Assembly (NCBI GenBank): GCA_032718475.1 | Contig: JAUCBJ010007326.1 | Span: 1 to 44,142, forward strand | Direction of reading: 5' to 3' | DNA length: 44,142 nucleotides | Origin: Nemertoderma westbladi | Taxonomy: Eukaryota; Animalia; Xenacoelomorpha | Shown: positions 1-44,142 of the stretch, piece by piece | How the letters are laid out: every line of letters starts with the position of its first letter | Numbering within the stretch: position 1 is the stretch's first letter | The notes under the pieces: model-generated | The model's input: the letters and a program-made list of their open reading frames with translations, nothing else | What the model was told of the DNA's origin: nothing | Databases searched by the model: none | Made by a program: the position numbers and the translations under genes

Positions 1-971
1 GAAGTTGCGTTTCGGCAACTAGGTCACAAACCTCGTATGTAATGTAACTGTGACTACATTCATTATGAAAGTAAATTATAAATTATAACAAGTTTAAAAG
101 TTAGTTATAGTTATTGATGGCAGAGTTGTTAATTGGTCATTTATATGTATACATTGCCGGTGTGCACATATGGCAGTGATAAAATATGATTTTGTGGTCT
201 GATTGATAAAGGTGGAATTTTTCTCCACGAAAATTAGAACTAATCATTGTAAGCTCTCCATTTTGGGCGCAAACTGATCCTGAGATATGTCGGATTCTAA
301 ATTTTGTCTACCTAGTCGAATGCCAGTTGAAAAACCAAAATTGAAAAGGGGAATAGATAAACAGTACTGTGTGAATTAATATCAGATTTAATTATAATAT
401 CAGATTAAATTAATAGACTTATCATATATCGAATAATATGGGGACAATATACAGTATGGAATTAATAACATCAGTTTCTATATAACTCGAAGTGGAGTAG
501 GCGTGGGTAAAATAATGTAGAATGTAAATGAATAATGGGAAACGTAATGATGCAAAGGTAATAAATAATACTGATTTGCTCTGCCCTATGTTGATACAAT
601 GAGATGGTGACGTTGAGATTCCACCTATCTCTATACTGTAGGCTCTATACAGTATCCAGTTGGCCTTTGTTTAGGAGTCGAAAACATTCATAGTCTATAT
701 TTTCCTATTTGTTTAGAAGTGGCCGAAACACATATATCAGTTGCCGAAACGCATCTATCAGTTGCCGAAACGCATCTATCAGTTTGCCTAAGCGCATCCT
801 GTTAACAGTTGTCGAAATGCAACTATGAGTTGCCGAAATGAAACTATGAGTTGCTGAAATGCATCACTCAGTTGCCGAAACGCAACCTTATTACCATGTT
901 GCCAAAACGCGACTACGAGTTGCCGAAACGCGGCTCTAACGCTATTATCAGTGCCGAAACGCGACAACAGC
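1..971. mobile_element. Foldback/MULE-like non-autonomous DNA element, copy A (left end lies before the window)
   Basis: GTTTCGGCAACT motif at the start, array of AGTTGCCGAAA(C/T)G motifs at 739-960, right terminus TGCCGAAACGCGACAACAGC then CACCTACG. The complete paralog is at 29039-39327. Confidence 0.75.
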
Positions 972-1536
972 CACCTACGCATCCAATTTAGTTACTATAC
1001 CTAACCTTATACCTTTTACAAACATTTACCAATGACATTGTATGGTTATTACCAAGTTAGTTCTGTGTTTTAGCAACGAGACCATAACTTGTTAGTGGAT
1101 ATAGTGATGATTAGATTAAGATGGGTAAAATTTCCAATCCAGGATGTCATCCACTATTAGTGAAAAAGTTCATTCCAAATTCATTTCAAATTCAGAGTGC
1201 ATCTCTAATCAGATGGACTTGTCCATGCAATCGTATGTTTTCTATATAATATTGCAAAGTAAAAATATAAGCCATCACCGACTTGTGACATTAGATCTCT
1301 GACAGCCACTCAATAATGATGCCTTGTTACACTGATTCACATGTTTTTAGCACATAATTTTTTTGTCCACTAACCCTATTGTTTTATTGTTTCCTATATA
1401 TACAAATTTAAGTTATTCAAATTACTATGTTGTATTATTACATATTACATAGGCCTATATTACAGAATATTTTCAACATCAAATACAATATGTGAATTGA
1501 GTAATTTATATTATTTTTAATTGCTTCTTTACTCAG

Positions 1537-1750
1537 GGCAGAACATGCTGTTGTCATGGTTGGATATGATGATGAGGCATTCAGTGGTCAAAACAAAGAG
1601 TGTTTCCAAGTTCCTGATGAATTAGACAACAACATCATTATATTCGATTGTTACACTCCTGTTGCCGGAAGATATATCATCATTGAGAAAGAAATTGGAG
1701 GGGTATTGAGTTTCTGTGAACTTTATGTTTGGGGTTACTTGGTGTATTAG
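1537..1750 (+). CDS. Last exon of a PAN + F-type lectin (fucolectin-like) gene, copy A; intact in this exon
   Basis: Acceptor cttctttactcAG at 1536. Translation AEHAVVMVGYDD...NKECF...FDCYTPVAGRYIII...LSFCELYVWG* fits the F-type lectin C-terminal pattern (C...GRY.I...L..CE..V.G). Phase matches the exon at 28728-28847 of the paralog. Confidence 0.85.
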
Positions 1751-2362
1751 AATCCATTACATGCTAGATAATTATTTCTTGTAAAATAGTTAGATACCTT
1801 CCTGGTATTGACCCTATCATGTATTTATGGTTTGATAATTTTGTTTAGGTATCCTCTGCTTTTTTTATATGTTGACTGTTTAATGTTTTGCCTGTGTTAG
1901 TGTTCCTAAGCATAGTATTGTTTATTATATTGGTGTGCAGTTCGGAGCCGCATCTAATCATGTGAGGCATTATGGGAGAAAAGAGGGTCTCTGTCAAATA
2001 ATGAAGCAGAGATACCTTTCTTTGGTCAAGGTTGGTATGGTAGGTAATATTTATAGGTAGGTACCTGTGACAACATGTGTCCACCCAGGACAAATGTTCG
2101 GAAAGTCGACAATACTAGCAAAATCTCTAATGATAGCTTATGGTATTTTTTTGTAATTACTTCTTCCTACACTATCGTCACTAATCTTCAACCGTACCAG
2201 TTATCAGGAGGCGTTAAAATATCCCAATTCAAATAGTTACTGTTTGGCCGGTCAAAATGACTACCAATCAGTTATTGAATTAGTTGCTTCTATGTTAGTA
2301 ATAAAGCCATAAGATACTGCCATTTCAAGCCATTTCAAAATTTCCAGAACATTAATTATTAA

Positions 2363-2813
2363 CCCTTTGCGTACCAACACTTAATAAAGGCGGCACACTG
2401 CCGCCTTTTTTTGCAAATAATTCAGGACAATGCTCATAAAGGTGGCAGTGTGCCGCCTTTATATAATTATAACTTCACCCCCAGGGCGGCAGAGTGCCGC
2501 CTTTACATATATTATCCTGACCCCCAGGGTGGCACAGGGTGCCGCCTTTTTTAAAAATGCTCTTAAACTTTCTTATAACTATTGGGACGGAAAAATGGAG
2601 TATATATTCGTGTTGGGCAGGAAAAACTGGTCTAGAAAAGTTAATTTAATATTGCTTGAATGGATATTGGTTTGAGGGCATTTTAAAATACATAATTTAT
2701 GCAATTTAATTTCAATTTTGCCAAAAATTTTGTTACAAAAAATTAAGGCAGCAGTGAAAGCTACATTATATATTTAATATAGAGAACATACCCGGGGGTA
2801 AACGCCACGCTTG
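2363..2813. mobile_element. Left end of a piggyBac-like non-autonomous element (also at 40363-40811)
   Basis: TTAA|CCCTTTGCGTACC start, GGCGGCACACTGCCGCC hairpin and repeated GTGCCGCCTTT subterminal motifs. No matching right end was found. Confidence 0.45.
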
Positions 2814-3614
2814 GTGGGATAAATACCCAGTCAAAAATCCACATGCGATACGCATGCGGGTGACGCACCAAAACCGCATGCGTAGCGCATGCGCGTATGT
2901 CCGGTCGAAAAAGTGCGATACGCATGCAGACCGCATGTGTGTCCGCATGCGGACCGCATGTGTGTCCGAATATAGTCTGCATGCGGACCGCGTGTGTGTC
3001 CGAATGTGGTCCGCATGCGGACAACAAGTGTGTCCATATGCAGAACTACAAATATCCACACGCAAAACCCTTACCGCACAGGTCCATGCCCATTTCGCAC
3101 TCCTACTGCCAATTTGCGTCGAGTCACATCTTAAAAAGGTCGCATATATTATATATAGTCTAATATATGTCTGCTCATTTCTCAGTCGGTCTGTTTGGTA
3201 AAACTCCACTGTATGAATGTCATACATACAGTGTATCAACACGCACTTGTTACGTTTTATAGGATGAAGGGCCTTATGCAATTGAAAATATTGTGCAGCT
3301 CGAAGGCTGACTAAGTCTAACGTTTTGACTAATAACTCGAGTTTAAGAAAATATATGAGAAAGCTGCTTGCAGATTTGAAATCTCTATTAAAATCGGCGC
3401 ATGCACATGATAGGATTGGAAATTTGTTTGACAATTTCCAAAATAGGGGGGTGCTGTGCTATATTCCCACCCCCGTGTTGAGTGTTCCTTGGCGCTGATC
3501 TTGATTGGTTGGGAAGGCCGCAAATTGCCGCTAAAGATGTCCAAATGAAATTTTGAATAATAATTCAAGCACAGAGTGATACATTAACACTTCGCATTCG
3601 CACCATATTGTGTT

Positions 3615-3812
3615 GGGTCTAAACTCTACACCGACAACCATTATTAAAGCGAATTAATAATATTATTTATTAATTGAGGGAAAGGAACAGGTTACAGTGG
3701 AAGGTTATTCTAAAAAAACAATAAACGAGTCACAAACTCAGGTTACATTTTCATATTTGCTGTTGTCGGCAGTGGTTGTCGGCTGTCGGATATCGGCGTA
3801 GTGTTTAAACCC
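3615..3812. mobile_element. Small MITE with ~20 bp imperfect TIRs
   Basis: GGGTCTAAACTCTACACCGA ... TCGGCGTAGTGTTTAAACCC; ACCATATTGT occurs close to both ends. Confidence 0.5.
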
Positions 3813-5075
3813 TACCATATTGTAGTTTGTTAGAGAGCGTTATATACCTGTTAATGAATCAAAGCCTCAAATGTGCAGTAATAATTTGAACTCAAAATGA
3901 GCGACGGGTAAGGGAGGGGGTGGTGGGTCTATCGACACAAATTGCACCTGGACGAAGAAATAATGAAGTTAATGGGAATCGAACGAATACAATGGCAATA
4001 TCTTATAACCAAAACATAATAAGTAACAGGTCTTTCAATTATTGCTCGTTATAAAAACAAGTTACAAACAAAAATGTTACAAAATAGTTTTATTAGGATT
4101 AGGAACTTGAACAAAATACTCCAAACAAAACATTTTTATTTTAACCTTATTTAATCAGAACTGTACACTCGAATTCGCTTTCGTCGCTTGATCATGTCTT
4201 TTTTAGATATTAGTGTAATCTTCCTTTTCCTTCCCTTAATAATTTCCTCGATGCCTCCGTCATCACGCCCTCCCTCTCCAGCCTCCGTCTGACTGTCTGA
4301 GCGCCACCACTACGTCCTCCCTCTCCAGCCTCCTTCTGCTAGGCTACGCTAGGCTGTCTGTTCTGTATGTCTGTCATTGACATCTCACCTTCCTCAGTTC
4401 AGCAGTACCTGCTTTCAGTCCGGTATCTTCTGTCTTCCAGTCTTCGGCGTAGCGTACATCTGCTGATCTGTCTCTGTCTGTACATTGCACATTGCAGCAT
4501 TGTGCAGAATACGCCGAGTTGCCGAGCCACGAGCCAGTCAGGCAGCAGGCAGCGTATTTACTTACATGGCTTCCGACTGTCCGAGTAAATGCAAAAATAC
4601 GCAGCGTATCTTCCCTTCTGCCGTCCGCGTAAATTCGGCTGTTCCGAGAAATTCCAGTCTGGCCTACCGGTAGGTAGCGGTGCCGCGCTACCGGCAGACC
4701 GGGTAGGCCTATTTTCAGATTTTATTATTTTGCATGTTAGTTTTACCTGATGACAGGTCAGCCACCAGCCGGTACCATTACATGCAGACATGTGCTTTAC
4801 TGCAGTACTGCATTAGGGCATTACCTGGATTGGCCTACAACAATATCAGAATACAGGAATAGGGCTGTAGGGACTGAGGGAGCAGATAGCTTACTGCATA
4901 CTGCTGTACTGCAGTACTGGTAAATTTGACCTAGCTCAGGAGAAGCTAGAGGTAAAATAGCTGGCAGCCTGATTTTCCCGCCAAAACCATGATTTGTGTA
5001 GAAGACAACCAAATCCTTAATTTAAAAATCCTGAATTTCCATTGGCAGATAGGCTAATTACGATTTTTCTTAGAA

Positions 5076-6330
5076 GTGAAGGAGGCTGCTCCTGTGTTGA
5101 TTTATTATCAACCATCACCATCCCTTCTTATTAATGATAATTCAACCTCGTATACAGGTTTTTATGATTTTAAAAATGGCGACTATACTGCTTTCAGTGC
5201 TTACATTAAGAATAGTAATATTATTACCAGGTATGAAAGTTGTGTTACGGTAGACGATTTTTATGAGACTTTTTCCTCAGTACTTAAGGAAGGCATAGAC
5301 AAATTTGTCCCTTTCAAACCTTTTAAACAACGCAAAAAGTATTACCCGCTTTTTGTTAGACGCCTTCAGAGGGCGAAGAAATTACTGTGGAGGAAACGAC
5401 ATAGAGAGAATGGGCGACAAGAATATTATCGTGTGGCAAAGGCTGCAGCCTCTGCAGCTCACCGCGCTACCTGCATCAAAGAGACTGAAATCCTAAACTC
5501 GGGTAACCCTGCTTTAATTTATAAATATATAAATTCAAAGAGAAAATCCACCTTGGGTATTGGCCCTTTAAAATTCAAAGGTGATACGGTAGTGGATGAT
5601 GCGACAAAGGCCCGTATATTTAACGAGGTGCTAACCCAAAATTTTACAGTTGATAACAATGTAAAGCATCAATATACCCAGTAAAGTGCATAGTAGTATT
5701 AATTTGTCGACTATTAATTTTAGCCCGGTAAATGTGTTAACTTTTTTGAATAAGTTGCCCAATAAGAAAAGTGGGACCCCTGACAACCTACCGAGTATTT
5801 TATTTCATCGTTTATCAGTGTGCTTGGCTAAACCATTATCTGTTATATTTAAACTCTCTTTTGAGACACACACACTTCCATCTATTTGGCTTACTGCTAC
5901 CATTATTCCTATCTTTAAAAATGGTGATCCTTGCGACCCCTTTAACTATAGACCAATATCATTAACTTGCATCGCATGCAAAATTATGGAAATGTGTGTC
6001 AAAAATGATTTATTATCCTATTTGCTATTGAATAAATTGATCAATAAGGCACAACATGGTTTCTTGTGCCGTAGGTCTACCAATACACAATTATTGGAGT
6101 GTGTTACAGATTGGTATAATATGGTTGATAATAGGCAAAATATCGATATAATTTATATCGATTTCGCCAAAGCCTTTGATTCCGTTGTGCACAGCAAATT
6201 ATTAATTAAACTGAGAGCTTATGGCATAGCTGATGACTTGTTATTGTGGCTTTCAGCCCTTCTGTCAAATAGGACACAGCGTGTTGTTGTCGGTAAATAT
6301 TGCTCAGATTTTGCACCAGTTACCTCCGGT
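5076..6330 (+). pseudogene. CR1-clade LINE ORF2 fragment (linker and N-terminal RT), frameshifted and 3'-truncated
   Basis: Motifs PIFKNGD, NYRPISLT, QHGF, YIDFAKAFDSV and RTQRVVV; ends at VTSG just before the expected VPQGS; frameshift near 5684. Confidence 0.92.
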
Positions 6331-8236
6331 ACAATATTATGGTGCAGGTTAACTGGCAGAATAACGTCATACAAGAGGCTGACTGAATTATAAAATTGAA
6401 TTACGCATCCAATCCTTGCGAGAACTATTCCGTAATTCAATTTCGAACGAAAATTAATAAAACGAAATAAATGATATTTAATAATAATTATGGTAGATTT
6501 ATGATATTAAGGCGAATTATATCACTTTTAAAATTTATAAAAATTTGAATCACGCATCCAATCCGCATGCGTATCGCATGCACAAGTCCGCACTTCAATA
6601 TTGCACCTAAATTAATAAAATGCAATAAATGACATTATATTTGAATAATTATGGTAGATTCATGATTTTAACATGAATTATATCATTTTTTAAAATTTCT
6701 AAAAAATGTTTAAAATTTATAAAAAATTGAATTCCGCATCCAATCCACATCCCGCATGCCCTACGCATGTGGATCGCATGCGTCTTTTTGACTGGGTATT
6801 TCTCCATTTGACGCAACACCGCCGCGGCCGCTATGAGGGAGGTGAATACCGCGGCCGCTCCTAAAGCCGCAGGCCATCGCTAACTATATAGGTTAACTTG
6901 GGATTCTGGGGGACTTTTCGATGAAGGAACAGACCAAATTTTTTTATTTTCTCACCAGGGGAGCGGCTCGGAATTCTAAGATATTAGCAACTCTAACATT
7001 ATTAAATCTAACCCTTCGACGGACACGGCGGACAAAAATCCGTCATTTTTTCGACAATTTTAAAATTTTTTTGAAAGGCGCTCTACAGTGGCTCGAAAAA
7101 ACCCTAGGTTATTGCTTAGCCGACGCCGGGATACGATAGAAGGGATTAATTAGTGAATTCGTTTTTTTTTTCAAAAAAGATTACCACGCCTTTTTTCCGA
7201 AAATGTCCGTCAAAGTTGAAAAAACGGACAAAATGACTTTGCGGGATCCGCTATAACTCGGCTAATATTAATCGTACGGGGACGAAAGTAACGCGGTTGG
7301 AAAGGGGAAGAGTGGTACTACCTTCGTATCGAATGGGGGTAAGATATTTATTAAAATTTCGGGTGGAAAAAGGGGCTGTAAATTTGTACGTTTTTGTCCG
7401 TCTTTTTTGGAAAACTTATTTCCGAAATGTTTAATTCGACAACGCGGGTAGGAATCCACTAATTCTTTTATGAAACTCGTAGAAGACCATTGGGGCTACG
7501 TTCCTATCGAATGGGGGTACAAAAAATATGTCGGCAATAGGGGCCAAAAAGGGCCAGAATTTGTAAAGTAGTTTTTATCGAATAATTTTTTATTTTTAAC
7601 TTTAGTTGGCTAAGGTACATTCTATACAGTCAATATCCATACGGGGAATTCAAATATGCTATCGGTTTTGCTCCAAGGATGATATTAAAAAATGAGGGCC
7701 AAAATTATAATTTCGCGCTTCAAACTTGCTTCGCGGGAAATCGTCTAGCTCGAAAACTACTTAACTTACGGGAGATTTGTTTACACAGATTTATAGTGCG
7801 TTAAATTATCTATCTAACAGCGTTAATCACTGCGCCGGAGGTATTATAAAACTGGGGCGGCAGGCGATCGTGTGAAATATAATATTTATAAAAAGGGACG
7901 AAATTTTTTTTTTTTTTAACAAATCGCTATTCCATTATAATTTAGCGTATTGCGCCAAAAGTACCTGTAAAAAGTATCAAATTAACTCCGCTATCTTTTA
8001 TCTTAACATATATAATTAAAATTACGAATTTTAAGGGTCGAAAAATATCGCGTTATTTTGGCCCTTTTTTTTAATTTTTTTGGGGCCAAAAATAACCCCT
8101 TCTTAAAAGATTAAGAAAAAAATTACGGCAAAGAATATACCAATTTTATTGAATTTGGACCACCAGAACCGAAGTTAGAGCGATTTTAGTGAAAAAATAA
8201 AAATAATTTTTTTTGCAAAAAAATTAAGAATGGTCA

Positions 8237-8309
8237 GGTCAATATTGGATTTCGAACCCGCGAACTTAGGTTTCATTAACGTGATTGATAACCACTAGAC
8301 TATGTGACC
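8237..8309 (-). pseudogene. tRNA-like sequence (pseudo-tRNA or SINE head)
   Basis: Minus strand GGTCACATAGTCTAGTGG (A box) ... GGGTTCGAAATCC (B box-like) ... TGACC; 73 nt with paired ends, but the anticodon stem does not pair. Confidence 0.5.
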
Positions 8310-9769
8310 AAGAGAATTTGAAATTTTCGAGTGACTATTTTTAAACATAAATAACTTCGGTTCTACAGGGCCGTTTAATCTGAAACTTTTTTCATTGGAT
8401 AGAGGATAGATTGTAGTGTGTGAAATAGGATAAAACTTGGGAAAAGACTTATGTGCACTTAGTGCAAAATGCACTTAAATAGTGAACATTTTTTCGATAT
8501 TTCAAACACTGTTATTTCCAGTTCTATTCATCGTAGAATGTTATTTTTTGGATTAAAATGTAGTTTGGAATGATTTCTAACTATAATCGTAACATTTGTT
8601 TAACTTTTTATGTCTATAAAGTGACTTAAAAATGTCCATGAATATGGTCCAAAATCGCAAATCCAGATTTATTAAATTGGATTTTTGACACTTTTAGCGA
8701 CTGACACTTGATCATACACCATCGTAGATCGGTAGAGGATAAACATAAGTTTGTTAAATAAGAGCCACCATTACGATCTGCTAAAATGCATTTGTACAAA
8801 TAAGTGTGCAAAAGTGCAAATTTTTTAATAAGGTCAAATTATATAGTATTGGGTTCTTTTCTTTGCAGATACTTTATTTTCATATTAATATGTTGTTTGA
8901 ACCTTACTGAGCGCATTAGGGGATATGCGTACAAATAACCGGCCCTTATGAGGCTTCGATTGGGTAAATTAATAAAACATAAGGTTGTATAGTATAATAT
9001 TCTAAAAACCAGTGTGATATTAAATGCACTTTAAATAATAAATAGAAATCAAATAACAATTGGACCACACAATTAAAAACTCGCACAATTTTGTACTTAT
9101 TATATCGCTTCAAATTAATTCAACAGTGGATATTTGGGGGAAGGGGGAAGTTACAGTCTGCATTCGGGGGAAGTTTGGTGAACTGCATTTATGCAGTGAA
9201 TCCAAACTTCCCCCTTTGATATATCATATACTTAAGACATGCTAGGGTGACGGGGAAATATTTGTTACTGTCACATTTTGCTTCCATTTATCCTATCCTT
9301 TATTATTACCCCAGTCAGATAAGATATAATAAATCAGTAAAAACTAAACTAAACTGTCTTTCATGCAAACAAATTTCTAACTAAAGACGGGTGAATGACC
9401 ATGACCATGGAAATAATTTTAAATATAATTGTATATCAACTATTTGGGGAGGCTTCCAAGTTAAACCCGAAAACAATTACTTTGTTACATATATAGTAAA
9501 TAACGTTGTATGTTCTTCTTCCTCTCATAATAAAATATAAATGAAATATCTCAGATAGCTATGCCCTGTAACATTTCACAACCAAAATATTTAAGTGTGA
9601 AAAGTGTAGGCCTACCACACTCCGCCCAAACAACCGCAAACGCATAGCCAACAAATTTAACAAAAGGTTACATACATGTTGGGTTCATGACGAGATGAGT
9701 GAAAATTGATCGCGTAATATAAAGTAAAAAATTAAGAGACGGGCTGGCTCTCCTCCACTTTCTTACCTA

Positions 9770-10345
9770 ATGGATATGTTGTTGTAATAATCTAATATTG
9801 GGGCAGCTTTCTCTCGTTTTTATATATATATAATATATATATGTACAAATGTCAAAGCATCCAAATAAGGGGCACAGCATAGTAGTTTTCGACCAGCCTT
9901 TAGAGCTATTTCGTCTATGTGTATGTTGAATGACTAAGGTTGTGAATATCACCCCCAAAAGTTTAATACTCTGGACCACATTAATAGAAAGGTAGCCCAA
10001 CTTGAGTGAAAGTGGTGTTACATCTGATTGCTTATTTAACCTGCTGGTTAAGACGCGGATTATTTTGCTCAAAAACGACTTTCCATTTTTCCCCCCACAG
10101 ATTTATTTAGTGCAAATCCTCCTGCATCTGGGTGAGAGATAGATCTCAGTTGGCTTCGCTAAGAATTAAGCAGTATAATGAAAAATCATCCGCATATATT
10201 GCCATTGGATTTGAAAGGTCTGTCACCAGATCATCAATATACACCAGGAAGAATGTTGGACCCAGGAGTTATTGCAGGGGAACAGAAGCATTAATACATC
10301 TCGTTGGGAGCATTTGCCCTCAACAACCACTCAAATACTACAGTT
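9770..10345 (-). pseudogene. Degenerate CR1-group LINE RT fragment
   Basis: Minus-strand translation INASVPLQ*LLGPTFFLVYIDDL...IYADD, then IKLLGVIF further on. Confidence 0.85.
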
Positions 10346-10355
10346 GAGTATATAT

Positions 10356-12102
10356 TTGACTACTATCAAGCCTAAATAAATTACAGTACATGCAGACTCC
10401 GAAATGGTTAGTTAGTATGCGTTCTAACCTAGTAGTACGACTTATTCTTTCGGGGGGGGGGGGGGGGGGGGATTTACCTTACAGTACTGGATGCCCCTAC
10501 TTTCCTAACCCGCACTTTATTGGACATACACTCTACATGCACTGCAATCCGTTCAGACCTATCAACAGTCAGACAACAGTCCAGCCTACAAATTATCTGT
10601 ACGATCTGAGCAGGCTTACACGTCTTCTGCTCAATATTAGCCTACAGATAAATAAAACTGACAGAAATAAGTAAACCATACAAAGGAATAAGGGGTGATC
10701 AATCCCTAATCCCCTAACAGCCTACAATATACAATATATCACAATCGAAATAATACTAGTACCTTTACTGCTGTAAGTACCGGTTCCGGTGGTTAGGTAG
10801 TTAGGCCTACAGGTTACCGGTCGACCGATACTTTTCAACTTTATTGCTTACTGCAATAAAGAAGCTATAACTGTTATTGTTCTTACCAGAACAATAGTCA
10901 ACTATATTTATTGCCTACACTGCAATCAGAGTTAATAACTGTTATTGTTCGCGCTTTTAGACCTTTAGCAGTTTAACCCGCTAATTTTAGGTGTCTTTTA
11001 GTTTGTAAATCGACTTTAGCCTATGACGAGTATTTGATACACTACATTAGCCGAAGCCAGCCTATGCGCGACCATTCACCCGCTGGATATACCCGGGAGA
11101 CTGGATTCGGGGGCTCTGACCTTATTGCGGTGTAGGCCTACTGTATTATTCGATTGATCGTTAATATATAATCTCTGACAAATATTATTCACTTTCGGGA
11201 AATATTAACAGTTCCCTTTGGACGTGGCGCTCTAAATATATAAACAGAGCTATGACTTACACTAAACACAACGGGATGGCTAATGATTCACGTATAAGGC
11301 GCATTCTTTAGGAGATGCTTTGTTATCTGTCACAGTCATGCACACTACCGGTACCGCACAATACTGCACACTGATCTGCCGACCTTCACTAATTTTAGTC
11401 ACATATAAAGAGAACAGCAATTGACCCATGTAGTACCTATGAAATAGCATTAGATTCACTCCAAAACCAATATCATATAAGTCACAATTGCTATATGTAA
11501 CCGGTCTCTTACCTTCAGTATATCAAGAAGATGGGGTTTTATGATTATTTCTCGATATTATCCAAATATAACAATTTTCCATCAACAGATACAATTAATA
11601 ACCGACAGTAAATAGCAGTAAAATAATGCGGTGAAAGATATGTATAGCATTTGACAGGCAGGATAACAGTTATACGTTCCGGTAATCAAAGCCGTTCTAA
11701 TGTTTTGGCTAAAGTCTGAAACAGAATAATTCCATAGCCGATGTTCATGGCATCTGTAAAACCAACACACTGAAACCTGTGCGCTGTTGTATGCAGCTTT
11801 CAACACAAAGAGAAATAGCTCTCATTGGCAGAACTCCAGATTCTATAGGTTCCACGAACGTCTAAATGCCAAACCTCCCTAGCCTTTGCGGCCCATAGCC
11901 AACACAAGGGTAAATCGCTCTGATTGGTCGATCATTGTTCTGATTGGTTAATCGAACAGAACGGCCATACGTACAGCAAATCGGCCAATCAGCCAGCAGA
12001 ATGCATCACTCGAGCAAGGCAGTTTTAGAGTATTTGAGCGCATTGAGGGAAAACTGGATTGCGGAGAAAAAGGGCCAGTTACATCCCGCAAAAGCTTTTA
12101 CA
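10356..12102 (-). mobile_element. Truncated, diverged sister of the BEL/Pao element: full LTR (12102-10946) plus ~590 bp of leader
   Basis: Reverse complement begins TGTAAAAGCTTTTGCG and ends AAAAGCGCGAACA. 10356-11830 aligns by eye to the reverse complement of 13060-14433; the U3-proximal part is more diverged. Confidence 0.9.
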
Positions 12103-12779
12103 CTACTAGTCACTCAATTTTGGTCCAAATTTCTTGAAACCAACTTTTTTGGACTCAGCGTGATCGACTCTACAAAAGTTATCTTGTAGAATTTTTAATT
12201 AGCCATTTTTATTTTAATTAATTAAATTAATTAATTAATTATCATATTTTTAATTAAAATTGGCTAATTAGAAAAAATGGTAATATTTATAAAAATTCCA
12301 TAAGATAACTTTTAAAGAGCTTCCAAAGCTCGTTCGAATGAGCCATAAGGAAGAAAATTGGTTAAAAAATGACGGAGGAGTAGTAATTTGAAAATGAAAA
12401 ATGTCATTCCGAGAAAATGCCCTTCAAAGTTTAAACCGTCCCGCCAAAATTGGCTGTCTGCATTCTGGTTGGTTAATTATTTCCGGCACGAAGGATGCAC
12501 ACCAACGAGCTAAAATGTTCATTACGGGGTTTTTCGGGGTCGCTGATCTCATTTCCGATGTCAGTTTTAAATTTTGGTGGATTCTAGTCTGTCTGTCTGT
12601 CTGTCGGTCTTCTGTCTTTCTTACAATTTGACGGACAGACCGTCATATGGAAAAACAGTGATAACTCGAGAACTGAAAGAGGTCTCACTAAGCGGTTTTT
12701 AGATTTGTAATCCTTATTAAATTCTGCACTTGATGAAATAAAGAAACAACAATTTGAAAATTTTACCTGAGGGGGGTAT

Positions 12780-13918
12780 TGTAAAAGCTTTTGCGTAATT
12801 AGCCGGTTATTTTCCCCGTAAAGTACTCTGTAGTTGGTTTACTGGGCATAAAAAGGCCGTGTCCTTACTGTACTGGTGTTTTAGAGGACATAAAAGTCAT
12901 TTCTTCTGTATGTGTACTTTAGAGGACATAATCCGCAATTTCGTGACGCAATAAGCCGGATACTCTTGAAAACAGTGTGGCTACCATGACGACGGCTAAC
13001 AGCTGATATTGCCACGTCGAACATTTCTTTGTTCTTTGTTCTCTCTTTGTTCGGTCGACCAATCAGAGCGTTTTTTGTCTCTGTGTTGGAGGTTGGATAC
13101 AGAAACTCAGTAATTCAGTGTATATGTTTTTGCCCAGAGCCTAAGAACACCGGCTTTTGGCACCTCCGTGTTTCAGTCTTTAGCTTAACATTAGTAGGCT
13201 TAATTATAGAACGTATATCTGTTATCTAAACATATCATGCATATCTTACTTAACATTACTGCTTTTGCTGTCGGTTATTCATTATATTTGTTGATGGAAG
13301 ATTATATTTGGAATACTGATCAATAGTCAGACACCCCAATCTTCTTGATATACTAAAGGTTAGAGAGACCGGTTACATATAAACGATTGCGACTTATGTT
13401 AAGTGGTGTGAAGTGAATCTAATGCTATTTTATAGGCCCTACATGTATTGTCTGTTATTCTCTTTGTATGTGACTAAAATTAGTGAAGGTCGGCAGATTG
13501 GTGTGCAGCATTGTGCAGCATTGTGTATGATTGTGACTGATAACAAAGCATCTCCTAAAGAATGCGCCATATACGTGAATCTATAGCCATCTCATTGCGT
13601 CTGGTTTAAGTCATAACTCTGTTTACATATTTAGAGCGCCACGTCCTAAAGGAACTGTTAATATTTCCCGAAAGTGAATAATATTTGTCAGAGATTATAT
13701 ATTGCGATCAGTCGAATAATACAGTAGGCTTACACCATCAATCATTAAGCTTCCGAATTCAGTCTCCCGGGTATATCCAGCGGGTGAATGATTGCGCATA
13801 GACTGGCTTCGGCTAATGTAGTGTATCAAATACTCGTCATAGGCTAAAGACTATCTATCATCTAAAAGACATCCTAATTTGGCAGGTTAAACTGTCAAAG
13901 GTCTTAAAAGCGCAAACA
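12780..13918 (+). repeat. 5' LTR (1139 bp)
   Basis: TGTAAAAGC...GCGCAAACA; differs from the 3' LTR by about 11 substitutions and one 10-bp duplication (TTGTGCAGCA at 13511), counted by eye. Confidence 0.96.
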
Positions 13919-13929
13919 ATAACAGATAT
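13919..13929 (+). promoter_or_regulatory. Candidate self-priming primer-binding site
   Basis: ATAACAGATAT abuts the LTR, lacks the TGG of a tRNA PBS, and is the exact reverse complement of ATATCTGTTAT at 13215-13225. Confidence 0.7.
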
Positions 13930-14202
13930 TGCTTCTGGATTGCGGCGTAAGCAATCAAGTCGAAAGTACCGGTCGACCGGTAACCTGTACGGCCTGACTG
14001 CCTGATCCCACTCCCGAACCGGTACTTACAGTACAGGTACAGCAGTATTATTCGATTTGATAATTATATACCGGTAGGCCTTAATAATTAATCAGGGACT
14101 GGCCGCCCTGGTTTTTTATTGAGATTTTACTTGTTTCTGTCAGGTTTTATTTATTTGTAGGCCAGTATTGAGCAGAAGGCGTGTAAGCCTGCTCAGATTG
14201 TA

Positions 14203-14780
14203 CAGATAATTTGTAGGCTGGACTGTTGTCTGACTGTTGTTAGGTCTGAACGGATTGCAGTGTGTGTAGAGCGTCTGTCCGATAAAGTGCTGGTTAGGAA
14301 ATGTAGGGGCTTCCAGTGCTGTGAGGTAAATCCCCCAGTGAAAGAATAAGTCGTACTACTAGGTTAGAACGCATACTAACTAATCATTTCGGAGTCTGCA
14401 TGTCCTGTAGTTTATTTAGGCTTGATAGTAGTCTGCCAGCGTTTGGTCTGTACTTTGTTTGTGTAGTCTGTACGGGTAGCGTATAATTTTATTTAGATAA
14501 TTTGTAGGCTGGATAGTTGTCTGGCTGTTGTTGGGTTTGAGGAAATTTCGGTGTGTGTAGAGCATCTGTCCGATAAAGTGCTAGTTGGGAACGTAGGGGC
14601 TTCAAGTGCTGTGAGGTAAACCCCCTGTGAAAGAATAAGTCGTACTACTAGGTTAGAACGCATACTAACTAATCATTTCGGAGTCTGCATATACCGTAGT
14701 TTGTTTAGGCTTGATAGTAGTCTGTCAGTATTTGGTCTGCATTTTGTTTGAGTAGTTTGTACGCGTAGCGTAATATTTAT
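14203..14780 (+). repeat. Two ~291 bp tandem repeats in the retrotransposon leader
   Basis: AGATAATTTGTAGGCTGGA...GAAAGAATAAGTCGTACTACTAGGTTAGAACGCATAC... starts at ~14203 and again at ~14494. Confidence 0.9.
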
Positions 14781-16118
14781 TATTCAGAGTTTATGCGATT
14801 ATTCGCAACATTCATTCCCCAAGTTTATTCCTACAGTAATTGTGTTTGTTATACATACCGTTATAGTTAAACTAACCCCGGTACTACATCAGGGCTGCTC
14901 GGCGTAGGTAAAGACTGGAGATTTTATGCTTTGGTCACTCCGGCAGATACCGTGGTTCTTTTAGCTGTTCAAGTATTTTTAACTACTAATTATTTGTTGT
15001 ACAAGTACTTGTACCTAATTTAGGGTTTAGTGTACTGTACTTTCCGAAGGTGATTAGTGTGTAGGCAGTATATTTGTGTTGTAAAGTGGTTAATAGGCAC
15101 GTTGGTTCTGGTAGACCGCGGTAATTAATCTCTAGGTAGGAACACTCCGTGATACATAACGTAGTACCTATAGCGATACGGTTATAGGTCGTCAGGCGGT
15201 GGTATTTTCCTATCTGGACAACGCAGTATATTTACTACTACTTATTATTTTCAAATACCGTAGTAACCTGTCCGTTGTAATAACCAGATATTCTAACCCT
15301 TTGTTAGGCTGGTTAGTAGACTTCTTGTAAAATTACCCTAAAAATTCGTATTTGTGTATTTGTAATTAAATTTTTGTGTTTATTTAGAGATTGTAATCTC
15401 AACCCGAATTGTACGTAATTTGTAGTATTAAGTAACTTAGGTAAATTAGAATTATTTGTTTTAGTGTCTAACAAGTAGCACTCCACTGAGAGCGCACAGC
15501 TTATGTGTAGTGACTCCCCCAGAAATAATAACATTTATTTCAAACATTGACAAAACCCATTAAACGGGTATATATATATTATAAATCAACTCAAACGATT
15601 TATAAATAGTAGGCCTGCCATACAACAATTAGGTCTCAATATCAGTTGGACTACTGCTTAAATAATGGTAATAAAGTAAGTTAAAGTAACCAAGTAACCC
15701 TTAAAATTCAGAAATTCAATTATTCTAAAATAATTGATATACCGGTATTTACAATAGGCTTATTATCTTTATTTCTATAAATTTAGGCTGAAATTATACC
15801 GGTATTCTGTAATTAATTCTAGTCTGTAATTATACTTATATATACACATTATAAGTGTAAGCTGTATACCGGTATTCACGATAGGCCTATTATATATATA
15901 AATTTAGGCTGAAATCATACCGGTATTCTGTAATTAATTCTAGTTACTAATAATACTTATATATACTATAAGCATACCGGTATTCTAATATTATATATAT
16001 ATCACGCTACACTGAGTAGCAGTATCGGTAATTAATTACTAGGCTAGCAGTTAATGCTGAATTACTAGACTTGCTTAGACTGTAATATAGCAGTAGGCAT
16101 TCAACTGTGTAAACAAAC

Positions 16119-17613
16119 ATGTCTGATACTAAGCAGAACCTGTCAGACAGTTTATTAGATGTAACTATCTGCGACTCAGATAAGGGTGTAGAACCGTCTA
16201 CACCTAAGTTCAGTTCACCTCCCACTGTGAGGAAGGTCATCCCTCCAGTAGTAATAACAGAACCTAGGCTGGTCCAACATCGTAGGTCTATCATAGGCAC
16301 TCGAGCTCAGGTCAAGCGGGACCAAGAAGCAGCGGAACAGCAACAACCCGCGAGCCAAGAACTTATTTCTCAGCGGCCCGACAGCTCCAGTAGTGAGGAT
16401 ACTGTAGAGCTGACACCCGAGCGCGGAGCAAAGATGACGGATGCGGTTTATTCGGATCCCCTTCTCATCCTGCCTGCAGCCGTACTCACTAGGATATTGA
16501 TCGCGGTGGAAGAACACCAGATCGATTGGGCGAGAAGTCAGCGATCAACTAAAGATAGTTATGCGGGATACACAAGGGAAGAACTGAAGTCTATTGTCGA
16601 GTCGCAATGGAACTTCCCCGGACCCGGACTCCCGTTTGATTTATCAGAAGCTGCCTGGGAAGACATACACCGGATGGGAGTAACCAAGGAAACCATCGAT
16701 CCAGCTGTGTGGAAGAGGTCCGCAGCCGGATACGCACAGGGATTCTTCAGCTCTATGGAGCGAGTAGAAAGAACAACTGTTTCAACAACCCCAAGGACCT
16801 CAAGAGCAGGGACAACTGCTTTATCAAGTTAGAGAAAGAATTCTACGAATCAGGCTAATCTTATCGGCCTTTGAAGAGGCTTCTAAAAGAAGACAAGACA
16901 CGTCGTTGCAAGTTGCCGTAAAGACTTGGTTTCAGCGGGTGAGTCTCCAGGTTCAAGGAACAGCTCAGTGGAAAGCTCAGCTGGAGGAGCGCTCAACCCA
17001 TGGAGAATCAACAGACGCTACTTTTTCCCAAGTGGAAAGTGAAGCGACGGCAGAGAAACCGCATAAGAGGGATGCCATTGACATCTATCTGTCAGACTAT
17101 CAGCGTTTTTTAGGAGATGAAGAGTTGAGGAGAAGGTTAGATGGACTTAGCCCTAATAGTGAAGGAGCCCAGAGTGTGTTGGACGCAATTGATGTGGATA
17201 GGATAGCTGCGAACCAAGCTAAATTTGATGAAAGTATCCGCATCGCTAAGGTTCAAGAAGAACAAGTAAAGAAAAAACGTATAGAAGATAGAAAGACAGC
17301 AGCAGCGGCAGTGGCAGCGGCAGAAGCGGAAAGAAAAGCGGCAGAAGTGGATAGAAAAGCGGCAGAGGCAGCGGCAGAGGCAAAAGCGGCAGCGGCAGAG
17401 GCAAAAGCGGCAGCTGCAGCAGTAGAAGCCAAAAGAAAGGCGGCCGAAGCGGAAAGAAAAGTGGCAGCAGCAGAAGCGGAAAGAAAGGCGGCCGAAGCGG
17501 AAAGAAAAATAGCAGTGGCAGAAGCAGAACGGAGGGCATCTGAAGAGACAACCCAACTAGAGTTGGAAAATCTTCAAGAGAGACAAGACAACTTTAATAA
17601 ACTTTCCCAGTGT
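16119..17613 (+). CDS. gag: ORF1 / N-terminal Gag region with Ala-Glu-Lys coiled coil; one +1 frameshift near 16765
   Basis: ORF 16119-16832 joins the frame of 16906-17628 via EQLFQQ...RILRIRLILSAFEE if one base is removed. The helical region followed by AAEAERK repeats resembles BEL Gag N-termini. End placed at the predicted 5' splice site. Confidence 0.6.
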
Positions 17614-18633
17614 CTTTTCCCAGGGTAGCACTATTGGAATGGAGGTGTTACATCGGAATGGGCAGGTTCTGATGATTCTGTTGGTACTACTATTGGAATG
17701 GAGGTGGCACCCGGAATATCGGCTGCAAGGAGGGGTTGGTGTTGTAGTGTGGTCCGAGTGAATGATACTCTGGATTCTGTGGTGTGTGTGGACGATCAGT
17801 GGCAGTTTGCTTGAGCTTTCTGTTGCTGTGGGTACGTGGTATACGTGAGTGTATGTATGGGCACTGCGAGTGAGTATGGGAACCCTTCCCGGTTGGTTCA
17901 GTCGCCGCTGGTATTAGTAGGACCATATCTTTACTGCGCCCCAGCATACTTTGTGCACACTAAGTTATTTTGCCCTGACGGCAAAATAAGGTACTCTCGA
18001 CTCTTTTGACAGTCGATACAATTTTGTCCCCTCTGATTTTGTCCCCGATTTTGTCTTTCCCGATTATGTCCTCTGTGTGTGCATGGTATGTGTCAGATTT
18101 TGTGTTTACCGTAGTGTACTTGATATTGTGAACATCTGTTGAGTACACGTGTACAGTGACTGGTAAGTGGTTACTTGTTCCTAGCTTTCGAGCTAGTCAG
18201 TATTGTTTGCGGAACCGACTTCCCCTCAATACTGCCGGCGAGGCGGGTGAAAACGTGTCAATATTCCATGTTGGGTAGCGCAAGCCCACTTGGGACAAGA
18301 CCGTCGGTTTGGCTCAAGGGCGACCTTGATGCTCGATCGCTATCGACTGGTCCACCCGCCGGTTGACTCTCTGAGTTGGCTCAATGTACAGTCAGGCCAC
18401 AGTAAGTTGACAGTAGCCGACCATCTGGCTACACTGACGAGCTGTGCCGGTGTGATCGGGGGATTGAAAAGTGAACCCGGGAAGCATCGGGCTACCCTCC
18501 GGCCCGGTCTGATAAAAACATCAGTCGGACTGGCCCCAAGGGTAGTGGAAAAGCGTCCGCCTCGTGGGTGCGCCTCGGGGAGGAGCCCAGAAGGACGTAA
18601 GCGATACATCATCTGAGGAAGGTGATACCACCG
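17614..18633 (+). ncRNA. Group I self-splicing intron (ID-like core at 18242-18394; boundaries predicted)
   Basis: P3 GGCGGGTG (18242-49)/CACCCGCC (18353-60); P4 ACG[T]GTC/GACCGT; P5 with GCAA loop; P6 CGGTT/GATCG with TCAAGG-GCGA-CCTTGA; P7 T[C]GACTG (18343-49)/CAGTCA (18389-94); P8 GGTTGACTC/GAGTTGGCT; J8/7 CAATGTA; P1 with U17613-G17628 wobble; P10 CAGGGT/ATCCTG; terminal CCG at 18633. Confidence 0.82.
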
Positions 18634-18680
18634 ATCCTGAAGGCGGAGGAAATCGATCTCGCCTAAGCAGACGTAAAAGA

Positions 18681-21600
18681 ATGTCCCACCGTCAGAAATT
18701 GCCTGATTTGCCCCCAGCTGTTAGAAGGCAACTAAATAACACAGATTTAGGTAGTACAGAACCCACAGACCAAATAATTAAAATAAAAAGACTCCCTACT
18801 ATAGTAGATGAGCCTGAAATAATTAGGCCTGTTCTTGAAATCACCCCTTCGGTGATAGAGACACCTGTGCTCCCTGAACCTACCTCTAAATTCCCTCTGC
18901 ACAGCACTAAGCTACCTGTGCCCAGTAGAACAGCCCATGAGACAGTTCAGGTCCTGGACTCCGAGCGAAATATTCATGATTTGTCGCCCGTTGTCCCTCG
19001 TCCGCCCGCTACAACGTTGGCGAATCCCGCTTCGGCGGTCGAATGGGTGGATGAGAGACGATGGGGGATGGATCTCCTGCTCGGACAGATGCAGGAGACC
19101 GTTCAGCAATTCAAGGGCACAGTAAGGGAAAGTAGGTTAGAGTTGCAAGAAGTGCAGCAAAGTATCGCGCTAGAACGCGATAAATTAGTAAATACACAAA
19201 GGGGTATACCACCACCCCCTATAACAATGTGTCAACCTGTTAGGTCTGAAGTATCTCATGCGCAAGGTGTGGAGCCTACACGCATCTATACTGTTAGTGT
19301 TAGTGAAGTAGAAACTCCTATAGTAAACCCTATTAAGGGTAATTATAAACCTGTTGACAGTGATATTCCCTATAGACTTGATAATAATCCGAGAAATTTA
19401 TATACCAATAACTCGATATTAAATAATACGATGGCCCAAGAAAGTTTTACGCGTCAAATGGCTAGAACCGAAGCCCGTCAAGTGGTAAGGATGGGAGAGA
19501 TCGTCAAGTTCAATGGAGATGAGATGAAATGGTTACCTTTTAATGAATATTACAAAGATAACATACAGAACTTCGTGTTATCTAACGGAGAAAAGCTTAG
19601 ATTCCTCATCGAGTGCTTGGAGGGATCTCCCAAGTTAATGGCGTTAAAGTTTATTGGACATCCAGATGGATTAAGACAAGTTTGGGATACAATAAACATC
19701 AGGTATGGTAATAGGACTAACATAGCTAGGTATTTGTATGCAAAATTAATGGCGCCCCGAAAGTTTCTTAGCAGCGGGATTATAGAGTTTTCCGACGAAA
19801 TTCAGGAGATCTGTAGACAGCTAGATTGGTTAGGTAAGTCTCATGAATACCAGAATTCTATGGTTGTAGGAGCCTTAGCATCAACTCTGCCAAAGGGTGG
19901 AGTAGGTACACGCTGGGATAAGAAAGTGTTATATATGATGGAACAACAACAACGAGACCCTACCATGGCTGATCTCATGTCATTCTTGGATGGAGAAGTG
20001 AAATTACAGCTCCTAAAACTGTCCAGAGAGAAGACACCGGAAAACAAGGTAAGTGAAAAACCCGTCTCTAGGAGAAAGGTAACACCAGTGTGTTATACAG
20101 ACGACGGCGAAAGCCAGACTTCTCAAGGAGAGGATAGCGGGAAAGACACTGACAGATCTTATTATGTCAATAAAATGCCTAAAGATCAGGTAAGTAAATT
20201 CAAGTCTCGAACCAATGACAGGAGAGAACAGGTAAGAAAAACTCCTCCTACGTCTCCTAAGAGAATTCAAGTAAGAAAGCCCGAAGAAAGAACGAGTGTG
20301 CACAACGTTACTCAAAGTAAGGTAAGTAACATCAAACCAAAATGTGTGCTGTGCGACGGGCCCCACCGTTTGAATATGTGTGATAAATTCCTAAAGAAAT
20401 CATTAAAGGATAGATGTGAAGTCATGTGGGATAAGCGGTTGTGTTATAATTGCCTCAGACGAGGACACCAACGGCGAACCTGTTACTCCGACGCAAGGTG
20501 TGCAAAGTGCGGCGCAAAACATCATATCTTGTTGCACACGGAATTCGAACGAAACAGCCCGAGTCAGGTAAGTGAGTCCGAACTACATGTCCAATTCAGT
20601 GATGTGAACGACACTGACCAATATTCTGAGATGGAAGGATTCTATACGGACGAATTCTCCGACGAAAACGAATCCTGTTACCTGACAAATACCGCAGTGT
20701 ATCGAGCACTTACGTATGAAAAGGACACCGACAGCGAGCTCCCCCCAACTACTTCTGATCGACAACCATCTTGGAAAGCGCCACCTTCCAATGTAGGAAT
20801 CCGAGAATTTCCTGTAGTACAGGTAAGGGTCCACGGATCTAAAAGGAGTTATATAGTTAACGCCCTCCTTGACCCCGGTAGCACTGGAACATTCATCGAC
20901 AAAGAACTAGCCGAAGACATCTTTGCTGGACAACCCAAGTTCCGAACTAAGTTAAACATGTCAGGAATTATGCATGTTTGGAAATCTACAGTAATAGCGG
21001 ATTATTATGTAGGTGCGTTGTCCACCCCCCAGGATGAACTAGGAGAACACAGCATAAGGTCAGTAAAAATGGTGGCGATAAAGAACTTCGGTACCAGCCA
21101 ATTAGAGCCTTATAACTGGGATGAGGACGATTTCACCCAGCAGTTTGATATACCTAGATTCAACACCGATTACCCTGGAGTGCCAATACTCATCGGTCAA
21201 AATGCGCATGAAGCGCTCGAGACATTGGAGAAACGGCCTGCTCAACCGCAACCCCTACAAGCTTATGCGGGAAGAACTAGAGTGGGTTGGTACTTTACTG
21301 GCCCTTCCCGTAGAACTCTCATGGAAAGATTACCGAAAGACCAGGTATGTCAAGTGAGAGAATGGGAAGTCGAGAGCAGTGAGTTAGACGATCCAACTGA
21401 GGGAACACCATACTCCTCAGATAATGACGATATCAACTCCAATGTAGATCAATGGAGACATTGTCCCGAGACGATCAATCTAGCCGACATCGCTTCCAGA
21501 GGAGCAACTCCTCAAGAACTGATAGATACTCCAGCGTGGTTAGGTGGACCCGACTTCCTAAGTAAAGAAGATGAATGGCCTCCTCATCTTACCCCGGCTA

Positions 21601-21773
21601 AGATTAGACAGGCCAAGGGAGCGGGGAAAGTAACACAACAACTCAATCGCCCAGCTGGTCGTTTATGTTTACTGGAAAGAAACCGAAAACTGTCCGGAAA
21701 CTATGGAAGGCAAGATACTCTTCCCACGACCACCTCCCTAATCCAACAAATATCTAGGGACTCCATAACGTAA
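18681..21773 (+). CDS. gag-pro: BEL/Pao Gag (capsid, zinc knuckles) - aspartic protease, fused in frame to short RNase H-end and integrase C-terminal remnants
   Basis: Frame open from 18564, first ATG at 18681. KFNGDEMKWLPF...KLRFLIECLEG capsid region; CVLCDGPH..C, CYNCLRRGH..C, CAKCGAKHHILLH; ALLDPGS; RTRVGW; WRHCPETINLADIASRG...WLGGPDFL; RPAGRLCLLE. No RT or DDE core. Confidence 0.92.
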   Translation: MSHRQKLPDLPPAVRRQLNNTDLGSTEPTDQIIKIKRLPTIVDEPEIIRPVLEITPSVIETPVLPEPTSKFPLHSTKLPVPSRTAHETVQVLDSERNIHDLSPVVPRPPATTLANPASAVEWVDERRWGMDLLLGQMQETVQQFKGTVRESRLELQEVQQSIALERDKLVNTQRGIPPPPITMCQPVRSEVSHAQGVEPTRIYTVSVSEVETPIVNPIKGNYKPVDSDIPYRLDNNPRNLYTNNSILNNTMAQESFTRQMARTEARQVVRMGEIVKFNGDEMKWLPFNEYYKDNIQNFVLSNGEKLRFLIECLEGSPKLMALKFIGHPDGLRQVWDTINIRYGNRTNIARYLYAKLMAPRKFLSSGIIEFSDEIQEICRQLDWLGKSHEYQNSMVVGALASTLPKGGVGTRWDKKVLYMMEQQQRDPTMADLMSFLDGEVKLQLLKLSREKTPENKVSEKPVSRRKVTPVCYTDDGESQTSQGEDSGKDTDRSYYVNKMPKDQVSKFKSRTNDRREQVRKTPPTSPKRIQVRKPEERTSVHNVTQSKVSNIKPKCVLCDGPHRLNMCDKFLKKSLKDRCEVMWDKRLCYNCLRRGHQRRTCYSDARCAKCGAKHHILLHTEFERNSPSQVSESELHVQFSDVNDTDQYSEMEGFYTDEFSDENESCYLTNTAVYRALTYEKDTDSELPPTTSDRQPSWKAPPSNVGIREFPVVQVRVHGSKRSYIVNALLDPGSTGTFIDKELAEDIFAGQPKFRTKLNMSGIMHVWKSTVIADYYVGALSTPQDELGEHSIRSVKMVAIKNFGTSQLEPYNWDEDDFTQQFDIPRFNTDYPGVPILIGQNAHEALETLEKRPAQPQPLQAYAGRTRVGWYFTGPSRRTLMERLPKDQVCQVREWEVESSELDDPTEGTPYSSDNDDINSNVDQWRHCPETINLADIASRGATPQELIDTPAWLGGPDFLSKEDEWPPHLTPAKIRQAKGAGKVTQQLNRPAGRLCLLERNRKLSGNYGRQDTLPTTTSLIQQISRDSIT

Positions 21774-22309
21774 CAACATACGGAGTGGGTGTGTGACTAT
21801 ATTATTTTATATTTATTTTTATTATTTTATATTATGTATGTATTATTATGTAATTTTATTATAATCGTTTTAATTAATTTTATTTAGTAGCATGTTATTT
21901 TAGCGATTATTTAGTAGATTAGTGCAATATATTCGCGTTTATTACGTAATTACTTATATTATATATTTAGTGCGACGGCGAGAAATAATTATTTTTCTCT
22001 TTCCTTACTGTCCGTATTACATTATAAATACGTAACTACAGTAAGATGAAATGTCCGTACTTATTAAAGTACAATAAAGCCACTACTATATTCAAGTATT
22101 ATTGGTAGGCAGAGTATTAGGAATGCAAAGTTCAGATCCTCGTGTCTCGGCTAAACCAAGCTCTGGGTAGACCACGACTTGCCTCTTCTCACTGACATTG
22201 CTTCGTGCGATATTGCTCTCATACCGTATATTAAATAATACATATAGTAGCGTGATGTCCCTTTAACAGTAGCATATAACGCAAAATAAATCTGTTAAAC
22301 CCTTTGACC

Positions 22310-22585
22310 ATCTGCAATTCTAGTCGATTAAGATATCGCGGCACCCACCGATATTCTTGAAAGACAAAATTCTAGAATCAGTGGTTAACGTCCCCAGACA
22401 AGTTCTGGAATAAACTGGTGCCCATCCTAAATATTAATTATTAATATTTACAAAATCTGTCAAATTTTAGATCCTTTAACATTCTAGTCGATTAAGATAT
22501 CGTAGCATTTACCGATACTCTTAAAAAGACAAATTCATAGAATCAAGGATCATATGTCCCCAGATATGCTCTGGAATCAAATTGT
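22310..22585 (+). repeat. Two ~165 bp-spaced imperfect repeats in the 3' region of the element
   Basis: TTCTAGTCGATTAAGATATCG...AAGACAAA...TAGAATCA...GTCCCCAGA...CTGGAAT at ~22318 and ~22482. Confidence 0.75.
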
Positions 22586-23387
22586 GTCAATTTAACTATC
22601 AAATAATAAAATTTCAGGGAATAAATTTAAATTCATACTTTAATGAATTTAATAAATTGCAATTTTATACAATTTATAACATTCCCAAAATTCCATTAAT
22701 TAATAGATCATGGGAGCGGAGATTCACTATATTAAGTGTATTGTGTGTGAGAATCTCCAATGTATAGTCAATAGCCGATAAAATTCATAAAATCATATAT
22801 AGAGAGGATATTGACAATTAAAGAATTACTATTAAATAGCATCCCAGATCTGTATGCATGAGAATTACCCTAATTCTACCGCTAGCTTTCCATAATGTCA
22901 CCATGGCAACAACCACGCTAGAATTAGAAGTGAGTTAAAAGAACAATAAAGGGCTTGCGCATTGAATAGCATACGGAATAAATAGCACACCACTAGTATC
23001 CAAGGATACATAATAACAACGTGACATTCTGGAAGGCACTTGACTAACGGACAAATGACCCGAATGTGTGATAGAATGTGTACCATTTGTGACTGTTACG
23101 TGGAATTTGTGCGTTTGTAGGTGAATGTTACTACTAAGGTGTGTTTACAGTAGCGAGTCGCAATTGTGAAAGTAACCCTAACTCTCCAGTAAGAACCTGA
23201 AGTATATCTAAGCCTTTGGGACGGACGGTGGAGTGGCTCGTGCTGGTTGTTGTAGTCGTTGTGCAGCTACGACGTTGGCGATAGGCACATCGGCGAAAGT
23301 ACACCAGCGCTGAGGATCTCGCACTGTCCGGGGGCAGAGAGGGGTAGGCAGCGACGCCCGCTCGCCTAAATATAAACTCATTATAAT

Positions 23388-24983
23388 ATGGATAAACTTA
23401 TATAGCAGATATGATTGAGTTGATAGAAGATGATCTTGGTATCACGGAACGATATACTCTACCTTTATAAGCGTTTGTTGATAGCTTGATACGCGGCAAC
23501 GCTGGTCCAACTACTACGGAGGACGATGGTCGTTATATCTAACCGCCAATGTCCCGGGAGCAACTTGCGTGTGGGTTAGACTGTAGAAAATTCACCGCTC
23601 GCTATACGCATCGTAATGGTACGTATATGGACTTCTTAACTACTGGTCATCCTATCGACCTACACGATACGAACGATATAGACACCAAAGGGAAATGGTT
23701 TATTTAAATATCATACCCAGCGGAAGCGGAACGATAAACTGAGACTCGAACACGAAAATTCTATTCGAAACCGACTCGAAAGTGCAGATGTCGAAGAGCC
23801 GGACAAACGCAGCGACTCCACCAAATACCTGGAATTCTTGAGAGAAACCTATCTCGATATTACCAGTCAACAGAATCTAGAAACTCGATATCCTCAAGGT
23901 ATACATCATGACCGCATGGTAGAACTCAAACGGCTCTATTCCACTATGATGTATCTTACCGCCGATCGATCGCTACCTGTTGTACCGGATAGCTTCGAAC
24001 GGATGGAGGAATATTGTAAGCTGGAGAAAGATCACTCGCGTTTCCCCTACAAGACGTGCGTTTTTGGTATTATTGCGATGAATGCCCAAGACCCAACCAA
24101 CAAACGGAAAGACATAAACATCCGCGGAGACGTTGCTTTAAACACGGTTTTACTCGCTATACTTACGGGAGTTTCGAGCGAAACTTGTTCGATGTATCAC
24201 CTACGCTCGTTCGACTCAGACGATCCTTAAATAAACCAATGATCAGAGTTTCGGAATACTCGATCAGAACTCCTCATTCCCTAGTGAGACTTCAGACTCT
24301 TGATCCTATTAGTATGACGGATCCTCCCGAGCTGTACTCACTGCTCAAAGATCTAGTGTTACCTGAACAATTAGTCGGTGGCACCCCAGTTGTGGGCTTC
24401 CTAGATATTAGCCCATTCTACCTAGCCGGATTGGGACGCGGACATTTAATATCGCCGTTTAACCCTTACCATCGTCCCGGCTTAACACGATATAACCTGT
24501 CACCAAAGTGGCGGAGAACGTTGTACCAAACGAGTTAAACGCTATTCTACAAAGATCAGAAAGGAAACCTGCGTTTGTTCAGATAAACGTAAGTTGTAAC
24601 AGCAAGTCCAAGCGATAAACGAATTGTCTTTATCTCAGTTCGATTGTGAAATCCAGAATCTCTAAGAAGATATCGAACTTAGACAACCCCATTCTCTGCG
24701 AGAGTTTTTGGATGAACGTATCCAGCTACGAGCGGAGGAAAATCAGCTCGAGGAGAAGCATATCGAAACTGCGGATACCCCGACCATAATCCTACACCTT
24801 CTGATGCAATCATATTGCACCCTTCACCCAGGATTTATAGCCCTCCTAGTAAAGTGGCTCGCCCCAAAGAGAAAAGGACTCTTGCTAGCCTCAAAAAACT
24901 GCGTAAACGCCGTCTGCTTAAGAAAGACTAACTGTTTAGAGTATCTTTATATTTTAGAAACTGTGATTTGTTATATTTTATAG
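23388..24983 (+). pseudogene. Decayed accessory coding region of unknown function before the 3' LTR
   Basis: GC-richer stretch with consecutive or overlapping protein-like frames (from 23388 with stops; ~23720-24230; 24056-24538; 24708-24983). No recognisable domain. Confidence 0.45.
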
Positions 24984-25001
24984 ACTTAAATCCCATTTTC
25001 T

Positions 25002-25009
25002 GGGAGCGG
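25002..25009 (+). promoter_or_regulatory. Short polypurine tract
   Basis: GGGAGCGG immediately precedes the 3' LTR. Confidence 0.6.
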
Positions 25010-26138
25010 TGTAAAAGCTTTTGCGTAATTAGCCGGTTATTTTCCCCGTAAAGTACTCTGTAGTTGGTTTACTGGGCATAAAAAGGCCGTGTCCTTACTG
25101 TAGTGGTGTTTTAGAGGACATAAAAGTAATTTCTTCTGTAGGTGTACTTTAGCGGACATAATCCGCAATTTTGTGACGCAATAAGCCGGATACTCTTGAA
25201 AACAGTGTGGATACCATGACGACGGCTAACAGCTGATATTGCCACGTCGAACATTTCTTTGTTCTTTGTTCTCTCTTTGTTCGGTCGACCAATCAGAGCG
25301 TTTTTTGTCTCTGTGTTGGAGGTTGGATACAGAAACTCAGTAGTTCAGTGTATATGTTTTTGCCCAGAGCCTAAGAACACTGGCTTTTGGCACCTCCGTG
25401 TTTCAGTCTTTAGCTTAACATTATTAGGCTTAATTATAGAACGTATATCTGTTATCTAAACATATCATGCATATCTTACTTAACATTACTGCTTTTGCTG
25501 TCGGTTATTCATTATATTTGTTGATGGAGGATTATATTTGGAATACTGATCAATAGTCAGACACCCCAATCTTCTTGATATACTAAAGGTTAGAGAGACC
25601 GGTTACATATAAACGATTGCGACTTATGTTAAGTGGTGTGAAGTGAATCTAATGCTATTTTATAGGCCCTACATGTATTGTCTGTTATTCTCTTTGTATG
25701 TGACTAAAATTAGTGAAGGTCGGCAGATTGGTGTGCAGCATTGTGTATGATTGTGACTGATAACAAAGCATCTCCTAAAGAATGCGCCATATACGTGAAT
25801 CTATAGCCATCTCATTGCGTCTGGTTTAAGTCATAACTCTGTTTACATATTTAGAGCGCCACGTCCTAAAGGAACTGTTAATATTTCCCGAAAGTGAATA
25901 ATATTTGTCAGAGATTATATATTGCGATCAGTCGAATAATACAGTAGGCTTACACCATCAATCATTAAGCTTCCGAATTCAGTCTCCCGGGTATATCCAG
26001 CGGGTGAATGATTGCGCATAGACTGGCTTCGGCTAATGTAGTGTATCAAATACTCGTCATAGGCTAAAGGCTATCTATCATCTAAAAGACATCCTAATTT
26101 GGCAGGTTAAACTGTCAAAGGTCTTAAAAGCGCAAACA
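25010..26138 (+). repeat. 3' LTR (1129 bp)
   Basis: Direct repeat of 12780-13918, followed by the GGTAT TSD. Confidence 0.96.
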
Positions 26139-26204
26139 GGTATACCCCCCCCTTAACCCAGTTAAAGAAAATAATAAAATCATATGAAAATGACACAGTT
26201 ATTA

Positions 26205-27330
26205 GGCTTCAAGATAAAGGATCGAAACACTTCGTAGTAAAAAACGTATTGTAATAGTATATCCAAAACAATTTAAGAGACACTTTGACTTTTACTTCAT
26301 ATACGGTTGACTCCCCTAATCTTGTAATTATTACGATAAATTAGGGATTTTATTAATAAGTGGAAAGATGTTAAAGTTATTAAATGAGTGTACGGAAATG
26401 TCTCATCCAACAAGATCCAAAACCTGTGAGAATGTTTGGTAATGTAAATACCCACAAGGAGAATCGTCCTCTCCGCTAGATCCTTTATGCTTCTGGTCCG
26501 GTTACACAACGTTTGGGAAGGTTTGTAGTGTGAAAGAACATTTGGCTGCAAACACGAGGCTTTTCTGAAGAACACAACGATGTTTTACTTTGGATTAATA
26601 CCCTAACCTGTAGTTTTGCCACGATTCCACCTTCTGTTTCTGTTCATATGTTTAGATCTGTCAAATTTTTTCCTATCTGTTGATGATGGGATGGGTATAA
26701 ATGCGGTCGAGGAAATTCTATAACGAAATAGAACTAATATAAAACAGAGTGATCCCCCCAATGAGTGCATTATAGAGGCATTTAAGATTTGTTTGGAAAG
26801 CAATAACTGTAAGTTTCTTGAAAACACTATACGCAGTTAGGTGGATCAGTTATGTGTCCATCGAATTCCTGTACATATGCTGATATGTGGGGTGCAAAAT
26901 TTATTGTCAAAGCCGTTTCTTCATATCCGCATCCACCAGTAGCATATAAAAGGTTTCGAGATGACATATTATCTATTGGCATAACACTGACGGATGAGGA
27001 TTTATAGAGCTTCGTAACTTATTTAAATAAAACTGTTCTACCTGGGAAGATTCTCTTTTAAAATATAAGAAGTTAGGGAAGGTAGAGAAGTTAATTTCCT
27101 TGACCTCACAATCATTTGTAAGTAATAATGGACAGATATCAACAAAGAATTACCACAAACCTATGGATGTTCACCAATATTTATGTCACACAAGCGCACA
27201 TCGCTGGTCGCAAATCCGAACAAACCCATAAGAGTCGCACTGCGATTTCATAGAAATAATTGTAGCTTGAATGAGGATTTATATGAAAATCTAAGAGAAT
27301 ATGGTTTAGCTTTTACTGCTGCATCCTACT
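26205..27330 (+). pseudogene. Degenerate Penelope-like element RT
   Basis: Motifs across frames: QDKGSKHFVV, THKENRPLR, ICLESNNCKF, YKRFRDDI, VNFLDLTI, YHKPMDVHQYL, PIRVALRF. Confidence 0.85.
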
Positions 27331-27816
27331 GCAATACTGTAATTGGCTCTTCTGCCCTGACTGTTTTGGTTCTCAGACTATTGATTCTCAATTAAATTAT
27401 GTTTTCAATTTCTCGTTTATTGTTTTGGTTCCTTTCAACACGCCTCTGTAACCTGCTTCTTTATTTACCTGCCTGCAGGTAGGTGTAAATGTAGTGTATG
27501 CGTAGCATTTACCCCCAGGTAATATGTAGAATTTTTCATTTCAATCAGATTTTATCAACGTTCAATGTAGTGACTATGCTAGGAAGGAGAACAAAATAAG
27601 ATTTCTATATAAACCTTCACTAAACTGTTGAATCTCTCCCAAAGATGTAAAGATATTAACATATTGAACCCATATAAAATTAGTTTGCTTAATCTTACAT
27701 TATGATGATTGCTATTAGCATGAAATGTAATAGGTTACTTGTATTAAATTTTATTAATATTAAATACAATACATAAATAAATTTTACTAATATACTGTTA
27801 ATATAGCTTATTTAAA

Positions 27817-28240
27817 ATGAGGAATGTTGTTCATATGATATTGTTTGCAACTTGTTCTTTTCGAATGGCTTTTGCTGGATCCCTCAATAAGCGGTATGAC
27901 CTTAAGTTCCATAATAAAATTATTTCAAACCACGAAATAGTAACAACATCGAAGAACAGTTTGATTGGTTGCGCCTCAGTTTGTGCCAAAAGATCAGAGT
28001 GCAAATCATTTCAGAGACATGCAACAAGAAGGAGCTGTGTATTAAATAGTGAAAATGATATGAATATTCCAGCAGAAGATATTATTGAAGCAAAAGGTTG
28101 GGATTTATTTGTTGTGTCTGCTACCAGATAATCCTTGTTGGTAAGAAGACAAAACAGAGTTCCCAAAGTGAAGACCCAAAATTTGAAGCTGAAAATGCCA
28201 TTGATGGTAAAGATGTGGGATTCCAGACCGATAGTAGTGG
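27817..28240 (+). pseudogene. PAN/apple + F-type lectin gene copy B, exon 1 (signal peptide, PAN domain, start of lectin domain; frameshift at ~28130)
   Basis: Hydrophobic N-terminus; CASVC...CKSF...CVLNS PAN pattern; a shifted frame gives ILVGKKTKQSS...AENAIDGK; GTAAGT donor at 28241. Confidence 0.85.
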
Positions 28241-28727
28241 GTAAGTTACTGTATATATAGTGTAGGTAGGTTTTATATTGTTTATATTTAAATTTTATTA
28301 GTATTACCATGGATATTGGTGATGATAAACTTTTTGGCAATTGTTAGGAACATCTTGATACACAAAGAAACAGTAACCTACTTTTCAGGCAACCAACACA
28401 AGGAAAGCGTAACCATGGACATCCAGCTATGACATATATTACCAACTTTAAAGGAATAGTTGACTTGTGAGAAACGAAATTGTAACGGACAACTATGTAG
28501 AATCGGGAAGCCTGGAAGTATCTCATTTCTAATGTCCGAGCTCGCTCGACCTAGTAGTAGTAGTGTTTCATCTGATGCAGAATTTAACTATGATTTCATA
28601 TCTTAATATCATGGCTTTCAAAATGGTTAAAGCTTAATTATGGAGTGGAGCAAAAGGATGCAAAAATAACACATCAAATAGAATAGCTGATTTGTATATA
28701 GATTATAATTTATTTTTACTGGTTTAG

Positions 28728-28847
28728 GTCATGTATGCGGACATCACCTGAAGATGATGGAACAACATCCTGGTGGAGGGTTGATATGAATATTCCTCGT
28801 ACCATCACAAATGGTGTAATTTATACAAGGAAAATAGAAACAGACAA
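28728..28847 (+). pseudogene. F-type lectin gene copy B, exon 2
   Basis: tttAG acceptor, GTGAGT donor, phase 2-2; translates SCMRTSPEDDGTTSWWRVDMNIPRTITNGVIYTRKIETD. Confidence 0.85.
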
Positions 28848-29038
28848 GTGAGTTAGTTTTATTATCATCAATAAAAGACACAATTCACTAACATTGAATA
28901 CCCATGATAATCAAGTCAATATAATTAATTAAGTTACAAAACATCAGGAAGCTCATTTAACTGAATATAAATGGGCCAAACTTATAAATCAATTTATTAC
29001 CAAAACAGGCATATTATATATCTCACACGCCACCTACA

Positions 29039-32000
29039 GGTTGCGTCGCGTTTCGGCAACTGTCACGTTTAGGCAACTCAAATTCGCAACTGAACAATTA
29101 CGTTTCACCAACTGCTATAGTTGTGTTTCGGCAATTTCAGCCTTTCGGCTAACTGAAGTTGCGTTTCGGCAACTAGGTCACAAACCTCGTATGTAATGTA
29201 ACTGTGACTACATTCATTATGAAAGTAAATTATAAATTATGACAAGTTTAAAAGTTACTTATAGTTATTGATGGCAGAGTTGTTAATTGGTCATTTATAT
29301 GTATACATTGCCGGTTTGCACATATGGCAGTGATAAAATATGATTTTGTGGTCTGATTGATAAAGGTGGAATTTTTCTCCACGAAAATTAGAACTAATCA
29401 TTGTACGCTCTCCATTTTGGGCGCAAACTGATCCTGAGATATGTCGGATTCTAAATTTTGTCTACTGAGTCGAACGCCAGTTGAAAAACCAAAATTGAAA
29501 AGGGGAATAGATAAACAGTACTGTGTGAATTAATATCAGATTTAATTATAATATCAGATTAAATTAATAGACTTATCATATATCGAATAATATGGGGACA
29601 ATATACAGTATGGAATTAATAACATCAGTTTCTATATAACTCAAAGTAGTGTTGGAGTAGGCTTGGGTAAAATAATGTAGAATGTAAATGAATAATGGGA
29701 AACGTAATGAGGCAAAGGTAATAAATAATACTGATTTGCTCTGCCCTACGTTGATACAATGCGATGATGGTGACGTTGAGATTCCACCTATCTCTATACT
29801 GTAGGCTCTATACAGTATCCAGGTGGAGAGCGCAAATGGAGCATTTGCGCCGTGCGAGCGCATGGCCGACGGCGTTGGCCATGTGGTATTGTTTTAGAAT
29901 ATTACAGTATTATTAATCCCATGTAAAGTTAAAAGTTAAAGCCCATATTGCTGATGGAAAATAACAAATGCCTACCTTGATTTTGTTAAGGTCAGTTTTG
30001 TTTATACTTGAAGGCTTACATATATAAGTATACATGGGCATAATATTCCAAATACTTTTGTTGCGCCTGTCGATTCGTATGAATCGACAGGCGCATAGAC
30101 CCCCCCAATTTATATTACTTGCGCATGTACATTAGTAGGCCTACAGAAGTACTTGGGTATTCCTGTATTCACAATATTCAACTACCATATATGAAGATAG
30201 GGTACGTTTTGACTAAAATTCTGCATCTGATGTAACATTTTGACTAGGCCTATCTGCCAAAAGAACCTCCACTATATCTGCCCTTCATGTAGGCCTACCA
30301 TATTATTAAATTATTATTTATACTTCAAAAATTTGTGGCACGAAACACATCACACGAAATGGAATTACAATAAAAGCAGGCCATTTAAAACCATCTTCAA
30401 TCAATTAATTCAGCACCTTGGAAAACCTAATAATAAAAATTATTCAAATTTGTTGAATTGACAAAGGTGGTTCTGAATTAACGAGACGAGGGTGGACCCA
30501 GAGCTATCGAGGGTGGTCCCTGAATTAACGAGTGAGGACCCAGAGTTAATAGGGATATTCCCTGGATTAATAAAAAATAATTAATACCAAAACTAATAAC
30601 AAAAAAAACACCCAAAATATAATACCAGCAAATACAGAAATATACTCATATTAACAAATAACACAAAAATAATTATTTAATAAAAAATTTAATATTGAAC
30701 TTTTAAAGCTCTAAAATCATAAAGAAAACCCATGAAGGTGTATTCCAATTACAATTGTTCAACCCCAGTGATTTTAAAATACACCAGACATGTCAGAGAG
30801 CATTGTAAGTATCATTTCCTTTGTGCAAAAATTAATTCTTCTTGATATATTATATGCAAAATTTTCATGCATATTCAAACAATCAAAAGCGTGAAACCGG
30901 TAGTCATACAGCAATTGGATGTCTTTAGTAGGATCGGAAACACTCTAGAGAACATTTAAAATAAACTTCATCATTCCAAAGTGAATACTTCTTGAGATAT
31001 AGCCTTTCAAAAAATTAACCAATCATAGACCACGTAGCAAACCCCGACAATCCAACAGCTATAAAACATCGTCAGTGAGTTAGGACATACTCCAGAGAAT
31101 ATTCTTAGCTTTCAAACTTCATCCCAAAGTGAAGCAAACTCGAGTTATCGTCGTTCAAAGCATTAGCCAATCAGGCGCCGTATCTGATGACCACGGTATG
31201 GGGGTGACTTGGGACCTCAACGCGAGATTCAGAACACCATCCAAAACATATTCGCATAAAATCTTATCACTAATTGTCAAGGCCTAGGTAAGTTTTCAGC
31301 GTTTGAATATTTGAGCCAATCAGGTGCCAGATACAGTGACCACGGTACGCGCATGACCTGAGACCCCAATGGAAGGTTCAGAGTACTGGCCAAAACATTT
31401 TCGCATCAAATTGTACCGTAAAATGTTACTGCATATCACAGCAAAGTCACCTACCGGTATTTGATCAGCAAAAGATCAGGTCTGACTGTGTGATTTGGGT
31501 CTGATCATATTTTCCTTTGCATGCATAAGAAGCCCTTCAATGGTCACTATCCGCTACATTGATCTAATCCATATCGTCAGATAGCCCGTGTTGCTGTTAT
31601 AAGATTTATTTTGATTTGGTGCGATTTGGGTAATTTTAGTTTTTTTGGGGTAAACTATGGTATTAATAACTTCCAGTAAAATCCCAACATTAAGAACATT
31701 GCTAGAAACGTCAATCATCTATAGCCTACAAACTAAGGATAACTATCAGCCAGTTACTGTACATGGGCAGATGGGTATACTAAGTACAGGAGTACCCAGT
31801 ACTTGGATATTCCTGTATTGACAATACTCAACTATATGAAGATAGGGTACGTTTTGACTAAAATACGGCATCTGATGTAACGTTTTGACTAGGCCTATCT
31901 GCCAAAAGAACCTCCACTAAATATGCCATCTCACTACAGACTGTGGAGATAGCTACCGGCAAGAGGTGCTTGGTATATAGTTTTAGTCAGTAATGGCATA

Positions 32001-35000
32001 CAGCAACTACTGACTTTATGATTTCATCAAGTTCATCAAACCAGGCTGACGACTCAGCTGTTTAATTAATTGCAGCCGGATTGGATAAATTATTAATTAA
32101 TTTGGGAAACTTTACTAATTAGTAAAATCGTTAATTAGTTCGATTCAAAAGATTTTAGAATAATTATCATTTGTAAAATAGTAAACCGCTTTGATACACC
32201 TTGTGAATAAGGATTTGGGGGCGGGGGGGACAAAGCCCCCCCGCCAATTAGGTAATTAAGTAATTAGTTAATTACTAATTAACGGTAGGAGATACGGCAT
32301 CGGCGCCAGAGACTTTTTTGTGTAGAATAAAATTCCGAACAACTTTGTGATGTTACGTTTTTTCATAGCTCTTAGTGTTTTCGAGTTACGACGCTAATTA
32401 GTTTTCGGCTAATTAGTACTAATTAACAGTAATAGGAGGGCCATAGCGATGACTGAACTTTTTTTAGATCTTACCGAGATGAACAAAAAAAAACACCGTT
32501 GCTAGGGGAAAAATCAAATACTTTTCGAGAAAAATCAATTAGAAATCTTTAATCGCTAATTACTAATTAATTAATTAACAGATTTTTTCCACAAAAACTC
32601 CTAGCTAGCGCGCTAGGGCCATCTACCAGATCGCGCAAACAGAATCGTTCTAGCTTTCGCCGTTCTCCTGGAAAAATCATTTAAAGATCCACCTAAAAAA
32701 GATCAAAGCAAAATGCCTACTTCTCAGGGAGTGATACTAGACCGTTAAATTATGAGGTTTGAAGTTGGTGTTGATGTTGGTTTCTATGTTCCGTTAAATA
32801 GGCTGCAGTATCTATACCTCATAATTCTCTGTCGAGCCTCGGGCTCTCCAGTTGCAGCCAGACCATCCAGGTGGAGAGCGCAAATGGAGCATTTGCGCCG
32901 TGCGAGCGCATGGCCGACGGCGTTGGCCATGTGGTATTGTTCTAGAATATTACAGTATTATTAATCCCATGTAAAGTTAAAAGTTAAAGCCCATATTGCT
33001 GATGGAAAATAACAAATGCCTACCATGATTTTGTTAAGGTCAGTTTTGTTTATACTTGAAGGCTTACATATATAAGTATACATGGGCATAATATTCCAAA
33101 TACTTTTGTTGCGCCTGTCGATTCGTATGAATCGACAGGCGCATAGACCCCCCCAATTTATATTACTTGCGCATGTACATTAGTAGGCCTACAGAAGTAC
33201 TTGGGTATTCCTGTATTCACAATATTCAACTACCATATATGAAGATAGGGTACGTTTTGACTAAAATTCTGCATCTGATGTAACGTTTTGACTAGGCCTA
33301 TCTGCCAAAAGACTGAAAGAACCTCCACTATATCTGCCCTACATGTAGGCCTACCATATTATTAAATTATTATTTATACTTCAAAAATTTGTGGCACGAA
33401 ACACATCACACGAAATGGAATTACAATAAAAGCAGGCCATTTAAAACCATCTTCAATCAATTAATTCAGCACCTTGGAAAACCTAATAAAAAAAATTATT
33501 CAAATTTGTTGAATTGACAAAGGTGGTTCTGAATTAACGAGACGAGGGTGGACCCAGAGCTATCGAGGGTGGTCCCTGAATTAACGAGTGAGGACCCAGA
33601 GTTAATAGGGATATTCCCTGGATTAATAAAAAATAATTAATACCAAAACTAATAACAAAAAAAACACCCAAAATATAATACCAGCAAATACAGAAATATA
33701 CTCATATTAACAAATAACACAAAAATAATTATTTAATAAAAAATTTAATATTGAACTTTTAAAGCTCTAAAATCATAAAGAAAACCCATGAAGGTGTATT
33801 CCAATTACAATTGTTCAACCCCAGTGATTTTAAAATACACCAGACATGTCAGAGAGCATTGTAAGTATTATTTCCTTTGTGCAAAAATTAATTCTTCTTG
33901 ATATATTATATGCAAAATTTTCATGCATATTCAAACAATCAAAAGCGTGAAACCGGTAGTCATACAGCAATTGGATGTCTTTAGTAGGATCGGAAACACT
34001 CTAGAGAACATTTAAAATAAACTTCATCATTCCAAAGTGAATACTTCTTGAGATATAGCCTTTCAAAAAATTAACCAATCATAGACCACGTAGTAAAACC
34101 CGACAATCCAACAGCTATAAAACATCGTCAGTGAGTTAGGGCATACTCCAGAGAATATTCTTAGCTTTCAAACTTCATCCCAAAGTGAAGCAAACTCGAG
34201 TTATCGTCGTTCAAAGCATTAGCCAATCAGGCGCCGTATCTGATGACCACGGTATGGGGGTGACTTGGGACCTCAACGCGAGATTCAGAACACCATCCAA
34301 AACATATTCGCATAAAATCTTATCACTAATTGTCAAGGCCTAGGTAAGTTTTCAGCGTTTGAATATTTGAGCCAATCAGGTGCCAGATACAGTGACCACG
34401 GTACGCGCGTGACTTGAGACCCCAATGGAAGGTTCAGAGTACTGGCCAAAACATTTTCGCATCAAATTGTACCGTAAAATGTTACTGCATATCAGCAAAG
34501 TCACCTACCGGTATTTGATCAGCAAAAGATCAGGTCTGACTGTGTGATTTGGGTCTGATCATATTTTCCTTTGCATGCATAAGAAGCCCTTCAATGGTCA
34601 CTATCCGCTACATTGATCTAATCCATATCGTCAGATAGCCCGTGTTGCTGTTATAAGATTTATTTTGATTTGGTGCGATTTGGGTAATTTTAGTTTTTTT
34701 GGGGTAAACTATGGTATTAATATAACTTCCAGTAAAATCCCAACGTTAAGAACATTGCTAGAAACGTCAATCATCTATAGCCTACAAACTAAGGGTAACT
34801 ATCAGCCAGTTACTGTACATGGGCAGATGGGTATACTAAGTACAGGAGTACCCAGTACTTGGATATTCCTGTATTGACAATACTCAACTATATGAAGATA
34901 GGGTACATTTTGACTAAAATACGGCATCTGATGTAACGTTTTGACTAGGCCTATCTGCCAAAAGAACCTCCACTAAATATGCCATACATGTAGGCCTACC

Positions 35001-38000
35001 ATACCTGCACCGGTGCTCACTACAGACTGTGGAGATAGCTACCGGCAAGAGGTGCTTGGTATATAGTTTTAGTCAGTAATGGCATACAGCAACTACTGAC
35101 TTTATGATTTCATCAAGTTCATCAAACCAGGCTGACGACTCAGCTGTTTAATTAATTGCAGCCAGGAGTGGATAAATTATTAATTAATTTGGGAAACTTT
35201 ACTAATTAGTAAAATCGTTAATTAGTTCGATTCAAAAGATTTTAGAATAATTATCATTTGTAAAATAGTAAACCGCTTTGATACACGTTGTGAATAAGTA
35301 TTTGGGAGGCGGGGGGGCAAAGCCCCCCCGCCAATTAGGTAATTAAGTAATTAGTTAATTACTAATTAACGGTAGGAGATACGGCATCGGCGCCAGAGAC
35401 TTTTTTGTGTAGAATAAAATTCCAAACAATTTTGTGATGTTACGTTTTTTCATAGCTCTTAGTGTTTTCGAGTTACGACGCTAATTAGTTTTCGGCTAAT
35501 TAGTACTAATTAACAGTAATAGGTGGGCCATAGCGATGACTGAACTTTTTTTAGATCTTACCGAGATGAACAAAAAAAAACACCGTTGCTAGGGGAAAAA
35601 CCAAATACTTTTCGAGAAAAATCAATTAGAAATCTTTAATCGCTAATTACTAATTAATTAATTAACAGATTTTTTCCACAAAAACTCCTAGCTATCGTGC
35701 TAGGGCCATCTACCAGATTGCGCAAACAGAATCGTTCTAGCTTTCGCCGTTCTCCTGGAAAAATCCTTTAAAGATCCACCTAAAAAAAGATCAAAGCAAA
35801 ATGCCTACTTGATAAGGAGTGATACTAGACCGTTAAATTATGAGGTTTGAAGTTGGTGTTGATGGTGGGTTCTATGTTCCGTTAAATAGGCTGCAGTATC
35901 TATACCTCATAATTCTCTGTCGAGCCTTTGGCTCTCCGGTTGCAGCCAGACCATCCAGGTGGAGAGCGCAAATGGAGCATTTGCGCCGTGCGAGCGCATG
36001 GCCGACGGCGTTGGCCATGTGGTATTGTTCTAGAATATTACAGTATTATTAATCCCATGTAAAGTTAAAAGTTAAAGCCCATATTGCTGATGGAAAATAA
36101 CAAATGCCTACCTTGATTTTGTTAAGGTCAGTTTTGTTTATACTTGAAGTCTTACATATATAAGTATACATGGGCATAATATTCCAAATACTTTTGTTGC
36201 GCCTGTCGATTCGTATGAATCGACAGGCGCATAGACCCCCCCCAATTTATATTACTTGCGCATGTACATTAGTAGGCCTACAGAAGTACTTGGGTATTCC
36301 TGTATTCACAATATTCAACTACCATATATGAAGATAGGGTACGTTTTGACTAAAATTCTGCATCTGATGTAACGTTTTGACTAGGCCTATCTGCCAAAAG
36401 AACCTCCACTATATCTGCCCTACATGTAGGCCTACCATATTATTAAATTATTATTTATACTTCAAAAATTTGTGGCACGAAACACATCACACGAAATGGA
36501 ATTACAATAAAAGCAGGCCATTTAAAACCATCTTCAATCAATTAATTCAGCACCTTGGAAAACCTAATAAAAAAAATTATTCAAATTTGTTGAATTGACA
36601 AAGGTGGTTCTGAATTAACGAGACGAGGGTGGACCCAGAGCTATCGAGGGTGGTCCCTGAATTAACGAGTGAGGACCCAGAGTTAATAGGGATATTCCCT
36701 GGATTAATAAAAAATAATTAATACCAAAACTAATAACAAAAAAAACACCCAAAATATAATACCAGCAAATACAGAAATATACTCATATTAACAAATAACA
36801 CAAAAATAATTATTTAATAAAAAATTTAATATTGAACTTTTAAAGCTCTAAAATCATAAAGAAAACCCATGAAGGTGTATTCCAATTACAATTGTTCAAC
36901 CCCAGTGATTTTAAAATACACCAGACATGTCAGAGAGCATTGTAAGTATTATTTCCTTTGTGCAAAAATTAATTCTTCTTGATATATTATATGCAAAATT
37001 TTCATGCATATTCAAACAATCAAAAGCGTGAAACCGGTAGTCATACAGCAATTGGATGTCTTTAGTAGGATCGGAAACACTCTAGAGAACATTTAAAATA
37101 AACTTCATCATTCCAAAGTGAATACTTCTTGAGATATAGCCTTTCAAAAAATTAACCAATCATAGACCACGTAGCAAAACCCGACAATCCAACAGCTATA
37201 AAACATCGTCAGTGAGTTAGGGCATACTCCAGAGAATATTCTTAGCTTTCAAACTTCATCCCAAAGTGAAGCAAACTCGAGTTATCGTCATTCAAAGCAT
37301 TAGCCAATCAGGCGCCGTATCTGATGACCACGGTATGGGGGTGACTTGGGACCTCAACGCGAGATTCAGAACACCATCCAAAACATATTCGCATAAAATC
37401 TTATCACTAATTGTCAAGGCCTAGGTAAGTTTTCAGCGTTTGAATATTTGAGCCAATCAGGTGCCAGATACAGTGACCACGGTACGCGCATGACCTGAGA
37501 CCCCAATGGAAGGTTCAGAGTACTGGCCAAAACATTTTCGCATCAAATTGTACCGTAAAATGTTACTGCATATCAGCAAAGTCACCTACCAGTATTTGAT
37601 CAGCAAAAGATCAGGTCTGACTGTGTGATTTGGGTCTGATCATATTTTCCTTTGCATGCATAAGAAGCCCTTCAATGGTCACTATCCGCTACATTGATCT
37701 AATCCATATCGTCAGATAGCCCGTGTTGCTGTTATAAGATTTATTTTGATTTGGTGCGATTTGGGTAATTTTAGTTTTTTTGGGGTAAACTATGGTATTA
37801 ATAACTTCCAGTAAAATCCCAACGTTAAGAACATTGCTAGAAACGTCAATCATCTATAGCCTACAAACTAAGGGTAACTATCAGCCAGTTACTGTACATG
37901 GGCAGATGGGTATACTAAGTACAGGAGTACCCAGTACTTGGATATTCCTGTATTGACAATACTCAACTATATGAAGATAGGGTACGTTTTGACTAAAATA

Positions 38001-39327
38001 CGGCATCTGATGTAACGTTTTGACTAGGCCTATCTGCCAAAAGAACCTCCACTAAATATGCCATACATGTAGGCCTACCATACCTGCACCGGTGCTCACT
38101 ACAGACTGTGGAGATAGCTACCGGCAAGAGGTGCTTGGTATATAGTTTTAGTCAGTAATGGCATACAGCAACTACTGACTTTATGATTTCATCAAGTTCA
38201 TCAAACCAGGCTGACGACTCAGCTGTTTAATTAATTGCAGCCGGATTGGATAAATTATTAATTAATTTCGGAAACTTTACTAATTAGTAAAATCGTTAAT
38301 TAGTTCGATTCAAAAGATTTTAGAATAATTATCATTTGTAAAATAGTAAACCGCTTTGATACACCTTGTGAATAAGGATTTGGGGGCGGGGGGGACAAAG
38401 CCCCCCCCCGCCAATTAGGTAATTAAGTAATTAGTTAATTACTAATTAACGGTAGGAGATACGGCATCGGCGCCAGAGACTTTTTTGTGTAGAATAAAAT
38501 TCCGAACAACTTTGTGATGTTACGTTTTTTCATAGCTCTTAGTGTTTTCGAGTTACGACGCTAATTAGTTTTCGGCTAATTAGTACTAATTAACAGTAAT
38601 AGGAGGGCCATAGCGATGACTGAACTTTTTTTAGATCTTACCGAGATGAACAAAAAAAAACACCGTTGCTAGGGGAAAAACCAAATACTTTTCGAGAAAA
38701 ATCAATTAGAAATCTTTAATCGCTAATTACTAATTAATTAATTAACAGATTTTTTCCACAAAAACTCCTAGCTATCGCGCTAGGGCCATCTACCAGATCG
38801 CGCAAACAGAATCGTTCTAGCTTTCGCCGTTCTCCTGGAAAAATCCTTTAAAAATCGACCTAAAAAAGATCAAAGCAAAGTGCCTACTTCTTGTCAGTTA
38901 GCTATATATAGTAAATTATGAGGTTTGAAGTTGGTGTTGATGGTGGGTTCTATGTTCCGTTAAATAGGCTGCAGTATCTATACCTAATAATTCTCTGTCG
39001 AGCCTTGGGCTCTCCGGTTGCAGCCTAACCATCCAGTTGGCCTTTGTTTAGGAGTCGAAAACATTCATAGTCTATATTTTCCTATTTGTTTAGAAGTGGC
39101 CGAAACACATCTATCAGTTGCCGAAACGCATCTATCAGTTTGCCTAAGCACATCCTGTTAACAGTTGTCGAAATGCAACTATGAGTTGCCGAAATGCAAC
39201 TATGAGTTGCTGAAATGCATCCCTCAGTTGCCGAAACGCAACCTTGTTACCATGTTGCCAAAACGCGACTACGAGTTGCCGAAACGCGGCTCTAACGCTA
39301 CTATCAGTGCCGAAACGCGACAACACC
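29039..39327. mobile_element. Foldback/MULE-like non-autonomous element (~1075 bp) in lectin intron 2, split by the 9.2 kb array
   Basis: Imperfect TIRs GGTTGCGTCGCGTTTCGGCA / TGCCGAAACGCGACAACACC, 8-bp TSD CACCTACA (29031-38 and 39328-35), inverted subterminal motif arrays. Confidence 0.82.
29823..39036. repeat. Exact head-to-tail trimer of a ~3.07 kb non-coding unit (29823-32870, 32871-35958, 35959-39036)
   Basis: Three near-identical units, each junction carrying ATCCAG; the paralogous empty site at 653-658 has a single ATCCAG. Confidence 0.95.
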
Positions 39328-39893
39328 CACCTACACATCCAATTTAGTTACTATACCTAACCTTATACCTTTTACAAACATTTACCAATGACATTGTATG
39401 GTTATTACCAAGTTAGTTCTGTGTTTTAGCAACGAGACCATACACTTGTTAGTGGATATAGTGATGATTAGATTAAGATGGGTAAAATTTCCAATCCAGG
39501 ATGTCATCCACTATTAGTGAAAAAGTTCATTCCAAATTCATTTCAAATTCAGAGTGCATCTCTAATCAGATGGACTTGTCCATGCAATCGTATGTTTTCT
39601 ATATAATATTGCAAAGTAAAAATATAAGCCATCACCGACTTGTGACATTAGATCTCTGGCAGCCACTCAATAATTATGCCTTGTTACACTGATTCACATG
39701 TTTTTAGCACAAATTTTTTTTGTCCACTAACCCTATTGTTTTATTGTTTCCTATATATACAAATTTAAGTTATTCAAATTACTATGTTGTATTATTACAT
39801 ATTACATAGGCCTATATTACAGAATATTTGCAACATCAAATACAATATGTGAATTGAGTAATTTATATTATTTTTAATTGCTTCTTTACTCAG

Positions 39894-40026
39894 GGCAGCA
39901 CATGCTGTTGTCATGGTTGGATATGATGATGAGGCATTCAGTGGTCAAAACAAAGTCAAACAAAATATTCGATTGTTACACTCCTGTTGCCGGAAGATAT
40001 ATCATCATTGAGAAAGAAATTGGAGG
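39894..40026 (+). pseudogene. F-type lectin gene copy B, exon 3, disrupted by two deletions
   Basis: Relative to copy A, 1599-1639 is replaced by TCAAACAAA (frameshift) and ~1702-2029, including the stop codon, is lost. Confidence 0.9.
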
Positions 40027-40811
40027 TATGGTTGGTATGGTAGGTAATATTTATAGGTAGGTACCTGTGACAACATGTGTCCACCCAGGACAAATGTTCG
40101 GAAAGTCGACAATACTAGCAAAATCTCTAATGATAGCTTATGGTATTTTTTTGTAATTACTTCTTCCTACACTATCGTCACTAATCTTCAACCGTACCAG
40201 TTATCAGGAGGCGTTAAAATATCCCAATTCAAGTAGTTACTGTTTGGCCGGTCAAAATGACTACCAATCAGTTATTGAATTAGTTGCTTCTATGTTAGTA
40301 ATAAAGCCATAAGATACTGCCATTTCAAGCCATTTCAAAATTTCCAGAACATTAATTATTAACCCTTTGCGTACCAACACTTAATAAAGGCGGCACACTG
40401 CCGCCTTTTTTTGCAAATAATTCAGGACAATGCTCATAAAGGTGGCAGTGTGCCGCCTTTATATACTTATAACTTCACCCCCAGGGCGGCAGAGTGCCGC
40501 CTTTACATATATTATCCTGACCCCCAGGGTGGCAGGGTGCCGCCTTTTTTAAAAATGCTCTTAAACTTTCTTATAACTATTGGGACGGAAAAATGGAGTA
40601 TATATTCGTGTTGGGCAGGAAAAACTGGTCTAGAAAAGTTAATTTAATATTGCTTGAATGGATATTGGTTTGAGGGCATTTTAAAATACATAATTTATGC
40701 AATTTAATTTCAATTTTGCCAAAAATTTTGTTACAAAAAATTAAGGCAGCAGTGAAAGCTACATTATATATTTAATATAGAGAACATACCCGGGGGTAAA
40801 CGCCACGCTTG

Positions 40812-41345
40812 TTTTTATATATATATATAATATATATATGTACAAATGTCAAAGCATCCAAATAAGGGGCACAGCATAGTAGTTTTCGACCAGCCTTTAG
40901 AGCTATTTCGTGTATGTGTATGTTGAATGACATAAGGTTGTGAATATCACCCCCAAAAGTTTAATACTCTGGACCACATTAATAGAAAGGTAGCCCAACT
41001 TGAGTGAAAGTGGTGTTACATCTGATTGCTTATTTAACCTGCTGGTTAAGACGCGGATTATTTTGCTCAAAAACGACTTTCCATTTTTCCCCCGACAGAC
41101 TTATTTAGTGCAAATCCTCCTGCATCTGGGTGAGAGATAGATCTCAGTTGGCTTCGCTAAGAATTAAGCAGTATAATGAAAAATCATCCGCATATATTGC
41201 CATTGGATTTGAAAGGTCTGTCACCAGATCATCAATATACACCAGGAAGAATGTTGGACCCAGGAGTTATTGCAGGGGAACAGAAGCATTAATACATCTC
41301 GTTGGGAGCATTTGCCCTCAACAACCACTCAAATACTACAGTTGA
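40812..41345 (-). pseudogene. Duplicate of the CR1-group RT fragment at 9770-10345
   Basis: Near-identical sequence including the YIDD/YADD region. Confidence 0.85.
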
Positions 41346-41549
41346 GTATATATGATTCCAACTAGGATAGTAGCTTTTCACAGATCCGCCATGCCTGCCC
41401 AGCATGCCAAACATGATCAAAAGCGTTCTTTATATCCAGTACAGCAACTATGACTTCAACCTCGACCTTTTAAAGTAGGTTCCAGCAGGTACTCAGAAAA
41501 GTAAGTAGGACAGTAGCAGAATGCCCGGGACGAAATCCAAACTGAAACT

Positions 41550-42298
41550 TAGTGAACAACTTCCTAGAGAATACTGAAACTAATGCTTATACAGTGCCAG
41601 GTTGGAACGATGTATTGAGCGATTTGCATGGGCTGGCCCGCCATGCATTCCTGCTCTGGAGGGGGTTGGTTATGGTTAGTCCTCGTAATGGCGATATACA
41701 TAGGAAAATGTATAGCTCTAAAATGCGGTTTAAAGGTATGTTCCGTGAGGATAAACGTAATGGAGATTAAACTAAATGCGATAAGTATGCAGAGTCTTTA
41801 CTACGTTCCTCCAATGGAACGGAAGATTATTGGAAGCATGTTAAGAAAGACAATAGTAGTAAAATCCCAACTGCCACTACAAAAGATGATGTTGTAGGGG
41901 ATGTTAATATTAGTATTAATGTGCATGGTTTTATACCTAGTACTGTATGATTGACACCATCGTGTCTCCCATTGTTAAGAGTAAAACTGGTAAGCTTACT
42001 ACTGTTTCTGCTAATTATAGACCTATTTCGTTGATATCTATACTTAGTAAACTATTTCAAGTAATTCTTTTACAAAGAATACGGGTTTTTCTGGACACTG
42101 GTTGTCATCAATTCGGATTTATAAAGGGTATGGGTACGGAAATGGCTATTTACGCAAATACGGAAATAATTAAATATTTTCTGGTAGTAGGTATTATTTT
42201 TTATAACCATTTGCTGTGTGTGCTATTATACATTCATTTATATACTGTACGATATGTCCCGTCGGACGAAGTAAAATAAAATAATAATAATAATAATA
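41550..42298 (+). pseudogene. Internally deleted LINE (CR1/L2 group, clade uncertain) with (AAT)n tail
   Basis: PGWNDVLSDLHGLARHAFLLW, PIVKSKTG...NYRPISLISILSKLF...HQFGF, then a jump to a 3' end ACGAAGTAAAATAAA(ATA)n. Confidence 0.8.
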
Positions 42299-42437
42299 CA
42301 TATATACATTGTTTGGTGTATTTGTTATTGTTTTTATATATTGTATAAATAAATCTATCATCGGTGTTTTTTGCCCACGATATACAGGAGGTTAGAATAT
42401 ACGAAATTCACAAATTCGGGAAATTCTTTGGGATTAA

Positions 42438-44124
42438 CCCCATTAGTACCGGGCTATAAAATGTTGTACAAATACCGGGGGGGGGGGGGGGGGGGGATTA
42501 ACCCCATTAGTACCGGGCTATAAAATGTTGTACAAATACCGGGGGGGGGGGGGGGGGGGTCATATTGACCGCCCCTATCCGATATCTAAAATCTACAAAT
42601 TCTTTAGAAAACGTCTGATTTTTTGTTTGTACGTAGGTATCACTAGTCTGGATCCGACCGAAAAAAAAAATTTTAGAAAAAATGTATTGGAGTGGTTATA
42701 TTGCAGCACCAAAATTACAAGTAGTGCACAATTTTCACAAAATTTGAAAGTTACATTTTCCGGCTAATTGTTTTTCAATACAACGGGCGCAAAATACATT
42801 GGAAAATATTTAAAAATGATATGATTACTATAAATGGCGTTTAGTCCTCTCTGCGTAGGAAAAAAATGAAAAAAACAAGTAACCAGCACTTTTCACTTAG
42901 AACACAAAATTTTTAATTCACTTATACGATGCTATAAATTCACATTTTCAGGTTTTATAGGGAGCTGATTCTAATGGAATACATTTCTAATATGCCAGAT
43001 CATTGCTACTTGTATTTTTCGGCGTAATTTGGCAAATTTTGGTGCTAGCACAAAATTTCGTACCAATCACCAAAAAGTACAAGTTTGCGATGTCCAGTGC
43101 TGTTTTTATTGATTCCATCGGATTTAGGACCCTCATAAACCCGTATAACGCAAGAAACAAGATGATACTAGCTACTGATCAATTTGCTTACTTTCAAAAA
43201 TTTGGTGCTGGCACAACTATTTTCACCCACCGGCGAAAAATACAAGTTTGAAAACTGTTATAAAATTTTTACTTATTCCATTGAATTCAGAACCCTCACA
43301 AACCCGTATAACGCAAGAAACGAGGTGACACAATCAATTGATATATTTGATGGTTTCCAAAATTTGGTGCTAGCACAACATTTTGCACCCACTTCCGAAA
43401 AATACAAGTTTGATATATCTAGTTCGATAATTATATATTCCATTGAATTCAGAATAGCCATAAAGCTCTAAAACGCAAGAAATAAATTGTCACAAGCAAT
43501 TTTATCTATTGAATGGATTTTCAAAATTTCGGGCTAGCACCAAAATTTGCACACAGCACCTCCATATATTTTAAATCCTCCTTCTAAATCCTCCATAAAC
43601 CATCCTATTTTTAAAAATACAAGTTTGATACGCTTGGTGCAACTCGTATATATTTCAGCGAAACCAGAACCCGAAAAAACCCCAATTGCGTAAAAAAACA
43701 AGTTTCAATCAATCAATTTACAAAATTGATATATTTCAAAATTTGGTGCTGGCACCAAAATTTGGCACCCGCCGAAAAAAACAAGTTTGAAAATTATAAA
43801 TCAATTTATATGAATCCCATTCAATTGCTAACACCAAAAAACCGGTGTAAATCAAAAATAGAGATGGTACAATTCATATTTAATGAAATGAAATTTTCAA
43901 AAAACGTCTCAAAAAAAGTGCCAAAAGTAGGGTTAAAAAATGGTGCTATAACTCGAAAACTACTCAATATTTTTGAAAACAGTTTTCACTACTAGGAATA
44001 TAATAGAATTTTAGGAAAAGTCATAAAATTTCAGATTCCCAACTGCGTTTGTTTCAGAATTATAATAAAAAAACCACGGGGGGGGGGGGTGGTGTCATAT
44101 TGACCCACCCCGGGTTTAATAGGG
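42438..44124. mobile_element. piggyBac-like MITE with a duplicated left end
   Basis: TTAA|CCCCATTAGTACCGGG ... CCCGGGTTTAATAGGG|TTAA; GTCATATTGACC near both ends; the first 64 bp are repeated at 42502. Confidence 0.8.
43030..43870 (+). repeat. Degenerate ~163 bp tandem repeat inside the piggyBac-like MITE
   Basis: AATTTGGTGCT(A/G)GCAC...TACAAGTTTG...AACGCAAGAAA recurs near 43035, 43200, 43362, 43525 and 43740. Confidence 0.75.
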
Positions 44125-44142
44125 TTAAACCTAACGGTTGCT

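Follow-up and report, generated by a model that had tools for sequence, protein, structure and literature searches.

The window, by which we mean the whole 44,142-nucleotide stretch of Nemertoderma westbladi DNA analysed here, contains a retroelement of 13.4 kb (12780-26138) flanked by LTRs with TG..CA ends, and on the opposite strand the 5' LTR and leader of a diverged sister element. The main element is laid out as follows:

12775-12779, forward strand: left copy of the target-site duplication GGTAT (right copy at 26139-26143)
12780-13918, forward strand: 5' LTR of 1139 nt, TG..CA
18546-21773, forward strand: frame of 1075 codons with DUF1759 Gag, three CCHC knuckles, aspartic protease and an RNase H remnant
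25002-25009, forward strand: putative PPT, a short purine-rich tract ahead of the 3' LTR
25010-26138, forward strand: 3' LTR of 1129 nt, in which the putative primer recurs at 25445-25455

Because the two LTRs differ by only 11 substitutions and one 10-nt indel, we consider the insertion to be young. The 1075-codon frame matches DUF1759 with an E-value of 5.6e-11, and three CCHC knuckles, a pattern that is a hallmark of BEL/Pao elements, as well as a protease motif could be read in it. HMMER matches of this frame are about 25-35% identical to it; from the best 34 of these matches 14 relatives were domain-scanned, all of which carry DUF1759 or zf-CCHC together with a protease, and 10 of which also carry the Pao domain Peptidase_A17. 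A remnant of RNase H (21432-21581), which comprises about 50 residues from the late part of the domain and at this length has no Pfam match, has counterparts at 34-52% identity in 21 of 23 full-length relatives. When the polyproteins of these 23 relatives were used in a tblastn search, only the Gag-protease part and the 50-residue RNase H piece were matched in 12780-26138, while RT and integrase gave no match. Since these two are absent, we file the element, going by its sequence, as a non-autonomous and atypical BEL/Pao derivative, for which a helper element would therefore be needed. Its description as a BEL/Pao element in the original prediction thus stands for the lineage, as judged from Gag and protease, and has to be narrowed to a non-autonomous member. 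In a tree of the knuckle-protease region the element occupies a long branch (best identity 28%) and is therefore not assigned here to any one of the sub-clades Pao, Sinbad, Dan, Flow, Tas, BEL and Suzu. No relatives of Gag were returned by a word-indexed protein search or by a Gag search of viral contigs, an alignment search with the polyprotein yielded one partial locus in viral contigs, and the LTR pattern of the element had no match in metagenomes.

Two overlapping frames, one of 239 codons and a second of 286 that contains a repeat rich in Ala, Glu and Lys, lie 5' of gag (16113-17628, forward strand); neither matches Pfam, and the first has no homolog in the word-indexed protein search. 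Two more overlapping frames (182 and 172 codons; 23682-24538, forward strand), likewise with no Pfam match, follow the RNase H remnant and precede the 3' LTR, and the non-coding parts of the element contain direct repeats of about 290 nt (14204-14788), 130 nt (15738-16042) and 165 nt (22317-22614). Elsewhere in the window, a unit of about 3.07 kb is present in three tandem copies (29817-39040), which are 97-98% identical to each other and have no Rfam match. Positions 1-10355 and 29155-41353 form an interrupted duplication with blocks that are 93-99% identical; the copy at 1-10355, which stops at the truncation point of the sister element, contains an insert of 7 kb that carries a broken non-LTR RT (5058-6393).

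According to the ICTV profile, replication of BEL/Pao elements is tRNA-primed and poorly understood, the host tRNA (tRNA-Arg or tRNA-Gly) annealing through its 3' end to a complementary site of 18 nt, and the elements encode a full pol (PMC8742986); the original prediction had likewise called the superfamily tRNA-primed. The element shares with the Belpaoviridae (Semotivirus) the DUF1759 Gag, the CCHC knuckles, the protease, an LTR of about 1.1 kb and a short RNase H fragment that may be of Pao type. Unlike the members described in the profile, it has neither the 18-nt tRNA-Arg or tRNA-Gly site nor a full pol, and it is 13.4 kb long. In place of a tRNA site we find a pair of complementary segments:

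13215-13225, forward strand: putative self-primer, complement of the primer site and presumed 5' end of R
13919-13929, forward strand: primer-binding site of non-tRNA type directly 3' of the LTR, predicted to be mostly unpaired

No TGG follows the LTR in the main element or in the sister, ARAGORN predicted no tRNA gene, and Rfam returned nothing at gathering level, its single weak match being attributable to chance. The segment 13919-13929 is the exact reverse complement of 13215-13225 and of 25445-25455, and the flanking positions are mismatched on both sides. The missing TGG-type site and the perfect 11-nt pairing with mismatched edges had both been predicted, and all the predicted coordinates proved correct. 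In dinucleotide shuffles, a perfect complement of at least 11 nt at offset 0 arose in 7 of 5000 cases for each of the two lineages, and with offsets of 0-3 allowed in 24 and 20 of 5000, respectively. A primer spanning a splice junction was also sought in the element's own LTRs at offsets 0-8, and none was better than the contiguous match. For comparison, the published criterion for predicting self-primers, as given in the excerpted text of PMC6317226, is a pairing of at least 10 bp that starts 0-5 nt after the LTR; here each lineage has 11 paired nt that begin at offset 0.

The sister element provides an independent view of the same pair of segments:

10946-12102, reverse strand: sister 5' LTR of 1157 nt, its U3 48-76% identical to that of the main element per 50 nt and the part from the equivalent of 13180 onwards 76-96% identical
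11663-11673, reverse strand: putative self-primer of the sister
10935-10945, reverse strand: first copy of the sister primer-binding site, between the duplexes A and B described below
10866-10877, reverse strand: second copy of the site, a local duplication with a 12-nt complement, predicted to be buried in a hairpin of its own
10358-10934, reverse strand: sister leader of about 590 nt, homologous to 13930-14433 and truncated at about 10355, with no coding part within the window

As predicted, both partners have changed together in the sister: 11673-11663 and the post-LTR segment 10945-10935 are complementary, and the single difference that each 11-mer shows from the main element falls on one and the same pair, 13218:13926, as a compensatory A/T transversion. 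By our own arithmetic, at the 86% identity of the presumed transcribed region, the chance that all 11 pairs survive while one or more of them change on both sides is about 0.004; the main family offers only two lineages for this comparison. The second copy of the sister site (10877-10867) carries the changed letter of the first and is complementary at a twelfth base as well, hinting at a start that may vary by 1 nt. On the reverse strand, the duplication in 10866-10945 takes in a hairpin and the site together with the final bases of the LTR. The sister primer may resemble that of the fission yeast element Tf1, a similarity to which we give no weight. That the match of an AT-rich, near-palindromic motif arose by chance is conceivable in so far as 9 of the 11 bases in the main element are A or T, the sister motif is palindromic, and perfect LTR complements exist for 6 of the 11081 internal 11-mers, which lie in 4 separate places, three of them other than the primer site. 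Given the 7 of 5000 shuffles at the exact position and the compensatory change in addition, coincidence is nevertheless an extremely improbable account.

The original prediction had proposed that complementarity between primer site and LTR be examined across related families. From an alignment of 23 polyproteins we obtained 80 loci in metagenome contigs, of which the 46 with flanking DNA entered an LTR search; 2 were dropped for having less than 150 nt upstream, which left 44 loci from 39 families for a controlled scan. After ..ACA, 12 of the 44 loci, or 10 of the 39 families, have an 11-mer complementary to a GT..AG junction of their own LTR, compared with 8 of 1882 cross-family pairs. The splice filters were picked after a first look at the results and were applied identically in the cross-family control, and as L004 and L012/L013 look related, 9 independent families is the safer count. 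A contiguous, unspliced complement is found in 2 of 39 families against a null of 3.4% and is thus not above chance, so that among relatives the complementarity holds in its junction form and stays at background in its contiguous form. In 9 loci the end of the 5' LTR is set by a 3' copy. Three of these have tRNA-type TGG sites (L024, L028 and L071, in 2 families), three have non-tRNA sites that match a GT..AG junction (L013 with 12 nt, L027 with 15 and L059 with 11), in L002, where the LTR end is uncertain, the complement is contiguous and 11 nt long, and two show nothing; the other families are mostly without type assignment, many because the contig holds no LTR.

The junction-complementary families, in which the post-LTR site matches the LTR only across a predicted exon-exon junction, are L003, L004, L009/L010, L012/L013, L022, L027, L049, L055, L066 and L076, to which L059 may be added; L010 is an LTR-internal-LTR tandem array whose identical repeats lie at 1, 6139 and 12277. 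Their introns measure 76-426 nt, with mostly GTAAG donors and pyrimidine-rich acceptors, and 4-10 nt of the match precede the donor. In 13 picked relatives together with the main element, the segment is 11-15 nt long, ends in AC or AT in all 14 and has C or G as the next base in 13, the AT|C end of the main element being the same as in L027. In 13 of the 14 a pyrimidine-purine step lies at the segment start or at -2 from it, compared with 142 of 20000 random positions when the best pair of shifts is allowed. These observations bear on the idea that the match has no present function and was left behind when reverse transcription switched templates or corrected inverted repeats. The region does rearrange, as the sister leader duplicates the LTR end together with the site, but splice-made matches in relatives cannot come from DNA-level copying of an unspliced LTR. 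The main element, moreover, is a recent mover (11 substitutions and one indel, intact target duplication) with no other primer site, and we regard an origin as a mere by-product as very unlikely.

The RNA around the site was folded from 13215 with a program that forms no pseudoknots, and in a second run the primer and the site were held open. The predicted pairings are:

13792-13797 with 13910-13915, forward strand: duplex A, U5 with the sequence just 5' of the site (p 0.94; sister 0.97; compensatory change at 13793:13914)
13728-13750 with 13931-13952, forward strand: duplex B, U5 with the leader just 3' of the site (p 0.91-0.94; sister 0.8-1.0; compensatory change at 13730:13950)
13759-13761 with 13789-13791, forward strand: branch (compensatory change at 13759:13791)
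13710-13722 with 14045-14057, forward strand: outer duplex (p about 0.9; a similar duplex in the sister)
13878-13899, forward strand: U5 hairpin, in which the sister has one compensatory change and two one-sided changes that keep the pair

In nested folding the primer and the site pair with probability 0, because duplexes formed with U5 surround the site in the two lineages alike, so that any primer-site pairing becomes a pseudoknot; in the main element 13220-13226 pairs instead with 13539-13545 at 0.98. With primer and site held open, separate predictions for the two lineages each gave duplexes A and B. Freeing both strands costs 5.6 kcal/mol in the main element and 4.4 in the sister, and the duplex contributes -10.5 and -10.1 kcal/mol, respectively, values that exclude the loop cost of the pseudoknot. 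When the 111 pairs predicted from 13690 onwards are read in the sister, 78 are unchanged and 9 are gapped; of those changed on one side 10 still pair and 10 are broken, and all 4 that changed on both sides still pair, compared with 0-1 compensatory pairs in six slid controls. Overall, 10 of the 24 changed pairs break in the sister, and 55 pairs are predicted in both lineages. U5 is thus predicted to pair on either side of the site and to display the 11-mer in an open loop, as in the pretzel of Tf1. Both flanking duplexes are found in 2 of 10 self-complementary relatives and at 20 of 123 control positions, which is background, and for this reason we treat the pretzel as supported for the main family and not as a general feature. 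The leader further contains a perfect 16-nt palindrome (13967-13982), nearly kept in the sister, as a candidate dimerisation signal.

As modelled, the flanking duplexes mark a primer site without naming the primer. Stems similar to these are said to occur at retroviral tRNA sites, to judge from the title of a 1998 paper by Lin and Levin. The complementarity could accordingly belong to a regulatory RNA switch that masks the site or sets packaging against translation, with a host tRNA half or another small RNA as the true primer. Priming by half-tRNAs exists in copia lineages (PMC6317226, in excerpt), and the primer segment has its alternative partner at 13539-13545. A host primer, however, would draw the sites towards a few tRNA sequences, as seen in L024, L028 and L071, whereas the two lineages in this one genome have different sites that each fit their own LTR, and the many unrelated sites of the relatives each fit their own LTR junction. 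We therefore judge a switch to be improbable.

For the start of transcription, the following positions upstream of the primer are of interest:

13059-13063, forward strand: CCAAT box, at -156 from the putative primer (-155 in the sister) and 56 nt above TCAGT
13115-13120, forward strand: TCAGT, initiator-like by the initiator consensus and a rival transcription start, conserved at -100 in both lineages

Identity between the lineages ranges from 0.48 to 0.76 per 50 nt before 13180 and from 0.76 to 0.96 between 13180 and the end of the LTR. This step at about 13180 fits a U3/R border near 13215, and the T|A at 13214/15 fits a pyrimidine-purine start. On these grounds we find it marginally favoured that the RNA starts within 2 nt of 13215. 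A form of self-priming that differs in the start site alone, and shares most of its weight with the reading just given, would place the start upstream, at TCAGT near 13117 or at 13175, so that a longer 5' fragment pairs through its last 11 nt only or the primer is cut out on both sides. That the two lineages share a conserved TCAGT at -100 and a CCAAT at -156/-155 would suit it, as would the lack of a TATA box in the LTR near -30 in either lineage, and a match that begins at the cap would leave the spliced relatives with a very short first exon (4-10 nt before the donor). Yet the match ends sharply at 13215, the matches of the relatives cluster at 11-15 nt, and a longer primer, once copied, would tend to lengthen the site; identity is also 0.62-0.72 over 13030-13179 and 0.84 from 13180. 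We hold an upstream start to be possible and rather doubtful. Downstream of the primer, 13359-13436 (about 11512-11437 on the reverse strand in the sister) has the donor-, branch- and acceptor-like motifs of a candidate short intron in both lineages, and the contigs of run X1 contain no joint for it. These contigs, which we did not use as evidence, cover 13165-13220 and fall to zero by 13249, one of them joins 13226 to 13553, and they mostly carry the sister-type C at 13759 and 13793. Among the 40 of 80 differences listed for run X1, none lies within either 11-mer, with 13919-13929 mostly in uncovered bins.

Taken together, the reading that the element uses a stretch of its own RNA to prime minus-strand DNA synthesis in the manner of Tf1, with either form of the start site, appears to us likely. 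This is what the original prediction had proposed, and it is supported by the complementarity, the compensatory change, the flanking duplexes with four more compensatory pairs, and the self-complementary relatives with non-tRNA sites. Complementarity, co-variation and the absence of TGG and of RT are established by the sequence itself, and the steps of priming can be proposed from them. The RNA would begin at or within 2 nt of 13215, U5 is predicted to pair with sequences on both sides of the site and to leave it in an open loop, and the LTR segment 13215-13225 would bind the site there as a pseudoknot. By analogy to Tf1/Tf2, the RT of a helper would cut after 13225 and elongate the freed 3' end over the roughly 690 nt of U5 and R, and the primer would be copied back into the site during plus-strand synthesis. 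If the primer is copied into the site in this way, the pair would therefore stay in step without selection on each change, and the match would end sharply. We also lean towards a wider proposal, namely that self-priming is usual in a large, overlooked part of BEL/Pao and that many primers span an LTR splice junction, with host splicing licensing replication; the main family would then be an intron-free form with a cis signal read in trans by a helper RT.

In Tf1/Tf2 the 5' segment of the RNA anneals, and RT cuts after the primer and extends it (PMC5341516 and PMC4600332, in excerpt), and the site together with two flanking duplexes forms the three-duplex pretzel of Tf1 (excerpts of PMC10085805 and PMC4600332). 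Like Tf1/Tf2 of Schizosaccharomyces pombe, Tj1 and Tosmo1-3 of the Tf1/sushi group, the element has a post-LTR site that pairs with a segment of the LTR, and like the Tf1 pretzel it has two predicted duplexes, which involve the sequence adjacent to the site and LTR sequence 3' of the primer. It differs from Tf1 in the roughly 700 nt between primer and site and in that the start site and cleavage, demonstrated for Tf1, are predicted for the element. Unlike the Tf1/sushi elements, which are Ty3/gypsy chromoviruses, it has BEL/Pao-type proteins and no RT, integrase or chromodomain. Membership of Tf1/sushi was considered and ruled out, the polyprotein not being of the Ty3/gypsy chromovirus type. 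The excerpted text of PMC6317226 has self-priming described for Tf1/sushi and predicted, by the criterion given above, for Tcn1 (gypsy) and for the copia TAR lineage (TAR/Houba/Osr-1, plant), which belong to other superfamilies and hosts. Fungal GalEa copia elements and bivalve TRIMs also have no canonical primer site; in the excerpt of PMC6934838 they have a local hairpin in the inner domain, whereas the site of the element pairs with the LTR instead.

In the literature searched, with subscription papers, Repbase entries and supplements outside its scope, we found no report of self-priming in BEL/Pao. PMC3118150 has no mention of primer, PBS or tRNA, none of PMC554778, PMC6238403 and PMC8556966 contains primer binding, PBS, tRNA or priming, and PMC8220671 and PMC5443660 have a generic mention only; the groups named in the excerpts of PMC6934838, PMC3601003, PMC3286476 and PMC2864245 are other than BEL/Pao. 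What we describe is thus likely a known mechanism in a new variant, a Tf1-like mode working in a superfamily described as tRNA-primed. If this is true, all three LTR superfamilies hold self-priming lineages, and site finders based on tRNAs would misjudge many animal elements as defective. The signature would also predict start sites from the sequence of an element alone, and the main family offers a clean test case, its two natural lineages differing by matched substitutions in the primer pair as well as in four pairs of the predicted structure. The relatives, in turn, suggest a splice-made primer, which would tie retrotransposition to the RNA processing of the host.

Follow-up and report, generated by a model that had tools for sequence, protein, structure and literature searches.

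A group I-type intron as a probable optional passenger of LTR retrotransposons, seen in the gag region of a young BEL/Pao copy

The stretch analysed here (the window; 44,142 nt attributed to Nemertoderma westbladi) contains a BEL/Pao-type LTR retrotransposon whose gag is interrupted by what looks, from its sequence, like a real sense-strand group I-type intron. We consider it probable that this intron is an optional passenger of LTR retrotransposons, kept by leaky self-splicing and gained by reverse splicing; that it operates no stop/restart switch; and that splicing at the likeliest 5′ sites leaves Gag unrestored in this copy. If true, large self-splicing ribozymes extend to animal chromosomes, with a family in retrotransposon genes that standard scans miss. 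As of 2022 the nuclear record was described as limited to rDNA (PMC9548176); Polinton-like viruses of protists have since joined it (PMC12220804).

Host element and ribozyme core

The element and its reading frames are as follows.

12780..13918, + strand: 5′ LTR (TG...CA), with the target duplication GGTAT just before it (12775-79)
13919..13929, + strand: position of the primer site; its 11 nt complement the LTR's own 13215-25, self-priming-like
16119..16832, + strand: first gag-side frame, with the sole upstream ATG here; overlaps the next frame
16768..17628, + strand: ORF1 of the initial annotation, with coiled-coil-like A/E/K repeats and no ATG; most family copies match only to 17602
18604..21773, + strand: downstream gag-protease (Gag-PR) frame of BEL/Pao type, with DUF1759, and zinc knuckles and a protease motif by eye
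25010..26138, + strand: 3′ LTR, directly followed by GGTAT

Over 1129 aligned bases the two LTRs are mismatched at 11 positions, with one 10-nt gap in addition, and the GGTAT duplication is intact; the insertion carrying the intron is therefore young. The copy shares its LTRs, 5-bp target duplication and DUF1759 gag with BEL/Pao elements, and departs from autonomous ones in that a Pfam scan of six element frames detected neither RT nor RNase H nor an integrase core, and in having an intron in gag. Since ORF1 overlaps the frame starting at 16119, the copy is already broken at that point; the upstream frame has no Pfam domain, and 16119-16829 gave no usable match in an Atlas search. The Gag-PR frame is open for 1055 codons from the 18604 junction, in one phase only, and a protein search with it returned 13 distant BEL/Pao matches, all with DUF1759 or Pao-type peptidase domains. 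Its first 300 residues had no protein match at near lengths, so within the lengths searched no natural fused protein was seen.

The insert comprises the following parts.

17614..18603, + strand: group I-type intron, ~990 nt; 3′ end firm, 5′ end placed to within a few bases
18242..18394, + strand: catalytic core P3-P8, with P3 (18242-49/18353-60), P4, P5, P6, P7 (18343-49/18389-94) and P8
18395..18603, + strand: 3′ peripheral domain, ending in the terminal G18603; its pair 18493/18544 varies on both sides among copies

The P3-P7 pseudoknot and helices P4, P5, P6 and P8 are present in the correct order, and P3, P5 and P8 covary. In an alignment of 35 core pairs across 38 rows (the window and 37 relatives), 98.7% of cells are paired and 15 pairs have changed on both sides, including 7 of 8 within P3, a level reached by none of 500 shuffles. 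P4, P6 and P7 are near-invariant, a state that the search motifs partly impose. In P7, the pair G18345-C18393, which follows the bulged C18344 and which we take to be the guanosine-binding pair, is the same in 38 of 38 rows. An extra T18256 bulges P4 in the window copy and is missing from some other copies. Profile HMMs also recover the window, the core profile, built from the 37 relatives alone, at 18237-18406 (E 3e-34) and the 3′ profile, from 38 relatives, at 18387-18584 with an envelope to 18603 (E 3.6e-15), although these E-values and the 3′ envelope, like the P4/P6/P7 invariance, are partly circular because the relatives were fetched with window motifs. The covariation of P3, P5 and P8, the exon phases and the depth step described below lie outside that circularity. 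The fold is also kept among the organism's own copies, where A18329G and C18554T retain wobble pairs and T18493C with A18544G alters both partners. We infer that the insert splices.

Rfam gave no gathering match in the window, one chance lncRNA match at E 2.2, and none in 18190-18610; the intron does not reach the RF00028 cut-off. The cores of the viral relatives (18 viral loci) were missed too, and the Rfam result therefore reflects the reach of the model. Three other identities were set aside: by eye, 18420-18470 offers no stem II for a hammerhead, and there is no good donor for a spliceosomal intron; an inverted gag fragment would have given a self-match, and none was seen.

Boundaries of the intron

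The 3′ end was located by contig depth in four runs (X1, X3, X4 and X5), comparing the bins 18565-603 and 18604-42. Depth, summed over contigs and hence not equal to copy number, rose 23-fold in X1, 13-fold in X3 and from 0 to 17 in X5, with X4 reversing the step (ratio 0.29). Contigs arriving from other sequence join at 18604-06 (13 in X1, five in X3, one in X5), and single contigs join 17588 or 17602 straight to 18605; among 30 listed of about 3600 pieces, none bridges 18603/18604 in the window's form. Of the 27 G residues in 18560-18640, G18603 alone ends in the AAG(C/T)G with which the relatives' introns finish where their exon frames meet in phase, for example in polymerase B (YGDTD X SNYV; L007, L017) and primase (GGNG X KSK; L009). 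The depth step and the shared ending thus both place the terminal G at G18603; this, and not G18633, is the 3′ end of the intron. Given the step at 18604, 18604-18633 is ordinary gag, common to intron-lacking copies. The intron, itself multi-copy, is absent from most of the family depth in X1, X3 and X5, three of the four runs, and the family therefore does not need it to make Gag.

The 5′ boundary involves three short segments.

17603..17615, + strand: junction piece that most gag copies do not have, where the 5′ splice site may follow 17613 or 17615; the copy's second break
17628..17632, + strand: internal guide of the initial annotation, 5 pairs, chance level
17859..17866, + strand: stronger alternative guide, 8 pairs with an exon ending at 17615 or 6 with one ending at 17613

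Twenty-nine X1 and 11 X3 contigs depart from the window sequence at 17602, and four X1 contigs enter at 17610. The P1 first proposed, pairing the site at 17613 with 17628-32, does not stand out, as an equally good helix occurred within 40 nt in 47% of 300 shuffles. The alternative guide is also non-significant against shuffles (15.5%), and its G17861 is nearly private to the window copy; none of the 20 P1 candidates in the window exceeds shuffles. From the sequence as it stands, splicing from the most probable 5′ sites would fail to yield Gag in this copy, whose 5′ junction was probably damaged after the intron arrived.

Relatives in viruses and retroelements

Introns that align with the window core occur on viral contigs, within genes for capsid, polymerase B, RNA polymerase and primase, and the family sits both in giant-virus genes and, in 16 metagenome loci, next to LTR-retrotransposon domains. 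RT, RNase H, integrase or gag-like domains adjoin the intron in nine loci by Pfam (one weak) and in seven more by tblastn, and all 16 introns are sense to the retroelement domain, none antisense. At 11 tested retroelement sites, exon frames were clearly in the same phase on both sides in five, compatible but short in four, and absent in two. Intron bodies are far more alike than guides, which differ in all 16 loci with readable 5′ ends. In a blind register, 11 of these 16 guides form at least 4 of 5 Watson-Crick pairs with their own exon, whereas only 0.8% of 238 cross pairs do so, and a P1 with a U-G pair at the 5′ splice site is found in 11 of the 16. Only 6 of 35 inner branches are starred in the tree of 38 cores, which has four "retro" labels without domain-match backing; the tree is unresolved, and we therefore do not say whether viruses or retroelements were the donors. 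The search pattern for the family had no match in prokaryote genomes, and the literature, largely that outside subscription journals, yielded no account of group I introns in animal LTR retrotransposons.

Large DNA viruses, chloroviruses among them, carry group I introns (PMC7019647, which cites Yamada 1994 and Nishida 1998 and assigns one intron to subgroup IB). Like the window intron, those described there are self-splicing-type introns in protein genes, in viruses that infect eukaryotes. In contrast, the window's host is an LTR retrotransposon, likely in an animal nuclear genome, and its ~990-nt intron has an unrelated 5′ domain (the 5′ 620 nt had no match in a profile of 5′ domains from 14 relatives) and must survive reverse transcription. 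Nuclear rDNA introns of subgroups IC1 and IE share the P3-P9 core and terminal G, with a small P5 domain as in IE (PMC9548176); however, the window family occupies retroelement genes, scores below RF00028 and has no homing endonuclease frame. Within 17614-18603 there is no ORF of homing-endonuclease size, the longest open frames overlapping the insert being 118-126 codons. IStrons likewise tie a group I intron to a mobile element (10.1101/2023.11.20.567912; see also PMC4227781); in those of IS605/IS607, splicing competes with other use of the same RNA and may fall far short of completion, at 80% versus about 2% in two loci (10.1101/2023.11.20.567912). IStrons carry their own DNA transposase and TnpB, whereas the window intron has no such frame, the guides of its family vary by site, and the pattern used had no prokaryote matches. 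An IStron identity was rejected since frames of this length leave no room for TnpA/TnpB genes. Polinton-like viruses (PMC12220804) also hold group I introns in protein genes of nuclear-integrated elements, but they are DNA-replicating protist elements, their introns came from family scans, and they face no reverse-transcription bottleneck.

The closest parallel in premise is the neoTet reporter, in which a sense-strand Tetrahymena group I intron in retroelement RNA scores retrotransposition in human cells (10.1101/2024.05.03.592410). There the intron is engineered and its loss is scored, whereas the window family is natural and is kept in some copies. The same premise underlay the retention paradox raised in the initial annotation, that a sense-strand self-splicing intron should be lost on reverse transcription unless unspliced RNA is preferentially packaged. 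That question has held up, with relatives placed alike at about 13 retroelement sites, although the switch drawn to answer it has not. It is real for the family because L067 and L077, which share one integrase site, show similar exon (47/496 and 41/437) and intron (19/194 and 24/385) mismatch, although this pair could be diverged alleles or a DNA duplication. L038/L052 and L055/L108 are further same-site pairs.

Retention, gain and the proposed translation switch

Under the reading we prefer, ~17614-18603, with its group I core and 3′ end, probably travels in LTR retrotransposons as an optional passenger. Self-splicing would be incomplete, so that some unspliced RNA is copied back to DNA and the intron is kept, and reverse splicing into element RNA would place it at new sites. 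Retention would thus come from leaky splicing rather than selective packaging, and gain would be RNA-based. A wider scenario, which we put forward tentatively, has a group I lineage shared with giant viruses colonising animal LTR retrotransposons as endonuclease-free RNA parasites. These would reverse-splice into element RNA and be written into chromosomes by the element's RT, with the guide fitted at each site and partly unspliced packaged RNA outrunning loss. The family would then offer many natural sites at which to examine the long-standing proposal that reverse splicing and reverse transcription spread group I introns, the fitting of guides to new targets, and the balance between intron loss and gain in an RNA-replicating element.

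A regulated switch in an intron-bearing subfamily, where intact copies need splicing for Gag, unspliced RNA is preferentially packaged and the window copy is a damaged member, seems to us rather unlikely. The in-frame rejoining at 5 of 11 sites and the same-site pairs count in its favour, as do four X1 contigs that link the 5′ part of the intron to a different upstream sequence and the weaker in-phase 5′ sites after 17605, 17611 and 17617. However, depth is dominated by intron-lacking copies in X1, X3 and X5, two tested sites lie outside open frames, and the sites are spread across gag, RT, RNase H and integrase, a pattern more in keeping with parasitism than with a single regulatory position.

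We regard as unlikely a private arrival after integration, in which the enzyme of a different element, or DNA repair, copied intron RNA into the chromosome with a local deletion; the intron would then never have passed through this element's reverse transcription, and the window copy would pose no paradox. Other 3′ flanks occur beyond 18603-04 in X3 (three contigs, agreement 0.61), X4 (one) and X1 (record 7), and in X4 the intron is deeper than gag. At the junction, most gag copies carry other letters, and 17603-09 repeats 17616-22, resembling the local repeats expected of templated repair inserts. Against this, the retroelement contexts of the relatives are sense throughout, the 3′ junction falls precisely on the terminal G, and random DNA insertion would not predict matched guides.

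It is very unlikely that the ribozyme no longer splices here, having a remodelled 5′ domain and no stable P1, and is inert or capable of 3′-end cleavage only. The 5′ domain without homology, the extra P4 base and a predicted pair probability of at most 0.054 for every P1 candidate under equilibrium folding, that of the initial annotation included, would agree with such a loss; compensating changes among copies, however, keep the core and 3′ helices, and P1 is frequently unstable in equilibrium folds.

The switch proposed for this copy, with a 3′ site at G18633, a stop at 18664 and reinitiation at ATG 18681 or a -1 frameshift, is the least credible reading and can be dropped. Two of its features are relevant here.

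18664..18666, + strand: TAA, an off-frame stop within ordinary gag
18681..18683, + strand: ATG, a minority variant among copies

Its arithmetic is correct. ORF1 does stop at TAG 17626-28, removal of 17614-18633 takes out 1020 nt and gives ILKAEEIDLA before TAA 18664-66, and the first ATG of the Gag-PR frame follows 14 nt past that TAA in the -1 frame, at 18681; the true end, G18603, nevertheless lies 30 nt earlier. The alternative sites named with it, G18590 and G18593, each precede a codon start of the Gag-PR frame, and the predicted terminal hairpin has G18593 base-paired. For G18633 one can sketch a P10 of 6 bp by eye, but L038, L067 and L075, all with clear junctions, have no such pairing by eye, and P10 therefore cannot select the 3′ site. 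Besides the misplaced 3′ site, ORF1 has no ATG. The TAA/ATG arrangement is not conserved among copies: other letters take the place of the ATG in 79-87% of the depth for X1, X3 and X5, and in 37-54% for X4. A continuous ORF across the junction in other copies, which was to count against the proposal, was largely found in that the Gag frame is the coding one there: variants listed in 18604-80 are silent at 6 of 9 positions in the Gag-PR frame versus 3 of 9 in the frame first proposed.

Intron core and 3′ end

The intron is housed in a single element:
12780-26138, LTR element

Its LTRs differ by 11 mismatches in 1129 aligned bases and one 10-nt gap, and are flanked on both sides by GGTAT. The long frame 18546-21773 holds DUF1759 (E 6e-11) together with a faint match to a protease, and its 13 database matches carry BEL/Pao-type domains, those with names coming from insects; on this basis the host is probably an animal.

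Although an Rfam scan of the window returned no match to the intron, structural comparison suggests a group I-type intron at about 17614-18603. A two-motif pattern drawn from the P7 strands retrieved 34 viral stretches, and a second pattern 98 metagenome, 29 viral and no prokaryote-genome stretches; motif and length filters reduced the 127 loci to 37 non-redundant cores, which align with 18233-18407. Pairing in P3-P8 holds in 98.7% of 1329 cells, with both-sided changes in 15 of 35 pairs overall and seven of eight in P3, and neither the 500 shuffles nor any slid structure came near it; the constancy of P4, P6 and P7, partly set by the search motifs, is not independent. A profile built without the window matches 18237-18406 (E 3e-34). 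In the organism's own copies, the extra P4 base is absent from some, two changes preserve wobble pairs, and 18493/18544 is altered on both sides. Judged from sequence, the intron appears real, and the insert is a putative group I intron, passing the structural tests except for a pinned P1 and an Rfam score. It is neither an IStron nor a homing intron.

The envelope of the 3′ profile ends at 18603, a partly circular result as training ends were set by AAG(C/T)G. Independent support for the 3′ end comes from proteins that read continuously across relatives' introns: polymerase B (YGDTD/SNYV) at L007 and L017, and primase (GGNG/KSK) at L009, the introns at these loci ending in ATATGCG, ATAAGCG and ATAATCG.

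Other copies and the frame across the junction

Of seven sequencing runs, none recorded as RNA, six cover part of the stretch; assembled contigs from four of them, from four studies (X1, X3, X4, X5), were compared, their summed depth not equating to copy number. Depth in X1 and X3 is about tenfold lower within 17603-18603 and recovers at 18604, the step between adjacent bins being 23-fold and 13-fold (0 to 17 in X5; the opposite ratio, 0.29, in X4). Contigs depart from the window after 17602 (29 in X1, 11 in X3) and join it at 18604-06 (13, 5 and 1 in X1, X3 and X5). The returning depth and these entries place the 3′ splice site of the initial annotation, G18633, 30 nt inside ordinary gag. Bridges from 17588 and from 17602 to 18605 are single contigs. 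The intron-lacking copies carry different letters between the two junctions and hence do not represent an exactly spliced form of this copy. In X4, unlike X1 and X3, the intron is covered more deeply (1100-6300 across 17941-18603) than gag (200-540); introns outside this BEL/Pao family, or another library type, may explain the excess. The insert's first 220 nt (17603-17823), which contain an 18-nt direct repeat, are covered at roughly one quarter the depth of 17824-18603 and vary most among copies.

The 5′ end is less sharply defined. A profile of 14 relatives' 5′ domains found no match in the insert's first 620 nt; P1 candidates numbered 20 against 23.8 expected, and the best (17615 with 17859-66, 8 pairs) was equalled by 15.5% of shuffles, the P1 proposed initially by 47%. 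Four X1 contigs share the sequence from 17610 onward, suggesting a 5′ site after 17613 or 17615. ORF1 (16768-17628) arrives there in phase 0 or 2, and phase 1 alone is open from 18604 (1055 codons), so splicing at these sites would yield no Gag; in-phase sites after 17605, 17611 and 17617 are weaker candidates. Frame 16768-17628 contains no ATG, and an upstream frame starting at 16119 overlaps it, so that this copy is already broken ahead of the intron.

Splicing had been proposed to act as a stop/restart switch between ORF1 and the gag-protease frame (Gag-PR). Its arithmetic is sound: unspliced ORF1 stops at TAG 17626-28, removing 1020 nt adds ILKAEEIDLA before TAA 18664-66, and ATG 18681 lies in the -1 frame. 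The arrangement is not conserved, however, as at 18682 and 18683 a different letter accounts for 79-87% of the X1, X3 and X5 depth (37-54% in X4). Among the listed variants of other copies (40 of 133 rows), the nine in 18604-80 are silent in the Gag-PR frame in six cases and in the originally proposed frame in three. By this count, coding upstream of the ATG follows Gag-PR, and the TAA/ATG arrangement is an artefact. The initial observation is thus confirmed in part and the switch is rejected, while the intron and the question of its retention stand, and extend beyond the window.

Relatives, flanks and guides

Many loci of the intron family adjoin viral core genes, and on the viral contigs L010/L022 a single capsid-like gene has two family introns near its end, separated by 555 nt. 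Among 118 flanking frames from 80 long-flanked metagenome loci (102 scanned, plus five more), retroelement domains stand beside nine loci (L038, weakly, L060, L064, L067, L072, L075, L094, L106, L108). Tblastn, with matches to intron sequence in two queries removed by eye, added seven (L039, L046, L050, L052, L055, L077, L093), L046 depending on the frame of L037, judged RT-like by eye. These loci probably represent animal host DNA, given their flanking domains. In all 16 the retroelement runs in the intron's orientation, with no antisense match; collapsed to about 13 sites, this has a chance of 1 in 8000 if sites are independent and random. Where both ends are defined (11 sites), open frames share a phase on both sides in five (L064, L067, L075, L077, L106); at four more the frames are compatible yet short, and at two they are not compatible. 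At an integrase site common to L067 and L077, the exons have diverged by 9% and the intron parts by 6-10%, a pattern predicted if the intron moved with the element; alleles or duplication are possible.

The 16 readable 5′ ends (L035-L111), positioned by alignment alone, have no guide in common: each of the 16 guides, 6 nt long, is different and sits behind a conserved loop of 28-31 nt. Eleven guides form at least four of five Watson-Crick pairs with their own exon, versus 0.8% of 238 cross pairs. Full pairing lies one base off at L064 and L108, and by eye at L035; the guides of L039 and L073 do not pair with their own exon.

Maintenance of the intron

The intron may leave element RNA by incomplete splicing. 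Spliced RNA would then yield protein and, when copied, intron-less elements, and unspliced RNA, when copied, would give intron-bearing ones. New sites would be reached when the intron reverse-splices into element RNA and the element's reverse transcriptase then copies that RNA, which would account, with no endonuclease involved, for placement on the sense strand only and for guides that match. Such a balance of loss and gain is the most likely reading. Alternatively, many introns could lie outside this BEL/Pao family and the insertion in this copy be private, consistent with the different 3′ flanks and the reversed X4 ratio. A built-in switch that keeps the intron fits less well with its minority frequency and scattered sites than the loss-and-gain balance does.

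IStrons offer a precedent for incomplete splicing, 80% vs ~2% (10.1101/2023.11.20.567912), the neoTet reporter rests on loss of such an intron being possible (10.1101/2024.05.03.592410), nuclear group I introns are described as restricted to rDNA (PMC9548176), chloroviruses and protist Polinton-like viruses are treated (PMC7019647; PMC12220804), and PMC9587614 concerns a borrowed nuclease only. No account of group I introns in animal LTR elements was found in the literature covered.

The six element frames scanned gave no RT, RNase H or integrase core; since depth stays high through to the end of the gag-protease frame (21300-21900), pol may be lacking throughout the family and not have been lost from this copy. 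The element's 3′ half (23682-24983) has three frames of 105-182 codons without Pfam matches, and the 11 bases directly 3′ of the 5′ LTR (13919-13929) are complementary to LTR-internal 13215-13225, resembling self-priming. Just upstream, an LTR and leader relative, about 80% identical, lies in opposite orientation (10358-11828). Elsewhere in the window are a separate reverse-transcriptase fragment (5665-6393; RVT_1, E 4e-12) and a tandem array of three units of about 3.08 kb with 97-98% identity (29817-39040).

Follow-up and report, generated by a model that had tools for sequence, protein, structure and literature searches.

A group I intron in the gag region of a BEL/Pao-type LTR retrotransposon and its candidate mobility at the RNA level

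The host retrotransposon

The window, by which we mean the whole stretch of 44,142 nucleotides analyzed here, contains an LTR retrotransposon on the plus strand (12780-26138), which we classify as a non-autonomous BEL/Pao element on the basis of its paired LTRs, its target-site duplication and a gag with a DUF1759 domain. The 5′ LTR (12780-13918, plus strand, TG...CA) shares 98.2% identity with the 3′ LTR (25010-26138, plus strand), and a 5-bp target-site duplication, GGTAT, precedes the former (12775-79) and follows the latter (26139-43). The TG...CA termini, the short duplication, the DUF1759 gag with zinc knuckles and the aspartic protease are all those of BEL/Pao elements; the reverse transcriptase, RNase H and integrase of an autonomous member are missing, and Pfam searches over the open reading frames of the element returned no match to any of the three. 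The window copy would therefore need both reverse transcriptase and integrase in trans.

The coding region of the element, all on the plus strand, opens with a frame of 239 aa (16113-16832) that has no Pfam match and, by its position, is probably the start of gag. In the window copy, this frame is out of phase with the next one, a 286-aa frame with an Ala/Glu-rich repeat (16768-17628) that forms the 5′ exon and is common to intron-free copies up to 17602; a homology search with it gave two weak matches and no informative homologue. Its stop codon occupies 17626-28 and begins on U17626, the inferred last base of the exon. Since this second frame break lies upstream of the 5′ exon frame, selection on the window copy's own gag cannot be assumed. 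The 3′ exon (18604-21773) encodes gag with DUF1759 and zinc knuckles, a protease and then a motif close to the end of the RNase H region, as identified by Pfam and protein alignment. Across the long ORF at 18546-21773, Pfam returned DUF1759 with an E value of 5.6e-11 and, weakly, an aspartyl protease (E 0.035), and alignment to a full-length Pao protein (P0006) follows gag and then jumps from the protease region to residue ~1162. DUF1759 is present in 12 of 12 homologues of the gag part, of which both named ones are from insects. BEL/Pao elements are described as a metazoan subclass (PMC3118150), and judged by the type of element the host genome is probably that of an animal.

Several other features accompany the element. 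Three overlapping or adjacent ORFs of 182, 172 and 105 aa (23682-24983) without a Pfam match directly precede the 3′ LTR, and part of the LTR and 5′ leader recurs in inverted orientation, with ~84% identity, on the minus strand at 10358-11621. Elsewhere in the window are a 3.1-kb unit in about three tandem copies (29817-39040), a fragment of a LINE reverse transcriptase (5058-6393) and a broken frame at 26300-27200 that looks Penelope-like by eye and has no Pfam match.

The ribozyme core and its relatives

Between the two gag exons lies a group I intron of 977 nt (17627-18603, plus strand), whose 3′ end is given by contigs and whose 5′ end is predicted (see below). The catalytic core, P3 to P8, spans 18242-18394 (plus strand), as identified by a covariance model and a check of each pairing. 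P3 (18242-49/18353-60) is Watson-Crick at eight of eight positions, P4 (18253-59/18299-304) includes an extra base, T18256, and P6 (18305-08/18336-39) carries a GCGA-capped hairpin (18314-29) and is followed by a J6/7 of CTA. P7 opens with U18343-A18394 and a bulged C18344, followed by the guanosine-site pair G18345-C18393, and P8 is formed by 18361-69/18373-81. The order of helices P3 to P9 is thus the canonical one for a group I intron, and the P3/P7 pseudoknot is present. Upstream of P3, the P2.1 region (18181-18241, plus strand) contains two hairpins (18181-96 and 18198-234), both of which pair. The 3′ domain (18395-18603, plus strand) comprises P9, a P9.1 with the motif TGATC...TGAAAA...GGGAAG, two further hairpins and the terminal G18603, and folds better than 200 of 200 shuffled sequences (z -3.6). 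The long 5′ peripheral region of ~500 nt (17672-18180, plus strand) varies among copies and shows no coding signal; P2 has no confident assignment in it, and its segment 17824-18130 gives no folding signal (z -0.64). Short repeats occur here as well, namely an 18-nt repeat in the intron's 5′ end with copies 59 nt apart (17630-17706), a 40-nt hairpin missing from some copies (17787-17826) and four short TTGTC-type repeats (18020-18075).

A covariance model, R1, built from 39 relatives with the window left out, assigns 104.1 bits to 18230-18399, and none of the 22 further window matches listed exceeds 14.6 bits; on held-out relative loci R1 gives 47-135 bits (24 matches at 23 loci). Because the relatives were collected with two motifs taken from the window, the R1 score of the window is partly circular; P3, J3/4 and the P9.1 motif, however, were in none of the collecting patterns and yet are common to the window and its relatives. 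Among the 39 relatives, two-sided changes occur at all eight P3 pairs, 98.8% of 936 alignment cells pair versus 22-55% in slid controls, and in every one of the 39 the bulged base of P7 covaries with the first pair of that helix (U-A/C in 16, C-G/A in 12 and A-U/C in 11), the window having the combination (U-A with bulged C) of the 16. The ribozyme core is real, far beyond chance. A preliminary description of this DNA had proposed that every core helix pairs in the right order, with two P2-type hairpins ahead of P3, inside the gag of an LTR retrotransposon; the pairings of P3, P4, P6, J6/7, P7 and P8, those of both hairpins and the 104.1 bits in R1 bear this out, and the LTRs, the DUF1759 gag, the R1 score and the flanking frames support the location. 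It mentioned neither the extra base in P4 nor the occurrence of the intron end at several sites.

The same description had suggested a search with the Rfam group I models. This search, which included RF00028, found no group I match in the window; nor did Rfam detect the motif at 19 of 20 relative loci, the exception being L025 with a match under the gathering score, or at any of the 13 relative loci of a second check. As Rfam is blind to most relatives, fungal mitochondrial ones included, its silence on the window reflects a limit of the model. Pfam searches for an intron-encoded endonuclease gave no match in six frames of 17627-18196, antisense included, or in a 121-aa frame over the core, so that homing at the DNA level has no visible engine here. 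A spliceosomal intron is unlikely, as the ends read AG...CG, and a lariat-capping role was set aside by reasoning from the standard core and the lack of an endonuclease message downstream.

The relatives come from overlapping pattern searches, two of which yielded 54 and 34 stretches from viruses and one 49 from metagenomes. The subgroup pattern had no match in prokaryote genomes, a window-specific pattern none in metagenomes and the P4-variant pattern none in viruses; blastn of the core and of relative L002 found no match among phage records. Of 62 distinct cores, 39 picked for diversity were aligned, excluding the window. Hosts of the relatives include fungal mitochondrial cob, cox1 and nad5 genes, as judged from flanking translations, giant-virus capsid and polymerase genes, and short eukaryote-like contigs. 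The highest identity to the window core is 73% over 177 columns (L009). In a tree of 67 core rows, the window falls in no supported group and lies outside a supported 12-row clade of cob and nad5 rows (99/97); the P9.1 motif is present in 33 of the 67 rows, the window among them.

The fungal mitochondrial introns (cob, cox1 and nad5; L003, L016, L030, L056 and L099) share the core motifs and the P3/P4/P6/P7 layout of the window, but they are organellar and mostly carry endonuclease-like ORFs, and the cob and nad5 rows lack the P9.1 motif. A resemblance to subgroup ID introns of fungal mitochondria had been noted previously; by sequence, the introns nearest to the window are not those of fungal mitochondria but others, in giant-virus genes and in eukaryote-like contigs. 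The label ID is one that we presume to apply to these cob, cox1 and nad5 introns. The available text of one source names nad5 as a host of ID introns and does not name these positions (PMC6279837). ORF-less introns of giant viruses (L002, L004, L005, L025 and L061, in capsid and RNA polymerase subunit genes) interrupt protein genes and resemble the window in the U-A/bulged-C P7, the P9.1 motif, the terminal motif and the guide hexamer; they differ in having a DNA virus as host and a length of ~0.5 kb. They are related in kind to the introns of chloroviruses, an example of which has been classed as IB (PMC7019647).

Introns of this subgroup interrupt major capsid protein genes at L004, L005, L009, L017 and L042, for which the best solved relatives are 6ojn and 7yjl, which we take to be of iridovirus and marseillevirus type, respectively. 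A report on four invertebrate iridoviruses found no group I introns in them (PMC4149023); given the presumed iridovirus-type hosts here and the failure of Rfam to detect the subgroup, such introns may be under-annotated. At L017, L025 and L104, two subgroup introns lie 460-820 nt apart in one gene, and the first splice site of L025 looks by eye like C-A, not U-G. A further 11 subgroup members are found on short, nuclear-DNA-like contigs (L071, L082, L088, L103, L057, L065, L067, L076, L085, L097 and L101) with microsatellites, ciliate-type codon use and no viral or organellar gene; the flanking frames of nine of these gave no Pfam match (L085, L088 and L097 were covered partly or not). Finally, L086 carries an RNase H frame in the ciliate code (1-801, Pfam E 4.4e-18) upstream of a full intron (1555-1729) with a good P1, and from this arrangement may be a second retroelement host.

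Intron ends and variation among copies

The stretch or part of it is found in six public runs from four studies, and we compared contigs of four of the seven runs listed, X1, X3 and X4, which are DNA runs, and X5, which is only guessed to be RNA. Intron-free gag contigs depart from the window at 17602 (25 in X1 and nine in X3) and rejoin it at 18604-06 (11 in X1, 10 in X3 and one piece in X5). Intron-bearing pieces in X1, X3 and X4 stop at 18603 with other sequence beyond; the X1 pieces end there, and loose ends of X3 and X4 start there. The intron's 3′ end is G18603, and the insert thus ends on the terminal G of a group I intron in contigs of all three runs. Other terminal-G candidates (18449, 18559 and 18633) are ruled out, since the contigs end at 18603. 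The last of these was the 3′ splice site of the preliminary description, and it lies in sequence common to the intron-free copies. Because these copies include 18633, G18633 is exonic, and the P9.0 (18395-96/18631-32) and P10 (17621-26/18634-39) proposed along with it pair with exon sequence.

G18603 is also joined to gag at two further places. One X1 contig joins it to 19144, behind a second gag site (19138-19143, plus strand; shorter side 28 nt), and one X3 contig joins it to 19182, behind a third (19176-19181, plus strand; shorter side 29 nt); each joint is seen in a single contig, has unassigned letters between its two parts, and has a 5′ junction that no contig covers. In one X4 contig, a further and different sequence lies behind G18603. 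G18603 is joined to gag in contigs of two studies, with the intron sequence covered in three. In X1 and X3, the gag flanks exceed the insert about tenfold in summed depth, which is not a copy number; in X4, by the same measure, the intron has a depth of 1,100-6,800 (bins 17935-18600) versus 62-112 for the gag flanks. This excess, together with the further flank in X4, suggests that the intron has other hosts. Upstream of 17610, some of the intron-bearing contigs diverge from the window copy, and intron-free ones do so after 17602, so that the window copy may have arisen by recombination between two gag variants.

Comparable ends are found among the relatives. L017, L090 and L120, with ends read from the host frame, terminate in TAAGCG like the window. 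L094 has the exact same anatomy in filled and empty copies of one site, a repeated non-coding unit present with the intron (95-904) and without it (empty site at 2667) on one contig; of the relatives, L094 is the one for which the intron ends are proven. The unit is also represented by L095, L081 and L060, the last of which resembles a 5′-truncated copy in that its match to the family begins at about P4.

The 5′ splice site is likely at U17626, as judged from the position of the stop, the phase and the guide pairing. An intron of 17627-18603 links both gag frames in phase, whereas the 1020-nt span of 17614-18633, with its 5′ site at 17613, is not phase-compatible, and we regard 17627-18603 as the likely intron in its place. 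Of the 10 U positions in 17603-17626, four are phase-compatible, and two of these (17617 and 17626) have a six-pair P1 within 70 nt. The predicted P1 (17621-17671, plus strand) pairs the exon end 17621-26 with a guide at 17666-71 at six of six positions, including U17626-G17666, and encloses a hairpin within its 39-nt loop; a P1 of four to six pairs with a U-G at the 5′ site is thus present at the predicted position. The guide at G17666 ranks first of 172 candidates (17630-18241) over the sites at 17626, 19143 and 19181, with 14 of 15 pairs beyond the U-G. It pairs at six of six positions with 19138-43 and at five of six with 19176-81, both of which end in U; for two gag positions drawn at random, a U at each and pairing of this quality to either full-match guide are expected in ~2 of 10,000 cases. 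In the intron-free contigs, the base before 18604 is likewise a U, with five of six pairs to the guide by eye, and the guide hexamer 17666-71 is identical in L004 and L017. The P1 proposed previously (U17613-G17628) has four of five pairs beyond the U-G on paper, and its guide has one of five with the site at 19181.

Some features of this site are weaker. Full pairing with 17626 is also available to a second guide (17972-77), the second phase-compatible position, U17617, has a weak P1, and the window lacks the AA-CAG spacer found behind the guide of most relatives. At the 3′ site proposed here, P9.0 has one of two pairs, and no convincing P10 was found by eye for the 17626/18603 sites; P10 is optional in group I introns (PMC3679873). 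A guide at 17612, with ~13 first bases of the intron lost, pairs at four, three and three of five positions with the three sites versus five, five and four for 17666, and was rejected.

Variation among copies spares the core. The 40 variants listed of 70, which are unphased, comprise two in the core (170 nt), 28 in 17824-18229, eight in the 3′ domain and two in 17614-17823, and so few listed variants in the core have a probability of 0.006-0.02. The preliminary description had looked to compensatory changes among copies for support; in 18230-18603, seven of seven listed variants at paired positions keep the pairing, provided that the unphased 18493 and 18544, a two-sided pair change among copies, change together. 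In one X4 contig, the closing C-G of the hairpin at 18181-96 is swapped to G-C. In the 5′ region, two of eight variants on correctly placed helices break a pair, with three rows on two helices uncounted. As for the extra base of P4, T18256, a minority of the contig depth in X1, X3 and X4 lacks it, and the relatives L071 and L082 also have it; it is thus a natural variant.

Proposed mobility, alternatives and significance

We consider it likely, with a probability of roughly two in three, that this group I intron rides the retrotransposon and moves by reverse splicing with the help of the family's reverse transcriptase. Under this proposal, the exon end 17621-26 would pair with the guide 17666-71, a free guanosine bound at G18345-C18393 would attack after U17626, and the freed exon would then attack after G18603, joining the exons at 17626/18604. 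Unspliced RNA would stop at 17626-28, and removal of the 977 nt would link the flanking gag frames. The released intron RNA would pair with other U-ending hexamers of gag RNA, which its terminal G would attack, and the reverse-spliced gag RNA would be copied in trans by the family's reverse transcriptase into a chromosome. Because gag RNA is reverse-transcribed and integrated in any case, the usual bottleneck of mobility by reverse splicing would fall away; once in the element, the intron would also be multiplied passively with each copying of its host. The occurrence of the intron end at several sites suggests such mobility at the RNA level. Reverse splicing of rDNA introns has been demonstrated in yeast and E. 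coli as well as in vitro (PMC3679873), reverse splicing through guide pairing has been described (PMC8393795), and spread by this route has been inferred from trees (PMC1299323). A 2013 review states that experimental evidence is lacking for the route as a whole, with reverse transcription and integration included (PMC3679873). A broader picture, to which we give about even odds, is that of an RNA parasite of an animal LTR retrotransposon that splices, reverse-splices into gag and is written into chromosomes, which would amount to the complete, long-proposed path of mobility at the RNA level occurring in nature, with the same Rfam-invisible subgroup in nuclear retroelements of other eukaryotes (L086) and giant viruses as a likely shuttle.

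The same observations can be read in other ways. The intron could stem from a single entry as DNA, with a giant virus or another repeat as its source, and have multiplied with the retrotransposon without splicing any longer, its core simply inherited and the other G18603 joints being deletions or chimeras. The weak predicted P9.0 and P10, the missing AA-CAG spacer, the non-autonomous host copy with its further frame break and the single contigs behind each of the other joints would all suit such an inert passenger. DNA capture, however, offers no reason for an end exactly at the terminal G, for a start at a phase-linking U or for repeated occurrence after sites that end in U and pair with a single guide, and the variants among copies spare the core and keep its pairs; we therefore judge this history improbable. 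Marginally less credible is a ribozyme that is active at one ancestral site, with the extra joints arising from side reactions within the same RNA, namely hydrolysis at the 3′ site and attack of the terminal G downstream, that became fixed as internal deletions upon reverse transcription. The element may also use slow splicing to ration Gag-protease relative to a short upstream product. The two mapped extra sites do belong to the same gag, 540-580 nt further downstream, there is an overlap between stop codon and 5′ splice site, and 3′-site hydrolysis followed by terminal-G attack is a known pathway (PMC3679873). The X4 contig with yet another flank and the X4 intron depth far above that of the gag flanks speak against confinement to one site.

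It is very improbable that the intron does not belong to an animal nuclear genome, and comes instead from a protist or fungus, a contaminating contig or a viral-host chimeric assembly. Similar introns do occur in ciliate-like contigs, and a search with the LINE reverse transcriptase gave no named animal host among the 120 matches listed. Here, however, the element around the intron has paired LTRs and a target duplication, contigs from two studies join the intron end to gag and those from three cover intron sequence, the two named gag homologues among 12 are from insects and BEL/Pao is described as a metazoan subclass (PMC3118150). We thus retain mobility by reverse splicing as the preferred reading. 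With target, guide, filled and empty alleles and a source of reverse transcriptase in one repeat family, the open question of mobility becomes directly testable.

How far the locus departs from known systems depends on the comparison. Nuclear rDNA introns (IC1 and IE; Tetrahymena and Didymium) share the predicted chemistry and the nuclear location, but they belong to other subgroups and are confined to rRNA genes of microbial eukaryotes (PMC3679873). Group I introns have also been reported in chlorovirus protein genes expressed in nuclei (PMC7019647) and in protein genes of Polinton-like viruses of protists (PMC12220804). The latter lie, as here, in protein genes of mobile elements in nuclear genomes; they differ in that these are protist DNA elements without an RNA intermediate, with introns of 309-376 bp in the cryptophyte cases (PMC12220804). 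The preliminary description had called the locus a new genomic niche for group I introns. In light of the chlorovirus and Polinton-like-virus reports, the niche is new as an LTR retrotransposon of a probable animal, and not as any nuclear gene outside rDNA, given that nuclear-expressed protein genes had already been reported as hosts. Our literature search found no description of a group I intron in an LTR, BEL/Pao or animal retroelement; supplementary repeat annotations could bear on novelty.

Small ribozymes of retrotransposons lie outside the coding frame. The hammerheads of Penelope-like elements and retrozymes are catalytic RNAs of eukaryotic, including animal, retroelements (PMC4209133, PMC5680766); unlike the window intron, they are short cutters and not splicing introns. 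The 2013 review places all known nuclear group I introns in rRNA genes (PMC3679873), and a 2024 review describes animals as devoid of group I introns except for a few sharks and basal lineages (PMC10964413). Both statements would have an exception in an intron of intact appearance within the gag of a multi-copy LTR retrotransposon. If our reading is correct, Pol II messages in animal cells would seem to be within reach of a group I ribozyme, and annotation based on Rfam would seem to miss this subgroup of introns.
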